A stretch of 64,000 bases of DNA, from contig JAQWYM010000077.1 in NCBI GenBank assembly GCA_029253965.1, forward strand, positions 5,863 through 69,862, written 5' to 3'. This DNA comes from Gammaproteobacteria bacterium (GTDB lineage Bacteria; Pseudomonadota; Gammaproteobacteria; UBA4575). Of the stretch, positions 1 through 64,000 are shown in pieces (position 1 is the first letter of the stretch; each line of letters starts with the position of its first letter). Made by a program: the position numbers and the translations under genes. Below the pieces are notes generated by a model, which was given only the letters and a program-made list of their open reading frames with translations, was not told the origin of the DNA and did not search any database.

Positions 1-2299
<2,299 letters not shown>

Positions 2300-2522
2300 G
2301 GCAGTAGCTTCAGTTTAACGATTAACTAACAGCAGGAAGAATAACATGACTAGCGGTCTGGACTAAGCCTAATCAGTGAATTTTTGTATCTGGCAGTGAA
2401 CTTAATCTAGCGATAGCTCAAAGATAATGGCTCTGTTGATAATGTTGGCAACAGGCCCTCGACTAGGTATCGAGGGCGACTGCTGCTAACAAACTGTCAA
2501 ATGAGGTGGTAAGCGCTAAGGC

Positions 2523-3383
2523 CTACTTCCCTGATTGATTGAAGTAACGGAAGAATTGAGAGTCTGGCTTCAGCACTAAAACGTCATTTTTGGAATTAAA
2601 TGTACGTTTGTAAGCGCTTAAGCTTTTAGTTAATGTGTAAAACTCTTCATCTGCACCGTAAGCCTGTGCGTAAACATCGGCTGCTATGGCATCACCTTCA
2701 CCGCGTAACTGCTCAGATCGTTTATAGGCATCTGCTAGCGTGACTTGACGTTGGCGGTCAGCAGCGGCACGAATACGCTCCGCTGATTCTCGTCCACGAG
2801 CACGAAAATCTTTTGCAACTCGATCACGTTCTGCACGCATACGTTCATAAACTGAATCACTAATGTCTTCAGTGTAATCAATACGGCTGACGCGTAGATC
2901 GACGATTTTAATGCCCAACTCTTTTGAGATTTCATTGGTCTTAACGATCAATGCATTCATGATTTCTGAACGCTCGCCAGAGACGGCTTCTTTAATGGTT
3001 CGCGCCGCAATAACATCACGAAGTTCGTCTTTTGTAATCTGGCTGAGACGACTATTGGCACGTGACTCGATACCACCGGTAGCAACAAAATAGTCACGGA
3101 CATTATCGATACGCCATTTCACGAAGAAATCAACATAGACGTATTTCTTTTCACTGGTTGGGAATAAATCAGGTTTCACATCCAGTGTCAGAATACGCGA
3201 GTCAAAATACTTCACATCGTTGATGATCGGTAGTTTGAAGTGCAGGCCAGGCTGAATGTCAGCCTCCATGATTTCACCAAACTTCAATAGAATGGCACGT
3301 TGCGTCTCGTTTACAGTGTAAACACAGCTACTGTAGATAATAATACTGACAGCAATAAGGGCAGCAATGATTTTAGTGATCAT
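2523..3383 (-). CDS. hflC: protease modulator HflC (SPFH/band-7)
   Basis: SPFH domain with an N-terminal TM helix. The probable start is MITKIIAAL at 3383, immediately after the hflK stop; the longer 3470 start in the ORF track overlaps hflK. Confidence 0.9.
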   Translation of the reverse strand: MITKIIAALIAVSIIIYSSCVYTVNETQRAILLKFGEIMEADIQPGLHFKLPIINDVKYFDSRILTLDVKPDLFPTSEKKYVYVDFFVKWRIDNVRDYFVATGGIESRANSRLSQITKDELRDVIAARTIKEAVSGERSEIMNALIVKTNEISKELGIKIVDLRVSRIDYTEDISDSVYERMRAERDRVAKDFRARGRESAERIRAAADRQRQVTLADAYKRSEQLRGEGDAIAADVYAQAYGADEEFYTLTKSLSAYKRTFNSKNDVLVLKPDSQFFRYFNQSGK

Positions 3384-3384
3384 A

Positions 3385-4533
3385 TTAGCGATTCTCCCTG
3401 CCACGACTTGGGCGTTGTGGTATCTCTGATGAGCTTGATGAACCAAAGCTAGATGAGGTGTTAGCCGCACCCGTATTGCTGTTGTTCGATCGTGATGGTG
3501 CGTTCTGGATGAGCTTATCTAGCGGTAGGTACATCAGGTTATTACCACCTTCAACATCGAGCATGATCTTTGTGCTGTTGCTAAAGACTGCCTCAGTCGC
3601 TTCCAGATAGAGACGTTCGCGAGTGATGCTGGGTGCCTTTCTGTATTCAGTCAGTAATGCTGAGAAACGCTCAGATTCACCTTCTGCGGTAGCGACAATG
3701 GCCTCTTTATAACCAGTTGCTTCTTCAGTGATGCGTGCCGCTTCACCTCGAGCCTGCGGCACGATGGTATTAGCGTAGGCTTCTGCTTCCTGAATGTAAC
3801 GCTCCAAATCCTCACGTGATTTAATCACGTCATCAAAGGCGTTTTGTACCGGGCTTGGGGGCTGTGTCTTCTCTAAGTTGAGGGAAGTAATCTCAATACC
3901 CGCATCATAACGGTCTAAGATTTCTTGCATCAGTGTCTTCGTACTAGAAGAAATAACTTCTAATCCTTCATACAAGACAAAGTCGACTTCACTCTTACCG
4001 ACGATTTCACGAATAGCACTTTCCATCGCTTGTTTTAGAGTGATTTCTGGGCCACGTAGATTAAACAGATAACCAGGGGCATCTTTCACTCGATACTGTG
4101 CGGCAAGAATAATCTCTACAATATTCTCATCCCGCGTTAGCATCGTGGTCTGATGTCTAGCACTCCGTACCTGCTGGGTGTCGACTATATATAGCGACTG
4201 CACTGGGAAAGGAATATGCCAGTGTAGGCCAGAGTCGGTGGTCTCTTTGTATTTACCAAATTGAAGAATGATGCCAGCTTCACCTTCAGTCACCTTGTAG
4301 ATACCTGACATTCCCCAAACGATAGCAACAATAAAGATTGCGATCAGGCCAATGCTAGATGAACCCGTAGGCGAGTTTGAAGATGAGTTAGAACCGCCGC
4401 CGGAACCGCCGAAGAGGCCTCCAAACTTGCGTCCTAACTTCTGAAAGACTTCATCGAGATCCGGTGGTCCTTGGTTATTCGATTTACGATTCCAAGGATC
4501 ATCGTTGTTGTTACCTGGGGTGTTCCAGGGCAT
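3385..4533 (-). CDS. hflK: protease modulator HflK (SPFH/band-7)
   Basis: Gly/Ser-rich N-terminus, one TM helix and an SPFH domain. Typical HflK, adjacent to hflX and hflC. Confidence 0.9.
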   Translation of the reverse strand: MPWNTPGNNNDDPWNRKSNNQGPPDLDEVFQKLGRKFGGLFGGSGGGSNSSSNSPTGSSSIGLIAIFIVAIVWGMSGIYKVTEGEAGIILQFGKYKETTDSGLHWHIPFPVQSLYIVDTQQVRSARHQTTMLTRDENIVEIILAAQYRVKDAPGYLFNLRGPEITLKQAMESAIREIVGKSEVDFVLYEGLEVISSSTKTLMQEILDRYDAGIEITSLNLEKTQPPSPVQNAFDDVIKSREDLERYIQEAEAYANTIVPQARGEAARITEEATGYKEAIVATAEGESERFSALLTEYRKAPSITRERLYLEATEAVFSNSTKIMLDVEGGNNLMYLPLDKLIQNAPSRSNNSNTGAANTSSSFGSSSSSEIPQRPSRGRENR

Positions 4534-4573
4534 GTTGACTCCGCAGTAAGTTTAAATAAATGTTGAGGCTATT

Positions 4574-5887
4574 CTATTCACTCTTCAGCAAAATTTCAGC
4601 ATTCTCTTGTTCATGCTCTGTAGTGGTCTCTGTGACGATATAAACCTCAAAGCGTGACATAAGCTCTGCACTTATACGTGCCTCTATCTGCCAAAACCCC
4701 TCAGCATCAAAGGATTCGGCTAGGACTGCGTTATGTTGGTGCAGTAAAGCGCGGTGATCACCCTGAGCTGGAGGCAGTTGTAAGTTCACAGTTTTATGAC
4801 TTTCACTAAAAAATTGAACCATCGCCGAGTGCAATAACGATAAGCCATCGTTCTCTAAGGCCGAAACCCAGATGCGACTGATCTGATTATCATCACCCCT
4901 ATCGACATGCGGTAACTGCTTAATCTGGTCGATTTTGTTGTAGACCAACACCTGCGGGCAGTGCTCTGCATTGATCATTTCGAGGACGGCGTTAACCTCA
5001 CGAATATGCTCATTACGCTGAGGATTCGAGGCATCGACAACATGTAAGAGTAAATCTGCCTCAACCGTTTCTTGCAGGGTAGCGTGGAAAGCCTCAACCA
5101 AGTCATGTGGTAAATCTTGGATAAAGCCGACGGTATCAGCAAGGATGATCTCATCGAAGCCTTCCAGTTGTAAGCGCCGCAGGGTTGGATCCAATGTCGC
5201 AAAGAGTTTATCCGCCTGATAGACCTTACTATCGGTAAGCGTATTAAACAGCGTCGACTTGCCGGCATTGGTATAGCCGACTAGGGCCACCGTAGGAATA
5301 GGTTTCTTGCGGCGTGCTTGGCGCCCTTGGTTTCGCTGCGAGCGCACCTTGGCTAAACGCTTTTCTAAAGATTTAACGCGCACCGCAAGTAGACGTCTAT
5401 CGGTCTCTAGCTGGGTTTCCCCGGGGCCGCGCATACCGATACCACCTTTTTGCCGTTCTAGGTGAGTCCAGCCACGCACTAGGCGCGTCGACATATACCG
5501 AAGCTGGGCAAGCTCAACCTGTAGCTTGCCCTCATAGGAGCGTGCGCGTTGTGCAAAGATATCAAGGATTAAGCCGGTGCGATCGAGTACGCGGCAGTGA
5601 CAGGCGCTCTCAATATTACGTTCTTGGCTAGGCGATAAAGCATGATTAAAGAGGAGCAATTCAATACCTTCAGCCTCTACTCTTTCAGCGAGCTCTTCGA
5701 GTTTACCGCCTCCGATAAGGAAGCGAGATTCTGGTTTAGCACGCGAATAGAGCACGATATCTAGGATATCGGCACCTGCTGATTTAGCTAAGAGTCTAAA
5801 TTCTTCAGTATCAGCGGGATCAGGGCTGCGGCCAAATGCGGGATGGACTAAGAGCGCGCTTTCGCCACTCTGCGGACGTTCAAACAC
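4574..5887 (-). CDS. hflX: GTPase HflX
   Basis: N-terminus MFERPQSGESALLVHP parallels E. coli HflX. G-domain motifs GYTNAGKST and DTVGF are present. The gene lies downstream of hfq. Confidence 0.9.
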   Translation of the reverse strand: MFERPQSGESALLVHPAFGRSPDPADTEEFRLLAKSAGADILDIVLYSRAKPESRFLIGGGKLEELAERVEAEGIELLLFNHALSPSQERNIESACHCRVLDRTGLILDIFAQRARSYEGKLQVELAQLRYMSTRLVRGWTHLERQKGGIGMRGPGETQLETDRRLLAVRVKSLEKRLAKVRSQRNQGRQARRKKPIPTVALVGYTNAGKSTLFNTLTDSKVYQADKLFATLDPTLRRLQLEGFDEIILADTVGFIQDLPHDLVEAFHATLQETVEADLLLHVVDASNPQRNEHIREVNAVLEMINAEHCPQVLVYNKIDQIKQLPHVDRGDDNQISRIWVSALENDGLSLLHSAMVQFFSESHKTVNLQLPPAQGDHRALLHQHNAVLAESFDAEGFWQIEARISAELMSRFEVYIVTETTTEHEQENAEILLKSE

Positions 5888-5917
5888 TAAGCATTGCCCC
5901 AGCTACTGCAAAGAAAA

Positions 5918-6151
5918 CTATTCAACAGCGTCAGTAAATGGAATATTTACTGCTTTTGTTGGCACGATGGTTGAAATCGCATGTTTGTAAACCATTTGGT
6001 TGACGGTGTTCTTAAGCACGATCACAAATTGATCAAAAGAATCGATCTGTCCCTGTAATTTGATGCCATTAACTAGGTAGATAGCGACAGGAATTTTTTC
6101 TTTGCGTAGGGCGTTTAAGAAGGGTTCTTGTAAAGTTTGACCTTTCGACAT
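5918..6151 (-). CDS. hfq: RNA chaperone Hfq
   Basis: [47 protein letters not shown]: Sm1/Sm2 motifs, near identical to enterobacterial Hfq. Confidence 0.97.
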
Positions 6152-6235
6152 GAGGTTTGCACTCTTAACGTTAATTGTTATTTTTATTGTATTACTCTGC
6201 GCTAATTCCCCAACCGGCGAGAGATATTAATTATT

Positions 6236-7174
6236 TTAGCAGTTACTAGCTGGCAGGTTGCAACTGATTTCCTTTGCTAAGTGTGCAATGGGGTGTACTA
6301 CTGGGTCAATTAGCCCAATTTTAGGATAGCTGCGCAGCCAGGTGAGCTGCCGTTTGGCGAGCTGTCGGGTAGCAGCAATGCCTTGTTCACGCATTTCCGC
6401 ATAACTGATATCGCCTTCTAGATAGGACCATATCTGGCGATAGCCAATACAACGCATTGAAGACATGCTGGCTGAAAGAGTCCAGTTTTGGCGTAAGGCC
6501 TGTAACTCCTCAACCGCACCATGCTCTAACATCCAGTCAAAACGTTTTTCGATATTCTGATGTAGCCAGGCCCGATTTTCAGGAAATAGTCCCCAGGCAT
6601 GAATGTCTAGATCATCGCGGGTAAACTGTGGCTTTTGTTGCCACGATGTGAGGCTGCGGCCTGTATTCTCAAAGACTTCTAAGGCGCGCTGTATGCGTTG
6701 ACGATCATTTGGGTGAATGCGTGTCGCCGCAGTGGCGTCAACACTACTGAGTCGAGAATGTAAGGCGGCAGAGCCTTTGCTTTGCATTTCTGCTTCGAGC
6801 TGCTGACGAATCACAGGGTTTGTTGCGGGCAGCTCTGAAAGTCCAAACTGAAGCGCACGAAAATAGAGGATGGTGCCGCCGACTAATAATGGCGTATGGC
6901 CACGGCCGAGGATAGCGTCGATTTGGCGGTTGGCATCGTTACAGAATTCAGCGACTGAATACTGCTCATCTGGATTACGGATATTAAGTAAGGCATGGGG
7001 TGTATCAGCCAAAACGGTGTTGCTGGGTTTGGCCGTACCAATATTCATGTCACGGTAAATTAATGCGGAGTCGACGCTGATAATTTCACAGCGATGCTGG
7101 CGACAGAGCTCAATCGCTAAATCTGTTTTACCACTGGCAGTGGGCCCCATTAAAAAAATAACCGCAGCAGCCAT
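6236..7174 (-). CDS. miaA: tRNA dimethylallyltransferase
   Basis: P-loop GPTASGKT, 312 aa. Conserved mutL-miaA-hfq order. Confidence 0.92.
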   Translation of the reverse strand: MAAAVIFLMGPTASGKTDLAIELCRQHRCEIISVDSALIYRDMNIGTAKPSNTVLADTPHALLNIRNPDEQYSVAEFCNDANRQIDAILGRGHTPLLVGGTILYFRALQFGLSELPATNPVIRQQLEAEMQSKGSAALHSRLSSVDATAATRIHPNDRQRIQRALEVFENTGRSLTSWQQKPQFTRDDLDIHAWGLFPENRAWLHQNIEKRFDWMLEHGAVEELQALRQNWTLSASMSSMRCIGYRQIWSYLEGDISYAEMREQGIAATRQLAKRQLTWLRSYPKIGLIDPVVHPIAHLAKEISCNLPASNC

Positions 7175-7177
7175 GCT

Positions 7178-9013
7178 TCAACGTCCGCGATAGAACAGTT
7201 TATCGAGGTCAGCTATGCTGAGTTGGATCCATGTTGGTCGGCCATGATTGCATTGGCCACTGCGCTCTGTTTCTTCAATCGCTCGTAATAAGGCATTCAT
7301 TTCCAATAGCGTCATTTTACGATTAGCACGGACAGAGCCATGACAGGCCATGCTAGAAAGTGCTTCATTTCGTAAAAGTTCGATGCGATCACTTTCGCCA
7401 CTCTCATTGAGATCCGAGAGCATGTCACGAACGACGCTGGCGATATCAGTATCATTCAACAATGACGGCGCTGAGCGCACTACGATCTGCTCATCACTGA
7501 GTAAATCCAGTTGTATACCGAGCTCACTAAATAAGGCTTGATGCACGCTAGCAAAGCGTACTTCACTAGCGCTTAGGCTAACCTTTAATGGCATTAGAAG
7601 TTGCTGCGGGGCCAGATCTAAACGTTGTGCCTTGAGTTGTTCATAGACGACTCGCTCATGCGCTGCATGCATGTCAACGAGCACCATACCTTGCTCATTC
7701 TGAGCTAATACATAGATGCCATGAAGTTGACCCAAGGCATAGCCTAAAGCTGGAATAGAGTCATTAGACTGGACTGCCTGCTGACCAAAAACAGCCATTT
7801 CATCAATGCTGGCACTGCTTAATGGCTGCTGCAAAGTAGGGTATGTCTGGCTGCTTTGTTGGCTAGCAGGGTAGAGCTGTGCAGCCTGCTCCATAACCGC
7901 CGAGGTATTCAACCGAGTTTGTTCTGGTGCGCGATAAGAGCTCCCAGCATAGCTGGCTAATTTATTGAGTTGATCATGATCAACTGGAGCGCTTCGGAAT
8001 TCGCTGAGAAGCTGTTTCAGTGTATGCCGACAAAAATCATGAATGGAACGGCTGTCACGGAAACGAACCTCTGTCTTTGCTGGGTGCGCATTGATATCTA
8101 GGGTGTTGGGCTCAATCTCAAGGAAAACCACATAGGCCGGTTGTCGACCATGAAAAAGGACATCTTGATAGGCAAGCTTGATTGCATGTGAGATTGTTTT
8201 ATCGCGAACATGACGCTGATTAACAAACTGATACTGCATGTCTGCTTGTGAGCGTGAAAAGCTTGGTGTGGCTAACCAGCCATGCAAGCGTTTGCCATCA
8301 TGCTCATGCTCAAAATACAGCAGGTTCTCAACAAAGCTCCGCCCTAAAAGCGTTTGTAGACGACGCTCCTGTGACTCTTGATCGAGTGCTGGCGGCAATG
8401 AAAAAATAGTTTTTTGGTTGTGACGCAGCTCAAAGGCACAGCTGAAATGCGCTAAGGCAACGCGTTTAACCACCTGTTCACAATGATTAAACTCGGTCTT
8501 TTCTGCGCGCAGAAACTTACGCCGTGCCGGGGTATTAAAGAAGATATCATTGACATCTATGTGGGTGCCCTGCGCCTGTCTTGCGGGCTTTAATAAGCCA
8601 TCATCAGCGCTCTCATCAATACGGCCGCCATCAACAATAATCTGCCATGCCTGCTCACTGTCTACGCTGCGTGAACTTAAGCTAAAGCGCGAAATAGAGG
8701 CAATACTAGGGAGTGCCTCACCACGAAAGCCCATACTTCTAATACGCTGTAAGTCATCGAAGCTTTCTATTTTCGAGGTGGCATGTCGTGTCAGTGCCAG
8801 CGTGATTTCATCAGCTGGGATGCCTTTGCCGTTGTCGCGAACGGAGATGCGTTGCATACCGCCTTGTTCCAGCTCAATGCTAATGCTATTGGCCCCTGCA
8901 TCGATACTGTTTTCAACCAGTTCTTTGACAATCGAGGCAGGTCGTTCGATGACTTCACCAGCCGCAATCTGGTTAATCAAGGTGTCTGGCAGTTTTTTGA
9001 TCGACTGGGACAT
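7178..9013 (-). CDS. mutL: DNA mismatch repair protein MutL
   Basis: N-terminal GHKL ATPase motifs (ELVENSIDAGA, DNGKGI) and a C-terminal dimerisation domain. 611 aa. Confidence 0.93.
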   Translation of the reverse strand: MSQSIKKLPDTLINQIAAGEVIERPASIVKELVENSIDAGANSISIELEQGGMQRISVRDNGKGIPADEITLALTRHATSKIESFDDLQRIRSMGFRGEALPSIASISRFSLSSRSVDSEQAWQIIVDGGRIDESADDGLLKPARQAQGTHIDVNDIFFNTPARRKFLRAEKTEFNHCEQVVKRVALAHFSCAFELRHNQKTIFSLPPALDQESQERRLQTLLGRSFVENLLYFEHEHDGKRLHGWLATPSFSRSQADMQYQFVNQRHVRDKTISHAIKLAYQDVLFHGRQPAYVVFLEIEPNTLDINAHPAKTEVRFRDSRSIHDFCRHTLKQLLSEFRSAPVDHDQLNKLASYAGSSYRAPEQTRLNTSAVMEQAAQLYPASQQSSQTYPTLQQPLSSASIDEMAVFGQQAVQSNDSIPALGYALGQLHGIYVLAQNEQGMVLVDMHAAHERVVYEQLKAQRLDLAPQQLLMPLKVSLSASEVRFASVHQALFSELGIQLDLLSDEQIVVRSAPSLLNDTDIASVVRDMLSDLNESGESDRIELLRNEALSSMACHGSVRANRKMTLLEMNALLRAIEETERSGQCNHGRPTWIQLSIADLDKLFYRGR

Positions 9014-9031
9014 GGCGATTACCTCTAAGTT

Positions 9032-9379
9032 CTAGCTGAGCAGAACGGCTTGTTCATCACTAAGCCCAAACATTTGTTGAATGCCATTGAGAGCAAAATC
9101 AGAAAAGGCAGTTTGATTTAAGGCCTCCGCTTGCTGATTGATAATATGCTCATTATCTGCAGTCAAGACACGGGTTTGATAGCGATCAGCAGATCCCGCC
9201 GCGGTTTCCTCATGGGTAATGTATACTTCTGGATCAGTCCCACCATCTTTCACTAGAGCCATCAGAAAGCGGTAATTCGTACCATCGCTGCTACTGATGT
9301 CACCGAGTAAGGTGGCTGTATATTCGCCGTATTTGTATCGGCGTAGGGGTATTGCAGTTTGAATTTTTGGTAAGGCCAC
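9032..9379 (-). CDS. hypothetical protein (115 aa)
   Basis: ORF only; no family recognised by eye. Divergent from the RibD-C-like gene. Confidence 0.4.
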   Translation of the reverse strand: MALPKIQTAIPLRRYKYGEYTATLLGDISSSDGTNYRFLMALVKDGGTDPEVYITHEETAAGSADRYQTRVLTADNEHIINQQAEALNQTAFSDFALNGIQQMFGLSDEQAVLLS

Positions 9380-9394
9380 GGCAGAGGTTTCGTT

Positions 9395-10231
9395 GTGATG
9401 GAAAAAATTACACGCTTATTCCCCCCTACTGGGGAGGCGCAGTCTGTTCAGGGATTATATCTTAGACCGGGTAGAATTGCTGCTGAAGAGGGCGAGATAC
9501 CTTTGGTTTATGCCAATTTCTTATCCAGCCTTGATGGTCGTATTGCCCTAGCTGACAGTGAGAGTCAGCAGTACCAACTTCCGCAGCGCTTAAAGTCGAG
9601 CTTAGATTTTCGCTTGTTCTTAGAGCTTTATGCTCATGCTGACTGCATTATTACGCACGGTGGTTACATGCGTTCACTGCAGGCTAAGCGTTTAGGAAAT
9701 ATTTTACAGTTGCCAGAACATGCAGAGTCTCAGTATTTACATGATTGGCGTCTACAGCAGGGTTTAAAACCAGCTCCTGACGTTATGATTATTAGTGGCT
9801 CGATGGATTTCCCATGGCATGACTCGCTGGATGAACATAATCAAAATGTGCATCTAGCAACCGCTGCTGAAGCGCATCCTCAACGTCTTGATTACTGGCG
9901 AGAAAAAGGCAGGGAACCATTACACTTTGGTAGTGGTCGTTTAGTGGATGTAGAGCCGATGATGTCATTTCTGCAACAGCAGGGTTACCGTTCCGTTTAT
10001 TTGGTGGCAGGGCCAGAGTTGCTGCATGATTTATTACGGCATAATTATGTGCAGCGATATTTCACCACTATCTCACACCAGTTATTAGCGGGCGGTGATT
10101 TCAAAACGGTTTTGAATGGAGCGGAGCTTGATGAGCAGGGCAGGCTTGATTTACGCGGTCTCTGTTATATGCCGCCGAGTGAGGCGGAAGTTGGTCAGTG
10201 GTTTGCTGAGTTTGAACCGAATCATAATTAA
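9395..10231 (+). CDS. RibD C-terminal domain / dihydrofolate-reductase-like reductase family protein
   Basis: SLDGRIA motif typical of the RibD_C/DHFR-like NADPH-binding fold. 278 aa. Confidence 0.6.
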   Translation: MMEKITRLFPPTGEAQSVQGLYLRPGRIAAEEGEIPLVYANFLSSLDGRIALADSESQQYQLPQRLKSSLDFRLFLELYAHADCIITHGGYMRSLQAKRLGNILQLPEHAESQYLHDWRLQQGLKPAPDVMIISGSMDFPWHDSLDEHNQNVHLATAAEAHPQRLDYWREKGREPLHFGSGRLVDVEPMMSFLQQQGYRSVYLVAGPELLHDLLRHNYVQRYFTTISHQLLAGGDFKTVLNGAELDEQGRLDLRGLCYMPPSEAEVGQWFAEFEPNHN

Positions 10232-10268
10232 AATAGCTCAATGTAGCTTAGATTAAAGAGAAAATAGC

Positions 10269-11276
10269 ATGATGGAATTCTTCTTAGACTACGGTCTATT
10301 TTTCGCTAAAACGATAACCTTAGTCATAATGTTTGTATTGGTAATCGGTTTTATATCCTCTCTTGCAGCACGTGGCCAGCATGCCAACCGTTTGCAGATT
10401 AAGAATGTGACGCAGCGATACGAAAAGACAAAAGAGCATGTGCAGCGTGAAGTGTTGTCAAAGAAAGCCTTTAAGAAAATTCAAAAATCACAAAAGAAAG
10501 CTGCTAAGAGTAAAAAGGAAGAGAGCCGTCAACGTGTTTTTGTACTTCGTTTTGTAGGCAATATTAAAGCATCAGCGACCAAGTATTTACGCGAGGAAGT
10601 CAGTGCCATTTTGTCGGTGGCAGATAAAAATGATGAGGTGGTTTTGTGTTTGGAAAATGCCGGTGGTCTGGTGCATGAGCATGGTTTTGCCGCCTCACAG
10701 TTGACTCGATTTAAGCAGCATGACTTAGCGCTAACCGTGGTGGTGGATAAGGTGGCTGCCAGTGGTGGTTATATGATGGCCTGTGTTGCGGATAAAGTAG
10801 TGGCGGCACCTTTTTCTGTGATTGGATCAATTGGTGTGATCGCACAGATGCCTAATTTCAGTCGGCTATTGGATAAAAATGGCGTTGACTTTGAGATGAT
10901 TAAAGCTGGTGAAAATAAGCGAACTATCACCATGTTTGGTAAAAACACCGATGAGGATCGTGCCAAATTCACGGAGCAGGTAGAAGATACGCATGAATTA
11001 TTTAAGGACTTTATTCATGAGCAAAGAGCAGCTGTTGATCTTACTAAGGTTGCAACGGGTGAGCATTGGTATGGTCGCCGTGCCCTAGAACTCAATCTTA
11101 TTGATGAGCTCATGACTAGTGATGACTACCTATGGCAATTAAGTGCAGTGGCAGATATTTACGAGGTCAGTCATATCGTGCCGAAGTCACTCTCTGAGAA
11201 GGTCATGGGTAGTGCACAAGCGGCGGTTGATCGAGTGCTAACCTCTGCTTGGCAGCGTTCTATTTTCAAGGCGTAG
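10269..11276 (+). CDS. sohB: inner-membrane peptidase SohB (S49 family)
   Basis: N-terminal TM helix. ClpP/S49 core with AASGGYMMA around the catalytic Ser. About 335 aa, as in E. coli SohB. Confidence 0.85.
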   Translation: MMEFFLDYGLFFAKTITLVIMFVLVIGFISSLAARGQHANRLQIKNVTQRYEKTKEHVQREVLSKKAFKKIQKSQKKAAKSKKEESRQRVFVLRFVGNIKASATKYLREEVSAILSVADKNDEVVLCLENAGGLVHEHGFAASQLTRFKQHDLALTVVVDKVAASGGYMMACVADKVVAAPFSVIGSIGVIAQMPNFSRLLDKNGVDFEMIKAGENKRTITMFGKNTDEDRAKFTEQVEDTHELFKDFIHEQRAAVDLTKVATGEHWYGRRALELNLIDELMTSDDYLWQLSAVADIYEVSHIVPKSLSEKVMGSAQAAVDRVLTSAWQRSIFKA

Positions 11277-11297
11277 TTAGCCTTGAAAGCACTCAGC

Positions 11298-12650
11298 TTA
11301 AGCTCTGGGGATCTTAAGCTTTTGTCCAGCATGAATCTTATCGCCCTTGATGCCGTTGGCTAAGCGTAAGGCCTTTACGCTGACACCGTATCGCTGAGCA
11401 ACACCTGATAGTGTTTCACCGCGGCGAATAATATGTTGATTATTATTCCTACTGCTAGGTGCCTGCGCTAACTTACTATCTTCTGGGGCGTTATCTTCTA
11501 GATAACGCCTAATCCCATTAAAGATAGCCTTTGCCATTTTTTCTTGATGCTTCGGCGAGCGCAACTTTTTCTCTTCTTTACGATTTGAAATAAAGGCGGT
11601 CTCAACCAAGATGGAAGGTATATCAGGTGACTTTAAGACTACAAAGCCGGCATGCCCAACCTTTTTCTTGGTTTTACCTAGGCGTGATAAATTAGTAATT
11701 ACATTATCAGCCAGCTCAGTGCTGGCATCGATGGTGGCTGTTTGTGAGAGGTCTAAGATGACATGTTGTAAGACCTTATCCTTACCCTCTAATGAGACAC
11801 CACCGATCATATCAGCAGCATTTTGTGAGCGCGCTAGAATTTTAGCGGCTTCACTACTGGCACCACGTTTAGATAAGACATACACCGATGAGCCATAAGC
11901 ACGGCGACTTTCGACAGCATCAGCATGGACAGATATAAACAGATCAGCACGGTTTTTGCGCGCTATATTTGTACGCGTACGTAAGGTCAAGTAACGGTCA
12001 TTGCTGCGGGTGAGTACGGCACGCATACCCGGTTGTGCATCCAATAAGCGTTTTAAGCGTTTTGCTATTTGAAGTACGACAGTTTTCTCATAGGTGCCAG
12101 CATAGCCGATAGCCCCTGGATCTTTACCGCCGTGGCCGGCATCAATAGCAATAACGACATCGCGTAATGCTCGCCTTTCGATAGGTGCACTACTGATTGA
12201 GTTAGCTGGCTTCTTTTTGGCAGAGACATTACTTTTGCCTGTGCTTAGATCGAGTACCAGCCGGTAATTGTTTTTAGCATTAGGTGCGAGCAAGAAATTG
12301 TTGGGTGTGACACGCTGTTTTAAATCAAAGACTAGGCGCAAAGAGGATTTACGCTGGGCATGACGCATGTCAGAAATTGCGGTGTTGGCAAAGTTACTAC
12401 GGGCAATATTTTTGCTGAGTTTAGTGTTTGCAATATCAATGACTAAACGTTCTGGGTCACTCAGAGTAAAGACCTTATAAGCGGGACGTTTTCTTGTCTC
12501 AATCACTATGCGTGTAGTCTGATCTTTTACCGCGATGCGAATATCGTCGACTGCGATTGGTTCAGCTGAAACAGACGCTAAACTAATAATGCTAATTAAT
12601 AACAGTATGAATAGACGGCTAAGGAATTGCTGATTAAAAATACGTGGCAT
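11298..12650 (-). CDS. amiB: N-acetylmuramoyl-L-alanine amidase with C-terminal LysM
   Basis: Amidase_3 motif AIDAGHGGKDPGA. C-terminal LysM (ETLSGVAQRYGVSVKALRLANGI). Signal peptide. Probable start MPRIF at 12650; lies downstream of tsaE as in the E. coli tsaE-amiB-mutL order. Confidence 0.85.
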   Translation of the reverse strand: MPRIFNQQFLSRLFILLLISIISLASVSAEPIAVDDIRIAVKDQTTRIVIETRKRPAYKVFTLSDPERLVIDIANTKLSKNIARSNFANTAISDMRHAQRKSSLRLVFDLKQRVTPNNFLLAPNAKNNYRLVLDLSTGKSNVSAKKKPANSISSAPIERRALRDVVIAIDAGHGGKDPGAIGYAGTYEKTVVLQIAKRLKRLLDAQPGMRAVLTRSNDRYLTLRTRTNIARKNRADLFISVHADAVESRRAYGSSVYVLSKRGASSEAAKILARSQNAADMIGGVSLEGKDKVLQHVILDLSQTATIDASTELADNVITNLSRLGKTKKKVGHAGFVVLKSPDIPSILVETAFISNRKEEKKLRSPKHQEKMAKAIFNGIRRYLEDNAPEDSKLAQAPSSRNNNQHIIRRGETLSGVAQRYGVSVKALRLANGIKGDKIHAGQKLKIPRA

Positions 12651-12658
12651 GATTTTTA

Positions 12659-13126
12659 TTATGCACCTCGCGTGCAATCTAGCCAGCGCTTTTCATCAGC
12701 ATGCTCGATTTTTATAGTCAGATCGGGTGAATGTAATAAAGGGCTGCCCTTTTCAGGCCATTCCACAAAGCAAATGGCATCACTACTCAGGTACTCACGA
12801 ATCCCCATAAACTCAAGCTCTTCAGGATCACTCAGTCGGTAGAGATCAAAATGATGAACCTCATATTGATCGAATGTATAGCTCTCAACGAGTGTGAACG
12901 TTGGGCTTTTGACATGACCTTGATAACCTAAAGCACGTAAATAGCCACGCACCAAGGTGGTCTTGCCGACGCCCAGATCACCCTCTAGAAAAACCAATGC
13001 AGGCGCCTGTAATGTGCCACATAAATGCGCTGCAAAAGTCTCCATTGCAGTGCTGGACTCAATGAGAGTCGGTGTCTCAGGTAGGCCGGTTAAGCTCGGC
13101 GATCTTGTCTTGTTAGCTAAGGTCAT
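12659..13126 (-). CDS. tsaE: tRNA threonylcarbamoyladenosine biosynthesis ATPase TsaE
   Basis: [13 protein letters not shown]alker A and SPTFTL motif. 155 aa. Confidence 0.9.
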
Positions 13127-13166
13127 TATTCTTATGTTTACTTATGATCAGATTACTTCTGTCTAG

Positions 13167-14279
13167 TTGGTTCACTCTAGCGGTGACAGTCGGTACTATA
13201 GCAGGATGTCCTCTAAGCCCAACTCATCATCGCCACAAGTGCTCGTGCAGCAAATCCAGGAATGGGCGAAGCAGCTTGGATTTAATCATGTTGGCATCAC
13301 CGATACCAATCTTGATGAGCACGAGGCCTACTTATTGAGTTGGCTAGATAAGGGACACCATGGTGATATGACCTATATGGCGCAGCATGGTCAAATGCGC
13401 TCAAAACCAGAACAGTTACTTCCGGGCACACTGCGCATTATTAGCGTTCGCATGGACTATTACCCACCGCGTACGCGCGATCCTATCGCTGTTTTAGAAG
13501 ATAATGATCTTGCCTATATCTCACGTTATGCCTTGGGTCGTGATTACCATAAGGTGTTGCGTAAACGTCTGCAAAAACTAGCCGATAAGATTCAACAAGA
13601 GGTCGGTGAGTTTGGTTACCGTGCTTTTGTTGATAGCGCACCGGTACTAGAGAAGCCCTTGGCTGAAAAAGCCGGCTTAGGCTGGATAGGGAAGCACACT
13701 AATCTGATTTCTGCGGATGCTGGGTCTTGGTTTTTTCTCGGCGAATTATTCACTGATCTACCCTTACCACTAAGCTCAGTGGTGGAGAATGCCTGTGGTA
13801 GCTGTCAGGCTTGCATTGATATTTGCCCGACACAGGCCATTATCGCTCCTTATGAATTGGATGCTAGGCGCTGCATATCGTATTTAACCATCGAAAATAA
13901 AGGCAGTATTGCTGAAGAATTTAGGAAGGCTATTGGTAATCGCATTTATGGCTGCGATGATTGTCAGCTAACCTGTCCCTGGAATAATTTTGCTAAAACC
14001 TCAGAGCAAGCTGACTTTGCCGCGCGTCAGCGACTAGATTCATCGCGCTTAGTTGATCTATTTTCATGGGATGAGGTGACTTTTTTAAAAAACACGGAAG
14101 GCTCTGCAATGCGTCGAATTGGTCATCCACAATGGCTAAGGAATATTGCGGTAGCATTGGGTAATGCGAATAGTAGTGAAGAGGTGATCAGGGCCTTAGA
14201 GACGCGTCTGGGCTATCCGAGTGATATGGTGCAAGAACATGTTACTTGGGCACTCGCACAACATCAGTTACCGCACTAG
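13167..14279 (+). CDS. queG: epoxyqueuosine reductase
   Basis: Two 4Fe-4S ferredoxin motifs (CGSCQACIDICP, CDDCQLTCPWN) and C-terminal HEAT-like repeats. Divergent from tsaE as in E. coli. Confidence 0.88.
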   Translation: MVHSSGDSRYYSRMSSKPNSSSPQVLVQQIQEWAKQLGFNHVGITDTNLDEHEAYLLSWLDKGHHGDMTYMAQHGQMRSKPEQLLPGTLRIISVRMDYYPPRTRDPIAVLEDNDLAYISRYALGRDYHKVLRKRLQKLADKIQQEVGEFGYRAFVDSAPVLEKPLAEKAGLGWIGKHTNLISADAGSWFFLGELFTDLPLPLSSVVENACGSCQACIDICPTQAIIAPYELDARRCISYLTIENKGSIAEEFRKAIGNRIYGCDDCQLTCPWNNFAKTSEQADFAARQRLDSSRLVDLFSWDEVTFLKNTEGSAMRRIGHPQWLRNIAVALGNANSSEEVIRALETRLGYPSDMVQEHVTWALAQHQLPH

Positions 14280-14866
14280 GTCTTTTTCCAGCTTAAAATA
14301 TGATTGTTTGCTGGCAATGCCCATGATGTTGCTGCGATTAATCCATTCTTAAGAGCGAGTTCATCGAGATTATTCTTATCACGTAGGCCGGAGTCTGGGT
14401 CTTGTTGACGTAGAAAGTGGTCAAAGTCGTGATTGCTTTGGCTGCTGAACTGACCATCAAAACTAAACGGGCCGTAAAGATAGAAGCAAGCACCTTGTTT
14501 AAGGACCGTGCTTAAACCGAGAAACAGATCTTCAATCTGAGACCAATGCATAATGTGCGCAATATTAGCCGCATAGGCCGCATCATAGCTCTGTTGAGGC
14601 CAGTCTTGACTGACATCTAAAACAAAAACGGCGGCTGTGTTTTTTAGACCTGCTGATTCTAACCAAAGCTGAATACCTGCTATCTGATGGCTTTGATCGC
14701 TGCAGTGCCAAGTCAAGTGAGGCATTAGCTTGCTGAAATAAACCGCATGCTGGCCTGTACCACTACCGATCTCAAGCAGGTCACGATTGTCTTTTAGCTC
14801 GGTTAACAAGAGCGCTGCAATAGCCTCTTTATTTTCATCAGCAGCGGCAGCGAATGGTTTTTTCAT
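14276..14866 (-). CDS. class I SAM-dependent methyltransferase (DUF938-like)
   Basis: LEIGSGTGQHAVYF SAM-binding motif I. 196 aa. Confidence 0.65.
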   Translation of the reverse strand: MKKPFAAAADENKEAIAALLLTELKDNRDLLEIGSGTGQHAVYFSKLMPHLTWHCSDQSHQIAGIQLWLESAGLKNTAAVFVLDVSQDWPQQSYDAAYAANIAHIMHWSQIEDLFLGLSTVLKQGACFYLYGPFSFDGQFSSQSNHDFDHFLRQQDPDSGLRDKNNLDELALKNGLIAATSWALPANNHILSWKKT

Positions 14867-14893
14867 GGTGTTTATGAGGGCCGTGGTTAAGGT

Positions 14894-16495
14894 TTAATCA
14901 TTACGCTTTATCAGATAGTCGAGTAGAGCAGCCGTAGAACTATCAAACGGCCCATCGACTGATTGATTCTTGAGGTCATGTAATATTTTATCACCGAGGG
15001 TCTTACCAAGCTCTACACCCATCTGATCAAAAGAATTGATATTCCAAATAATGCCTTGAACAAAGACCTTATGTTCATATAGCGCTAACAACCTACCAAG
15101 GCTGTTGGGCGTGAGCTTTTCAAAGAGTAGAGTATTGCTTGGACGGTTACCCTGAAAACTCATGGCGCCTGCGAGCAAATCAATGTCACTAGCATTATTT
15201 GCTTCTAGCATCGCGGTGCTTTCTTCTAGGCTGCGCCCAGTCATCATTGCCTGTGATTGAGCAAGCATATTAGAGAGTAGAATTTGATGATGTTCTTGGC
15301 TATAAGTTGTTTCTCGAAAGCCAATGAAGTCACAAGGAACTACGGTTGTACCTTGGTGTAATAACTGATGAAAAGCATGTTGGCCATTAGTGCCTGCTTC
15401 ACCCAGTAGAATGGGGGCAGTTTGATGCCTGCATGGCTGACCCTTACGGTCTATATTCTTACCATTACTCTCCATGTCGAGCTGTTGCATATAGCGCGGC
15501 AAGCTACGTAAACGATAGTCATAAGGTAAGACAGCGTAAGCAGGTAGGTTTAAGAAGTTACGATTCCATATACCAATCAGTGCCATGAGTACTGGTGCAT
15601 TCTCGCGCAGTTCTTGGGTTCTGAAATGCTCATCCATGGCATAGGCGCCAGCTAGCAGTTGGCGGAAATGATCCATGCCTATAAGCAGCGCCAAGGGAAG
15701 GCTAACAGTGCTCCATAGCGAATAACGCCCTCCCACCCAATCCCACATACTGAGAATATTGTCAGCGCTTATACCAGCCTTTTGTGCCAGCGCAGTATCC
15801 GCTGTGATACCTACAAATTGTTTCTGTATGGCGGATGGGTCACCCGTTTTTTCTTCTAGCCAGCGCATGCAGCTATGCATATTAGTACTGGTTTCTTGTG
15901 TCGTAAAACTTTTTGAGATGACGATGAAGAGCGTCTCTGTGGGCTCGATTATTTCTAAGACTTCATGCATCTCATGTGCGTCAACATTACTGATGTAATG
16001 AATGCGAACATCTTTTTGGGCGAAGGTTTGTAAGGCTTCACAAGCAAGTTTGGGGCCTAGATAAGAACCACCAATACCAATAACCACAACTTCTTTCATT
16101 GGTTTATTGCTGCAGCCAAGCCATTTCTTTTGACTGAAACGCTCAACCATCTGTTGCATATGGTCTAGTTCTTTTAAAACTAGCGACTGTCTAGAGTTTG
16201 GTCTAGGGTCACGTAATGCGGTGTGTAAGACGGCACGTTGTTCGGTATGGTTGATGTTATCGCCATTAAAGAGGCGTTCACGCCAAAGCTCCAGTTTTGC
16301 TTCAGAAGCTAGTGCGAATAAGTTATCAAGTGTGACTTGATTAATACGGTTCTTGGAATAATCTAGAAGGCCACCTTCAAATTCTAAATGAAATTGCTGA
16401 TAACGATTTTTCTGCGCTGCGAAAAGATCACGTAGCTGTTGATTTTGAATATCCCCTAGATGATCGTTTAGGGCATTCCACGCGACTGAGGTCAT
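14894..16495 (-). CDS. pgi: glucose-6-phosphate isomerase
   Basis: PGI family signatures along 530+ aa. The ORF track starts at a TTG (16522) that abuts a terminator hairpin; the real start is probably the ATG at 16495 (MTSVAWNAL). Confidence 0.92.
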   Translation of the reverse strand: MTSVAWNALNDHLGDIQNQQLRDLFAAQKNRYQQFHLEFEGGLLDYSKNRINQVTLDNLFALASEAKLELWRERLFNGDNINHTEQRAVLHTALRDPRPNSRQSLVLKELDHMQQMVERFSQKKWLGCSNKPMKEVVVIGIGGSYLGPKLACEALQTFAQKDVRIHYISNVDAHEMHEVLEIIEPTETLFIVISKSFTTQETSTNMHSCMRWLEEKTGDPSAIQKQFVGITADTALAQKAGISADNILSMWDWVGGRYSLWSTVSLPLALLIGMDHFRQLLAGAYAMDEHFRTQELRENAPVLMALIGIWNRNFLNLPAYAVLPYDYRLRSLPRYMQQLDMESNGKNIDRKGQPCRHQTAPILLGEAGTNGQHAFHQLLHQGTTVVPCDFIGFRETTYSQEHHQILLSNMLAQSQAMMTGRSLEESTAMLEANNASDIDLLAGAMSFQGNRPSNTLLFEKLTPNSLGRLLALYEHKVFVQGIIWNINSFDQMGVELGKTLGDKILHDLKNQSVDGPFDSSTAALLDYLIKRND

Positions 16496-16520
16496 AGTTT
16501 TTGACTGCAAAGTTAGAGGC

Positions 16521-16551
16521 AAAAAAAACGGGCCTAAAGCCCGTTTTTTTA
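16521..16551 (-). terminator. Rho-independent terminator (A-run, acgggc/gcccgt stem, T-run) upstream of pgi, ending the panBC transcript
   Basis: aaaaaaaacgggcctaaagcccgttttttt read directly from the sequence. Confidence 0.8.
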
Positions 16552-16563
16552 TTGAACTGAACC

Positions 16564-16668
16564 CTATCGATAGATAGTGCCGTTCTTAAGGTGCTTAAAT
16601 ATGTTCAACTGGGCCGCTAGGTTAATTACTACGGCTAGAACAACACATCCGATTACAAGCCATGCCAT
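16564..16668 (-). CDS. possible 34-aa single-TM small protein (MAWLVIGCVVLAVVINLAAQLNIFKHLKNGTIYR)
   Basis: GGAG 7 nt upstream of the ATG. Hydrophobic helix. Lies between panC and the terminator. Below the ORF-track length cut-off. Confidence 0.3.
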   Translation of the reverse strand: MAWLVIGCVVLAVVINLAAQLNIFKHLKNGTIYR

Positions 16669-16759
16669 ATCTATACTCCAATATATTCTTAATAACAGAA
16701 TGTAGTATACACCAGAAAATGCTCTTGCAACCCCTTCAGGCAGTGCGTTTGTCTAAATA

Positions 16760-17626
16760 TTAAGGCTCAGGTGGCAGTTCAAATAGGATGTTATCAATTA
16801 AGCGCACTTTTCCTATTCTTACAGCGGCTAGTGCAATGGCGTGGCTGGTTCCTGCGCGTACAGCCTGTAAGTCGCTGGCATCCCTGAGATCAAGGTATTC
16901 AACTTCAAGTGATGACTGGCCTAGGTGTGTTGCCGCTTGAGCAAGGATAGTGGCTAGATTATCTAGCCGCTGAGGTTGCTTGGCCTCTACCGCGATATGT
17001 TTAAGGGTTGCGTAAAGTTGGCTGGCAAGGTGCCGTTCTTCAGTTGATAAATGCACATTACGTGAACTCAGCGCTAGGCCATCTTCTGCACGTACAGTAT
17101 CCAGCGCCTGTATCTCAACATCGAAGTTTAGTTCTGAGACAAGCCGTTGAATAATTAAGAGCTGTTGGTAATCTTTACGGCCAAAGACTGCAATATTAGG
17201 TTCTATTAAATTAAACAGTTTACTGACTATGGTAGCAACGCCAGTAAAGTGCCCGGGCCGATGTGCACCACAAAATTCATCACCTAAAGCAGGTATATGA
17301 ATCTTCGGTGTAAGCGCCATTCCCAGTGGGTATAACTCATCGACTGTGGGTCTAAATATGGCTTCAACGCCAAGCGCTGAGAGTTTTTGTAAGTCTGATG
17401 CAAGGCTGCTGGGGTAGCGCTTCAAGTCATCAGCATTATCAAACTGCAAGGGATTGACAAAAATACTGACAATGACGTGGTCTGCTTTTGCCTTGGCATG
17501 TTTGACTAAGGCTAAATGGCCATCATGTAAATGCCCCATGGTTGGGACTAATGCAATACTTTGTTGGTTACGGCGCCACTGATTAATCTGTGCACGCAGG
17601 GGACGTAGTTGTTCAATAATATTCAT
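16760..17626 (-). CDS. panC: pantoate--beta-alanine ligase
   Basis: HxGH motif (PTMGHLHDGH) and cytidylyltransferase-like fold. 288 aa. Adjacent to panB. Confidence 0.93.
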   Translation of the reverse strand: MNIIEQLRPLRAQINQWRRNQQSIALVPTMGHLHDGHLALVKHAKAKADHVIVSIFVNPLQFDNADDLKRYPSSLASDLQKLSALGVEAIFRPTVDELYPLGMALTPKIHIPALGDEFCGAHRPGHFTGVATIVSKLFNLIEPNIAVFGRKDYQQLLIIQRLVSELNFDVEIQALDTVRAEDGLALSSRNVHLSTEERHLASQLYATLKHIAVEAKQPQRLDNLATILAQAATHLGQSSLEVEYLDLRDASDLQAVRAGTSHAIALAAVRIGKVRLIDNILFELPPEP

Positions 17627-17642
17627 ACTAATGAGTTATATC

Positions 17643-18434
17643 TTATCTAGGAAAGGCGCCAGACTTAACTTCAGCAACATAGTCTTCAATAGCCATTTGA
17701 ATGCTGCCACTAGTTAAGTAGTTTTTTGCAAAGCTGGGTGTTTTTCCAGCAGTAATACCAAGAATATCCTGCAGCACTAGAATCTGTCCATCACAATCTT
17801 TGCCTGCACCAATACCAATCACGGGGATTGAAACTGTCTGCTGAATTTTAGCAGCCAGTGGGTGCGTAATGCACTCAACTAAGAGCAGGTCTGCCCCAGC
17901 TTTTTCTAAGCTAATGGCATCTTGTAAGATATCTTCAGCAGCCTCAATGTCCTTGCCCTGTCGCTGATAGCCACCTAACTTATGAATATATTGAGGACGC
18001 AAGCCAAGATGGGCGCAGACAGGGATACCGCAGGCACTCATTTCCTCGATGATTTCACTCTGTCGCTGAGTGGCTTCCAACTTCACCATCTGCGCACCAC
18101 CTTCCTGCATTAGGCGAGTGGCATTAAACAGGGCTTGATCAATATTGCTGTAACTCATAAACGGCATATCAACGACGACCAAGGCACGTTTGCTCATCAA
18201 GCTGACACAGCTACTATGATAAATCATGTCATCCATGCTCACGGAGACCGTTGAATTATGGCCTTGAATAACCATGCCCAAGGAGTCACCAACAAGAATA
18301 ATATCAACGCCCGCTTGATCAAGGACCTGTGCAAAGCTGGCGTCATAAGCGGTTAAGCAAGCGATCTTCTCACCACGTTTACTCATCGCAGATAGCTCTC
18401 TTACACCAATACCATAACTTGCTTCTAGGCTCAT
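17643..18434 (-). CDS. panB: 3-methyl-2-oxobutanoate hydroxymethyltransferase
   Basis: KPHMT family, 263 aa. panB-panC operon. Confidence 0.93.
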   Translation of the reverse strand: MSLEASYGIGVRELSAMSKRGEKIACLTAYDASFAQVLDQAGVDIILVGDSLGMVIQGHNSTVSVSMDDMIYHSSCVSLMSKRALVVVDMPFMSYSNIDQALFNATRLMQEGGAQMVKLEATQRQSEIIEEMSACGIPVCAHLGLRPQYIHKLGGYQRQGKDIEAAEDILQDAISLEKAGADLLLVECITHPLAAKIQQTVSIPVIGIGAGKDCDGQILVLQDILGITAGKTPSFAKNYLTSGSIQMAIEDYVAEVKSGAFPR

Positions 18435-18438
18435 TTTA

Positions 18439-19089
18439 TTAACTCGCGAAGGGTAGCGGATTGAAGTAGCGCCGGCCGCTGGTCGTATTTAGGATCTGTG
18501 TTTTAAGTTGCTCATAGTCACCTTCATTGTTAATAAAATCAATCTCGGTGGCATTGACGACTAAAAGAGGTGCTGCTGAATAGTGGTGGAAAAAGTCAGC
18601 ATAGGCTTCGTTTAAGCGCTCTAAATAGGCCGCTTCTATGTGGCGTTCTATGTGGCGCCCACGTTTTTTAATGCGTTCCAACAGAGTGCTGACCGGAGCT
18701 TGTAGATAAACCACTAGATCAGGGGTCGGTGCATCAATAATCAAGTGTTCAAAAACCTGTTGGTAAAGGTCATATTCAATAGGTGATAAGGTAACTTGAG
18801 CAAAGAGCTGGTCTTTTTCTAGTAGGTAATCAGCTACTTTGGCATGATTGAAGAGGCTGCTCTGACGCAAGCTCTGCATCTGTTTAGTGCGCTGCATTAG
18901 AAAGAATAGCTGCGCTGATAGCGCTGCTTCGCTGGGGCGATGGTAAAACTGATCAAGAAATGGGTTTTCTTCAATTTCTTCACGCACCAAATCGGCTTCA
19001 AAGTCGAGTGCGATACGCGAGGCTAGGCTGGATTTACCGACCCCAATCGGACCTTCAATAACAACAAAATCTGGCAGTGTTGAACCCAT
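18439..19089 (-). CDS. deoxynucleoside kinase
   Basis: P-loop IEGPIGVGKSS and dNK-family architecture. Sits between folK and panB as in Pseudomonas-like gammaproteobacteria. Confidence 0.75.
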   Translation of the reverse strand: MGSTLPDFVVIEGPIGVGKSSLASRIALDFEADLVREEIEENPFLDQFYHRPSEAALSAQLFFLMQRTKQMQSLRQSSLFNHAKVADYLLEKDQLFAQVTLSPIEYDLYQQVFEHLIIDAPTPDLVVYLQAPVSTLLERIKKRGRHIERHIEAAYLERLNEAYADFFHHYSAAPLLVVNATEIDFINNEGDYEQLKTQILNTTSGRRYFNPLPFAS

Positions 19090-19107
19090 AGTCTTCTTAA
19101 TTTTCGC

Positions 19108-19608
19108 TTAGTCTTCTAATAACGCCAATCCATTGGCGTAACATTTTTGAGATAGACGATCGACTCTACCTACACCTGCGATGATGAGGTTTTTATCGAT
19201 TTCTTGCAACGGGTAGAGTACGAATTCACGCAGACGTACACCCGGGTGTGGAATAGTTAAGCGTGCGCTGTTAATTTTTTTATTGCCATAGCTGAGGATG
19301 TCTAAATCCAGTGTGCGTGGCCCCCAATGTTCACCTAAACGCTCGCGGCCATGCTGGTTTTCTATTGATTGTAGCTGGTTAAGCAGCTCTTCTGGCTCTA
19401 AATTGGTCTTGATACTGGCAACAGCATTGACGTAAACCGGCTGATCGGGCGGGCCCATCGGCCGACTCAAATAAAGCCCAGAATGCTGTTCTAAGTCACT
19501 CTCAGGGAGTAAGGCTAACTCACGTAGTGCAATAGCAATCTGGCTGCTAGGATCTTGCAGATTGCTCCCTAAACCGATGTAAGCCAGTGTTCGGTAATTC
19601 TTTTTCAT
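19108..19608 (-). CDS. folK: 2-amino-4-hydroxy-6-hydroxymethyldihydropteridine diphosphokinase
   Basis: HPPK family, 166 aa. pcnB-folK order conserved. Confidence 0.9.
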   Translation of the reverse strand: MKKNYRTLAYIGLGSNLQDPSSQIAIALRELALLPESDLEQHSGLYLSRPMGPPDQPVYVNAVASIKTNLEPEELLNQLQSIENQHGRERLGEHWGPRTLDLDILSYGNKKINSARLTIPHPGVRLREFVLYPLQEIDKNLIIAGVGRVDRLSQKCYANGLALLED

Positions 19609-19627
19609 GTCGATTCCGAGCGCCTAT

Positions 19628-20986
19628 TTATTCGCTTGAGTTACTTTGCTGGCCACTCTTTGACGCCCGTGATTTTGCCTTAGGCTCTCTTCTAGGTTCG
19701 GGACGCTTTTCGATCATTAATTGCTTTTCCTCAGGCCCACAGGCCTGAATATCTGTCCACCAGTCTGCTTCTGCCTGACTCACTTCACCAAGGAGTGTGC
19801 GTAGGCACATGAAATCATAAGCAGCACGAAAACGAGGGTGAGCGATAAATTCGGGGATCTGACGACTGCGGATGCGTTCAAAGCGACTTTGGAACTTCCA
19901 TATTTCACAAATGGTAATAGCAAATCGTTTTGGAATCGTGGTGTGGCTAGCCTGACGAAAGATAGTATTGCGTCCTGCATCCCAAATGCTTTCTGGGCTA
20001 ATTTTGCCATGGCGAGTTCGTTGCGTGACCGCATGTTGGAATGAACGCCAAAGTAATACAGCAAAAATAAAGGCTGGATTGACACTTTTGCCGATATTGA
20101 TGCGAGCATCTGTATTACCCAAGGCACCGACGATGAAGTCTTGTAGCTGTGGGTCATGCCCCAGCTCTTTTTCTGTCATTGGGAATAACTGATGGAATAA
20201 GCCGTGTTGCTTGAGTTCATGGAAGCAATTGACAGCGTGACCACTATGAAAAAGTTTAATAGTTTCATCAAATAGTCGTGCAGATGAAATATCAGTGAGT
20301 AGATGCGCGCACTCAGCGATGGGTGCTGCGGTATCGGTTTCAATTTCTAAGCCTAATTTTGCGCGAAAACGCATCGCACGTAGCATCCGTACGGGGTCTT
20401 CCCGATAACGGGTTGATGGATCTCCAATCATGCGTAGATAACGTTTTTCTACCGCATCCATGCCTGAGCAAAAATCTAAAACTGCAGATTCAGTTAAGTC
20501 GTAATAAAGGGCGTTTATTGTGAAGTCACGTCTTAAAGCATCTTCATCAATATCACCAAAGGTATTATCACGTGTTATCTGACCGTTATTAAATTGAGTG
20601 TTTGGACTACTACCACTCCCAGAGACCTGCGCACGAAAGGTCGAAACCTCAAGAAATTCACGACCATAGTAGACATGAACAATTTGGAAGCGGCGACCAA
20701 TAATACGGCTGCGATCAAATAAGCGGCGAACCTCTTCTGGGGTCGCATTTGTCGCAACATCGAAATCTTTTGGCGTCATGTTGAGTAGCAGGTCACGCAC
20801 ACAACCACCAACCAGATAGGCTTGATATCCCTTATCGGTCAGAGTTTTGACGACACGTTTGGCGTGCTTGCAGATCTTCTGCTCGTCAATATTGTGTTCT
20901 TGCGCGAAGGTTTTTTGGGGCAAGGTTGATTGCTGTCTATTTATATTCACTTCGACATTATAGGTGAGTGTAGCCGCGAATAGCAC
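19628..20986 (-). CDS. pcnB: poly(A) polymerase I
   Basis: Nucleotidyltransferase motif GGCVRDLLL and CCA/PcnB head domain. Basic C-terminus. Confidence 0.9.
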   Translation of the reverse strand: MLFAATLTYNVEVNINRQQSTLPQKTFAQEHNIDEQKICKHAKRVVKTLTDKGYQAYLVGGCVRDLLLNMTPKDFDVATNATPEEVRRLFDRSRIIGRRFQIVHVYYGREFLEVSTFRAQVSGSGSSPNTQFNNGQITRDNTFGDIDEDALRRDFTINALYYDLTESAVLDFCSGMDAVEKRYLRMIGDPSTRYREDPVRMLRAMRFRAKLGLEIETDTAAPIAECAHLLTDISSARLFDETIKLFHSGHAVNCFHELKQHGLFHQLFPMTEKELGHDPQLQDFIVGALGNTDARINIGKSVNPAFIFAVLLWRSFQHAVTQRTRHGKISPESIWDAGRNTIFRQASHTTIPKRFAITICEIWKFQSRFERIRSRQIPEFIAHPRFRAAYDFMCLRTLLGEVSQAEADWWTDIQACGPEEKQLMIEKRPEPRREPKAKSRASKSGQQSNSSE

Positions 20987-21071
20987 TAAAGCTGTTCAGA
21001 GTTGGTGAAAATATCAGCAGTAAAAGGCAATACATCTATATAAGAAGGGCTTAAATATAAAAATAGGGGCG

Positions 21072-21109
21072 AAAAAAAACGGCCCGAAGTCTCCTCAGGG
21101 CCGTTTTTT
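21072..21109. terminator. bidirectional Rho-independent terminator between amtB and pcnB
   Basis: gaaaaaaaacggcccgaagtctcctcagggccgtttttta: cggccc/gggccg stem flanked by an A-run and a T-run. Confidence 0.8.
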
Positions 21110-21130
21110 AGTGAATCAAGCAAGGCTAGC

Positions 21131-22423
21131 TTACAGATTATAGCCTTTCTCTTCATGTTCACTGATATCGAGACCGTTGGTTTCACTCTCTTGATCAACA
21201 CGTAATCCACAGATTAAATCAGCAGCTTTGAGACAAATGAAGCTAGCCACCGCGGTCCATGCAATGACCACTGCGACTGCTGTGATCTGAATCATCACTT
21301 GATCAGAGATACTGACGCCTTCGGCTAAACCGACACCACCAAATTGGCTGGCTACAAACACTCCAGTGAGGATGGTGCCAATAATACCTCCAACCCCGTG
21401 AACTGGGAACACATCTAGAGAATCATCAATCTTTAGGGTGCGCTTGATGAAGTTGGTTGCCATAAAGCAGATGATACCGGCGCTGATACCAATGACGATT
21501 GCGCCCATAGGGCCAACAAAGCCTGAAGCCGGTGTGATACTGCCCAAACCTGCAACCATACCGGTGACAATACCGAGTACGCTAGGTTTGCCATACTTGA
21601 TCCATTCTAGGAACATCCAGGTGAGTGAGGCCAGCGCAGCACTAATATGTGTCACTAAAATAGCCATACCCGCATCACCATTTGCAGCAAGTGCGCTGCC
21701 ACCATTAAATCCAAACCACCCCACCCAGAGCATGCCTGCGCCGGTAACGGTCATCGTTAGGTTGTGTGGAGGCAGTGGTGTGCTAGGGAAGCCACGGCGC
21801 TTACCGACCATAATGGCAGCCACTAAGGCGCCGACACCGGCAGTAATATGCACAACGAGGCCACCAGCAAAGTCCATGGCGCCCATCTCGCTTAACCAGC
21901 CACCACCCCATAGCCAGTGACAGACAGGGAAGTAGACTAAAAACATCCAAAAAACAGTGAACCAAAGCATCGCGGAAAAACGCATACGTTCAGCGAAGGC
22001 ACCGACGATTAATGCTGGTGTAATGATGGCAAACGTCATCTGGAACATAACGAAAACCGTTTCAGGGATAGCGCCTTGTAAGCTATCACGGGTGACATTG
22101 GCAAGCATGGCGTTACTACTACCGCCAAGCCAGGCATTCATACTGCCACCATCACTAAAGCTTAGGCTATAGCCTAATACTAACCAGAGTATCGAGGCGA
22201 CACAGGTGATTGCAAAACACTGCATGAGCACGGAAAGGACGTTTTTACTACGTACTAGTCCGGCATAAAACAGGGCAAGACCTGGGATAGTCATAAATAA
22301 GACTAGGGCCGTTGACGTTAGAATCCAAGAAGTATCTGCGCCGTTAAGTTCATCAGCGATTGCCAGCCCTGGGAGCATTATGCTGGCCAAAGCTAGAGAT
22401 AAGAAAAGAGTAATCTTTTTCAC
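21131..22423 (-). CDS. amtB: ammonium transporter
   Basis: Amt/MEP family with 11 TM helices and a signal peptide. Downstream of glnK. Confidence 0.93.
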   Translation of the reverse strand: MKKITLFLSLALASIMLPGLAIADELNGADTSWILTSTALVLFMTIPGLALFYAGLVRSKNVLSVLMQCFAITCVASILWLVLGYSLSFSDGGSMNAWLGGSSNAMLANVTRDSLQGAIPETVFVMFQMTFAIITPALIVGAFAERMRFSAMLWFTVFWMFLVYFPVCHWLWGGGWLSEMGAMDFAGGLVVHITAGVGALVAAIMVGKRRGFPSTPLPPHNLTMTVTGAGMLWVGWFGFNGGSALAANGDAGMAILVTHISAALASLTWMFLEWIKYGKPSVLGIVTGMVAGLGSITPASGFVGPMGAIVIGISAGIICFMATNFIKRTLKIDDSLDVFPVHGVGGIIGTILTGVFVASQFGGVGLAEGVSISDQVMIQITAVAVVIAWTAVASFICLKAADLICGLRVDQESETNGLDISEHEEKGYNL

Positions 22424-22441
22424 GTTTAGTCCTTTAATTTT

Positions 22442-22810
<369 letters not shown>

Positions 22811-22910
22811 TTATAAGTATGCCATTCGCTAGGGCAGTTGGCACCTTTGATAAGCAGGCTGCTCTAGAATGGTGCGCTAATCTCAGTGTTGAGTTTATCC
22901 TGTCCGCGGC

Positions 22911-23891
22911 CTAACTTGCTTTGACAGCGCGAAATAATCCACGCACAGGGGCAGGATGACCTTCGATGGTTTTGCTGTGATCATTCGGATCCAGAAAATT
23001 TGCCAGCGAATAACTGGTCATCCACTCGCTGGCACGTTGTTCACTCAAATGAGTTGGCGTTTTTTCCAAACACTCTATCTGTCTAAAGCCAGCACTTTGA
23101 AGTTGTTGCTGGATAAAGCCTGGGCTAGCAATACTCCATACATTACGCATGCCCGCATAGCGATCCTTTGGAACCAATTCTATAGAGTCATCGCTATCTA
23201 AAATCAATGTCTCAAGATAAAGTGTGCCAGTAGAATTCAGGCGATCAAAGAGCTGACGTAGATGTTCTTGTGGCTGACGCCGATGATAGAGCACACCAAA
23301 AGAAAGCACGTGGTCAAAGTTATCCAAGCCGGCAGGTAACTCTTCAAAAGGCAGCGGTAGCAGGTGAGCATCCGGTCTGTTTTTCAGTATCTGAATAATG
23401 GCCTCAAACTGTGCTAGAAAAACTAAACCAGGGTCTACACCGATGACTTGTTTCGCTCCGGCACCCAACATGCGCAACATATAATAACCGTTGCCAGAGC
23501 CAACATCTAAGACACGCTTGCCATTTATATTAGAGAGATGCTTTGCGAGGCGACTCCATTTTTGTTGGCACTGCCATTCACTATCTATTGCGATACCACA
23601 ATAATTAAAAGGGCCTTTGCGCCAAGGCGCCAATGCTTTTAAGGCGCTGAGTATGTCAGCCAGCTGTTCTGCATTTATGTCATCTGCGTGACCGACTGCA
23701 GCCGCATCGGTTGAAAAGTTAAAGTCTGTACTCAATGCCTTAGGTAAACTATCAACAGCAGCTTGCCACTGATTAAAATGGCCATGAGATGGATGAGCAA
23801 AGACGTTCTTTAATTTCTCTGCTAACTCATCCTGCCACTCTGTCTTAGCTAGATCGGGATGTAGCAAAGCAGTGTAATTTTCTAGTTTCAT
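22911..23891 (-). CDS. cmoB: tRNA U34 carboxymethyltransferase
   Basis: CmoB family. Start MKLENYTALL overlaps the cmoA stop (ATGA), giving cmoA-cmoB coupling. Confidence 0.88.
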   Translation of the reverse strand: MKLENYTALLHPDLAKTEWQDELAEKLKNVFAHPSHGHFNQWQAAVDSLPKALSTDFNFSTDAAAVGHADDINAEQLADILSALKALAPWRKGPFNYCGIAIDSEWQCQQKWSRLAKHLSNINGKRVLDVGSGNGYYMLRMLGAGAKQVIGVDPGLVFLAQFEAIIQILKNRPDAHLLPLPFEELPAGLDNFDHVLSFGVLYHRRQPQEHLRQLFDRLNSTGTLYLETLILDSDDSIELVPKDRYAGMRNVWSIASPGFIQQQLQSAGFRQIECLEKTPTHLSEQRASEWMTSYSLANFLDPNDHSKTIEGHPAPVRGLFRAVKAS

Positions 23892-24619
23892 TTGATTGCC
23901 AATATTGAAACAAAGCTTAAGCATTGGAACCAAACCTGCACCTGACGGAAACCAGCCTGATGCAGACGTTCTTTGTGTGTAGCCAAAGATTCCCGTAGTA
24001 AGACATTTTCTAAGGCCTTACGTTTTTGGCTGATTTCTAACTCGCTATATAGATTGGCGCGTTTAAAGTTCTCATGCAGCTCGCGGAATAATTGATCATC
24101 AACTTCTTTTTCTAGTTCAATTTTCTCGGTGAGGATACAGGCACCGCCACTATTGAGGCCTTGGTAGAGCTGTTTGATAATGGTATCTCGTTCTGTAATC
24201 GGGATGAACTGTAAGGTCAAATTGAGGATGATGACTGCGGCATCTTCAATCGAGATATCTTGTAACTTAGCTGTTCTAGTCTCTATCCATTGCTCTGCAC
24301 CTGCAGCATCAATACGCTCTCTACAGGCAGCAATCATCGCTGCAGCACTGTCCACAGCAATAATGTTTCTTTTACCCTCTTTTAAAGACCTGAAAATGGC
24401 TAGGGAGGCTGCGCCATGAGAGCAGCCGAGATCATAAGCTTTGCCGCCTGCCTTAAGGTAATGAGCTGCAATCGGGCCGATATTGGCAATCAAGGTGCGA
24501 TAGCCCGGGACTGAGCGTTCAACCATGTCATCAAAGGCAGCGCTGACAGTCTGATCAAAGCAGAAGTCTTCTATAGTTTCTACAGGATGTTGGTAAATTT
24601 TATCTTTTGGCATTTTCAA
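23888..24619 (-). CDS. cmoA: carboxy-S-adenosyl-L-methionine synthase
   Basis: CmoA family, 243 aa, class I MTase fold (DLGCSHGA). Confidence 0.88.
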   Translation of the reverse strand: MKMPKDKIYQHPVETIEDFCFDQTVSAAFDDMVERSVPGYRTLIANIGPIAAHYLKAGGKAYDLGCSHGAASLAIFRSLKEGKRNIIAVDSAAAMIAACRERIDAAGAEQWIETRTAKLQDISIEDAAVIILNLTLQFIPITERDTIIKQLYQGLNSGGACILTEKIELEKEVDDQLFRELHENFKRANLYSELEISQKRKALENVLLRESLATHKERLHQAGFRQVQVWFQCLSFVSILAIK

Positions 24620-24721
24620 ACAGCAACTAATAAGGAGTTGCGCTAGTCATTGAATAGTGACGTAAGTATAGCCTTGTTTGCAGCACTCTGCTGCAAACTG
24701 AGTGCTGCTGCAGAGCAGCAC

Positions 24722-24772
24722 TATTTGAGCAAGATTATATGATGATAGTGTCAAGCTATTATCATCGACAAG
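24722..24772. repeat. left copy of an imperfect ~51-bp direct repeat
   Basis: cactatttgagcaagattatatgatgatagtgtcaagctattatcatcgac; 42 of 51 positions identical to the right copy by hand alignment. Confidence 0.6.
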
Positions 24773-25041
24773 CCAATTTAAGTTTTCTGGCTAGCATCAA
24801 TATCCATCATTTTAAGTAATTGGATACTTGTGCGTTTTCGTAAAAAAATCAAGAGGTCGGCTTCTATTGACGTGAACGAATGATGACGGATTGCTTTAAT
24901 AAAAAAGGCGAGATTAAACTAAATGTATGAATTGATTGTCTCAATGATTGAGTAAATGTCTATGGAAAGGATCCTGTCACTGGAGTAAGCGCTATAAGTG
25001 TAGGAGATGTTGTTGTTGATTATGGGGTTTTATCAGTAGGT

Positions 25042-25401
25042 ATGGATGCTAAAACTATCATATATCGATATTCAAATTATGAGGCTTCTGCAACTCATCC
25101 TAAGCCATCAGACTCAGTTGCCTCTGATGAAGAGGAAGTGCTTTATGCGATCGAATCTAATTTAGACATGAAAGCATTGGATATAGCAGGCTTTAAAAGT
25201 GATGCCGGATCCGATTTTCTTAGTTCGGGGGAATTCTTAGTACAACCTGGGCAACGATTTCGTATTGCTGCTATTGGCTCAAAGTCTACTGGAGAGTTCA
25301 GGCGCGCAGTGGTTCTTGAACCAGTTGTCGACTCCCCTGTGGGTGTGGTGTCCTTCAGAGACATGTTTAATGGTGCAGGGGTTGGGTTGAATGAAATATA
25401 G
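25042..25401 (+). CDS. hypothetical protein (119 aa) inside an AT-rich insert
   Basis: ORF only, weak RBS, no family recognised. Confidence 0.3.
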   Translation: MDAKTIIYRYSNYEASATHPKPSDSVASDEEEVLYAIESNLDMKALDIAGFKSDAGSDFLSSGEFLVQPGQRFRIAAIGSKSTGEFRRAVVLEPVVDSPVGVVSFRDMFNGAGVGLNEI

Positions 25402-25931
25402 CTATATATTTACGCGAAAAATACGCTAATCACTCAAAGTAAGGCATGCTCAACCAACAGCAGTTTTTCACGAGGCTAAATTTTTTTATGTTAGATAAAA
25501 TTTTTTGACATAGACTAATACTTTAGAACAGCCGAGTTAAGAGATAATACTCAAAGCTGGAGGGAGAACTAATTTTTGTGTAACTGCGATCTTAATTTAC
25601 TCTCTTGAAAATTCTAAGGGTAAGCACCCGCAAGTGAAGAAGGAGGGACTCGAAGCTTTCGCTAAGGAAGCGGCTAAAAGTATTAAAATACCAGCATTGT
25701 AATTTCCCCATTATTAACCTTAGTTAGCAATAGAGGTTTTTCTCGGTTATAGCAGTCGTCGAGGAGACCCCCGCCAATCACTGAGTCAGAACCAATATTA
25801 CTATAGGTCTTCTGTATGATTAATCTCTTCACACCACAGCTAAAAGAAACTGTGACAGTCATTTCATAGTGCGCTATATAGCCTTATTGACTACAGCCAG
25901 CTGGCTAGCAAGTGCCGCTGAATAGCATCAC

Positions 25932-25982
25932 TATATGAGCGATATTGTATGATGACAATATCAAGCTATGATCAGCGACCCA
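25932..25982. repeat. right copy of the ~51-bp direct repeat
   Basis: cactatatgagcgatattgtatgatgacaatatcaagctatgatcagcgac; overlaps the mazG 5' leader. Confidence 0.6.
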
Positions 25983-26000
25983 CTAATGCAAGGTGCAGTA

Positions 26001-26843
26001 ATGAAGAACAAGAATACGATGGGAGACGTGCAAGCACTCTTAGTCATCATGCAGCGTCTACGTGATCCAGTGCATGGCTGCCCTTGGGATCAGCAGCAGA
26101 GCTTTGAAACGATTGCACCTTATACGGTGGAAGAAGCGCATGAGGTGGCTGATGCCATACAGCGTAATAATATGCCTGACCTACGTGATGAGCTTGGTGA
26201 TCTTTTACTGCAAGTAGTCTACCACTCGCAAATGGCTGCAGAAATCGAAGCTTTTTGTTTTGCTGATGTGGTTGCTGCTATCAGTGCCAAGATGCGGCGT
26301 CGACATCCACATGTGTTTGGCTCTGAGTCAGAGTTAGCTGCTGGCAAGCCTGACTGGGAACAGATGAAAGTAGCTGAACGTCAGTTACAAAGTGATGCGG
26401 ATAATAGTGTGGCTGATGACTCTGCGTTGGCCGCTATTAGTATCGGGCAGGGGCCTTGGTTGGTCGCGCATAAGCTGCAAAAAAAGGCATCCAAGGTTAG
26501 CTTTGATTGGCCAGATGCTAAAGGTGTTCTGTTGAAAGTACATGAGGAGCTGGCTGAGATTGAAGAAGCAATGCTAGCATTTGAAGAGGCACCTAATGCT
26601 GACTCAGAAGCAGCGATTGAAGATGAATTGGGTGATGTGCTTTTCAGTATTATCAATCTTGCACGTCATCTAAAATTAGACAGTGGTAATGCCCTGCAAA
26701 AAGCGAATCGTAAGTTTGAAACACGCTTTCGCTTTATGGAGAAAGAGATTAAGGCGCAGGCACTAGAAATATCTGCGTTATCAGTTGAGCAGTTGGAACA
26801 ACGTTGGCAAGAGGCTAAACGCGAGACACAAAAATCTAGCTAA
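26001..26843 (+). CDS. mazG: nucleoside triphosphate pyrophosphohydrolase MazG
   Basis: Tandem MazG domains (EEAHEVADAI and EELAEIEEA motifs). Start taken at MKNKNT with an AAGG RBS; the longer ORF-track start overlaps the repeat. Confidence 0.88.
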   Translation: MKNKNTMGDVQALLVIMQRLRDPVHGCPWDQQQSFETIAPYTVEEAHEVADAIQRNNMPDLRDELGDLLLQVVYHSQMAAEIEAFCFADVVAAISAKMRRRHPHVFGSESELAAGKPDWEQMKVAERQLQSDADNSVADDSALAAISIGQGPWLVAHKLQKKASKVSFDWPDAKGVLLKVHEELAEIEEAMLAFEEAPNADSEAAIEDELGDVLFSIINLARHLKLDSGNALQKANRKFETRFRFMEKEIKAQALEISALSVEQLEQRWQEAKRETQKSS

Positions 26844-26851
26844 TGTCTGGT

Positions 26852-27694
26852 TTACGGCTGCTGGAAGCGCATAGAGTAATCAATGGCACGGATGTGTTTA
26901 GTCAGTGCCCCTGAGGAAATGTAATCGACTTGTAAAGCAGATAAGCATGCGATCTGCTTGGCATCAATATTTCCTGAGACTTCTAATTCAATGTCACCAT
27001 TAGCCAGAGCAACCGCTTCTTCTACTTCGGCATAACCGAAGTTATCCAATAGAGCGCGATGTGCGCCTGCACTTATCGCTTGTCGTAACTCATCAATAGT
27101 TTCAACCTCGACCTCAATACTACGCTCACTGTGCAAAGATTGTGCTTGTGATACCGCCTTAGCAATCGAGCCAGAGGCGGCAATATGGTTCTCTTTAATT
27201 AGGTAGGCATCGTATAAGCCAATGCGGTGATTCATGCCGCCACCACAGAGTACAGCGTACTTTTGTGCACGACGTAATCCAGGAATAGTCTTACGTGTGT
27301 CTAAGAGTTTAGTACGACTATGGGGCGCAATTTGTTGTGAAAATTCAGCGGTGACGGTTGCTGTTGCTGAAAGTGTCTGGAGGAAATTCAATGCCGTTCG
27401 CTCCGCGCTGAGTAGGGCGCGAGCAGGGCCGGATAAGTGGCAGACGACATCATCGGCTAGCAGTTGATCACCATCATTTTTATACCAGTCAATAACAATA
27501 TTTTTATCGAGTTGCTGAAAGCTCTCTATAAACCAAGCCTGGCCACAGAGTATGGCTGTCTCACGGCTAATAATTGTCGCTTCAATCCATTTATCTGAGC
27601 ATAGAGCAGCGCTAATATCACCACTGCCTATATCTTCAGCTAAGGCTTGCGTCACTGCCCGTGCAATTTCTATCTGGTCGATAACCTTAGACAT
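26852..27694 (-). CDS. nadC: nicotinate-nucleotide diphosphorylase (carboxylating)
   Basis: QPRTase family, 280 aa. Confidence 0.9.
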   Translation of the reverse strand: MSKVIDQIEIARAVTQALAEDIGSGDISAALCSDKWIEATIISRETAILCGQAWFIESFQQLDKNIVIDWYKNDGDQLLADDVVCHLSGPARALLSAERTALNFLQTLSATATVTAEFSQQIAPHSRTKLLDTRKTIPGLRRAQKYAVLCGGGMNHRIGLYDAYLIKENHIAASGSIAKAVSQAQSLHSERSIEVEVETIDELRQAISAGAHRALLDNFGYAEVEEAVALANGDIELEVSGNIDAKQIACLSALQVDYISSGALTKHIRAIDYSMRFQQP

Positions 27695-27702
27695 AGCTCT
27701 AG

Positions 27703-29046
27703 TTAATTTTTCCTGTTAGCCGCTAAATAGTCCTTAGTGACCGCAAAAATAACGGGGCTAAGTAAGGCTAAAGCAATCAAGTTAGGGAGTGCCATAAAGC
27801 CATTCATAACATCCGCTAAAATCCATATTAGGTTGACCTTGAGGAAGGCGCCGATAAAAATAGCAAAGATCCAAGCTATGCGATAAGGCAGAATAATACG
27901 TTCACCAAACAGATAACTGGCGCAACGTTCACCATAGTAACTCCAGCCTAATATGGTAGTAAAAGCAAAGATAACAAGACCAAAGGTGATGATGTACTCA
28001 CCGAAAGGCAGAAGACTGCCGTAGGCCAAACTGGATAAACTGGCACCAGTCTCACCACTGGTCCAGACACCACTAATGATAATCACTAAGGCGGTCATGG
28101 TGCAGATAACTAAAGTATCGATAAAGGTACCGAGCATAGCGATCAAGCCCTGACGTACGGGACTGTTTGTCTGTGCTGCTGCATGCGCGATCGGTGCGCT
28201 ACCGAGGCCAGCCTCATTCGAGAAGATGCCACGGGCTACACCCATTTGAATGCCCATCATCACCGCAGCTCCAGCAAAGCCACCAGCGGCAGCGCTGCCG
28301 TTGAAGGCGCTATCTACAATCATCATTAGAGCGGCAGGCACTGCTGAGAAATTTGAGATAATAATCAGCAACGAGCCAATGATATAAATTAGTGCCATCA
28401 ACGGCACTAATTTACCAGCGACGATGCCGAGTCGTTTAATACCACCTAATATAACCAATGCAGCGAGGATGGCGATGACAGCGCCTGTCAGATGATGGCT
28501 GACCTGAAAATTAGTGTACATCGCAGCAGCGACAGAATTGGACTGCACCATGTTGCCAATACCAAAGGCGGCAATTGTGCCAAACAAAGCAAAGAGGAAG
28601 GCTAACCAGCCCCAACCGGCGCCAAGTCCATTTTTGATGTAATACATAGGGCCACCAACATATTGGCCGTTGGCATTTGTCTCACGGTATTTAACAGCGA
28701 GTAAGGCTTCAGAATACTTAGTTGCCATACCGACTAGAGCAGTAATCCACATCCAAAAGATAGCGCCGGGCCCACCAATGAAGATAGCGGTAGCGACACC
28801 GGCGATATTCCCGGTGCCGACGGTGGCTGACATAGCGGTCATCAAGGCATTAAAAGGAGAGATTTCACCGTCACCACTGGCTTTGCGGCCAGACAGGAGT
28901 TGACGGAAGGCATAGGGGATTTTACGCCAAGGGATAAGCTTTAGGCCGAGCGATAGATAGGTGCCAACACCGAGTAATAGAACTAGAGTAAAAGGCCCCC
29001 AAATAAAAGAACTCAGGGTGTTGAGTAGTGCGATGAATGATTCCAT
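27703..29046 (-). CDS. sodium:alanine (AGCS family) symporter
   Basis: AGCS signature SATVGTGNIAGVATAI. Polytopic, 447 aa. Confidence 0.85.
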   Translation of the reverse strand: MESFIALLNTLSSFIWGPFTLVLLLGVGTYLSLGLKLIPWRKIPYAFRQLLSGRKASGDGEISPFNALMTAMSATVGTGNIAGVATAIFIGGPGAIFWMWITALVGMATKYSEALLAVKYRETNANGQYVGGPMYYIKNGLGAGWGWLAFLFALFGTIAAFGIGNMVQSNSVAAAMYTNFQVSHHLTGAVIAILAALVILGGIKRLGIVAGKLVPLMALIYIIGSLLIIISNFSAVPAALMMIVDSAFNGSAAAGGFAGAAVMMGIQMGVARGIFSNEAGLGSAPIAHAAAQTNSPVRQGLIAMLGTFIDTLVICTMTALVIIISGVWTSGETGASLSSLAYGSLLPFGEYIITFGLVIFAFTTILGWSYYGERCASYLFGERIILPYRIAWIFAIFIGAFLKVNLIWILADVMNGFMALPNLIALALLSPVIFAVTKDYLAANRKN

Positions 29047-29198
29047 TACTATCTCCAGTTGTCTTCCCTAAAAAAGCGAGTTTTTCTTACTTCCAAGTGC
29101 AGCATGACCGAGTCAGCTATACAAAATCAAGCGCCAGAGCTCTCTTTTCTACAGCTGACAACTAATAATTTTCTAGGGTATAGCTCAGTCCTGAACGG

Positions 29199-30104
29199 TT
29201 ATTTTGCTAATAAAAGGAATTCGATCAAGGCTTTTTGGGCATGTAGACGATTACCGGCCTCATCCCAGACAACACTTTGTGGCCCCTCTAATACTTCTGT
29301 ACTGACTTCTTCATCGCGGTGTGCAGGCAGGCAGTGCATAAACAAAGCATCACGATGCGCTTGCTGCATGAGTCGGCTGTTAACTTGGAATTTACTAAAG
29401 GCTTTTTCGCGTAATTTCTGCTCTTCTTCCTGTCCCATGCTTGCCCAGACATCGGTGACAATAAGATCTGCATTACGTGCAGCCTCTTCGGCATCATGGA
29501 AGATTTCGACCTGTGTTCCAGCTGAGGCAACAATGGCACTATCCGGTGAGTAGCCTTCAGGGCAACCAATGTTAAGTTTAAATCCAAGCTGTTTCGCAGC
29601 ATTGATATAAGAGTGACACATATTATTACCGTCACCGATCCACGTGACAGTGGCACCGGCAATAGCACCGCGGTACTGATACCAGGTTTGCATATCAGCT
29701 AATAATTGGCAGGGATGATAGAGGTCGGTTAAACCATTAATCACCGGGATGTCTGAGTTGGCCGCATAGCGTTCTACGGTGGCATGCTCAAAGGTACGAA
29801 TCATAACAATATCAACCATACGTGAGAGCACTCTCGCGGTATCTTCTACCGGTTCACCACGACCTAACTGAGTATCCTTAGACGAGAGGAACAGGGCATG
29901 GCCACCAAACTGAGCCATACCGGTCTCGAAAGAGACGCGAGTACGTGTTGATGACTTGTCAAATAACATGGCCAGTGTCTTGTTGGTGAAAGGGGCGAAA
30001 AGCTCTCCTTTCAGCTGCAGTGCTTTTAGTTCACAGGCGCGTTCAATGACACCCTGTAATTCAACGGGATTCAAATCGAGTAAGGTAAGAAAATGTCTGG
30101 CCAT
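29199..30104 (-). CDS. argF: ornithine carbamoyltransferase
   Basis: STRTR carbamoyl-phosphate motif, HCLP motif. 301 aa. Confidence 0.92.
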
Positions 30105-30106
30105 AA

Positions 30107-31288
30107 TTAGTTAGAGTGACGTTCAGTGAAGATCTCGACACAGCGAGCAACACCTTCGGCAATCAGTTCCACTTGTTGGTTGTCGATAATTAACGGCGGC
30201 AGCAGACGAATTACTTTTCCTGCAGTCACGTTGATTAAGAGTTTTTGTTCCAAAGCGATGTCTACAATTTCAGTGCAGGGTTGGCTTAGCTCTATGCCAA
30301 TCATCATTCCCTGTCCTCGAATATCATCGCATAGCGGATGCTGACTTAAGCGTGTCCTTAAGGCCTCAAGTAAGCGCTCTGATGTTTCTGCAACATGTTC
30401 AAGTAGCTGCTGCGATTCAATGGTCTCGAGTACCGCTAGGGCGGCAGCGCAGGCTAAAGGGTTACCACCAAAGGTACTGCCATGATTACCGGGTTTGAAT
30501 AATTCATTAGCCTTAGAGCGGGTTAGGCAGGCGCCAATAGGCATCCCATTACCGAGTCCTTTAGCCGTGGTCATGACATCCGGTAAGATATTGGCATGCT
30601 GGTAGCCATACCATGCACCTGTGCGGCCATTACCAGTTTGTACTTCATCAATCATCAGTAATAAATCATTGTCATCACAGATGGCGCGCAGCTCCGGTAG
30701 AAACGCTGCTGACGGAATATGGATGCCACCCTCACCTTGAATCGGTTCGACTAAAATAGCGCTTAATTGTTTGTGCTGTGCACAGAGCTGACGTATCGCG
30801 CCAATATTATCGTAGTGTGCACGCACAAATCCTGGAACCAAGGGTTCAAAGCCAGCATGTGCCGCGCGATTACCTGTCGCTGTCAGAGTGGCCATGGTGC
30901 GCCCATGAAAGCTGTTTTCAAAGACCAGAGTATGCGGTTGCTGAATGCCCTTTTTATGGCCATACATTCGCGCTAGTTTAATAGCAGTTTCATTCGCTTC
31001 AGCACCTGAGTTACAGAAAAATACTTTTTCCATACCACTGATCGCGCAGAGGCGCGTGCCAAGCTCTTCTTGTTTTTGAATGCGGTAAAGATTCGAGGTG
31101 TGTAGCAGCGTTTGTGCTTGCGCACTGAGGGCAGCAGCTACTGCTGGGTGGGCATGCCCTAAACCACAGACGGCAATGCCTGAGAGTGCATCTAGATAGC
31201 GTTCACCCTGTTCATCCCACAGCCAAGCCCCTTCACCGTGTGTGAAACTAACCGCTTTGCGTGCATATGTAGGGAGTAAGGCGTCCAC
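30107..31288 (-). CDS. argD: acetylornithine/succinylornithine aminotransferase
   Basis: Class III PLP aminotransferase. Adjacent to and co-directional with argF. Confidence 0.88.
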
Positions 31289-31318
31289 ATCTTTCCTGAT
31301 AATTGTTAGGTTATAACC

Positions 31319-31346
31319 AAAAACGGCAGCGGAAAGCCGCTGCCGT
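31319..31346 (-). terminator. Rho-independent terminator after the 165-aa membrane protein gene
   Basis: 10-bp stem acggcagcgg/ccgctgccgt followed by a T-run on the minus strand. Confidence 0.75.
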
Positions 31347-31417
31347 TTAATGATTATGCTATTAAATTACTTAATATTCTAGCATTTGGGCCGCGAACGG
31401 CCCGTGGAAGCCTTTTC

Positions 31418-31915
31418 TTAGAAGACTAAACCGTGGCCATGACCGACCATGCACATGAGCATAGGGATAGAAAGTACAGTGTTGGTGCGAGAAGCAAGGA
31501 AGGCAACGCGTTTGGCAGTCGCTTTCTCAGCGTCAGTAGCTGGCTTAATACCCAGTATTTTCTTCTGGTTCTGCCAGATAGGGCCCCAAACGTTAAGCAA
31601 CATAATAGTGCCTAACCATGCGCCGATACCGATTACAGTAACGCCATCAGTAAAGAGCATGTTGGTGCCAATGCCACCGACGTATTCCAACGCAGCTGCA
31701 CCCGTGATCCATGTCGCTAAAGCGCTCCAACGGAACCATGCTAATGCGCGTGGTGCGATGTATTTGCCAATAGCTGCTGGGCCGGGGCCGTCAGTATCCG
31801 CGGTTGCGGCAGCAACAGCACTCACTTGTACAAAGTTGAAGTAGTAAAGTAGTCCAATCCAGATGATGCCAACAAAGACATGCAGCCAAACGGCTAGTGC
31901 AAAAGTATTTATCAT
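31418..31915 (-). CDS. integral membrane protein (4-5 TM; weak HemJ/PuuD-N-like look, unverified)
   Basis: Hydrophobic 165-aa ORF. AVWLHVFVGIIWIGLLYY first helix with a His. Confidence 0.55.
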   Translation of the reverse strand: MINTFALAVWLHVFVGIIWIGLLYYFNFVQVSAVAAATADTDGPGPAAIGKYIAPRALAWFRWSALATWITGAAALEYVGGIGTNMLFTDGVTVIGIGAWLGTIMLLNVWGPIWQNQKKILGIKPATDAEKATAKRVAFLASRTNTVLSIPMLMCMVGHGHGLVF

Positions 31916-31977
31916 TATTATTATAGCTCCTGTAATTTTGATTATTAGTGTTATGCGATATACGCTAGCGAGGTGCC

Positions 31978-32055
31978 TAGACCAGAATTATAATAATGAT
32001 GGATAGGACGATGCCGGTAATGAGTGTTCCTAGTACGGAGTTCAATGGGTTCATG
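31978..32055 (-). CDS. possible 25-aa hydrophobic peptide (MNPLNSVLGTLITGIVLSIIIIILV) just upstream of the membrane-protein gene
   Basis: GAGGT 5 nt before the ATG. Single TM. Below the ORF-track cut-off. Confidence 0.3.
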
Positions 32056-32255
32056 TTTTACCTCGGGTGGTGCAGTTTATTGTTTTGTTGTTACGGACGC
32101 ACACAAAGCACATCCGATTAGCCCAAGACCATAGAAGGTTTTTGCTGGAAAAACAATAACAGGGCGGGATCGGTACAGTCGATTATCCAATCTATTTTGG
32201 TGTATATGCTGACTTCAGTTTAGTTCTTTTAAAGTAAGGATAATATTTAGAGTCT

Positions 32256-34028
32256 ATGTGTGGAATTGCTGGTGAGCTGCGTTTTGATTCAACGGCAGTC
32301 GATAAAGATAAGATGAATAAGATGTTGTCACGTTTAGAACGGCGTGGCCCCGATTCAGCAGGTATCTATGTGCGTGAGAATGTCGGCCTAGTGCATCGAC
32401 GTTTAGCCGTAATTGATCTATCAAGCGGCAGTGCTCAGCCTTTATTTAATGCTGACTCAACACTCGCGATCATCTTTAATGGCACGATCTATAATTATCC
32501 TGAGCTGCGTCGTGAAATGCAGGCACTGGGTGTGCATTTTCAAAGTCAAGGCGATACCGAAGTCATACTCAAGGCCTTCGAGCTGTGGGGTGAGGCCTGT
32601 CTCGTTCGTTTGATCGGCATGTTTGCCTTTGCAATCTATGATCTTAGGAAAAAACGACTGTTTCTTGCTAGAGATCGACTGGGTATTAAGCCGTTATATT
32701 ACAGCGTTGACCAAAAACGCTTTAATTTTGCATCGAATACGCAGGCCTTGCTGTCAACAGGCGATATTGATACCACGATTGATGCTGAGGCTTTACAGCA
32801 CCAATTCACCTTGCATGCCGTAGTACCAGCTCCGCGCACGATTTTAAATGGGCTACGCAAAGTAGAGCCCGGAAGTTTTATCTGGGTTGACCAGAATGGT
32901 GTGGCTGCTGCGCAGTCTTACTGGGAGTTGTCCGCAACACGGGGTGAGCAAAGAAGCGAACAGGAATGGATTGAACAGACACGAGCCGCCTTGCAGCTCG
33001 CAGTCGATCGACGCAATGATGTTGCTGATGTGCCGGTAGGGGTGTTGCTCTCAGGGGGCTTAGATTCAAGCTTGTTGGTGGGCTTGTTGGCTCAGAACCA
33101 TAACAGTGTAAAAACCTATTCAGTTGGTTTTGAGGATCAGCCAGAAGAACGCGGTAATGAGTTTGAATATTCTGATGCCATAGTTGAGGCCTTCGCTACC
33201 GACCATCAGCGCCACTACATAGCTAACGGGCAGGTCTTAGAGCGACTACCCGAAGCGATAGCACATATGCCAGAGCCAATGGTGGCGCAGGATGCCGTGG
33301 CCTTTTATTTGTTGGCAGAACAGGTTTCTAAGGATATTAAGGTAGTGCAGTCGGGTCAGGGTGCGGACGAACTGTTTGCGGGTTATTTCTGGTATCCGCA
33401 GATGAATAAGGCTAGCGGAGAGCCATTGCGCCGATTTGCTGATCATTATTTTGATCGTGACTTTGCTGAATATAGTGAGACCGTGCACGCTCATTATGTC
33501 GATCGCGATTATACCAGTGCCCTAGTTAGAAAGGCCTTAGAAACGCAGCATGCCGATAGCTTTATGGATGCAGTACTGCGCTTTGATGTGAGCACGCTAA
33601 TTGTTGATGACCCGGTTAAACGTGTCGATAGTATGACCATGGCTTGGGGATTAGAGGCACGTGTGCCCTTTTTAGACCATGAGCTTGTTGAACTTGCGAT
33701 GCAGATGCCAATAGAACTCAAGCTGCGCGAGGGTGGAAAGTACCCACTGAAAGCGATTTCACGCGGTTTGCTCCCTGATAGCGTGATTGATCGACCAAAG
33801 GGCTATTTTCCTATGCCCGCACTTAAGTACGTTCGAGGTGAGTTTTTAAGCATGGTCAGTGACGCACTTAATTCAACCGCCTGCCGTCAGCGTGGTCTTT
33901 TTAATCGGCAGTATGTCGAACGTTTATTAGCCGCTCCTGACCAATATCACACACGCTTACAAGGCAGTAAGTTATGGCATATGGCGTTATTGGAACTTTG
34001 GTTGCAAGAGCACGTAGATTGCATCTGA
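32256..34028 (+). CDS. asparagine synthetase (glutamine-hydrolysing) family amidotransferase
   Basis: N-terminal MCGIAGE nucleophile Cys. SGGLDSS PP-loop of the AsnB family. 590 aa. Confidence 0.85.
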   Translation: MCGIAGELRFDSTAVDKDKMNKMLSRLERRGPDSAGIYVRENVGLVHRRLAVIDLSSGSAQPLFNADSTLAIIFNGTIYNYPELRREMQALGVHFQSQGDTEVILKAFELWGEACLVRLIGMFAFAIYDLRKKRLFLARDRLGIKPLYYSVDQKRFNFASNTQALLSTGDIDTTIDAEALQHQFTLHAVVPAPRTILNGLRKVEPGSFIWVDQNGVAAAQSYWELSATRGEQRSEQEWIEQTRAALQLAVDRRNDVADVPVGVLLSGGLDSSLLVGLLAQNHNSVKTYSVGFEDQPEERGNEFEYSDAIVEAFATDHQRHYIANGQVLERLPEAIAHMPEPMVAQDAVAFYLLAEQVSKDIKVVQSGQGADELFAGYFWYPQMNKASGEPLRRFADHYFDRDFAEYSETVHAHYVDRDYTSALVRKALETQHADSFMDAVLRFDVSTLIVDDPVKRVDSMTMAWGLEARVPFLDHELVELAMQMPIELKLREGGKYPLKAISRGLLPDSVIDRPKGYFPMPALKYVRGEFLSMVSDALNSTACRQRGLFNRQYVERLLAAPDQYHTRLQGSKLWHMALLELWLQEHVDCI

Positions 34029-34170
34029 TGCACTAGGTATGATGTGCGCCAGCAAAGGCTGCGATGAAAAATAAACAGCTGGCTACCTAAGCTGGCTAGT
34101 TTCTCAGCGGGGCTCTGCTGGCTACACTGCAGGCACAAATTAAAAGCGCTTTATCTTCAGGAGATTAGAG

Positions 34171-34485
34171 ATGGATGTATTAGACCGAATTCGTGAACAA
34201 GTTGAGACAAATGCTGTTGTTGTTTACATGAAAGGTACCCCGCAGATGCCACAGTGTGGCTTTTCTATGCGTACCGTCGAGGCTTTGAAGGCCTGTGGTA
34301 AAGAATTTGCTTACGTTAATGTCTTGCTGGATCCGGAAATCTTCCAGAACCTGCCACGCTATGCGGATTGGCCAACATTCCCTCAGGTTTATATTAAGGG
34401 TGAGTTAATCGGTGGCTGTGATATTACGCTGGAAATGGCTGAGCGCGGTGAGTTGCAGAAGATGATCGATCAGGCTAGCGCCTAA
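34171..34485 (+). CDS. grxD: monothiol glutaredoxin (Grx4 family)
   Basis: CGFS active site (PQCGFS). 104 aa. Confidence 0.93.
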   Translation: MDVLDRIREQVETNAVVVYMKGTPQMPQCGFSMRTVEALKACGKEFAYVNVLLDPEIFQNLPRYADWPTFPQVYIKGELIGGCDITLEMAERGELQKMIDQASA

Positions 34486-34548
34486 ATTAGAGGCACGTTA
34501 GGCCCATCTGGGTGCATTCACCTGCACAGATGGGCCGCCTGAATCGCC

Positions 34549-35229
34549 TTATGTTGTGACTTCAGCTGGGTCATTAAACGGCATAATCAGATCAGCACGA
34601 CGGTTCCACATGTTCATTATTTTGCAAAAGATTTGCGCCGTCATGTGAGCGTCATAGAGTGCTGTGTGGGCTTTCTCGTTATCCCAGTTGAGGCTTGCTG
34701 ATTTTGCGATCTTAGATAAGACCGTTTGACTGTAAGCCATAGCGCCTAGGGTGACCGTATCCAATGTGCTGAAACGGTGAAAAGGATTATTTTTTACCTT
34801 GGCACGGACAGCCGCCTGATTAATAAAGTTTAAGTCGAATGGGGCGTTATGTCCGACTAAGATTGCACGCTTACATTGGTTCTCTTTAACGGCTGCATTT
34901 GAAACTTTAAAGATAGTCTCTAGGGCTTCTTTCTCAGGGGAAGCAATGCGCAGTGGATGAAATGGATCTATGCCATTCACTTCCAAGGATGCCGGTTCCA
35001 TGTTTGAACCTTCAAAGGGTTCGATATGGACAGTGTAAGAGTCTTTACAGTAGAGCTCGCCACACTCGTCATAGCCTAGAATGATGGCTGCTACTTCGAG
35101 CAAGGCATCCGTTTCGACATTAAAGCCGCCGGTCTCAACGTCAACAACGATTGGGCAAAAGCCGCGAAAGCGGTTACCCATTGGGACGAAATCAACTTCA
35201 TCATTGAGTCTGGTGCGTACTGTCGACAT
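34549..35229 (-). CDS. rnt: ribonuclease T
   Basis: DEDDh exonuclease. RFRGFCPIVVDVETGGF parallels E. coli RNase T. Confidence 0.88.
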   Translation of the reverse strand: MSTVRTRLNDEVDFVPMGNRFRGFCPIVVDVETGGFNVETDALLEVAAIILGYDECGELYCKDSYTVHIEPFEGSNMEPASLEVNGIDPFHPLRIASPEKEALETIFKVSNAAVKENQCKRAILVGHNAPFDLNFINQAAVRAKVKNNPFHRFSTLDTVTLGAMAYSQTVLSKIAKSASLNWDNEKAHTALYDAHMTAQIFCKIMNMWNRRADLIMPFNDPAEVTT

Positions 35230-35324
35230 GTTTTTTTCCGATCTAACGTGAATAGAGTTAGGTTAATCGTCGACGGGTTAGATATAATCAGTCACATTCC
35301 GTAGACAACACCACAGTAACTATT

Positions 35325-36542
35325 ATGACAGACATTCGAAAAGTAGTCTTAGCCTATTCTGGAGGTTTAGATACCTCAGTTATCCTGCGCTGGTTAGAAG
35401 ATCAGTATCAATGTGAGGTGGTCACGTTTACCGCTGATATTGGTCAGGGTGAAGAAGTTGATCCTGCCAGAGCAAAAGCTCAGGCCTTAGGCGTAAAAGA
35501 AATTTACATTGAAGACCTACGTGAAGAGTTTGTTCGCAACTACGTTTACCCGATGTTTCGTGCTAACACGATTTATGAAGGTGAGTACCTACTAGGCACC
35601 TCGATCGCTAGGCCATTGATTGCTAAGCGTCTTATCGAGATTGCAGCAGAGACTGGTGCCGATGCGGTATCCCATGGCGCCACCGGTAAAGGTAATGATC
35701 AGGTGCGTTTTGAGCTTGGCGCCTACGCGCTAAATCCTGACATTAAGATTATTGCGCCTTGGCGTGAATGGGATCTTAATTCACGCGAAACCTTATTGGC
35801 CTACGCCGCTGAGCAGGGTGTACCTGTAGAGCAAAAGCGTAAGGGTGGCTCACCTTACTCAATGGATGCCAATCTATTGCATATCTCTTATGAAGGTGGC
35901 CCGTTAGAAGATCCATGGACGGAAGCAGAATCAGACATGTGGCGTTGGACAGTCGCACCGGCAGATGGCCCAGATGAACCAGAATATATGGTGCTTGGCT
36001 TTGAGCAAGGTGATGCCGCTACATTGGATGGCGAAGTGTTATCACCAGCAGACATGCTTACTGAGTTGAATAGACGTGGTTCACGCCACGGTGTTGGCCG
36101 TTTGGATATTGTCGAAAATCGTTATGTCGGTATGAAATCACGTGGCTGTTACGAGACACCCGGTGGCAGTATCTTACTGAAAGCACATCGCGCCGTGGAA
36201 TCATTAACTCTGGACCGTGAATTAGCCCATTTGAAAGACGAATTAATGCCAAAGTACGCCAGTTTAATTTACAACGGCTATTGGTGGAGTCCGGAACGGC
36301 TTGCACTGCAAAAGATGATCGATGAAACGCAGAAAAATGTCACTGGAGAGGTGCGTCTGTGCCTATTCAAGGGTAATATACACGTTGCTGGACGCCGTTC
36401 ATCTGAGCATAGCCTGTTCAATGAAGCGATTGCTACCTTTGAAGATGATGGCGGCGCCTATGACCAAAAAGATGCCGAGGGGTTTATTAAGTTAAACGCC
36501 CTACGATTAAGGATCGGCTCTCAGGTCGGAACTAAAAAGTAA
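35325..36542 (+). CDS. argG: argininosuccinate synthase
   Basis: [11 protein letters not shown]-loop. 405 aa. Confidence 0.95.
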
Positions 36543-36589
36543 ACGGTGATGAAGGTCTCTGGACTATGAAAAGAGATGTCATCTACTGA

Positions 36590-37348
36590 GTGCAAATGGA
36601 GAAGAAAATGCTGGTTTGGCTACAACAAAAAATAAAAATCGTATCACTGACTGGCGCCCTAATCGTGTTAGGCGGCTGTGCGAGTACGGAGTATGCCGAA
36701 AGCGAACGAGACCCATGGCAGGGTTTTAACCGCTCAATGTATAGTTTTAATGACACGCTCGATAAGGCCATCCTGAAACCTGTTGCTAAAGGTTATCAAG
36801 CGATTACACCGAGTCCAATGCAGAGCGGTATTAGTAATTTCTTTGCTAACCTAGATGATGTCAGTGTCGGCGTGAACAATTTGCTGCAAGGTAAAGTTGG
36901 CGCAGCCTTCTCCGACTTTGGTCGTGTTATCGTCAATAGTACCGTTGGCATTCTCGGTCTTTTTGATGTCGCTAGTTCATGGGGTATGCGCAAACATAAT
37001 GAAGACTTTGGGCAAACCTTAGCTGTTTGGGGCGTTAATGAAGGCCCTTATGTCGTGCTGCCATTCTTTGGTCCATCGACAATGCGTGACTCAACGTCTG
37101 TCCCTGTCGATCAGTGGCTGCTAGATCCAATGACTCATGTTGAACTTTCAAGCGGCCAACAAATGGCGATTATCGCTGTCGATAAGGTCAGTTTACGCGC
37201 CGAGTTATTAGCGCTGGAAAAAACAGTTGAAGAAATCTCTACTGATAAATATGCATTTATTCGTGAGGCTTACCTTGATCGTCGTAACTTCTTAGTACAC
37301 GACGGCACACCGCTAGTAGATGACGATTTATACGAACAGTTAGATTGA
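36590..37348 (+). CDS. mlaA: phospholipid-binding lipoprotein MlaA (VacJ family)
   Basis: Lipobox LGGCAS. The VacJ core motif is recognisable in the ORF-track translation. Confidence 0.85.
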   Translation: MQMEKKMLVWLQQKIKIVSLTGALIVLGGCASTEYAESERDPWQGFNRSMYSFNDTLDKAILKPVAKGYQAITPSPMQSGISNFFANLDDVSVGVNNLLQGKVGAAFSDFGRVIVNSTVGILGLFDVASSWGMRKHNEDFGQTLAVWGVNEGPYVVLPFFGPSTMRDSTSVPVDQWLLDPMTHVELSSGQQMAIIAVDKVSLRAELLALEKTVEEISTDKYAFIREAYLDRRNFLVHDGTPLVDDDLYEQLD

Positions 37349-37389
37349 TTCTAAAGCAGATTCAATGAGGCCGGAAGGGAGACTATAGA

Positions 37390-38202
37390 GTGGCGCGTTG
37401 TGTGCTCTGTGGTCGTTCAGCTGGCCTTTTTTATAGACTACATAAAGCCTGTTATGCCAAGCATCAGTCGCTGAGCGAACAATTTTATGCCAGTATTAGT
37501 GAGCAGATCGAGCAGCAATCCACAGCTGACTTAGCTGCCGCCCTGCAGCAATCCTTGTTGCAACATAACTTCCTAGTTGAGCCTGCAAAAAGAGCTTTGG
37601 TGCGAGCCTTAGAAAAATTTGCTGAAGATCAGCTCAATAATCAGAGTACTGATGCCCTGTTGCAGCGCTGGTCTGACCTCTTACTGCGGCTAGCTCTGCC
37701 CGAAAATTTATTTCTTAGCGCTAATTTTGTTTCCCGGCAAACCGCTTTATTAGGCCTAAAAAGCCTCAAGCAAGCGCAGATGCCCGCGTTAAATATGTCT
37801 ACAGATAGTTTCACTGAGACCTTAGCCGAGGATGAGGAGCTCTTATATTGCTTCCCCAAGGCATCGTTGCTAAAGACTCAAGAACAGCGTGCGCAATGGT
37901 CACTAGCACGACAATTATTTCGTGGCTTATTAGGGAATAGGACGCATTCTGCGGTGCAGGAAAAACAAGAGATAGTGATAACGCTGTGGTTGAGTAACCA
38001 ATGTCTGTATTTTCGAGGCGAGGGGCAACATTTTGAACTTAAACTAGAGCAGATCTTTTCGTTAACACCGCAGCCTAATGGCGTCATGATTCAGTCAAAG
38101 TTAGCTGAGGCGAAGCCACTAATATTGCAGGATGCAAACGGACATTTGCTCTACAGTTTTTTAAAGCAGATCAAGGAAAGAAAGGACGTAAGCAGCCCTT
38201 AG
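37390..38202 (+). CDS. hypothetical protein (270 aa)
   Basis: ORF only. Cys-x2-Cys at the N-terminus. Confidence 0.45.
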   Translation: MARCVLCGRSAGLFYRLHKACYAKHQSLSEQFYASISEQIEQQSTADLAAALQQSLLQHNFLVEPAKRALVRALEKFAEDQLNNQSTDALLQRWSDLLLRLALPENLFLSANFVSRQTALLGLKSLKQAQMPALNMSTDSFTETLAEDEELLYCFPKASLLKTQEQRAQWSLARQLFRGLLGNRTHSAVQEKQEIVITLWLSNQCLYFRGEGQHFELKLEQIFSLTPQPNGVMIQSKLAEAKPLILQDANGHLLYSFLKQIKERKDVSSP

Positions 38203-38232
38203 CAGCAGAATAGAATACTGCCAGCGCCGATC

Positions 38233-38269
38233 ACAAAACCCGTGTTGAATTGATTGTTCAGCACGGGTT
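38233..38269 (-). terminator. Rho-independent terminator (8-bp stem aacccgtg/cacgggtt, T-run on minus strand)
   Basis: Read from the sequence. Lies immediately 3' of the 52-aa minus-strand ORF. Confidence 0.7.
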
Positions 38270-38285
38270 GACTGTTAAGTCATCG

Positions 38286-38444
38286 TTAGCTAAATAGTGA
38301 TTTTAACCAGCCAAAGATGCCGCCGCTAGAAGCGCTGTTAGATTGACTAGCTGAAGAGGGTTGTGCAGTCTTCAGCTCCTGCATTGATTGCCAATGTCGG
38401 CGTAAAACCGAACACTCAGGCATGGATCCATTTGATTCACTCAT
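38286..38444 (-). CDS. possible 52-aa small protein (MSESNGSMPECSVLRRHWQSMQELKTAQPSSASQSNSASSGGIFGWLKSLFS)
   Basis: GGAGAG RBS 7 nt before the ATG and its own terminator. Below the ORF-track cut-off. No family recognised. Confidence 0.35.
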   Translation of the reverse strand: MSESNGSMPECSVLRRHWQSMQELKTAQPSSASQSNSASSGGIFGWLKSLFS

Positions 38445-38552
38445 TTAGCTACTCTCCAATTATTATGTTTATAGTGCTTGTTAAGTCCTAGTGCACCTGT
38501 GCAATGCTGGAACAGGATAACGTATTCTTGTGCAATTATTATAGCTATGCAA

Positions 38553-39344
38553 CTATTTACGTATATCAACATCAGCATTCTGACGTAAGTCTTCCATATA
38601 GTCATTGATTGCTTTGTTTAAAAGAGATTGTTGTATCTGGCCTCGAACATTCTCAAAATCTGGTTTTGCTGGTTCACGAATGTCTTCTAATTTAATGATA
38701 TGCCAACCAAACTTTGTTTGTACTGGGTTGACAGAAATATCACCGGCAGTCATAGACTGCAGTGCAGTGGAAAATTCAGGCACCATGTTGGCGGCCTGAA
38801 ACCAGCCTAAATCGCCACCATTTTTAGAGGATGGTCCGGTTGAGCGTTCTTTTGCTAAGCTCATGAAATCACCACCAGCACGTAGCGCATCAATAATAGC
38901 GCGCGCTTCATCCGGTGTTTTAACAAGGATATGACGCGCCTTGTATTCCACTTTACTTTTATCATCACCACCTAACTCATATTCTGCACGCAGTTCATCT
39001 TCAGTGAAGGTCATCTGGCTAAACTTGTTGCGCATAAAGGCTCTAGCCATAAATTCCGACTTTTGCAGGCGCAATTGATAGCGAATATCGTCACGTTCTA
39101 ATAGCTTTGAATCTTCAGCCGCCTGCCGTAATAGCTCAGTTGCAATGAGTTCTTCAATGACTTGTTCATCAGTCGCCTGCGGCATGTTTTTAGCCGTTTT
39201 ATAGTTTGTAACATCAGCGTGACTAATGATAAGGGCATTAACACGTGCTGCTATTTGCTCATCGGCAACCTTGTTCTCTGCTTCTTCATGGTTACATGCA
39301 CTCAGAGTGATGACTAAAAAGAAGGCTAGGGCATATTTCATCAT
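38553..39344 (-). CDS. PpiC-type (parvulin) peptidyl-prolyl isomerase, periplasmic lipoprotein
   Basis: Lipobox LSAC. C-terminal parvulin domain (HILVKT...GGDLGWF...FGWHIIKL). Confidence 0.85.
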   Translation of the reverse strand: MMKYALAFFLVITLSACNHEEAENKVADEQIAARVNALIISHADVTNYKTAKNMPQATDEQVIEELIATELLRQAAEDSKLLERDDIRYQLRLQKSEFMARAFMRNKFSQMTFTEDELRAEYELGGDDKSKVEYKARHILVKTPDEARAIIDALRAGGDFMSLAKERSTGPSSKNGGDLGWFQAANMVPEFSTALQSMTAGDISVNPVQTKFGWHIIKLEDIREPAKPDFENVRGQIQQSLLNKAINDYMEDLRQNADVDIRK

Positions 39345-39370
39345 GGTTTTTATTCCAATGTGGAGGGGCC

Positions 39371-39670
39371 TTACGGCAGGACTTTCTTGAATGGTTTAAC
39401 AATAACTTTTGCGTATACGCCAGCTTCAATATAAGGGTCATCATCCGCCCAGGCTTGTGCCTCTTCAAGGGAACTAAACTCCGCCACGACTAAGCTTCCA
39501 GTGAAACCCGCGGTGCCGGGGTCTTCACTATCAACAGCAGGGTGTGGGCCAGCGATTAATAGTTTGCCGCTATCCTTTAAAGCCAACAAGCGTTCTACAT
39601 GGCGGGGGCGTGCTGCCATGCGTTGCTCTAGACTATTCTCTACATCTTCACTGATGATGGCGTAAAACAT
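39371..39670 (-). CDS. YciI-like protein
   Basis: MFYAIISED... YCII-related fold. Start placed right after the yciB stop. Confidence 0.7.
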
Positions 39671-39671
39671 T

Positions 39672-40289
39672 TTAATCTCCTGATTTGATAACAACGAAGC
39701 GGCTAATTAGGGCCATTTGTAATATTAAGAAGCCTATTGTCAGGCCGAGCACACCAAAGGTTTTAAAGTTAACCCATGTTGATTCGCTGTAGGCACTAGC
39801 AACATATAGATTGAGTGTCGCAAGACTAATAAAAAATATAATCCAGGCTAGATTAAGTCTGAGCCAGATATGTCTTGGAGCCTCTACTGAAGCACCCATC
39901 ATTCGTTCAATAATGGTTTTTTTGCCGATAAAAAAACTAGCAGCAAAGACTATAGCAAAGACAAGATTAATAATGGTTGGTTTCCATTTTATGAAATTAG
40001 GGTCGCGAAAAAATAAAGTGGCACCACCAAAAATGAGGAACATGACGAAGGTGATGGTCTTGCCCTTGCTTAACTCGCGGTGTTGGATCAGATGCAATAC
40101 GGCCACTAGGCCGGAGGCGATGATGGCAATAAAGGTGGCAAAATAAATGGCATCAGAGGGTTCGGTTGGATTAAAACTGGGTAAGCCCGCGGCATTGATC
40201 GATTCGATCCAAATAGCTGGGACATGCTGGTAGAAAAAGTAGGCTATAAAAAATAGCACTACAGGAAAGAATTCAACTAAAAACTTCAT
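39672..40289 (-). CDS. yciB: intracellular septation protein A
   Basis: [21 protein letters not shown]-terminus characteristic of YciB/IspZ. 5 TM helices. Confidence 0.88.
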
Positions 40290-40428
40290 CCTGAAACCTT
40301 GAAAGAGGGCCTTAATAGAGACACGTTAGTACTATTTGGGGTGATAGCCTTTTAGCTTACAACAGCCGCAACATAAGCTCTAGAGAGTGACTCTATTTTC
40401 TTCAAGATTAAGTGCGTAAACTAAGCGG

Positions 40429-41043
40429 ATGAGTGATATTTTACAGATCCATCCGGACAATCCGCAGCCACGATTGATTGCTAAGGCGGCCAATATTGTG
40501 ACCTCGGGTGGTTTAATTGTTTATCCCACCGATTCTTGTTACGCACTGGGCTGTAGTCTTGGTAATAAAGAGGCCTTAGATCGAATCAGGCAGATACGTC
40601 AGGTTGATACAAAACATAATTTCACCTTGGTTTGCCGTGATTTATCTGAGCTGGGTCTCTATTCAGTCGTTGATAACAGCAGTTTTCGTTTGCTTAAAAG
40701 TCATACGCCAGGACCTTACACCTTTGTCTTGAAGGCAACACGTGAAGTCCCTAAGCGTATGCAACAACCGAAGCGCCGTACCATAGGGCTGCGTATTCCC
40801 GAGCATACGGTGACGCAGGCGCTACTTGAGCAGCTAGATCAACCACTGATGTCTAGCACCTTATTACTGCCAAGCGATGAGGAACCACTCTCAGATATTG
40901 ATGAAATTAGTCAGCGCCTGGGACATTTGGTTGATTTAGTTATTGATGGCGGTTATTGCGGTACAGAGGCTACCACTGTGGTTGATTTAGCGGATGACGG
41001 TTATCAGGTCCTGCGTCAGGGTAAAAAAACCTTTCCACAGTAG
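40429..41043 (+). CDS. yciO: YciO/YrdC/Sua5-family protein (L-threonylcarbamoyladenylate synthase-like)
   Basis: YrdC-like domain, 204 aa. Confidence 0.8.
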   Translation: MSDILQIHPDNPQPRLIAKAANIVTSGGLIVYPTDSCYALGCSLGNKEALDRIRQIRQVDTKHNFTLVCRDLSELGLYSVVDNSSFRLLKSHTPGPYTFVLKATREVPKRMQQPKRRTIGLRIPEHTVTQALLEQLDQPLMSSTLLLPSDEEPLSDIDEISQRLGHLVDLVIDGGYCGTEATTVVDLADDGYQVLRQGKKTFPQ

Positions 41044-41196
41044 AATGCAGCGTTACATTGTGAAAAAGCATGCCTCAGTCTATGTTTCAGGCCTGCTAAG
41101 TAGGCATGCCAGTTTGCTGGCGGCAGTGGTATGATCTAGATTAGATTTTTTTGCAGCACCATAATTATAAAACAACAGGATAAGCTCTCTACTAAC

Positions 41197-42414
41197 GTGG
41201 CAAGTACATCAGATCAAAACCAGCGTGTGTTATCAGGCATGCGACCTACTGGGAAATTACACCTCGGCCATTACCATGGCGTCTTAAAAAACTGGATCGA
41301 ACTGCAACACACGCATGAGTGTTACTTCTTTGTTGCTGATTGGCATGCGTTGACGACCGAATACGATCGCAGCGAAGGCATTGCGCCGCATGTCACTGAT
41401 ATGGTGATCGACTGGTTGGCTGCAGGCGTTAGTCCTGGCACCGCTACTTTATTTATTCAGTCGCGTGTACCTGAGCATGCCGAGCTCCATCTCTTGCTAT
41501 CTATGAGCACGCCACTGGGTTGGTTGGAGCGCGTTCCAAGCTACAAGGATCAACAAGAAAAGCTCAAGGAAAAAGACCTCGCTACGTATGGATTCCTCGG
41601 CTATCCATTACTACAAGCGGCTGATATTTTGGTTTATCGTGCGGCTAATGTCCCTGTAGGTGAAGATCAGGTGGCTCACGTTGAGCTGACGCGCGAAGTG
41701 GCTAGACGCTTTAATCATCTTTATGGAAAAGAAGCTGGTTTTGAAGAAAAAGCAGAAAATGCGATTTCTTTGATGGGTAAGAAAAGTGCGAAGATGTATA
41801 AAAAGCTGCGCAAGGAGTATCTAGAGAAGGGTGATGAAGAATCACTCAGTGTCGCTCAGGCACTATTGGACTCGCAGCAAAACATTTCGATCGGTGACCG
41901 TGAGCGTTTATATGGCTACCTAGAAGGAGGTGGCAAGATTATTCTGCCAGAACCTAAGGCGTTGCTGACTAAGGCATCAAAGATGCCCGGGCTCGATGGA
42001 CAAAAAATGTCTAAATCATATGGCAACACTATTGCACTTCGTGATGACCCGAAAGATGTTGAGAAGAAACTAAGAACCATGCCGACAGATCCAGCCCGTG
42101 TACGACGGACAGATCCAGGAAGCCCACAGAAATGCCCTGTCTGGCAGTTGCATGAAATCTACTCACCCAATGATGTTAAAGACTGGGTGCAAGCTGGCTG
42201 CGTCAGTGCTTCTATAGGCTGTGTAGAATGTAAGCAGCCGGTTATTGAGGCAGTACAAAAAGAATTACAACCGATTCAAGAGCGTGCACGAGAGTACGAG
42301 CGAGATATGAAAACGGTGCAAAGCATTATTAATGATGGCTGTGAACAAGCACGAGATATTGCTCGTGATACGATGGAAGATGTACGTAAATCTATGGGTC
42401 TAGTTTACCGGTAA
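41197..42414 (+). CDS. trpS: tryptophan--tRNA ligase (long form)
   Basis: HIGH motif (GKLHLGHYHG) and KMSKS motif. 405 aa. Confidence 0.93.
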   Translation: MASTSDQNQRVLSGMRPTGKLHLGHYHGVLKNWIELQHTHECYFFVADWHALTTEYDRSEGIAPHVTDMVIDWLAAGVSPGTATLFIQSRVPEHAELHLLLSMSTPLGWLERVPSYKDQQEKLKEKDLATYGFLGYPLLQAADILVYRAANVPVGEDQVAHVELTREVARRFNHLYGKEAGFEEKAENAISLMGKKSAKMYKKLRKEYLEKGDEESLSVAQALLDSQQNISIGDRERLYGYLEGGGKIILPEPKALLTKASKMPGLDGQKMSKSYGNTIALRDDPKDVEKKLRTMPTDPARVRRTDPGSPQKCPVWQLHEIYSPNDVKDWVQAGCVSASIGCVECKQPVIEAVQKELQPIQERAREYERDMKTVQSIINDGCEQARDIARDTMEDVRKSMGLVYR

Positions 42415-42416
42415 GC

Positions 42417-43271
42417 ATGACAGAAAATGTAGTCAATCCAGAGGCAGAGGCAACTCAAGCCGCGCAAGATGAAATGCCATTCGCTATTGTGCATGGTGAA
42501 CGTATCAGTGTGCCGCCTCAAGACCTCTATATTCCGCCGGATGCCTTAGAGGTTTTTCTAGATGCTTTTGAAGGGCCGTTGGATTTACTGCTCTATCTGA
42601 TCAAGCGTCAGAATTTAGATATCCTGACACTGCCCGTATTAAAGATTACACAGCAATACACAGACTATATTAGTCTGATGGAAAATATGCGCTTAGAGCT
42701 GGCGGCTGAGTACTTAGTGATGGCAGCCATGCTGGCTGAAATTAAATCACGCATGCTGTTACCAAGGCCCGTTGAGGACTCTGACGAAGAAGACCCGCGG
42801 GCACAGTTGATTCGACGTCTACAAGAATATGAGCGCTATAAAAAAGCAGCTGAAGACGTTGATAATCTGCCGCGTTCAGAACGAGATTTTGAAGAAATAA
42901 GTATCCACGAAGTGGAGATTGTCAGTGAAGAGAAGCTGCCAGTGGTTGAGATGAAGGATTTAGCCTTTGCTTTGCAAGAGGTTCTGCGCCGCGCAGACAT
43001 GCAAATTGCTCACTCTGTTAAACGTGAAACCCTGTCTATTCGTGAGCGCATGACTGAGGTCTTGAGTCGTTTATCAGTGGATGAGTTTGTTGAGTTTGTT
43101 AGTTTATTTTCAGTTGAAGAAGGACGCGCTGGGGTTATTGTAAGTTTTATTGCGATCCTCGAGTTGCTTAAGAGTCAGGTTATTGAGATCGTACAATCCG
43201 ATATCTACGCACCTATCTATGTTAAACCAGCAATTAGTCAGCTAGACGAAGGAGCTGAGCATGGACAATGA
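42417..43271 (+). CDS. scpA: segregation and condensation protein A
   Basis: ScpA family. Precedes scpB with an overlapping stop and start. Confidence 0.88.
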   Translation: MTENVVNPEAEATQAAQDEMPFAIVHGERISVPPQDLYIPPDALEVFLDAFEGPLDLLLYLIKRQNLDILTLPVLKITQQYTDYISLMENMRLELAAEYLVMAAMLAEIKSRMLLPRPVEDSDEEDPRAQLIRRLQEYERYKKAAEDVDNLPRSERDFEEISIHEVEIVSEEKLPVVEMKDLAFALQEVLRRADMQIAHSVKRETLSIRERMTEVLSRLSVDEFVEFVSLFSVEEGRAGVIVSFIAILELLKSQVIEIVQSDIYAPIYVKPAISQLDEGAEHGQ

Positions 43272-43890
43272 GCAGCAAAAGAAAATTATTGAAGCCACAC
43301 TGATGTCAGCTTCACAGACTTTAAATGTCGATCAGCTATTAAAGCTGTTCGTTAATGAGGTCAGTGAAGTGACGCGTGATGAGATTAAAGCGATCGTGCA
43401 AACGCTGCAAGAAGAGTGTTCGGGGCGAGGCTATGAACTAAAGAAGGTTGCCAGTGGTTTTCGTTATCAAACAAGAGAAGAAATGCAGCCTTGGGTTGAT
43501 AAGTTGCGTCCAGAACGAGCGCCACGTTACTCTCGTGCATTCATGGAAACACTGGCATTAGTGGTTTATAAACAACCCATTACCCGTGCTGAAATTGAAG
43601 ATGTGCGCGGCGTTGCTGTGAGCAGCAGTATTTTTAAAGTCTTACTTGAACGTGAGTGGGTTAAGATTATTGGACATAGAGAAGTTCCCGGTCGTCCTGC
43701 GATGTATGGCACGACGCGTAAGTTGCTCGATTACTTCAATCTATCGTCCTTGAATGAGCTGCCAGATTTAGTTGAAATTAAAGATATCGATGACATAGCG
43801 TCAGAGCTTATCTTGGTCGCTAATGAAGAAATTCCTGAGCAGCAACAGCTAGAATCAATGGATCCGCCAGCGGGCGAGACGCAGCATTAA
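43261..43890 (+). CDS. scpB: segregation and condensation protein B
   Basis: ScpB winged-helix tandem. 209 aa. Confidence 0.88.
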   Translation: MDNEQQKKIIEATLMSASQTLNVDQLLKLFVNEVSEVTRDEIKAIVQTLQEECSGRGYELKKVASGFRYQTREEMQPWVDKLRPERAPRYSRAFMETLALVVYKQPITRAEIEDVRGVAVSSSIFKVLLEREWVKIIGHREVPGRPAMYGTTRKLLDYFNLSSLNELPDLVEIKDIDDIASELILVANEEIPEQQQLESMDPPAGETQH

Positions 43891-43961
43891 ATCAGAGCTT
43901 AACCGTGATATCGGTTAAGCCAATTCTTAGTTTAACCAGCAGTAACACACACACAGAAAAG

Positions 43962-44720
43962 ACTATGGCCGAGCGATTACATAAGGTGCTAGCCCGAATG
44001 GGGGTTGGTTCGCGACGAGAAATAGAAGGTTGGATCAAGGCCGGACGCATTAAAGTAGAAGGCAAGCCAGTGGCGCTCGGACAAACAGACGAGGGTCTCA
44101 CTCAGGTTGAAATTGATGGCAGTGTCATCAAGCTTAATAACAAAGTAGAGACGCAGGTGCTGCTCTACCATAAGCCACATGATGAAATCTGTTCACGCAA
44201 AGATCCAGAAGGGCGTAAGACAGTCTTTGAAAAGTTACCCGAGCCTGATAGTGGTAGTTGGATAAGTGTAGGTCGCTTGGATCTAACCACCACAGGTATT
44301 CTGCTGTTTACAAATGATGGTGATCTAGCTAATGCTTTAATGCATCCACGAGCCAGTGTTGATCGTGAATACTTGGTTCGCGTGCATGGTGGCTTATACC
44401 CTGACATTCTGCAAAACCTTAGAGATGGTGTGCAGTTAGAAGATGGTGTTGCACGCTTTACTGATGTACAGCCACGCAGTAGTAAAGGCACAAATCAATG
44501 GGTGCAGGTGGTGTTGCAAGAAGGCCGTAACCATGAGGTCAAACGCATGTTTGAGTCACAGGGATTACAGGTAACACGTCTGATCCGTATTCGTTTTGGG
44601 CCGATTTTATTAGAAGATGATTTTCGCAAGGGACGTCATCGTCTACTCTCAAATAAAGAAGTACAGCTGTTAAGATCTTTGATTGAACAATCGAAGCGAG
44701 ATATCTCTGCCAGCAAGTAA
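43962..44720 (+). CDS. rluB: 23S rRNA pseudouridine(2605) synthase
   Basis: S4 domain (MAERLHKVLARMGVGSRREIEGWIKAG parallels E. coli RluB) plus RsuA-family catalytic Asp. The ORF track starts 57 nt earlier (43905). Confidence 0.88.
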   Translation, partial: TMAERLHKVLARMGVGSRREIEGWIKAGRIKVEGKPVALGQTDEGLTQVEIDGSVIKLNNKVETQVLLYHKPHDEICSRKDPEGRKTVFEKLPEPDSGSWISVGRLDLTTTGILLFTNDGDLANALMHPRASVDREYLVRVHGGLYPDILQNLRDGVQLEDGVARFTDVQPRSSKGTNQWVQVVLQEGRNHEVKRMFESQGLQVTRLIRIRFGPILLEDDFRKGRHRLLSNKEVQLLRSLIEQSKRDISASK

Positions 44721-45360
44721 AATTCAAAAGGTCTTCTCAACGCTGGATCAAGCCTTGGCTGTCGATAGTTGGTGGCCAGCAGATGATGCCTTTGAGATTA
44801 TGGTCGGTGCTGTTTTGACACAAAACACGTCATGGACCAATGTTGAAAAAGCGATCCAGCAGTTAAAGCAGCATGAGTTACTCTCCGCAGAAGCCATGTT
44901 GGCCAGTGATGTCGCTTTACTAGCTGAAGTGATACGTCCCTCTGGCTATTACAACGTAAAGACAAAAAGGCTGTTGGCGCTGTGTGACTGGTACCTGCAG
45001 CAGGGTGGGGAGGTGGTGTTGGCAACCTGGCCCATGGCTAAACTGCGTGCTGGTTTACTCGAAGTAAACGGTGTCGGCCCAGAGACAGCCGATGATATTG
45101 TTCTCTATGCCTTCCATCATCCCGTCTTTGTCATCGATGCCTACACTCGGCGAATCTTCTCTAGGCTAGGTTTGCTTAATGAAAAAGCCCCCTATGCAGA
45201 GCTGCAATCGCAGTTTGAGCAGGCCATTCCAGCGGATGTAAAAACTTATGCGCATTACCACGCACTCATTATCGAATTTGGTAAAGAGACCTGTAAGACC
45301 AAACCACGTTGTCAGGCCTGCTGTCTGCGTGATAGATGTGAGTTAGCGCAAGTTTCTTGA
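44683..45360 (+). CDS. HhH-GPD base-excision DNA glycosylase (endonuclease III-related)
   Basis: HhH-GPD motif (LLEVNGVGPETADDIVLYAF, catalytic D) and a C-terminal 4-Cys cluster. The start may lie downstream, since the ORF-track start overlaps rluB by 38 nt. Confidence 0.75.
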   Translation: MNNRSEISLPASKIQKVFSTLDQALAVDSWWPADDAFEIMVGAVLTQNTSWTNVEKAIQQLKQHELLSAEAMLASDVALLAEVIRPSGYYNVKTKRLLALCDWYLQQGGEVVLATWPMAKLRAGLLEVNGVGPETADDIVLYAFHHPVFVIDAYTRRIFSRLGLLNEKAPYAELQSQFEQAIPADVKTYAHYHALIIEFGKETCKTKPRCQACCLRDRCELAQVS

Positions 45361-45490
45361 GAGGTATGCAGCCCAGTAGGGTCTAAAAAGTGGATGGGAG
45401 GTTGTTTTCATATAATTGACAATGTATATTATTTTTTTATTATTACAATTTTGACTGGGAGTTGTATGTAAGCGTATTAACAAGAAAAGT

Positions 45491-46069
45491 ATGCTTGGAT
45501 TTGTGGTTGCTGTTTTATTGAATCAAGGTTTTGTTCATGCGAATGAGGTTGCTCATTGGAGTGACTCAATTTATATCGGTGCGGGTGTAGGGCAACTCAA
45601 AGTGGATAAGAGCTTTTGTAAAATGTTTGAAGACACAACATCCTGTGATAGGAAAGATACAAGTTTCAAATTTTTTGTGGGTTATCAGTTTAATAAATAC
45701 TTTTCAACAGAAGTAGGCTATGTAGGCTTAGGAGAAATCTCACAGAAAGATAGTACAGGCTGGACTGGAGAACGGGAGGTTGACGGATTGATGTTACATG
45801 GTGTGTTTTCTTATCCGTTTACAGATAAAATAAGTGTCAATGCTAAAGTGGGTATTTATTCACTTAACAGGCAAGATACTGGGAGCGGTGGTATTTTTGC
45901 AAAAGCAAAAAATGATGAAGATGTTTCTGAGATCTCTCTAGGTATTGGTCTTGCGTATGATCTGAAAAATGGCTTTGCTTTGCGTGCTGAGTGGGAAAAG
46001 ATAGCTGTAGAGGAAAGCAGTGATGATGGGTTTGATTTGATTACAGCGAGTCTCTTGTACTCTTTTTAA
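45491..46069 (+). CDS. outer-membrane beta-barrel protein (OmpA-like/OMP_b-brl small barrel), paralog 1
   Basis: Signal peptide, alternating amphipathic strands, C-terminal ...SLLYSF Phe. Confidence 0.75.
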   Translation: MLGFVVAVLLNQGFVHANEVAHWSDSIYIGAGVGQLKVDKSFCKMFEDTTSCDRKDTSFKFFVGYQFNKYFSTEVGYVGLGEISQKDSTGWTGEREVDGLMLHGVFSYPFTDKISVNAKVGIYSLNRQDTGSGGIFAKAKNDEDVSEISLGIGLAYDLKNGFALRAEWEKIAVEESSDDGFDLITASLLYSF

Positions 46070-46304
46070 TCAAGACAACATAGTTCAGTCATAAAATAAA
46101 GTGTCATGTCTGAGTCACCTAGGCCTGTTTGAATAGGGAATACTAGACATGCAATTTATCAACCCGCCGATCTGAAAAGCTACTGTAGCTTGAACATTTG
46201 TGACACTGCAGACATCCTTTAGTCAGGGTCTGAGAATGCAAATTATTAACAGTTAATTAATTGTATAATAAGATACTACGCGTATAATTAATCAATTCTG
46301 GTGA

Positions 46305-46907
46305 TTGATTGTTGCGGGAGGCGGAATCATGTCATTTCGAAAAAAAAACACAGTACCTTGTCTGTTGCTGTCCTATTTCATTTTATTGAGTGGCAGTACT
46401 CAAGCGGCTGAAGACTTCTGGTCTGATTTTTATCTGGGCTTTGCTGTCGGTGAGTCAGAGTTGAGTCGGTTTGATGTCTGTGAACAGAGTGCAGTGCAAT
46501 GTGATCTAAAAGAAAGCAGCCAAAAATTTTTTTCTGGCTATGAGTTTAATACCTTCTTTTCAGCTGAATTTGGTTATATGCGATATGGTGGTTTTGAGCT
46601 GGCAACAAATAATGAGAGTCATCTAGTCACAGATATTGATTCTTTATTCATTAACTCATTCTTGTCTTATCCTGTTTTTGAATGGGTCAATGTATTTGGT
46701 AAGTTAGGGCTTAATCGCTGGTCTATTAAGGGTGATTTGTTCGACAAGGAACTATCTTCAAATGATCTGGGGTACGGAATTAGTTATGGCCTTGGCATGA
46801 ATTTTAGTTTGAGTAAAAGCATCGGTATCCGTACTGAGTGGGAGAGGCTGTTCTTAGATAAGAATGAGTCTGATAGTTTAATGGGAAGTGTCATCCTTTC
46901 TTTCTGA
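46305..46907 (+). CDS. outer-membrane beta-barrel protein, paralog 2
   Basis: Same architecture as paralog 1 (FFSGYEFN / FVGYQFN motifs, C-terminal ILSF). Confidence 0.75.
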   Translation: MIVAGGGIMSFRKKNTVPCLLLSYFILLSGSTQAAEDFWSDFYLGFAVGESELSRFDVCEQSAVQCDLKESSQKFFSGYEFNTFFSAEFGYMRYGGFELATNNESHLVTDIDSLFINSFLSYPVFEWVNVFGKLGLNRWSIKGDLFDKELSSNDLGYGISYGLGMNFSLSKSIGIRTEWERLFLDKNESDSLMGSVILSF

Positions 46908-46914
46908 TCTATAT

Positions 46915-47871
46915 ATGAATAAGCCAACTTTATATATTTTATTCCTGATGATCCTTGCGCTCATCATTCTCACCTTGTTGAAGACACAAGGGGTCTCTTA
47001 TGAGCTTACTGAGAAAATCGAAACGCGTCATGAGATCACTAAAGTAGCCGCCAGTAGCTATGTTCGAAAAGGACAACATCGTCCTATCTTCAAATCGGAA
47101 GATATCGCTAATATTGGATTTATAATCGGTTCAAGCTGCGTTGCTGTTATTGATACTGGAGCAAGTTATAACGAAGGTCTTCGCTTGTTAGAGACAATTC
47201 GTGAGCTTACTGCCACACCTATTTGCTATGTGATTAACACCCATGCACACCCAGACCATATGCTCGGCAACAAAGCCTTTCAAGCAGCAGATGTGACATT
47301 TATAGGTCATCATAAACTGGCGCAAAGCTTGGCCTTGGTCGGCGATTTTTTTCTACAACGGTTACGTGCTTCTGAATATGCTACAGCGCAGGATACTAAA
47401 ATCATATTTCCAGATAAGGCGGTTAGTGGCACCCTCGAGCTTGATTTAGGTGATCGTAAGTTACAGCTAACAGCCCACGCTACGGCCCATACCGCTGCTG
47501 ATTTAAGTATTTATGATCCCAAGGATGATGTGTTGTGGCTTGGTGACCTCTTATTCCTGGAACATGTGCCTGCCTTGGATGGCAGCCTTCTCGGTTGGAT
47601 TGCAGAACTCGAAGACTTGCAAGATAAACAGATGACAACTGTCATTCCAGGGCATGGCGCAGTGAATAAGGCTTGGCCGCAGGCTGGTCATGGGCTGTTG
47701 CGTTACCTCAGGGTATTACGTGATGAAACACGCGAGTGGATTGCTGCAGGTGGAGACATAGAAGGGGCTCATGAGCATGTGGGATTGTCAGAGCGTGGTC
47801 TTTGGCAGCAGTTTGATGACTTCCATAAGCGTAATGTGATCAGTGCTTATGCTGAACTTGAGTGGGAGTGA
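46915..47871 (+). CDS. MBL-fold zinc hydrolase, membrane anchored (quinoprotein-relay-type metallohydrolase)
   Basis: HAHPDH zinc motif (INTHAHPDHMLGN). N-terminal TM anchor. Confidence 0.8.
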   Translation: MNKPTLYILFLMILALIILTLLKTQGVSYELTEKIETRHEITKVAASSYVRKGQHRPIFKSEDIANIGFIIGSSCVAVIDTGASYNEGLRLLETIRELTATPICYVINTHAHPDHMLGNKAFQAADVTFIGHHKLAQSLALVGDFFLQRLRASEYATAQDTKIIFPDKAVSGTLELDLGDRKLQLTAHATAHTAADLSIYDPKDDVLWLGDLLFLEHVPALDGSLLGWIAELEDLQDKQMTTVIPGHGAVNKAWPQAGHGLLRYLRVLRDETREWIAAGGDIEGAHEHVGLSERGLWQQFDDFHKRNVISAYAELEWE

Positions 47872-48002
47872 TTAGTGAAGATGTGGGTGATGTTTACATG
47901 GTATTCAGCCAATCAGAACTAGATGATTAACAAGTATTACTAATCAATTTAACGCTTAAGCCCGCCACTCACTGGTTATAATAAACTCTTGTTGATTAAC
48001 GA

Positions 48003-48791
48003 GTGATTATTATGCGCAGTCTTCATTTCATGCTTATTGTTAGCTTTGTGCTCGGTTCAAATGCATTTTCAAGCGATGACGCTTGGCAGTCACATTTGAA
48101 GTCTGATTATTTTGGGGCTAGTGAGATCATTGAGGACGAGTCTATTATGACGATCGATGGTCCTGTGAGAGCGGAAAACGGTGCCATTGTGCCGATACAG
48201 CTGCATGCACAGATTGCTCAGTCGGAAGCATTTTATATCAAGACAGTGACCTTGTTGATTGACGATAACCCTGATCCTCTGGCAGGCATTTTTCATTTCA
48301 CACCTTTGAGTGGTAAAGCTGACCTTGCGTTGCGAGTGCGCTTAAATAGTTATTCTAATGTGCGCGTTATTGCTGAAACCAGTGATGGCAAGTTGCATAT
48401 GAGTAAACGATTTATTAAAGCCAGTGGGGGTTGTTCAGCTCCGGTTGGCACCGATCTTGAGGCTGCTTTTAAACGTATCGGAAAAATGAAATTTAAAGTC
48501 AGTCCTGAAGTAGAACCACAACAATCAAAAAAACTACAGATTGCGATTAGTCATCCCAATGTCACGGGTATGCAAATGAATCAGCAGACTCGTCTTTATG
48601 AGCCGGCACATTATGTACGCAAGGTAAGGATTACCTTCAATGATGACGTGATTTTTTCAGCGGAGACAGGCATCTCTATTAGTGAGAATCCCAACTTTAG
48701 GTTTTATTTCGCAGCACAACAGCCGGGTGATCTGATTGCCCATGTGCAAGACTCGAAAGGGCTAGAGTTCACAGAAACCCTCAATTTATAA
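48003..48791 (+). CDS. fused SoxY-SoxZ-like thiol carrier protein (quinoprotein dehydrogenase-associated type)
   Basis: Signal peptide. The SoxY-like half (AENGAIVPIQL...LLIDDNPDPLAGIFHFTP...) ends in an internal GGC (KASGGCSAP) instead of the C-terminal GGCGG. The SoxZ-like half (IAISHPNVTGMQ...ISENPNFRFYF) follows. Confidence 0.8.
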   Translation: MIIMRSLHFMLIVSFVLGSNAFSSDDAWQSHLKSDYFGASEIIEDESIMTIDGPVRAENGAIVPIQLHAQIAQSEAFYIKTVTLLIDDNPDPLAGIFHFTPLSGKADLALRVRLNSYSNVRVIAETSDGKLHMSKRFIKASGGCSAPVGTDLEAAFKRIGKMKFKVSPEVEPQQSKKLQIAISHPNVTGMQMNQQTRLYEPAHYVRKVRITFNDDVIFSAETGISISENPNFRFYFAAQQPGDLIAHVQDSKGLEFTETLNL

Positions 48792-48816
48792 TCAAAGTTA
48801 TGTGCCCGAAAAAGGC

Positions 48817-49299
48817 TTATAACCCTAGTTCCTCTGATACTGAGAAGTCGACAACACGTTTTAGTAAGTTGTTGGTTTGTTTGCATAAAATCACGCAGTC
48901 CTGAAGTGTTTCTGGTAATAAATGAGCGCTCACATGGACTTTATTAGCGTCCTGCCACACCGCTATCCTGCAGGGCATTACGCTGATAAATCGTGGACTT
49001 ATATCAAGGAATTGTTTCGCAATCTCAAGATTGCATGAGTTAATGATGGTGTATTCTGGAAATGAAATGTCGTGTCTTTCTGCTATGGCTTTACCGACGC
49101 GATTAATCGATGTGACATTATAATTTTCATTACTGATAGCAAAGAGTAATTCTTCAATAACCGTATCAAAGTCTTTACTGGCTGTACTGCGATGATAGCT
49201 TGGGCTGTAGTCCAAGCTATTGCTAGCTGGAGATTGCAGATGGCTGCAAGCCCCTTGAGTCATGATAAAGCAAATAACCAGCGTCAGCTGTCTTAACAT
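48817..49299 (-). CDS. DUF302 family periplasmic protein
   Basis: Signal peptide with Cys, DUF302-like core. Converges on the carrier gene with a 25-nt gap. Confidence 0.65.
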   Translation of the reverse strand: MLRQLTLVICFIMTQGACSHLQSPASNSLDYSPSYHRSTASKDFDTVIEELLFAISNENYNVTSINRVGKAIAERHDISFPEYTIINSCNLEIAKQFLDISPRFISVMPCRIAVWQDANKVHVSAHLLPETLQDCVILCKQTNNLLKRVVDFSVSEELGL

Positions 49300-50339
49300 G
49301 GACTCTCAAGTAAATTGCTTAAAATAGTATTGATCTCAGAGAAGTCTGATTTATCCAGCCCCATCATTGCAAAATGCCCCCATAGACTATCTATAACGAA
49401 TAACTCACTATCGGTGATGAGTTTTTGCTCAAACAAACAGTCTTGCACTGGTATAAACATATCTTCAGAGAACGCTATATAGGATGTTTTTGCTGTAATG
49501 CGTTTCAATGCAGTATTTAAGTTGTTTTGGTAGGGTCGACTGCAGTTACCTTGCTTCCATTTGTCTGCCATTGCTAATAAGGCATTTGCATCCATCGGTG
49601 CAAACCACGCCTGCCAAAAATTACTGATAAATTCTTCTAGTGAGCTAAAGTCTAGGTTGCGCCAAGTTTCTTGCTTATAAAACTTAGTAGAAAGCCCCAT
49701 CATCGCGAAGACGGTTGCCAATCTATTGAGTCCTTCATTGACATCACTGGAGGCCAAATAATTACCATTATTCCAGTGGGGATCGCTGCGTAATGCCTGA
49801 GTGAAGACATCAATAAACAAGCCATCATGAGGGGTACATTGGGCTGTTCCTGCAATGGGTGCCGCACGTTTGACCATTTCTGGATGGGTCACAGCCCATT
49901 CTAAGGTTTGTTGTGCTCCCATTGACCAGCCCGTTACTAGAGCCAGTTCAGTAATACCTAAGCTTTGACATAGTTGATATTGAGCCTCAACATCATCAGC
50001 GATGTCCAAGGCAGGAAAATCACTCATGGCATTAATACTCGGCGTGTTATGCGGTGAGCTTGAAACACCATTACCTAATTGATCAGGGACGATGATGCAG
50101 TAATGTTCAGGGTCTAAGGCGAGCCCTGCTGCAATGTACTGTTTTAAACTGCTGTGTGTTCCGGAAAACATGACGGGGAATAAAATGGCATTACTTGCCT
50201 CTGCGTTAAGCTCACCATGCAGGCTATAGCTGAGCTGCGCATCTTTGATTGAGCCACCACGGCTTAGCTGAAAATCACCGAGACTAAAGTGATAGGCAGC
50301 ACCGATTGACTCTTTGCTGTAGAAATCATTCTTTATCAT
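49293..50339 (-). CDS. MetX-family alpha/beta hydrolase (homoserine O-acyltransferase-like), cytoplasmic
   Basis: MetX N-terminal pattern (...LHGELNAEASNAILFPVMFSG) and nucleophile elbow GWSMGAQQ. No signal peptide. Confidence 0.75.
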   Translation of the reverse strand: MIKNDFYSKESIGAAYHFSLGDFQLSRGGSIKDAQLSYSLHGELNAEASNAILFPVMFSGTHSSLKQYIAAGLALDPEHYCIIVPDQLGNGVSSSPHNTPSINAMSDFPALDIADDVEAQYQLCQSLGITELALVTGWSMGAQQTLEWAVTHPEMVKRAAPIAGTAQCTPHDGLFIDVFTQALRSDPHWNNGNYLASSDVNEGLNRLATVFAMMGLSTKFYKQETWRNLDFSSLEEFISNFWQAWFAPMDANALLAMADKWKQGNCSRPYQNNLNTALKRITAKTSYIAFSEDMFIPVQDCLFEQKLITDSELFVIDSLWGHFAMMGLDKSDFSEINTILSNLLESPC

Positions 50340-50366
50340 GAGCGTGATCCAGTAGTGAAAAGGAGC

Positions 50367-51290
50367 TTAATAATAGCTATCAATAATATCTTTCGTCTTA
50401 GCGTTATAGAGTATCTCGCTGATTAGCCCAAGGTCATAGAGATTTTTGAGCTCACTGAGTTGCTGTTTAATGCTGGCCTGAGTGTTAACCGCTAGCGCAT
50501 CACTACGGCTTGGCTGTGAGTCAGCTGAATTAGCTGTCACCTGCTCGAGTGCTTGGCGTTTCGTTACTGCTTGCAGATCAGACTCAAGTTGGCTGGGGTC
50601 GATGATAAGCCAATCAGGACGTTTTTTCCCCTGGCTGTCTTGCGCCTGTTGTATGCCGCTTAATGCGGTAAACTTCACTGTAAAGTTTTCAAAGATCTGC
50701 TGGCGTGAAGCGAATGAGTGGACTTTTTTATCGGCAACCTTATGGCCATAGAGCCATCTTGCCGAGTGTCGCTGATTGACGGTGGCAAATATAATATGCA
50801 GTTTGTTGTCCTGCCAAAATGCACGACCGGTATTCACCGTGGTGGTGGTTAAGACACCGCCTAAGGTTTGTTTGTTGCCGTGAATTCTAAAGATGATGTC
50901 TTCTTTAGCTGTCGCCTGCTTGAAGGCTTGCTGTAAGGCCTTGGCAAATCGTTGAGCTGCGGTGCGACCAAGTAAGGGCGCGCTAACGATCTGGTTCTTG
51001 CCGGCAATTAAAAACCGTGAGCTCTGCATGTCTTCAACTAAGATATGTTGTAAGGCCTTAAAGAGTGTCTCAGTTGATACAGCTGAAGGGTGGTCATTGG
51101 CGGTGATTGTGATGCCAGTCTGCACTTTATAGCGTTGCTTGCTCAGCCCTTGATCTTGAGCGGCAAGACGAACAAATTGCTCTTCATCGGACCAAATCAC
51201 TTCATTATCTTTGGCTTGCACGCCAAAGCTAGTGAATAAAAGCAGTAATAATAGAAGGTTACATGGATAGTAAGAGCTTAAGGGAAACAT
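50367..51290 (-). CDS. secreted protein with C-terminal SHOCT domain
   Basis: Signal peptide. C-terminal LSELKNLYDLGLISEILYNAKTKDII matches the SHOCT short C-terminal domain pattern. Confidence 0.6.
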   Translation of the reverse strand: MFPLSSYYPCNLLLLLLLFTSFGVQAKDNEVIWSDEEQFVRLAAQDQGLSKQRYKVQTGITITANDHPSAVSTETLFKALQHILVEDMQSSRFLIAGKNQIVSAPLLGRTAAQRFAKALQQAFKQATAKEDIIFRIHGNKQTLGGVLTTTTVNTGRAFWQDNKLHIIFATVNQRHSARWLYGHKVADKKVHSFASRQQIFENFTVKFTALSGIQQAQDSQGKKRPDWLIIDPSQLESDLQAVTKRQALEQVTANSADSQPSRSDALAVNTQASIKQQLSELKNLYDLGLISEILYNAKTKDIIDSYY

Positions 51291-51433
51291 ATCAGACGCC
51301 ATATTTAGATTAATTAAATCTATTATAGGCTGCTGTAATTAAAATGAAAAGTCGAGCTAAAAAAAAGAGCGTGTCCGATCATACGGGCACGCTCTTTGAA
51401 GTTTCCTCAGCAGAGGAAATTCAGTCTTTCAAC

Positions 51434-52699
51434 TTAGAAGAACAGGATCGCACCTAGCGATATTGTCTCTTCCTCAGCTTTATTACCACTGTGTGCTTCA
51501 GACTTGGTCTTTGTGAACTCAGCCACAAGGTTTAGACCATTACCAACCGGATGGTAGGCGCCAACAATAAACGACTCATTAGTCTTAACTAAGTCTGAAT
51601 CTTTCTCAGCTTTATTAGCATCAAGGTTACTTTCACCATAACTAACACCCAGGTTAGTACCTAGATCAGGTACGGTGTACATACCCTGCAGGTAGAAACC
51701 GTCAGAATCACGTTCCTTGCCATCACTATCAAAGGCATCGACTAGGAAACCAGTGGTACCGATACCTTCACCTGTGTAGTAGTAAGCGACAAAGCTAGCA
51801 GGGCCAACAGCATACTTAGCACCAATGTCATAGCCAGCAGCCGTTGAACCATCTTCAGTTAAAGTTGCATCTTCAAATTCTACTTTTTGGCGAATGAAAC
51901 CTGCCCATAACTTACCACCATCAAAGGCATAATTAACCTTTGCTTCCATGCCATAGTCATTTTTCTCTTGACTACCAGTAACACCTGTTGTGCTGAAGCT
52001 AGAACCTGCAATTGTACTAGCACCCCATGGGTCGGTTAAGGCTAGGTTGAAACTAAAGCCATTATAGTCAGGTGAGAGGTATTGAATCTGAGCCTTCCAG
52101 TCAGCATAGACATAACCTACACCAATACGACCTAGTGTGGTGTTACCACCACTAGCAGATAAATCAGACACCGTACCGACACCATAGAGAGTCATGTCAT
52201 TCAGGATTGCGTCTGAGCCAAATAAGCCAATATCACGGCCTAACTTGAGTGTTCCCCAAGCACTTTTATTGCCAAACTCAACGAAGACTTGACGAAAATT
52301 TGAGACGTTATTACCTAAGGCGCCATCTTGGTTTGAACCTATTCCAGTATTAGTATCGACACCCGGTTGGAAGCCAATGTTTAAGCCGGTGTAAAAGCCG
52401 TCATCATTCGTGGTGTTAGCGCTGAAGCTAAACCATGCTGGTAACAAGCCGGTTTGAACGTTCTTACTTTTGTAATCTGTGCCATTAGAACCACAAGCCA
52501 AACCACCAGCAACGGTATTGCCTGCTGTTTTAGCATTACAATCGATGTTGGTTGAAAAAGCATTAATGTTGCCACTGAACTGCAGCGTCCAGTCACCAGC
52601 ATTAAGCTCTAAACCAGCATGACTCGTCATTGGCGGGACTAAAAAGCTAAGCAACAACGGCAGTTGTAACCACTTTTTACTAGGTGTTGTTATTTTCAT
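51434..52699 (-). CDS. outer-membrane porin (general beta-barrel porin)
   Basis: Signal peptide. Gly/aromatic-rich alternating strands. C-terminal GAILFF. Confidence 0.7.
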   Translation of the reverse strand: MKITTPSKKWLQLPLLLSFLVPPMTSHAGLELNAGDWTLQFSGNINAFSTNIDCNAKTAGNTVAGGLACGSNGTDYKSKNVQTGLLPAWFSFSANTTNDDGFYTGLNIGFQPGVDTNTGIGSNQDGALGNNVSNFRQVFVEFGNKSAWGTLKLGRDIGLFGSDAILNDMTLYGVGTVSDLSASGGNTTLGRIGVGYVYADWKAQIQYLSPDYNGFSFNLALTDPWGASTIAGSSFSTTGVTGSQEKNDYGMEAKVNYAFDGGKLWAGFIRQKVEFEDATLTEDGSTAAGYDIGAKYAVGPASFVAYYYTGEGIGTTGFLVDAFDSDGKERDSDGFYLQGMYTVPDLGTNLGVSYGESNLDANKAEKDSDLVKTNESFIVGAYHPVGNGLNLVAEFTKTKSEAHSGNKAEEETISLGAILFF

Positions 52700-52928
52700 G
52701 AATGGTGTCTCCAAATATTCATTGTTAAGGGCATCTGATTGTCTTCAACCCACAAATTGCAAAATGCAAATTTAATTAAGCAATACATTAATAACATAAA
52801 TTAATCATATTTATTAATAATAATACGGGTCATCCGTGTAATTCAAGATGAATTGAATGTATTGATTTAATGAATATCTGAGAGTGTTGTTTATATGACT
52901 AAGAAGAGGTGAAAATTCGGTTTAGTGA

Positions 52929-53873
52929 TTATCTGATGAAACGACCAAAGGCACGACTGCCATTACCTGTAGCAATACGCTTGATTAATTTAAATTCTAC
53001 GGTGTCTAAAACATAGACCTCATTATCAAACCAGCTGCTGACATAGAGACGTTTGCCATCAGGGTGTGCACTTAGTCCTTCGGGGAAGGTACCGACAGCG
53101 ATACGGCCTCTGGCTTGCCAGCTGCCTATGTCAAACAGGCTGATCGAATCATCTTTTTGGTTGGAGACGATTAAGTGTTTATCATCAATGCTGGTGGTGA
53201 CGGCATAGGGGCTACTTCCGGTTTGTAACTGTATGACCTCATGCAGAGTAACTGTATCAATAACGCTGACAGAGTCACTGCCAACATTGGCACTGAATAA
53301 CCATTTTCCAGAGTAGCTTAGGGCGAGACCAAAGGGCTTATGACCCAGCTTAATCGTATTGACGACTTTAAATTTTGTCAGGTCAATGACAGAGAGGCTG
53401 TCATCATCGCGGTTGGCAACATAAAGAGATTGACCATTAGGGTGCGTAACAATCCCTGCTGGACTCTTGCCAACTTTTATCTCATGAAGTAATTGGTAAT
53501 CTTCGCTGTTGTAGATACGCAGCATTCCTTCATACCAATCGACAACATAAAGATGTTTATCGTCGCTGCTTATGGCGATACCGAGTGGCCCACTACCCGA
53601 TGTAAAGGTATGGCTGACAGATAATGTTTGGCTATCAATAACGCTGATGGTTGCAGCGTCAGGGCTGCTGATGAAACAGGTGCTGCCCGTAATGTTGACA
53701 GCGACACCTGCTGGCCCTGAAGCCACAGTGAGAGTCTTGATGACTTCATCACTGTGAGTGTCAATGACTGAAACAGTGTCATCACCCTGATTGGTGATAA
53801 AAGCGTAAGGTTGAGCCAATAAGACACTATTGAAACTGCTAGCTATGATGAGGCCAGCAATGAATGCCTTCAT
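52929..53873 (-). CDS. YVTN-family beta-propeller protein (PQQ-dependent catabolism-associated type)
   Basis: Repeated V.VIDT / YV.N motifs. Start overlaps the upstream stop (ATGA), so it is part of the pqq transcript. Confidence 0.75.
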   Translation of the reverse strand: MKAFIAGLIIASSFNSVLLAQPYAFITNQGDDTVSVIDTHSDEVIKTLTVASGPAGVAVNITGSTCFISSPDAATISVIDSQTLSVSHTFTSGSGPLGIAISSDDKHLYVVDWYEGMLRIYNSEDYQLLHEIKVGKSPAGIVTHPNGQSLYVANRDDDSLSVIDLTKFKVVNTIKLGHKPFGLALSYSGKWLFSANVGSDSVSVIDTVTLHEVIQLQTGSSPYAVTTSIDDKHLIVSNQKDDSISLFDIGSWQARGRIAVGTFPEGLSAHPDGKRLYVSSWFDNEVYVLDTVEFKLIKRIATGNGSRAFGRFIR

Positions 53874-54394
53874 TCCTCAAGTATTTTTTTCAGCTCACTT
53901 AAGCCACTGACATAAATGCTTGTGACAGCTGCAATCGCTGCCTTATCGTTAAGATTTTCTGGTGGGTTATTATTCATGTAACCTCGATAAAAGGCACCCT
54001 GCCATGTTATTTCAGTATGGCCTTCACTGGTTTCATTGAGCTTGAACCAAGAGGAGTAGTTGTTAATAGGAATAACAGCGGTATCGACGTCTATTATACG
54101 GTAGAAAAACTTATGTTGAGCGGGGATGTATTTTTCTAGCGACTCGACAATGGTAGCTCCAGGTCCAAGGGTTAAGGTTCTTTTAGCGCCAATGCTATTA
54201 CCACCTTCACCTTCCGTGCTCATGACGGCAGGATGCCAGTTCATATTTTGGAAATTTTTGACGCTATCCCAAACTTTTTCAATAGGGGCATTAATAACAA
54301 TTTTCTCAACAACTTTTTGTCTGCTAGGCCCATGCGCAAAGCTTTCTGTAGTAACACTGAGAATAGATAATAAAAGGATAAACGTAACTTTCAT
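53870..54394 (-). CDS. SRPBCC (polyketide-cyclase-like) periplasmic protein, MxaD-like
   Basis: Signal peptide. SRPBCC fold cues (IEKVWDSVKNF...W). Immediately downstream of pqqE. Start MKVTF at 54394; the ORF-track start overlaps pqqE. Confidence 0.6.
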   Translation of the reverse strand: MKVTFILLLSILSVTTESFAHGPSRQKVVEKIVINAPIEKVWDSVKNFQNMNWHPAVMSTEGEGGNSIGAKRTLTLGPGATIVESLEKYIPAQHKFFYRIIDVDTAVIPINNYSSWFKLNETSEGHTEITWQGAFYRGYMNNNPPENLNDKAAIAAVTSIYVSGLSELKKILEE

Positions 54395-54428
54395 AAGCGA
54401 CTCTGTTTGGTTTGAATTTCGAATATAA

Positions 54429-55568
54429 CTAGTGTTCATTAAAAATATTGATGCGACGATAGGTGAAATTATAATCGGTACTATTCGCATCACAGGTGGC
54501 TAACTCGAGTAACTCCTGATGAAAAGGTGAATACTGGCAGGCGGGATCCATATTGCTGGCATCTCCGGTGATGGCAAAGGCCTGACAACGGCAGCCACCC
54601 CAGTCAATTTCACGTCGATCACACTTTTTACAGGTATCAGGCATCCATGCCGTACCACGGAAGCGTTGAAAGGCTTCGGAGTTTTTCCAAATTTCATTCA
54701 GTGGTTTATCAACGACACTATCAAAGCTGAGGCTGGTAATGCTTTCAGCAGCATGGCAGGGCAACACTAGGCCAGAAGGTGTAATGTTGAGGAATTGTCG
54801 GCCCCAACCACTCATGCATGACTTAGGAATCTTGGCGTAATAATCAGGCACAACATAATCAATTGAAAGAATGCCTTTAAGTGCTTTGCTCGCTTTTTTA
54901 ATTACTTCTGTAGCCCAATCCAGTTGTTTTCTGGTCGGCATTAAGTACTTTCGGTTGTAATAAGCCCAACCATAATATTGAACATGTGCGACTTCGATAC
55001 GTGAGGCATCCATATCGACAGCCATTTGTATGCTAGCTTCTAGATGATCAATATTGAGACGGTGAACAGGGGCATTAATGGTTAAGGGTATACCAGCCTC
55101 ACGAATATGTTTGGCAGCAGCTAGTTTTAATTGATAGCCATTAGGATGGCCGCCTATGGTGTTAGCGAGTTTTTCATCACTGTCTTGAATGCTGACTTGG
55201 ATATGCCCTAAACCTATTTCGGCTAGGGTGTTAATACGTGTTTGACTGAGGTTAACCGCTGAAGTGATGAGGTTGCTATATAAGCCAAGTTTCTCAGCAT
55301 GGGCAACAAGTGTCTCCAGATCTTTTCTGAGGGCCGGCTCACCGCCTGAGAAATGGACTTGTAATATACCCATCTCAGCCGCTTGATCCAATACCTGCAT
55401 CCATTGCTCAGTGTTTAGCTCTGAGGCTACTTTTTCAAGCTTTAATGGGTTTGAGCAATAGGGGCATTGTAGTGGGCAACGATGTGTCAACTCGAGTAAT
55501 AGTGCGAGTGGTGCTTTAGCTTCTTCAGCCATAGTAACTTCATCGGTAGCTTGATTATTCATACTCAT
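54429..55568 (-). CDS. pqqE: PQQ biosynthesis radical SAM protein PqqE
   Basis: CxxxCxxC (CPLQCPYCSN) and SPASM C-terminal cysteines. 379 aa. Confidence 0.95.
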   Translation of the reverse strand: MSMNNQATDEVTMAEEAKAPLALLLELTHRCPLQCPYCSNPLKLEKVASELNTEQWMQVLDQAAEMGILQVHFSGGEPALRKDLETLVAHAEKLGLYSNLITSAVNLSQTRINTLAEIGLGHIQVSIQDSDEKLANTIGGHPNGYQLKLAAAKHIREAGIPLTINAPVHRLNIDHLEASIQMAVDMDASRIEVAHVQYYGWAYYNRKYLMPTRKQLDWATEVIKKASKALKGILSIDYVVPDYYAKIPKSCMSGWGRQFLNITPSGLVLPCHAAESITSLSFDSVVDKPLNEIWKNSEAFQRFRGTAWMPDTCKKCDRREIDWGGCRCQAFAITGDASNMDPACQYSPFHQELLELATCDANSTDYNFTYRRINIFNEH

Positions 55569-55873
55569 AGTTGCATAAATCTTTTGTCGACTAGATCTTG
55601 TAATAAGAGGAGTACATCTTCTTCAATATCTTTAGAGTGTGCGTTGTATTCTGTAGAAAGCTGTTCAACAAGGGTGGCTATACTACAACTACCATCACAA
55701 CGACTAATAATGACCTGAGCAATAGGATCTAAGGAAATAACTTTTTCAGGGCCTAATAAAATCCATTGGTCTCGGGTCTTATCAAAGTTCAAACGTATGC
55801 GTTGACCTAACCGAACGATAGACTGAGTTGTAATGAGTGAGCGTTCTACTTGAGTATCATGACTTTTAATCAT
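55565..55873 (-). CDS. pqqD: PQQ biosynthesis peptide chaperone PqqD
   Basis: ~100-aa PqqD family. Overlapping stop/start with pqqE. Confidence 0.9.
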   Translation of the reverse strand: MIKSHDTQVERSLITTQSIVRLGQRIRLNFDKTRDQWILLGPEKVISLDPIAQVIISRCDGSCSIATLVEQLSTEYNAHSKDIEEDVLLLLQDLVDKRFMQL

Positions 55874-55876
55874 GGT

Positions 55877-56620
55877 TTAAGCAGGCTTAGTCAGTGTTGG
55901 AGTGAAACATCCAGGTGGGATCATGCCCGGCTCAATATACGCGCCATAAAGAGCATCTAATTGTGACCAAAGCACATTGCATTTAAAGGTGAGTGCCGCG
56001 GCAACCTTATCTTGTTTTTCAATGCTATCGGCATGCTCAAGAACGTAGGCTAAAGCAAAATCCACATCTCGTGGCGCTTGGCTTAAACGTGGTTTGAAAT
56101 AAGCCATAGTTTCTTCTGTTACAAAGTCATAATTAGCAAGCATTCCGCTTACACGTTCAGCGATGATGCGAGGTGAAAACATTTCAGTAAGAGAGGAGGC
56201 AATAGCCTCTAAAAGTGAGTTATCTGTAACAAAATTAAGATATGCTGAGACAGCAAACTGTGTCGCAGGTAAGGCGCCTTCTTGTGAGATCACATAATCG
56301 CGATCTAAGCCAAGACTGTCAGTAAGTTTAAGCCAGCGATTAATGCCGCCACTGTTACTGCCATCACCGTCATGATCAATCACACGCTGACGCCATATTG
56401 TTCGTAACATCGGGTCATCGATACGCGCCATTATTGCGGCGTCTTTTTTTGGGATTACCGCTTGGTAACAGTAACGATTAAGGGCCCATGCTTGAATTTG
56501 TTGCTTATTTAGATTACCTGCATGTAAATCTTTATGGAATGGATGCTGATCATGATAGCGTCTGCTGCCGATGGCGCGTAAACGCATTTCAAGTGTTTCA
56601 GAAGACTGATCGGTTGCCAT
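55877..56620 (-). CDS. pqqC: pyrroloquinoline-quinone synthase PqqC
   Basis: PqqC/TenA-like. 247 aa. Confidence 0.95.
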   Translation of the reverse strand: MATDQSSETLEMRLRAIGSRRYHDQHPFHKDLHAGNLNKQQIQAWALNRYCYQAVIPKKDAAIMARIDDPMLRTIWRQRVIDHDGDGSNSGGINRWLKLTDSLGLDRDYVISQEGALPATQFAVSAYLNFVTDNSLLEAIASSLTEMFSPRIIAERVSGMLANYDFVTEETMAYFKPRLSQAPRDVDFALAYVLEHADSIEKQDKVAAALTFKCNVLWSQLDALYGAYIEPGMIPPGCFTPTLTKPA

Positions 56621-57552
56621 TATAATTCTATCTCCATACCATCGTGACTGACTTCCCAGTTTGCTGCCTCAACAATTTTTCGCTGCTCTGAATGGGGGTC
56701 AAGTATTGGATTAGTATTATTGATATGAATATAAACTTTCCTCTTCACACCGAGTTGACTAAAGGCGGCAAGAGAACCATCAGTTCCAGTGATATTGGTA
56801 TGCCCCATTCTGGCGCCTGTTTTATTACCAATACCCATATCTATCATTTCATCATTATGGAAGAGGGTGCCATCAAACAAGACTAACTCAGCACTGCGTA
56901 AACGTTGTTGAAGTTGATCGTCGACCCGTGCACAGCCCGGAATATAGAAGAAAGTTTTGTTCGTGCTGATTTCAGTTATTTTTAAGCCAATAGTGTCTTC
57001 AGTAATGGTTCCAAGATTCTTATTGGAGGCTTCATCTTCAAGATAAAGCGCAACCTTTCCAGGGACAGCAAATGCAGTGATGCTAAGCCCTAATGATTCA
57101 TTATTATGTCCATCACACTCTATTTCTTCATTTAATGTGAAGCTTTTTCGAACAACGAAGGTTGTGTTTAAGACGCCAAATATAGGGTTATTGTTGAATA
57201 TACTTTGTAGGCGTGAAGTCGCATATAGAGTGAATGGCTGGCTCTCACGTAGATTTAGTAGGCCAGCTGTATGATCAACATCACCATTGCTTATGGCGAC
57301 GGATCTTATTGGGCTGTCTCGTAGTGCATCCTTTGGATGCAGTGCTGTTGTCTGATTGATTTGCTGACGTAAATCAGGTGAAGCATTACAGAGTAAGAAG
57401 TCAGTACCATTTGCACTAACAGCTATAGATGATTGTGTTCGCGGGAGTATGTCTGGTTTATGAGGGTCTCTCGCAGACTGGCAGAGTGGATTGTTGCAAT
57501 TCCATTGTGGAAACCCGCCTCCAGCCGCAGAACCTAAGATAATTATCTTCAT
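56620..57552 (-). CDS. pqqB: PQQ biosynthesis protein PqqB (MBL-fold)
   Basis: MKIIILGSAAGGGFPQWNCN N-terminus typical of PqqB. Confidence 0.95.
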   Translation of the reverse strand: MKIIILGSAAGGGFPQWNCNNPLCQSARDPHKPDILPRTQSSIAVSANGTDFLLCNASPDLRQQINQTTALHPKDALRDSPIRSVAISNGDVDHTAGLLNLRESQPFTLYATSRLQSIFNNNPIFGVLNTTFVVRKSFTLNEEIECDGHNNESLGLSITAFAVPGKVALYLEDEASNKNLGTITEDTIGLKITEISTNKTFFYIPGCARVDDQLQQRLRSAELVLFDGTLFHNDEMIDMGIGNKTGARMGHTNITGTDGSLAAFSQLGVKRKVYIHINNTNPILDPHSEQRKIVEAANWEVSHDGMEIEL

Positions 57553-57584
57553 ATACTATCTGCGGCGCAGAGAGGGATGTATCT

Positions 57585-57668
57585 TTATGCTACAACTGCG
57601 CAAGCATAACAATTAATTTCCATACCAACTGCAATCTCTGAAACTAATGGTGTTTTCCAAGTCTTCAT
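57585..57668 (-). CDS. pqqA: PQQ precursor peptide PqqA (27 aa: MKTWKTPLVSEIAVGMEINCYACAVVA)
   Basis: Hand translation of the minus strand. Conserved E-x3-Y (EINCY) cross-link residues. Lies 33 nt upstream of pqqB. Absent from the ORF track because of its length. Confidence 0.8.
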   Translation of the reverse strand: MKTWKTPLVSEIAVGMEINCYACAVVA

Positions 57669-57850
57669 TAATGCTCTCCAAGTAATTAAAGAACTAATAA
57701 CATAATGTGAAAAGTTTTCAGTTCTAAGGTTGTTATCTTACCCAACGATAAGATAATTAATGGTGCGCTATTTATTTTAAAACGTCAATATTAATTTAAT
57801 TTATTATATAGATGAGAAAGAGATTTTTGATAGTAAAAAAAGCTACAGCT

Positions 57851-57905
57851 TGAGGTGTCGTCACTGCGCTTTAAAAGCACTCAAGCTCAGCATCAGAGGT
57901 GATGC
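57851..57905 (-). terminator. probable terminator or attenuator hairpin 3' of the 114-aa gene and upstream of pqqA (gcttgag...ctcaagc, then T-run)
   Basis: Inverted repeat with a large loop followed by agcttttttt on the minus strand. Weaker than the other terminators. Confidence 0.4.
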
Positions 57906-58215
57906 TATTGAAGTTGCTAATAATTTCATTAGACCAAGCTGATTCTGTGAATATTGCTGCACGTTCACCTCGCATTAGTCGCATGCGTAACACCGTTTCT
58001 GCATCAACATATTCTGCATAGCTTATTTGCTCAGCAATCTCATCAATAGTGCAAGAGCACTTCGCTAAGTACGCTTGGCTTTGACCATTGGCAGCCATAC
58101 AGGCAAAAACAAACTCTGCTCGTGACTGCGTTGGGAAGTCGTTGGCATATGCACTTACAAGCAGTAGATGAAGGAGGGTGAAAGTAATGATGTTATTTCT
58201 TATTTTTTTTCTCAC
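57871..58215 (-). CDS. hypothetical periplasmic protein (114 aa, 4 Cys including CSC)
   Basis: GTG start with a GAGG RBS. Signal peptide MRKKIRNNIITFTLLHLLLVSAYA. No family recognised. Confidence 0.5.
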   Translation of the reverse strand: MRKKIRNNIITFTLLHLLLVSAYANDFPTQSRAEFVFACMAANGQSQAYLAKCSCTIDEIAEQISYAEYVDAETVLRMRLMRGERAAIFTESAWSNEIISNFNSITSDAELECF

Positions 58216-58260
58216 TCGTATTGCCTCAGAGGTTGATGCTTAAGGATTGCTAGAAGCGTC

Positions 58261-58941
58261 TTAACGCGTGTAACTTAGTTCTGTCTTAATTGTCTTCCCA
58301 TCTTCTTCATAATGACTCATCAAACTTTTAAAGCCACCAGGGACAGCCTTGCTTACAATGAACTCATACTGTCTTTTTTTCACAGCATCAATACGCTTAT
58401 TTGCTTTAAAAGGCGAAATACTAATTCGTTTTCCTGCGTGTACTTTATTTTCATATGTAATTGTGACGTCTTCTATTTTTGCATCGTTCCATAAGGCGGC
58501 ACGAATTTTGTTTCTTAGTACAGTTTTTGAATGTTTATTTGTTGTTGAATTCAGCGTCTCGCCTATGTCCCACTCTAAAAAAAACATAATGATTGGATTC
58601 GATTGAAAACCAATGACTTTTGGGAATGGCTTAGCCTCATCGTTATAGAGAAACTCATAGAAAACATCCCTCTTAGTTTCCGCGTCTGCAGCGCTGACTT
58701 CACCTATTACTGATCCTTTTATAGGGTCTGGACCATTGCGCGTCAAAACATATGTAATCTCTGTCGATTCCGCGCCTAAGTTTTGTAAATGTGGGGTACC
58801 TTGCAATAACATCTGTGCTTCGCTGAAATCATTCTCAGCAATTTCTGCATAGCTAGTGCTGAATAGCCCTATTATGATTATGAGAGTTTTTGTTACAGAA
58901 GCTAATAACTTCACTGAGCTTTGGTAATGCAGTGATCTCAT
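58261..58941 (-). CDS. hypothetical periplasmic protein (226 aa) translationally coupled to xoxJ
   Basis: The ATG (58939-58941) lies 1 nt after the xoxJ TAA. Signal peptide MRSLHYQSSVKLLASVTKTLIIIIGLFSTSYA. No family recognised. Confidence 0.6.
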   Translation of the reverse strand: MRSLHYQSSVKLLASVTKTLIIIIGLFSTSYAEIAENDFSEAQMLLQGTPHLQNLGAESTEITYVLTRNGPDPIKGSVIGEVSAADAETKRDVFYEFLYNDEAKPFPKVIGFQSNPIIMFFLEWDIGETLNSTTNKHSKTVLRNKIRAALWNDAKIEDVTITYENKVHAGKRISISPFKANKRIDAVKKRQYEFIVSKAVPGGFKSLMSHYEEDGKTIKTELSYTR

Positions 58942-58942
58942 C

Positions 58943-59773
58943 TTAGATTTGTTTGACCATCGGTACATGGTATTCCTCTAATATCTGATTTATCTGGCTT
59001 TGATTTTGCTTTATAAAGCGATTTATTCGACGTTTCCATTCGATCTCACCATGTCTTACTCCCATGGTGATGCTGTAGGACATTCTGGTTGCCTCACTAT
59101 CATCTTGAGTCAAAGGTGAAACGCTTAATGAGGGTGCATATTTGTCGCCGTAGTACCCTGCGATTGGGCCCCAAAGAATTGCTGCCGTTAGTGTCTTATC
59201 ATTCAAATGCTGCATTATTTGTTCACCAATCGATATGCTTCGAGTGTCGACAAATAAATGGTAGGGGGCGAGCTGGTCTATGAGACCATAATTCAACATT
59301 AAGTTGGTTGGCGGTGTGCCTGCAACGATGCCGATACGTTTCATTGCCTTCACTGTCGGGTGATCTAATGTATTGATTAAAGTCGTACTATCAGCAGCGT
59401 AGATGAGTGAAAAGATTGATCGATAATAAGCATTGGTATTCAGTGCTAAACCGTGTGCTGATGAGATACCAATAATGACATCGCAGTTATATGCATTCAA
59501 TGTTGATCTAACAAATCCTTGGCTTTGTGGGAACCAGTGATATGAAATCTCTTTTTTAAGGTCTTTAGCCAATAATTGAGCGATCTTATTTTCAAAGCCT
59601 TCTTCAGCATCATTTGAAAACGGTAGATTACTCGGGTCTGCACAGACTCTAAGTGTAATATGATCTAGCACTTCTGCTGTGTTTTGTGCCATTACTCCAT
59701 TAAATATCAATAGCGTGCTAAGTGCGCTGCTGAGTACAAGATTTTTAATGTGGGTGGATGTTTTTGTCATCAT
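58943..59773 (-). CDS. xoxJ: MxaJ/XoxJ family periplasmic binding-protein-like protein
   Basis: Signal peptide. SBP type-3-like fold. Position xoxF-xoxG-xoxJ. Confidence 0.8.
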   Translation of the reverse strand: MMTKTSTHIKNLVLSSALSTLLIFNGVMAQNTAEVLDHITLRVCADPSNLPFSNDAEEGFENKIAQLLAKDLKKEISYHWFPQSQGFVRSTLNAYNCDVIIGISSAHGLALNTNAYYRSIFSLIYAADSTTLINTLDHPTVKAMKRIGIVAGTPPTNLMLNYGLIDQLAPYHLFVDTRSISIGEQIMQHLNDKTLTAAILWGPIAGYYGDKYAPSLSVSPLTQDDSEATRMSYSITMGVRHGEIEWKRRINRFIKQNQSQINQILEEYHVPMVKQI

Positions 59774-59798
59774 CTCTTACCAATAGTTTTAATCAGTT

Positions 59799-60269
59799 TT
59801 AGGGTAGGCAAGCCGAATCACGTTCTTTAGCGGCCGCTGGTTTGCCTTGTTTTTTTGGCCGATTATGATCAAGAACACCATCTGATCTTGCGGCTAAATA
59901 AGCGTAGATGTCATCAACAAAGCACATGACATTCATGTTGCTTGCAAAGGATGGCATGTTTCTATTTTGAGTATTACTCACATTCGTTCTGCCATTAATA
60001 ACGGTTTCTAAAAAACCTTCATAACCTAAGACTTTCACAGACTCGGTTAGGTTGGGGGCAAATGAGCTGCCAAGACCTGCGGGTCCATGACAGACATGAC
60101 ATTCTGAATGGTAGCGTCGATAACCATTGAATGTGTACCAGTCGAACTCACCCTTATCATTGATTGAATATGGGGTTTCATCAGCATCAGCATAGACTGG
60201 GCTAACTACGAATTGAGCAATAACGACTGTTAATGAGATGAGAAAAATTTGAGGATATTTAAATGACAT
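59799..60269 (-). CDS. xoxG: cytochrome c-L-like electron acceptor for methanol dehydrogenase
   Basis: Single CHVCHG haem motif. Signal peptide. Between xoxF and xoxJ. Confidence 0.8.
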   Translation of the reverse strand: MSFKYPQIFLISLTVVIAQFVVSPVYADADETPYSINDKGEFDWYTFNGYRRYHSECHVCHGPAGLGSSFAPNLTESVKVLGYEGFLETVINGRTNVSNTQNRNMPSFASNMNVMCFVDDIYAYLAARSDGVLDHNRPKKQGKPAAAKERDSACLP

Positions 60270-60341
60270 TTTTAGTTCCTTTAGCTTGATCGTCTTAATC
60301 TGGCTTCATAGAGTTTAAAAATTATTGAAGTGCTATTGGAG

Positions 60342-60380
60342 TAAAAATGACACTCAAACCAGGGATGATTTGAGTGTCAT
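60342..60380 (-). terminator. intrinsic terminator immediately 3' of xoxF (12-bp stem atgacactcaaa/tttgagtgtcat, then T-run)
   Basis: Read directly from the sequence. Sits in the 170-nt xoxF-xoxG gap. Confidence 0.8.
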
Positions 60381-60441
60381 ACTTCACTTTAGGCTATGTG
60401 CATTTCTTATATCGATACTTGATATAAAGCGTGCGACATTC

Positions 60442-62232
60442 TTATAGTGAAAATACAGTGAGTACGCCACCTAAGTTGGTGTATTCCTGTAAATGGCGAT
60501 AACCACCTACAGCACCTAAGCCATCAGAGTCTTCTGTTAAACCAGCAGCCATACCAATGCCAGCCCAGCCACCAATGCCTGATAGGACAGCAATATATTG
60601 CTTACCATCATGCTGATAGGTGGTGACATTGCCAATGATGCCTGACGGGGTCTTGAAGCGGTAAAGTTCCTTACCTGTTTTAGCGTCAACTGCTTTTAGA
60701 TAACCTTCTAAGGTACCGTAGAATACAATATCTCCAGCAGTAGCTAAGGCACCACTCCAAACTGAGAATCGTTCATCGATAGACCATTTGATCTTTCCCT
60801 TATCTGCATCCCATGCAATGAAGTTACCCATATGTGTGCCACCGGGTGCTGGATACATTGCTAAAGTTGCACCCACATACGGTTGACCCGCGGTATAACT
60901 TACACGGAATGGTTCATAATCCATGCAAACGTGGTTGGTAGGCACATAAAACAAACCAGTCTTTGGTGAGAAAGCTGCGGGTTGTTGATCCTTGGAGCCT
61001 AGGGCTGCAGGACAAATACCAGTAGAGCTAACATCTTCACCATTAAACTCAGTGCTATAACGATCAACTACCTGTGGTCGACCCGTCTTCATGTCAACAT
61101 GAGTAGCCCAGTTAACAGCTGGATCGAATTTTTCGGCAACTAAAAGCTCACCAGTCTTTCGGTCAAGGGTATAACCAAATCCATTTCTATCGAAATGAAC
61201 TAAAGCAGGTCGTTTTTTACCTTTGACTTTAATATCAGCAAGAATCATCTCGTTAATGCCATCAAAATCCCACTCATCATGAGGAGTCATCTGATAAACC
61301 CATTTAGCCATGCCGGTATCAACATCACGTGCAAAGATAGTCATAGACCAGCGATTGTCACCAGGACGTTGAGTTGGGTTCCATGTACTTGGGTTGCCTG
61401 TGCCGTAATAAACAAGGTTTAGATCAGGGTCATATGAATACCAACCCCAAACAGTACCACCACCAATTTTCCACTGGTCACCTTTCCAAGTGTTTAAGCC
61501 AGAGTTTTTACCGACAGCCTTACCTAGATGAGTAGTTCTTTTAGGGTCGACTAAAATATCTGAGTCAGGGCCCATTGAATAACCACGCCAAGCCAGCTTA
61601 CCTGTCTTGATGTCATAAGCTGTCATTGAACCACGAACACCGAATTCACCACCTGATATACCGACTAATACTTTGTCTTTTATAACGTGTGGTGCAGCAG
61701 TACCTGTTTCACCCAAGGCGATATCACCATTAGCTACACTCCAGGCTTTCTTACCTGTGTTTGCGTGAAGCGCAATTAAGGTGGTGTCAGCTTGATACAT
61801 AAATATTTTGCCATCACCGTAAGAAAGGCCACGATTGACTGTGTCACAACACATCACAGGGATGGTTGATGGGTCTTGCTTAGGTTCATAAGACCAGATG
61901 ATGCGTTGATCATCATTGAGGTCTAAAGCGAATATCTTGTTTGGGAATGGTGTGTGGATATACATCACATCACCAATTATGAGAGGCCCACCTTCATGAC
62001 CACGTAAGACACCAGTCGAAAATGACCAAGCCACTTTTAATTCATTTACATTGCGTGAATTAATTTGTTTCAGTTTCGAATAGCGTTGATTAGAGTAATC
62101 ACCAGCAGGCATAACCCATTGTTTTGGGTCTGATGACATTCGTTCTAATTCTTGATTTGCAGTAGCGAGGGATGATGTCAATGTAGTAACCATTCCAGCT
62201 AGTAACAAAACAGCGGATTTTGTACTTTTCAT
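60442..62232 (-). CDS. xoxF: PQQ-dependent, lanthanide-type methanol dehydrogenase
   Basis: 8-bladed PQQ propeller. Vicinal disulfide CC (VMCCDT). DEWDFDG carries the extra Asp two residues after the catalytic Asp (XoxF D-x-D; MxaF has D-x-A). Start taken at MKSTKS (signal peptide) with an AGGAG RBS. Confidence 0.9.
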
Positions 62233-62570
62233 AGTGTTAAGGCTCCTCTTGATTTCAGTTATATTTACAAGGCTATAGGTTTTTAATATCACATGTTATG
62301 TGTTCATAATATTAACTTATGTCCTAAAAAACTATTGCCTATAGAGTATAGTTAGAATGTATAACTACATACAATGATTTTATTTGGGCCTGTTTGAAAA
62401 AGTCATAGGTTTTTATTGATCTTCATTAAATTTGAATGAGTGACAAATGTTACATAATAAAAATGAGGAAATGGTTATAAATTCGAGGAGGTGATCATTG
62501 AAAAGTAATTTTATTATTTTTTAATTAATTTGGTAACAAGAATTAGTAATAAAGGACACAGGATAAATAA

Positions 62571-64000: not shown

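Follow-up and report, generated by a model that had tools for sequence, protein, structure and literature searches.

The window, that is, the whole 64 kb stretch of DNA that was analysed, harbors on its forward strand a gene for a SoxH-like MBL-fold metallohydrolase and, 131 bp downstream on the same strand, a gene for a SoxYZ-like carrier protein (Table 1). A DUF302 gene converges on the carrier gene, as described in the initial annotation, the two stops being 25 bp apart. The three ORFs listed there are present, with family E-values far beyond chance. The DUF302 gene closes a minus-strand array beginning at xoxF. The 15-kb array that ends in the hydrolase-carrier pair comprises xoxF, xoxG, xoxJ, u235, u114, pqqABCDE, further genes and the DUF302 gene, and 11.6 kb separate xoxF from the pair, which sits at the opposite end of this converging array.

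Table 1. Genes and features of the locus, with their coordinates in the window.
Feature	Position	Strand	Basis
Quinoprotein relay system zinc metallohydrolase 2, SoxH-like MBL fold, 318 aa	46915..47871	+	TIGR04559, Pfam Lactamase_B
SoxYZ-like carrier gene	48012..48791	+	TIGR04557, Pfam SoxY + SoxZ, AlphaFold2 model
Cys144 codon, putative carrier thiol, motif K-A-S-G-G-C-S-A-P	48432..48434	+	invariant; aligned with SoxY arm cysteine
Secreted (by eye) DUF302 protein, 160 aa	48817..49299	-	PF03625
MetX-like alpha/beta hydrolase, no signal peptide	49293..50339	-	NF005757
pqqA (57585-57668), pqqB, pqqC, pqqD, pqqE; PQQ biosynthesis	54429..57668	-	TIGR02108, TIGR02111, TIGR02109
u114, secreted all-helical 114-aa protein, no described family	57871..58215	-	recurrent carrier-gene partner
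u235, secreted 235-aa protein between xoxJ and u114	58261..58968	-	no family match
XoxJ-type periplasmic binding protein (MoxJ_2)	58943..59773	-	TIGR03871, 276.5 bits (cut-off 212)
XoxG-type c-type cytochrome, methanol metabolism-related, four-cysteine type	59799..60269	-	TIGR03874, 174.3 bits (cut-off 161.75)
XoxF, lanthanide-type PQQ methanol dehydrogenase (XoxF5-like)	60442..62292	-	TIGR03075, 781 bits

The carrier ORF encodes 262 amino acids from a GTG (48003-48791) and 259 from the ATG at 48012, which is the more likely start because the closest homologues are 259 residues long. It matches the NCBIfam model TIGR04557 along the complete profile (positions 1-226 of 226) with 269.3 bits (cut-off 140, E 2.1e-80). 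Pfam analysis revealed a SoxY domain (residues 34-144, E 7e-35) and a SoxZ domain (residues 173-259, E 9e-26), and the predicted structure also places both in one polypeptide, in line with the fused SoxY-SoxZ that had been proposed. In the AlphaFold2 model (pLDDT 87, pTM 0.84), the first half can be superposed on SoxY (2ox5_Y, target TM-score 0.84) and the second on SoxZ (1v8h_A, 0.85). The carrier nonetheless falls below the NCBIfam cut-offs for true SoxY (TIGR04488, 74.7 vs 125 bits) and true SoxZ (TIGR04490, 59.8 vs 76 bits). The internal GGC already spotted in the sequence belongs to the motif KASGGCSAPVG (residues 139-149), and HMMER aligns its cysteine, Cys144, with the C-terminal arm cysteine of SoxY (4uwq_B). 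Residues 143-148 have a pLDDT below 50, and Cys144 is predicted to sit on a flexible internal loop. Cys144 and its flanks (KASGGC144SAP) are invariant in 40 of 40 homologues, down to 47% identity; every one of the 81 primary carrier ORFs from the genome loci contains GGC, including those of six of six loci retrieved with a search pattern devoid of the cysteine. The N-terminus, MRSLHFMLIVSFVLGSNAFS, has by eye the appearance of a Sec-type signal peptide, and model confidence is low up to about residue 23 (pLDDT below 50 at 1-3 and 17-23); the carrier is a candidate for export to the periplasm. The periplasmic targeting of the carrier, the hydrolase and the DUF302 protein was judged by eye from their N-termini.

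The hydrolase is 318 residues long from its ATG, and a GTG at 46888 would extend it to 327; a 74%-identical relative of 317 residues is called from the equivalent ATG. Its NCBIfam assignment is to TIGR04559 (347.7 bits, cut-off 280, E 4.8e-104), the score against the type-1 model TIGR04558 being below cut-off (159.5 bits, cut-off 300). Both families guessed in the initial annotation, TIGR04557 and TIGR04559, were thus recovered above cut-off. Pfam Lactamase_B also matches (E 3.5e-22), the match to the GloB model TIGR03413 is weak (25.4 bits, cut-off 200.8), and among solved structures chlorothalonil dehalogenase (6uxu, E 1.9e-12) comes closest. Judged from its residues, the hydrolase possesses a full two-metal ligand set, HxHxDH...H...D...H, comprising H119, H121, D123, H124, H201, D220 and H256 (327-aa ORF numbering), each at least 90% conserved across 56 homologues. 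The metal is presumably zinc, and the pattern also fits iron enzymes of the same fold. It is common to thioesterases, sulfatases and persulfide dioxygenases, and hence does not discriminate between them; Asp rather than Cys at the fifth ligand position is as in glyoxalase II and most non-lactamase MBL hydrolases. The proposed MBL fold and HAHPDH motif are confirmed, while the membrane anchor proposed with them is based on a hydrophobic stretch at the N-terminus that might just as well be a cleaved signal peptide.

The DUF302 protein matches PF03625 with 52.4 bits (gathering threshold 23, E 4.8e-14) and is weakly similar to TT1751 (PDB 1j3m, E 0.014). Its cysteines C89 and C110 both align with cysteines of TT1751, the sole other DUF302 protein compared, and may be a feature of the domain at large, not one peculiar to the relay module. 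Of the 80 loci compared, 15 carry a DUF302 homologue close to the carrier gene, and in 12 of these 15 the homologue is found downstream on the opposite strand; the association of DUF302 with the pair, as first proposed, is real yet partial. A reciprocal word-indexed search from the DUF302 protein returned eight homologues, and the three with readable surroundings (L081, L084 and L085, which are close relatives) share the arrangement. The stop of the MetX-like hydrolase gene (NF005757, 412.9 bits, cut-off 332) overlaps the DUF302 start by 7 nt, and therefore the two genes probably form one operon. The same pairing is seen in L001, L002, L081, L084 and L085, and is restricted to the lineage of the window.

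At the other end of the array, XoxF probably starts at the ATG at 62232. Among solved structures it is closest to M. extorquens XoxF1 (6oc5, E 7e-299), with which it shares an identical 14-residue stretch. The lanthanide type is diagnosed by an extra Asp two residues past the catalytic Asp (SolV Asp301; PMC5784242), and the window XoxF exhibits this extra Asp (WDFDG) as well as a vicinal Cys-Cys (VMCCDT). To note, the initial annotation does not mention this XoxF5-type dehydrogenase. The pqq genes score above the cut-offs of TIGR02108, TIGR02111 and TIGR02109, with E-x-x-x-Y present in the pqqA ORF. In u114, four invariant cysteines (C39, C53, C55 and C113) sit in separate helices of a predicted helical bundle, where they would suit structural disulfides. 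Homologues of u235 occur in six other loci, within the same gene set. The relay pair is an accessory module of the lanthanide-dependent XoxF5 methanol dehydrogenase cluster in this genome.

Scanning of 38 window ORFs against NCBIfam identified no soxAX, soxB or soxCD; between 1 and 40 kb, 37 ORFs reach a length of 150 aa, of which the scan took in 20, and all matches there were housekeeping genes. Profiles built from related loci found no second (type-1) hydrolase, second carrier or pentapeptide-repeat protein in the window, and the CXXCW motif of the rhodanese partner occurs in no window ORF longer than 65 aa. A DNA search of the relay module against plasmid records gave no match, and there is therefore no sign of a mobile element. 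Scans of the entire window for Rfam families and tRNAs returned nothing, and a promoter/terminator scan yielded sites no more numerous than in shuffled sequence.

The comparison set comprised 80 carrier loci from other species. Of these, 57 hold a hydrolase gene, and in 55 it immediately precedes the carrier gene in the same orientation; 14 of the 48 well-flanked carriers have no hydrolase nearby. A xoxF-type dehydrogenase lies within 10 kb of the carrier in 25 loci, divergently in 20 of these, and linkage to PQQ dehydrogenases thus extends beyond this genome. Of the outcomes that the initial annotation held would refute it, neither a variable GGC cysteine nor an absence of such linkage elsewhere was observed. 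Linkage of the carrier to pqq genes is restricted to a few loci. The lanthanide WD[YF]DG motif and the vicinal CC are present in 22 of 24 clustered dehydrogenases, that of the window included: the dehydrogenase linked to the module is almost always of the lanthanide type. The u114-type protein, with its 114 residues and four cysteines, is found in 28 of the 80 loci. The comparison sharpens the content of the module to a hydrolase-carrier pair, often accompanied by u114, DUF302 and u235. In Methylococcales, carrier loci adjoin the NAD-formate dehydrogenase genes fdsAB, one subunit gene being found in 13 loci and the other in 12; Methyloversatilis adds one further case of a formate dehydrogenase. 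The carriers of L072, L077 and L080 are solitary, surrounded by riboflavin and thiamine genes, a context that is for this reason uninformative on function. Extra hydrolase paralogues of betaproteobacteria were considered as type 1 and rejected, as they fall below both curated cut-offs.

The window pair can be identified with near certainty as the two genes at the core of the “quinoprotein relay system”. It is an ordinary copy that adds no new kind of system, the family being already defined through its NCBIfam names, P. putida PP_2677/PP_2678 and the SoxYZ-S2/S4 of lucinid symbionts. No methanol dehydrogenases are more widespread in nature than the lanthanide enzymes of the XoxF type, whose accessory genes have poorly understood roles. 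The SoxYZ-like carrier and SoxH-like hydrolase are among the most consistently linked of these accessories; the window provides a clean example of the pair from an uncultured marine gammaproteobacterium. The initial annotation held that nothing is known biochemically, in agreement with a 2026 review that finds biochemical data lacking for all members of the relay system (PMC12997753), but the system is less unexplored than this implied, with papers in 2024 and 2026.

The preferred function, a tentative one, is oxidation of an aldehyde bound to the carrier, followed by thioester hydrolysis. The thiolate of Cys144 would add to an aldehyde made by XoxF in the periplasm (formaldehyde), giving a carrier-bound thiohemiacetal. 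The latter, chemically an alcohol, would be oxidized by the PQQ enzyme to a carrier-bound thioester (S-formyl), the electrons passing to XoxG. The metallohydrolase would then cleave the thioester, releasing formate and regenerating the carrier, as glyoxalase II does on acyl-glutathione. Overall, this would amount to a periplasmic, protein-thiol version of glutathione-dependent formaldehyde oxidation. We infer every chemical step of this scheme, as well as the physical contact with XoxF; the initial annotation likewise offered its shuttling of a thiohemiacetal or persulfide as an inference. In its favor are the assignment of both families above curated cut-offs, the invariant Cys144 and its loop, the metal ligands, the linkage of the two genes to each other, to dehydrogenases of the lanthanide type and, in Methylococcales, to fdsAB, and the lack of sox genes among the window ORFs scanned against NCBIfam. 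According to PMC11237559, fdhAB/xoxF linkage also occurs in lucinid and Bathymodiolus symbionts, and the relay family is found in organisms that do not oxidize thiosulfate; the authors likewise favor a role in carbon metabolism. Several observations weigh against carrier-bound aldehyde oxidation. Transposon mutants of the P. putida homologues, grown without lanthanides, displayed minimal phenotypes on alcohols. The cysteine lies on an internal loop and not on a free C-terminal arm, and may not reach the buried PQQ site of XoxF. The metal-ligand pattern, being common to several enzyme types, does not single out a thioesterase. The hydrolase is missing near some carriers, and some carriers stand alone among housekeeping genes, as described above. 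M. extorquens XoxF1 reportedly yields formaldehyde in vivo, although this organism has the module.

A close rival, somewhat unlikely in its own right, is that carrier and hydrolase handle sulfur adducts and protect XoxF from them. In XoxF, PQQ or the strained vicinal disulfide would be attacked by sulfide, polysulfide, sulfite or thiosulfate; the sulfur would then pass to the carrier cysteine as a persulfide or S-sulfonate, aided in some organisms by a rhodanese, and the SoxH-like hydrolase would free sulfate or sulfite, keeping the dehydrogenase active. Both proteins are homologues of Sox components, with the GGC sulfur-binding motif retained, and these SoxY, SoxZ and SoxH homologies point to sulfur rather than carbon chemistry. 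DUF302 genes recur beside the carrier here and are also found inside genuine sox clusters (PMC5037610), which speaks for sulfur and against the aldehyde. The same holds for the rhodanese genes that accompany the Pseudomonas (P. putida) and lucinid versions. H. denitrificans is inhibited by thiosulfate when it grows on methanol, though not when it grows on formate, and a protective role has been proposed for SoxYZ-S4; according to PMC11237559, the SoxH of Sulfurimonas sp. strain CVO replaces SoxB for sulfate release from SoxY. Many of the host lineages are sulfur oxidizers or sediment bacteria (Thiothrix, Thiogranum, Woeseiaceae, Ectothiorhodospiraceae). The family is, however, common in methanotrophs, Pseudomonas and Methylobacterium, none of which lives on sulfur compounds, and the window holds no rhodanese/CXXCW ORF, no sox gene and no SoxAX-like enzyme for thiosulfate loading. 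The inhibition of H. denitrificans by thiosulfate occurs despite the presence of the gene, and thiosulfate elicits no response from the genes next to its Sox(YZ)/SoxH cluster (PMC11582611), which also counts in favor of carrier-bound aldehyde oxidation.

A role in maturation or redox upkeep of XoxF is improbable. The module would then act in the periplasm as a thiol-disulfide relay, forming, repairing or resolving the vicinal disulfide or aiding assembly in concert with the cysteine-rich u114, DUF302 and the four-cysteine cytochrome. The vicinal CC and lanthanide motif of the clustered dehydrogenases (22 of 24) and the invariant cysteines of u114 and DUF302 agree with this role, and enzyme maturation or redox control is the function favored by the 2026 review (PMC12997753). 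Nevertheless, the calcium-type enzymes MxaF and ExaA form the same disulfide without the module, which P. aeruginosa lacks, and the metallohydrolase has no obvious part in disulfide exchange. The partner cysteines themselves may be of another nature, those of u114 perhaps structural and those of DUF302, aligned with TT1751, possibly domain-general. A genuine thiosulfate-oxidizing SoxYZ/SoxH unit lying near pqq/xox genes by chance would account for the Pfam domains and for the fold shared with SoxYZ structures, but it is effectively refuted by the family scores (below the true SoxY and SoxZ cut-offs, above that of the quinoprotein-associated model), by the internal GGCSAP cysteine in place of a C-terminal GGCGG, by the failure to find soxAX, soxB and soxCD in 64 kb and by the recurrence of xoxF linkage in many lineages. 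A carrier that ferries PQQ as a thiol adduct to the apo-dehydrogenase was also considered, because the pqq genes are adjacent, and was rejected: pqq linkage is rare, the hydrolase would be roleless, and thiols are expected to reduce PQQ, not to carry it.

Beyond the carrier-bound aldehyde oxidation preferred here, a more far-reaching proposition, which we regard as rather doubtful, is that carrier, hydrolase and XoxF constitute an unrecognized periplasmic pathway in which formaldehyde or another aldehyde is never free and u114, u235 and DUF302 are dedicated components. If true, this pathway would be the protein-thiol counterpart of glutathione-dependent formaldehyde detoxification and would account for the apparently direct formation of formate by some XoxF systems.

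Among known systems, the closest is the NCBIfam quinoprotein relay system, composed of the SoxYZ-like carrier (TIGR04557) and the zinc metallohydrolases 1 and 2 (TIGR04558/TIGR04559) and exemplified by P. putida KT2440 PP_2677/PP_2678 and M. extorquens AM1 META1p1703-1705. The window shares with these the order of hydrolase then carrier and the lanthanide-type PQQ alcohol dehydrogenase with a vicinal Cys-Cys. Unlike them, it has the type-2 hydrolase only, without a type-1 paralogue, and lacks both a rhodanese/CXXCW partner and a pentapeptide-repeat PedD-like protein. Whereas in most relatives the module is adjacent and divergent to xoxF, here it is displaced to the far end of the array. The SoxYZ-S4 (and S2) fusion clades, known from lucinid, Kuphus and Bathymodiolus symbionts and from H. 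denitrificans, are described in a 2024 paper (PMC11237559) as having a SoxY-SoxZ fusion, a divergent arm motif, an adjoining soxH and xoxF linkage, all of which are found in the window. A link to formate dehydrogenase is common to these systems and to relatives of the window locus; the DUF302, u114 and u235 partners of the window do not appear in the passages retrieved from the paper by term search.

Canonical SoxYZ (P. pantotrophus 2ox5/2oxg, T. thermophilus 4uwq) displays the same two immunoglobulin-like folds (target TM-scores 0.84-0.85), a carrier cysteine after Gly-Gly at the homologous position and an adjoining gene for an MBL-fold SoxH-like protein. It is, however, a heterodimer and not a single polypeptide, and its SoxY ends in a C-terminal GGCGG swinging arm, whereas the GGCSAP of the window carrier lies within the chain, its cysteine being residue 144 of 262, with SAPVG and then the SoxZ-like half after it. 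Canonical Sox works with SoxAX, SoxB and SoxCD, none of which was found in the 64 kb, and its signal peptide is of the twin-arginine type, as against one that looks Sec-like by inspection here. Glutathione-dependent formaldehyde oxidation is a functional analogy only: a thiol and an aldehyde give a thiohemiacetal, which a dehydrogenase converts to a thioester that is cleaved by a hydrolase. Glyoxalase II is itself an MBL-fold enzyme with the HxHxDH...H...D...H pattern of the window hydrolase. In the relay proposed here, the thiol would be protein-bound and periplasmic, and the oxidant a PQQ/lanthanide enzyme instead of an NAD enzyme.

All three ORFs reported by the initial annotation, encoding an MBL-fold hydrolase, a SoxYZ-like carrier and a DUF302 protein, are confirmed, the last converging on the pair from the minus strand with its stop codon 25 bp from that of the carrier. 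Their N-termini, judged by eye, all resemble export signals. On sequence criteria, the pair belongs to a known, computationally defined family, the "quinoprotein relay", harbored here by an uncultured marine gammaproteobacterium. NCBIfam HMM analysis assigns the hydrolase to TIGR04559, "quinoprotein relay system zinc metallohydrolase 2" (347.7 bits, cut-off 280), while the type-1 model TIGR04558 is not passed. The carrier falls below the cut-offs of the true SoxY (74.7 vs 125 bits) and SoxZ (59.8 vs 76) models. Both proteins would receive names from a standard annotation pipeline using these models.

Table. Features of the carrier module and its surroundings in the window, and variant genes in related loci (locus named).
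Feature	Coordinates	Strand	Remarks
OmpA-like β-barrel protein	45491-46069	+	
OmpA-like β-barrel protein	46305-46907	+	
MBL-fold hydrolase	46915-47871	+	HAHPDH; Pfam Lactamase_B E 3.5e-22
SoxYZ-like carrier	48003-48791	+	Pfam SoxY residues 34-144, SoxZ 173-259
DUF302 protein	48817-49299	-	
MetX-like α/β hydrolase	49293-50339	-	NF005757 "hypothetical protein", 412.9 bits; without signal peptide
Secreted protein, 311 aa	within 50367-54493	-	
Porin-like protein, 426 aa	within 50367-54493	-	no family match
YVTN β-propeller	52929-53873	-	below cut-off of PQQ-associated propeller model TIGR03866
SRPBCC/polyketide-cyclase-like protein	53870-54493	-	in the pqqE to MetX-like interval (50367-54493)
pqqA-E		-	
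u114, secreted, all-helical, 114 aa	57871-58215	-	no described family
u235, secreted, 235 aa	58261-58968	-	no described family; between xoxJ and u114
XoxJ-type binding protein		-	TIGR03871
XoxG-type cytochrome		-	TIGR03874
PQQ dehydrogenase XoxF, 616 aa	60442-62292	-	TIGR03075, 781 bits
Tandem carriers, 315 and 279 aa (L084)	10512-12371		
Split SoxY-like/SoxZ-like pair (L070)	13289-14279		
Second SoxH-like hydrolase (L065)	9273-10226		
Second SoxH-like hydrolase (L070)	10729-11733		
Second SoxH-like hydrolase (L078)	11205-12248		

The carrier more likely starts at the ATG at 48012, giving 259 aa, since its closest homologues have this length. Residues 139-149 read KASGGCSAPVG, and in the HMMER alignment Cys144 pairs with the arm cysteine ending the SoxY chain of PDB 4uwq. 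The objection that this cysteine might not be conserved fails: K-A-S-G-G-C-S-A-P is invariant across 40 homologues with identities as low as 47%, and GGC occurs in 81/81 primary carrier ORFs from the genome loci. Six of these loci were retrieved with a search pattern lacking the cysteine and retain GGC as well, so that the result is not circular, as it would be with the other pattern alone. The AlphaFold2 model built on the 40-homologue alignment (pLDDT 87, pTM 0.84) is confident outside the signal peptide and the loop bearing the cysteine (residues 143-148). As its halves superpose on the SoxY and SoxZ chains (target TM-scores 0.84-0.85), the carrier is predicted to keep the SoxYZ architecture; whereas canonical SoxYZ bears its thiol on a free C-terminal arm, the model places it on a flexible internal loop.

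In the hydrolase, H119, H121, D123, H124, H201, D220 and H256 are conserved across 56 homologues (327-aa numbering). Together these residues make up the complete two-metal ligand set found in non-lactamase MBL hydrolases. Among solved structures the chlorothalonil dehalogenase 6uxu is nearest to the hydrolase (E 1.9e-12), whose N-terminus may be a membrane anchor or a cleaved signal, either fitting the sequence. Directly 5' of its gene, on the same strand, lie two small genes for OmpA-like outer-membrane proteins, the second stopping 7 bp before the hydrolase ATG. This order is kept in L081, a locus with a 74% identical carrier; no homologues of the OmpA-like genes turned up in the 80 genome loci.

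The surroundings had been described as PQQ genes, which are present; the XoxF dehydrogenase had gone unmentioned. Among solved structures, this enzyme is closest to the lanthanide-dependent M. extorquens XoxF1 (6oc5, E 7e-299), the two sharing an identical 14-residue stretch, and it possesses the vicinal Cys-Cys and the Asp diagnostic of lanthanide enzymes, the value of the extra Asp being documented (PMC5784242). From xoxF, the minus-strand order is the XoxG-type cytochrome, the XoxJ-type binding protein, u235, u114 and pqqA-E, followed by the SRPBCC, β-propeller, porin-like, 311-aa, MetX-like and DUF302 genes. This 13.5-kb array (62292 to 48817) is convergent with the hydrolase-carrier pair. 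The four genes from SRPBCC to the 311-aa protein are each found again in the nearest relatives (L001, L002, some Woeseiaceae). In the other 40 kb of the window, scanned ORFs with matches are housekeeping, and no sox gene was found (20 of the 37 ORFs of at least 150 aa in 1-40 kb scanned, NCBIfam); window scans found neither structured RNA nor tRNA.

A scan with one genome per species yielded the best 80 loci with a carrier relative (41-58% identity, the window's own species not included), mostly from Methylococcales and from Gammaproteobacteria that oxidise sulfur or live in sediment, a few being from Beta- and Alphaproteobacteria; the closest carrier sequences are metagenomic. All neighboring ORFs were clustered, then re-searched with profile HMMs. 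The hydrolase accompanies the carrier in 56/80 loci, directly upstream on the same strand in 55. A PQQ dehydrogenase is found in 25/80, upstream and divergent in 20, and both the vicinal CC and WD[YF]DG occur in 22 of the 24 dehydrogenases clustering with that of the window (itself included). In the 48 loci flanked by 5 kb or more on each side, the hydrolase is present in 34, u114 in 21, the dehydrogenase in 18, a XoxJ-type protein in 17, DUF302 in 12 and the cytochrome in 11. The linkage to lanthanide-type XoxF is thus genuine and is seen again in other lineages; the objection that it might be confined to this genome fails.

XoxF linkage is not universal. In many Methylococcales (L009, L011, L014, L023, L024, L030, L038, L050, L052, L054 and others) the pair lies away from xoxF, 1-4 kb from genes named by eye as NAD-dependent formate dehydrogenase fdsA/fdsB-like, and a LysR regulator; fdsA is also near the carrier in one Methyloversatilis locus (L078). 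In L072, L077 and L080 the carrier stands alone between thiL/TetR-like and aldolase genes, beside riboflavin biosynthesis genes, with neither hydrolase nor dehydrogenase within 10 kb. In four Methylococcaceae loci (L040, L049, L067, L068), a LuxR/NarL-type response regulator gene takes the hydrolase's place directly upstream of the carrier.

The association with DUF302 is genuine though facultative: the gene is found in 15/80 loci, downstream of the carrier on the opposite strand in 12 and with u114 in 13. The end of the MetX-like gene and the beginning of the DUF302 gene share 7 nt, so that an apparently cytoplasmic enzyme is probably co-transcribed with a secreted protein. Their pairing is kept in L001, L002, L081, L084 and L085, and the arrangement in which they converge on carrier(s) and hydrolase was recovered around the carrier homologue of L081 and around two DUF302 homologues. 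u114 occurs in 28/80 loci, convergent with the carrier in 20 at a median of 64 bp past its stop, and the usual layout has DUF302 next. Its mature N-terminus is conserved (NDFPTQARAEYVFACMAANGQ) and its four cysteines C39, C53, C55 and C113 are invariant, C113-F114 forming the C-terminus; it has no match in Pfam or NCBIfam, no named homologue and no similar solved structure. u235 has homologues at the same position in six other loci (Thiothrix, Arenicellales, Variovorax, others).

Variants exist among the relatives. The metagenomic locus L084 carries tandem carrier genes 3' of a single hydrolase gene, and homologue pairs P0013/P0044, P0017/P0081 and P0021/P0109 suggest two copies on several other contigs. 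In L070, a Variovorax MAG, the xoxF locus with the fused carrier also encodes the two halves separately, as a SoxY-like ORF with the canonical C-terminus ...ILGGCG and a SoxZ-like ORF of its own; a single XoxF can therefore have both fused and unfused carriers as neighbors. Betaproteobacterial loci have another SoxH-like hydrolase gene downstream of the carrier, its product sharing ~27% identity with the first hydrolase. It scores below the curated cut-offs of both TIGR04558 and TIGR04559 and so may represent a third subtype that neither model covers.

The evidence in hand comprises a putatively secreted carrier whose single invariant thiol sits on a loop predicted to be mobile, an adjoining hydrolase apparently of two-metal type, and conserved linkage to lanthanide XoxF, its cytochrome and its binding protein. 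The simplest reading would be that Cys144 acquires an adduct, which the hydrolase then takes off. An aldehyde/thioester relay is tentatively ranked first: XoxF would oxidise a carrier-bound thiohemiacetal to a thioester, which the hydrolase would cleave as glyoxalase II does. This relay is favored because the linked genes encode C1 enzymes (XoxF, and formate dehydrogenase in other lineages), because the family is common in organisms not using sulfur compounds, because no sox or rhodanese gene turned up among the window ORFs scanned, and because a thioester needs exactly a hydrolase. A close second, itself rather doubtful, is the handling of sulfur adducts: SoxY, SoxZ, SoxH and DUF302, with rhodanese elsewhere, are all recognisable parts of the machinery of sulfur oxidation, and thiosulfate is known to disturb methanol growth. 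A role in XoxF maturation or in thiol-disulfide chemistry ranks third and is unlikely. Membership of a true Sox system is excluded: the SoxY and SoxZ cut-offs are missed, the cysteine is internal, and no soxAX, soxB or soxCD turned up among the window ORFs scanned.

Observation and interpretation of the initial annotation are both supported. The additions are modest: the module is defined more sharply, as a hydrolase-carrier core with the unannotated u114 and u235 and DUF302, and the linked dehydrogenase is almost always of lanthanide type. The interest lies in what the family does rather than in the copy in this window.

The family originates from computational work, according to its two NCBIfam models. 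A review from 2026 on the ped cluster of Pseudomonas (PMC12997753) counts PP_2677 (SoxYZ-like), PP_2678 (SoxH-like) and PP_2666 (rhodanese) among the genes conserved alongside lanthanide- and PQQ-dependent dehydrogenases, with homologues near xoxFGJ in M. extorquens. It notes minimal phenotypes for Pseudomonas transposon mutants, tested without lanthanides, and offers disulfide maturation or the shielding of PQQ from sulfur nucleophiles as hypotheses. Genes next to the H. denitrificans Sox(YZ)/SoxH cluster show no thiosulfate response (PMC11582611), and true sox clusters of Acidithiobacillia contain DUF302 genes (PMC5037610). A study of SoxY diversity from 2024 (PMC11237559) describes two fusion clades, SoxYZ-S2, in the context of quinoprotein ADH, soxH and rhodanese, and SoxYZ-S4, in that of xoxF and fdhAB. 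The fdsAB linkage of the Methylococcales loci agrees with the fdhAB linkage given there for SoxYZ-S4.

What the first reader, a model, noticed from the sequence alone, without database searches (positions are those of the whole stretch)
57871..58941. Two unrecognised periplasmic proteins wired into the xoxFGJ-pqqABCDE locus, the first translationally coupled to xoxJ
The xoxJ stop codon TAA (58943-58945) is followed 1 nt later by the ATG of a 226-aa signal-peptide protein. After a 45-nt gap comes a 114-aa signal-peptide protein with four cysteines, two of them in a CSC motif, initiated at GTG behind a GAGG RBS. Both genes are visibly AT-richer than the flanking pqq and xox genes (~38% GC on a hand-counted 60-nt line, versus ~50% in housekeeping lines). 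Neither resembles MxaACKLD, MxaRS or lanmodulin by eye. Their position between the methanol dehydrogenase structural genes and the PQQ biosynthesis operon argues for an accessory role, for example lanthanide delivery, insertion, or redox maturation. This is hypothesis only.
Basis: partly seen in the sequence, partly recalled or inferred. Interest (0 to 1): 0.72.

Follow-up and report, generated by a model that had tools for sequence, protein, structure and literature searches.

The report
Unnamed protein pair beside lanthanide methanol dehydrogenase
Two secreted proteins of unknown function sit between the genes for a rare-earth-dependent methanol dehydrogenase and the genes that make its cofactor, and they turn up in the same setting in hundreds of other bacteria, which makes them good untested candidates for helper proteins of that enzyme.

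Summary
On the minus strand the order is xoxF, xoxG, xoxJ, A (226 or 235 aa), B (114 aa), then pqqABCDE. The claimed AT-richness does not hold. The start codon of A is ambiguous: either 1 nt after the xoxJ stop, or 26 nt inside xoxJ behind a good ribosome-binding site.

Neither protein matches any Pfam or NCBIfam model, or any solved structure by sequence. NCBI calls B "hypothetical protein".

A occurs in 199 of 185,579 species genomes, across Alpha-, Beta- and Gammaproteobacteria. B lies immediately downstream of A in 87 of 87 loci, usually with overlapping stop and start codons. The pair sits next to xoxFGJ, pqq genes or the "quinoprotein relay" genes (SoxYZ-like carrier, zinc hydrolase). 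All 50 readable neighbouring dehydrogenases carry the lanthanide-binding aspartate.

B is the wider family and often occurs without A, still in these clusters.

The predicted fold of A is a LolA-like open barrel. B is a small acidic helical protein with four invariant cysteines and no structural relative.

Function is unproven. My best guess is a periplasmic maturation or maintenance factor for XoxF. These are new, testable families, not a new kind of system.

The parts
58261..58941 (-). Protein A. It is 226 aa from the ATG at 58941; an alternative ATG at 58968 gives 235 aa and overlaps xoxJ by 26 nt. It has a signal peptide and a mature form of about 194 aa with no cysteine. The predicted fold is a LolA-like open beta-barrel with two plug helices.
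   Evidence: - ORF and sequence.
- No Pfam or NCBIfam hit.
- Family of 224 proteins, or 749 clusters at 50% identity.
- AlphaFold2 mean pLDDT 84.8.
57871..58215 (-). Protein B. It is 114 aa with a GTG start, a signal peptide, and a mature form of 90 aa with pI 4.2. It is all-helical, with four invariant cysteines (C39, C53-x-C55, C113) and an invariant C-terminal Cys-Phe.
   Evidence: - ORF and sequence.
- Exact match to NCBI MDG0996811.1 'hypothetical protein'.
- Alignments.
- AlphaFold2 mean pLDDT 87.5.
- No structural relative.
- No sequence match to any solved structure.
58943..59773 (-). xoxJ, the periplasmic binding-protein-like partner of XoxF.
   Evidence: TIGR03871 scores 276.5 bits against a cut-off of 212.
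59799..60269 (-). xoxG, the methanol-metabolism c-type cytochrome.
   Evidence: TIGR03874 scores 174.3 bits against a cut-off of 161.75.
60442..62292 (-). xoxF, a PQQ methanol dehydrogenase of the lanthanide type (motif HDEWDFDG).
   Evidence: ORF translation. Same motif class as all neighbouring dehydrogenases in related loci. The near-identical homologue in locus L004 carries Pfam PQQ domains.
60347..60380 (-). A 15-bp stem-loop followed by a T-run, between xoxF and xoxG. It may be a partial terminator that sets the ratio of XoxF to the downstream genes.
   Evidence: Pattern scan only.
57585..57668 (-). pqqA, the 27-aa PQQ precursor peptide with the E-x-x-x-Y motif (EINCY). It lies 202 nt downstream of B.
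54429..57552 (-). pqqB, pqqC, pqqD and pqqE.
   Evidence: ORFs. Exact-match NCBI names for PqqB and PqqC.
52929..54493 (-). An SRPBCC (polyketide-cyclase-like) protein and a YVTN beta-propeller protein, both typical neighbours of PQQ-dehydrogenase genes.
46888..48791 (+). [quoted passage not shown] In other genomes these are the most constant neighbours of A and B.
   Evidence: TIGR04559 scores 347.7 bits and TIGR04557 scores 269.3 bits.

Best explanation
A and B are a conserved pair of periplasmic proteins that belong to the accessory gene set of lanthanide-dependent XoxF methanol dehydrogenase.

**Shown**
- Here they are transcribed as the last two genes of a xoxF-xoxG-xoxJ-A-B unit, just upstream of pqqABCDE.
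- B is the core component. It is a 10-kDa acidic protein of five short helices.
- A is an optional partner that never occurs without B. It is a cysteine-free open beta-barrel of the LolA type, with its most conserved residues on two helices that plug the barrel.
- In most genomes the A stop codon overlaps the B start codon, so the two are probably made in fixed proportion.

**Inferred**
- The B helices are probably stapled by two disulfides (C39 and C113 each paired with one cysteine of the C-x-C).
- A and B probably bind each other.
- The pair most likely acts in the periplasm on building or maintaining active XoxF, rather than in catalysis or regulation.
- It probably works alongside XoxJ and the SoxYZ-like carrier, zinc hydrolase and rhodanese 'relay' proteins. 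Those have been proposed, without proof, to look after the vicinal disulfide or the PQQ of these enzymes.

Which molecule A or B actually binds is not known.
For: **Linkage of A and B**
- B lies directly downstream of A on the same strand in 87 of 87 loci.
- The A stop and B start overlap by 4 nt in 42 of 79 species genomes, and lie within -10 to +20 nt in 70 of 79.

**Linkage to the XoxF system in 80 species genomes**
- Of 44 loci with full 10-kb flanks, 31 have xoxF and 34 have xoxF or pqq genes.
- The SoxYZ-like carrier is present in 65 of 80 and the relay hydrolase in 56 of 80.
- Chance expectation for any one gene lying within 10 kb of a single-copy gene is about 0.5%.

**Linkage survives different gene orders**
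- xoxJ-A-B-pqq in marine Gammaproteobacteria.
- xoxFGJ-rhodanese-A-B-pqq in L090.
- xoxF-cytochrome c-xoxJ-A-B-hydrolase-SoxYZ in one direction in Azoarcus.
- Histidine kinase-A-B, convergent with SoxYZ, in Sinorhizobium and the Roseobacter group.
- pqqE-A-B in Xanthobacteraceae.

**Other support**
- All 50 readable neighbouring dehydrogenases have the lanthanide-coordinating aspartate.
- B-only loci sit in the same clusters.
- The conserved core of B is identical whether or not A is present.
- Folds.
- Signal peptides and absence of a lipobox.
Against: - There are no expression, interaction or phenotype data for any family member.
- The relay system that A and B travel with has no proven function itself.
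- In most Alphaproteobacteria, B and the SoxYZ-like gene are convergent rather than co-transcribed, so adjacency may only reflect shared membership of a xox island.
- In this window the relay genes are 9 kb away.
- No residues in B are conserved specifically when A is present, so there is no sequence signature of an A-B interface.
- No A-B fusion protein was seen among the few long A-family hits inspected.
- Disulfide pairing in B is inferred from helix geometry.
- Many loci are related by descent, so the counts overstate the number of independent events.
Confidence: 0.55

Rival explanations
1. Cofactor handling. B, alone or loaded by A, is a periplasmic chaperone that carries a lanthanide ion, a lanthanide chelate or PQQ to apo-XoxF.
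For: - The pair sits between xoxJ and pqqA here and in related Gammaproteobacteria, after pqqE in Xanthobacteraceae, and next to pqqA in Azospirillum.
- Mature B is acidic, with pI 4.2 and 14 Asp+Glu in 90 residues.
- B keeps several invariant oxygen-donor residues: N25, D26, T29, E34, N43, D58 and E73.
- LolA-type barrels are carriers of small ligands.
- A keeps an invariant R-N-K/R and a tyrosine on or near its plug helices, which could hold a carboxylated aromatic such as PQQ.
- Every linked dehydrogenase is of the lanthanide type.
Against: - Neither protein has an EF-hand or any other known lanthanide motif.
- A has only one invariant acidic residue.
- Cysteines are poor lanthanide ligands, yet they are the most conserved feature of B.
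- LolA-like cavities usually bind hydrophobic ligands, not a tricarboxylate.
- I could not check whether the conserved polar residues of B cluster in space.
Confidence: 0.2
2. Signalling. A and B are periplasmic co-sensors that report methanol, formaldehyde or lanthanide status to the adjacent two-component system. The closest analogy is RseB/MucB, LolA-like proteins that work in envelope signalling.
For: - In 58 of 80 species genomes a histidine-kinase gene lies directly upstream of A on the same strand, often with a response regulator and a FIST protein.
Against: - The adjacent kinases belong to unrelated types. The Sinorhizobium/Roseobacter kinase has no membrane-spanning segment and is presumably cytoplasmic, whereas the Hansschlegelia kinase has two such segments and a HAMP domain.
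- The gammaproteobacterial, Azoarcus and B-only loci have no kinase next to the pair.
- The window contains no homologue of that kinase.
Confidence: 0.1
3. Enzyme partner. B is a small stoichiometric partner or docking factor of XoxF. It would play the role that the MxaI small subunit or MxaD play for the calcium enzyme, for example stabilising XoxF or its contact with cytochrome XoxG.
For: - B is small, helical, acidic, exported and encoded inside xoxFGJ operons.
- It is linked only to XoxF-type enzymes.
- XoxF has no known small subunit (general knowledge).
Against: - From my own knowledge, not checked here, solved XoxF structures show no extra subunit.
- B is absent from many xoxF-containing organisms. 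A occurs in only 199 of 185,579 species genomes, and B, though more common, is far from universal.
- B has no similarity to MxaI or MxaD families.
Confidence: 0.1
4. Bystanders. A and B are general envelope proteins that merely travel with a mobile methylotrophy island and have no role specific to XoxF.
For: - Many carriers hold the cluster on plasmids or chromids.
- The LolA-like fold is common among envelope lipid-handling proteins.
Against: - Linkage to xox, pqq and relay genes persists through several different gene orders and three proteobacterial classes.
- In all but four of the 80 species-genome loci at least one xoxF, pqq or relay gene was detected within the flanks.
- One of those four, L019 from Azospirillum, has a DUF447 gene of the kind found in the methylotrophy islands. 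Two others, L039 and L066, have only the regulator genes. The flanks of L020 were not examined further.
Confidence: 0.05

Closest known systems
Quinoprotein relay system proteins: the SoxYZ-like carrier TIGR04557, zinc metallohydrolases TIGR04558/TIGR04559, and the CXXCW rhodanese-like protein
   Same: - They are periplasmic proteins of unproven function, defined only by conserved linkage to PQQ-dependent alcohol dehydrogenase genes.
- They are the most frequent immediate neighbours of A and B.
- They are present in this window.
- Like them, B is rich in conserved cysteines.
   Different: - A and B match none of these models.
- B is all-helical, not an immunoglobulin-like SoxY or SoxZ fold, and carries C-x-C plus a C-terminal Cys-Phe rather than a GGCGG arm.
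- The gene table for the Pseudomonas putida ped cluster lists the relay genes but nothing resembling A or B, so the pair is not a universal relay component.
LolA / LolB / LppX / RseB-MucB superfamily of open beta-barrels
   Different: - There is no detectable sequence relationship: no Pfam hit in any of 59 members and no hit to solved structures by sequence.
- A is not a lipoprotein and is not encoded with lipoprotein-sorting or sigma-E genes.
XoxJ/MxaJ and MxaD, the known periplasmic helpers of methanol dehydrogenase
   Same: - They share the compartment and the operon.
- XoxJ/MxaJ has been proposed to hold apo-enzyme for cofactor insertion (as summarised in PMC12997753).
- An SRPBCC protein lies in the same island; from memory, MxaD is also of this type.
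   Different: - The folds are unrelated. XoxJ is a type-3 solute-binding protein and MxaD is SRPBCC, whereas A is a LolA-like barrel and B is a helical bundle.
- There is no sequence similarity.
Lanmodulin and other lanthanide-binding proteins
   Same: These are also small acidic periplasmic proteins encoded near lanthanide-utilisation genes (from my own knowledge).
   Different: - B has no EF-hand motif and no family match.
- Its hallmark is four cysteines, which are not lanthanide ligands.

Membership tests
LolA-like superfamily (protein A) | An open antiparallel beta-barrel closed by internal helices. | tested here: met
LolA-like superfamily (protein A) | Sequence membership in a curated family of the clan, such as LolA, LolB, DUF3108 or MucB_RseB. 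| tested here: not met
   None of these Pfam families matched the window protein at E<=1, or any of 59 family members at E<=0.1. A few UniRef entries are labelled DUF3108 by their source, but that was not reproduced here.
LolA-like superfamily (protein A) | Binds acyl chains or another hydrophobic ligand in the cavity. | not testable with these tools
SoxY-type sulfur carrier (protein B) | A SoxY immunoglobulin-like fold with a carrier cysteine on a flexible C-terminal GGCGG arm. | tested here: not met
   B is all-helical and has no SoxY hit. Its C-terminus is an invariant Cys-Phe at the end of a helix.
Thioredoxin/Dsb thiol-disulfide oxidoreductases (protein B) | A thioredoxin fold with a C-x-x-C active site. 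| tested here: not met
   B has an all-helical model and a C-x-C motif, not C-x-x-C. It has no family hit.
Lanmodulin / EF-hand lanthanide binders (A and B) | EF-hand loops rich in Asp, often with Pro at the second position. | tested here: not met
   No EF-hand or other family hit. No such loops appear in the alignments.
Methanol dehydrogenase accessory families (MxaJ/XoxJ, MxaD, MxaACKL, MxaRS, MxaI) | A match to the curated models for these proteins. | tested here: not met
   No NCBIfam or Pfam hit at E<=1 for A or B. In the same search xoxJ and xoxG hit their own models above cut-off.
Quinoprotein-dehydrogenase-associated gene set (defined by neighbourhood, not homology) | Conserved linkage to PQQ alcohol dehydrogenase genes across distant lineages. 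| tested here: met
   - xoxF lies within 10 kb in 31 of 44 full-flank loci.
- The SoxYZ-like carrier is present in 65 of 80 loci.
- Linkage is retained through at least five gene orders in three classes.
Quinoprotein-dehydrogenase-associated gene set (defined by neighbourhood, not homology) | A demonstrated effect on dehydrogenase activity or maturation. | not testable with these tools
   No genetics or biochemistry was found for any member.

The most novel reading that the evidence does not exclude
B is a previously unrecognised maturation factor needed to build or repair the active site of lanthanide-dependent methanol dehydrogenase. It would act either as a redox-active C-x-C protein that sets the unusual vicinal disulfide next to PQQ, or as a carrier that hands over the lanthanide or PQQ. 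A would be a LolA-like shuttle that some lineages added to it. That would define a new periplasmic assembly step for rare-earth enzymes.
Probability: 0.2. Interest if true: 0.85.

Novelty: new variant of a known kind. Interest (0 to 1): 0.6.

Why it matters
How XoxF acquires its lanthanide and PQQ, and how its vicinal disulfide is formed and maintained in the periplasm, are open questions. The 'quinoprotein relay' proteins found next to these enzymes also have no assigned function.

This work identifies two further protein families that no database names. Their genomic linkage to lanthanide-type XoxF is about as strong as that of the relay proteins.

Both families occur in genetically tractable bacteria. 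Sinorhizobium meliloti pSymB and Roseobacter-group strains carry the pair, and Azospirillum brasilense carries B alone. Simple deletions grown on methanol with and without lanthanum could therefore assign a role.

Even a negative result would be useful, because it would stop these genes being read as part of the core xox machinery.

Tried and rejected
- **Foreign origin from AT-richness:** rejected. Total and third-position GC match the neighbouring genes.
- **Family assignment by sequence:** nothing found in Pfam or NCBIfam for the window proteins, in Pfam for 59 A-family members, or with alignment profiles against all solved-structure sequences.
- **A-B fusion proteins as evidence of contact:** the four long A-family hits fetched carry low-complexity extensions, not B.
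- **B residues conserved only when A is present:** none found.
- **An alternative partner upstream of B in loci without A:** the upstream frames share no common family, and several look like spurious high-GC frames.
- **Co-sensor idea:** weakened, because the adjacent kinases are of unrelated types and one type has no membrane segment.
- **Literature:** no paper linked xoxF with LolA-like or DUF3108 proteins, and nothing turned up for the guessed S. meliloti locus tags SMb20166-SMb20169. Searches on R. sphaeroides regulators returned noise.
- **Structured RNA:** Rfam found none in the window.
- **PLSDB annotation for S. meliloti 1021 pSymB:** the record was empty, so another strain was used.
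Full report
**1. The observation**

On the minus strand the window reads as follows:

| Feature | Coordinates |
|---|---|
| xoxF | 62292..60442 |
| stem-loop with T-run | 60380..60347 |
| xoxG | 60269..59799 |
| xoxJ | 59773..58943 |
| A | 58941..58261 |
| B | 58215..57871 |
| AT-rich spacer | 202 nt |
| pqqA | 57668..57585 |
| pqqBCDE | 57552..54429 |
| SRPBCC protein | 54493..53870 |
| YVTN beta-propeller | 53873..52929 |

xoxJ and xoxG score above the curated cut-offs of their NCBIfam models. XoxF carries the lanthanide-type motif HDEWDFDG.

- An in-frame ATG at 58968 sits 5 nt after GAGGA and gives a 235-aa product overlapping xoxJ by 26 nt. Metagenome gene callers choose it. The ATG at 58941 has no ribosome-binding site.
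- Close relatives of the window differ at about 20 positions in this 800-nt stretch, and both ATGs are conserved, so they do not settle the start.
- The AT-richness claim fails. A is 38.0% GC and B is 41.7%, against 37.2-44.4% for the xox and pqq genes, and third-position GC is the same.

**2. Origin of the window**

Exact-sequence look-up places the window in an uncultured marine gammaproteobacterium (NCBI proteins MDG0996809-14). There B is deposited as 'hypothetical protein P8O97_06690'. Near-identical contigs come from marine metagenomes. The rest of the window is ordinary chromosome, including mutL, pgi, pcnB, amtB, argF and argD.

**3. Neither protein belongs to a named family**

- Pfam and NCBIfam give nothing for A or B.
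- None of 59 A-family members hits Pfam.
- Alignment profiles of both families find nothing among the sequences of solved structures.
- Genome annotation (PGAP) of S. meliloti, Azoarcus, Azospirillum and Phyllobacterium calls the homologues 'hypothetical protein'.

**4. Size and spread of the families**

- A single-sequence search found only two relatives of A. After I recognised divergent A genes next to B homologues, a profile search found 224 proteins.
- An exhaustive profile search found 749 clusters at 50% identity among 1.84 billion representatives, nearly all 205-260 aa long.
- A occurs in 199 of 185,579 species genomes. Most are Alphaproteobacteria: the Roseobacter group, Sinorhizobium/Ensifer, Ciceribacter, Roseibium, Hansschlegelia, Methylopila, Ancylobacter, Azospirillum and Tistlia. 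There are also Gammaproteobacteria, and plasmid searches add Betaproteobacteria such as Azoarcus and Paraburkholderia.
- B is a larger family.

**5. Gene-neighbourhood tests**

*From A outward*
- B lies immediately downstream of A on the same strand in 87 of 87 loci.
- The A stop and B start overlap by 4 nt in 42 of 79 species genomes, and lie within -10 to +20 nt in 70 of 79.
- Among 44 species-genome loci with full 10-kb flanks, 31 have xoxF and 34 have xoxF or pqq genes.
- Across all 80 species-genome loci the neighbour counts are:

| Neighbour | Loci of 80 |
|---|---|
| SoxYZ-like carrier | 65 |
| Histidine kinase | 58 |
| Further unannotated 205-aa secreted protein | 57 |
| Relay zinc hydrolase | 56 |

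- Only four loci show none of xoxF, pqq, SoxYZ-like carrier or relay hydrolase. One of them (L019, Azospirillum) has a DUF447 gene of the kind seen in the methylotrophy islands. Two others (L039, L066) have only the regulator genes. I did not examine the flanks of L020 further.
- Every one of the 50 neighbouring PQQ dehydrogenases in which the motif could be read has the lanthanide-coordinating aspartate.

*Different gene orders that keep the linkage*

| Gene order | Where |
|---|---|
| xoxFGJ-A-B-pqq | marine Gammaproteobacteria |
| xoxF-G-J-rhodanese-A-B-pqqBCDE | L090 |
| xoxF-cytochrome c-xoxJ-A-B-hydrolase-SoxYZ-hydrolase, one direction | Azoarcus |
| regulator-FIST-kinase-A-B, then convergent SoxYZ, hydrolase, glutathione-dependent formaldehyde oxidation genes, xoxFGJ, CXXCW | S. 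meliloti pSymB |
| pqqBCDE-A-B | Xanthobacteraceae |
| fae/H4MPT genes-A-B-SoxYZ-xoxFGJ | low-GC marine methylotroph |

The window itself carries the relay hydrolase (TIGR04559) and the SoxYZ-like carrier (TIGR04557) at 46.9-48.8 kb.

*From B outward*
- Of 61 metagenomic B loci with room upstream, 33 have A and 28 do not. The loci without A that have enough flanking sequence still contain xox, pqq, relay or beta-propeller genes.
- Annotated plasmids confirm true B-only loci. In Phyllobacterium, B stands alone between a divergent xoxFGJ-CXXCW-pqqABCDE block and the convergent SoxYZ-like carrier and hydrolase.
- In Azospirillum brasilense, B lies between pqqA and the SoxYZ-like carrier and hydrolase, beside fae and H4MPT genes.
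- The conserved core of B is identical in the 115 distinct sequences with A and the 23 without.
- So B is the core component, and A is an add-on that depends on B.

**6. Structures**

*Protein A*
- The model has mean pLDDT 84.8. After the signal peptide it forms an antiparallel sheet of 10 strands around two helices, at residues 116-132 and 139-152.
- Those helices carry most of the invariant residues: N115, P116, M119, F121, E123, S138, R143 and N144.
- Mature A is about 22 kDa and has no cysteine.

*Protein B*
- The model has mean pLDDT 87.5 and is all-helical, with five helices after the signal peptide.
- It has no convincing structural relative.
- Mature B is 90 residues with pI 4.2.
- Its mature N-terminus N-D-F/Y-P-T is nearly invariant.
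- C39, C53, C55 and C113 are invariant, and the protein ends in Cys-Phe.
- C53 and C55 are two residues apart on one helix and so face opposite sides. The simplest reading is that each forms a disulfide with a cysteine on a neighbouring helix (C39, C113).

**7. What it most likely does**

*Shown*
- A and B are exported, co-encoded and mostly translationally coupled.
- They are embedded in lanthanide-type XoxF clusters.

*Inferred*
- They act in the periplasm on making or maintaining active XoxF, alongside XoxJ and the relay proteins.
- A recent review of the ped cluster notes that the relay proteins have only hypothetical roles, namely forming the active-site disulfide or protecting PQQ from sulfur nucleophiles. 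It also notes that transposon data in P. putida showed little effect without lanthanides.
- I rate this general explanation at 0.55.

*Rivals*
- Lanthanide or PQQ carrier (0.2). The position next to pqq genes and the acidic, oxygen-donor-rich sequence of B favour it. The lack of any lanthanide motif and the dominance of cysteines count against it.
- Periplasmic co-sensor for the adjacent kinase (0.1). This is weakened because the kinases are of unrelated types, one apparently cytoplasmic, and are absent from many loci.
- Small partner or docking factor of XoxF (0.1).
- Bystander (0.05).

**8. Comparison with known systems**

- The closest analogue in kind is the quinoprotein relay set, which is likewise defined only by neighbourhood. 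A and B match none of its models. Judged by its published gene table, the P. putida ped cluster has the relay genes without A or B.
- A resembles LolA-type carriers in fold but not in sequence.
- B fails the defining features of SoxY carriers, thioredoxins, EF-hand lanthanide binders and every Mxa or Xox accessory family.

**9. Verdict**

- Its compositional argument is wrong, and the coupling to xoxJ is a feature of this lineage only.
- The more general facts are the A-B pairing, the wider B family and the tie to the relay genes.
- I found no literature on either family.
- I rate it as a new variant of a known kind of system: a XoxF cluster with two unnamed accessory families. Interest is 0.6, mainly because the families occur in tractable bacteria and bear on an open question about how rare-earth enzymes are assembled.

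Noticed in passing
window 60347-60380 (minus strand): A 15-bp stem-loop followed by a T-run lies between xoxF and xoxG. It could be a partial terminator that gives more XoxF transcript than transcript for the downstream genes. It rests on a pattern match only.
   Followed up: no
L003:10363-10980 (minus strand); also L001:1866-2471: A third unannotated secreted protein of about 205 aa, with two cysteines and no Pfam or NCBIfam hit, is conserved in 57 of 80 A-B loci, between the relay hydrolase and the glutathione-dependent formaldehyde dehydrogenase gene. It also lies upstream of xoxF in a gammaproteobacterial relative. No homologue was found in this window.
   Followed up: partly
window 62571-64000 (plus strand, runs off the window end): A large secreted protein, about 1008 aa in near-identical contigs, with no Pfam domain is transcribed divergently from xoxF. 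Only its first 476 residues lie in the window.
   Followed up: partly
L024, L025, L030, L035, L056, L061, L067 and about 20 other species-genome loci: About two dozen independent draft assemblies of Rhizobiaceae and Roseobacter-group genomes have a contig end roughly 3-3.5 kb downstream of A-B, at or near the class III alcohol (formaldehyde) dehydrogenase gene where one is detected. Multiple copies of that gene may break assemblies at this point. As a result the xoxF co-occurrence count is an underestimate.
   Followed up: no
window 46888-48791 (plus strand) and 48817-49299 (minus strand): The relay zinc hydrolase 2 and the SoxYZ-like carrier lie 9 kb from A-B and were not mentioned in the finding. 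A DUF302 protein lies just beyond them on the opposite strand.
   Followed up: partly
window 51434-52714 and 50367-51302 (minus strand): A 426-aa protein that looks like an outer-membrane porin from its composition, and a 311-aa protein, flank the xox-pqq island. Neither has a Pfam hit, and the 311-aa protein also has no NCBIfam hit.
   Followed up: no
L078 (Hansschlegelia zhihuaiae) 7218-10734: In the methylotrophs Hansschlegelia and Methylopila, A-B follows a membrane-bound HAMP histidine kinase; in Hansschlegelia, the one locus annotated, an OmpR-type regulator lies between them. In Sinorhizobium and the Roseobacter group the pair instead follows a soluble PAS hybrid kinase with a FIST protein. 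So two unrelated regulatory modules occupy the same position.
   Followed up: partly
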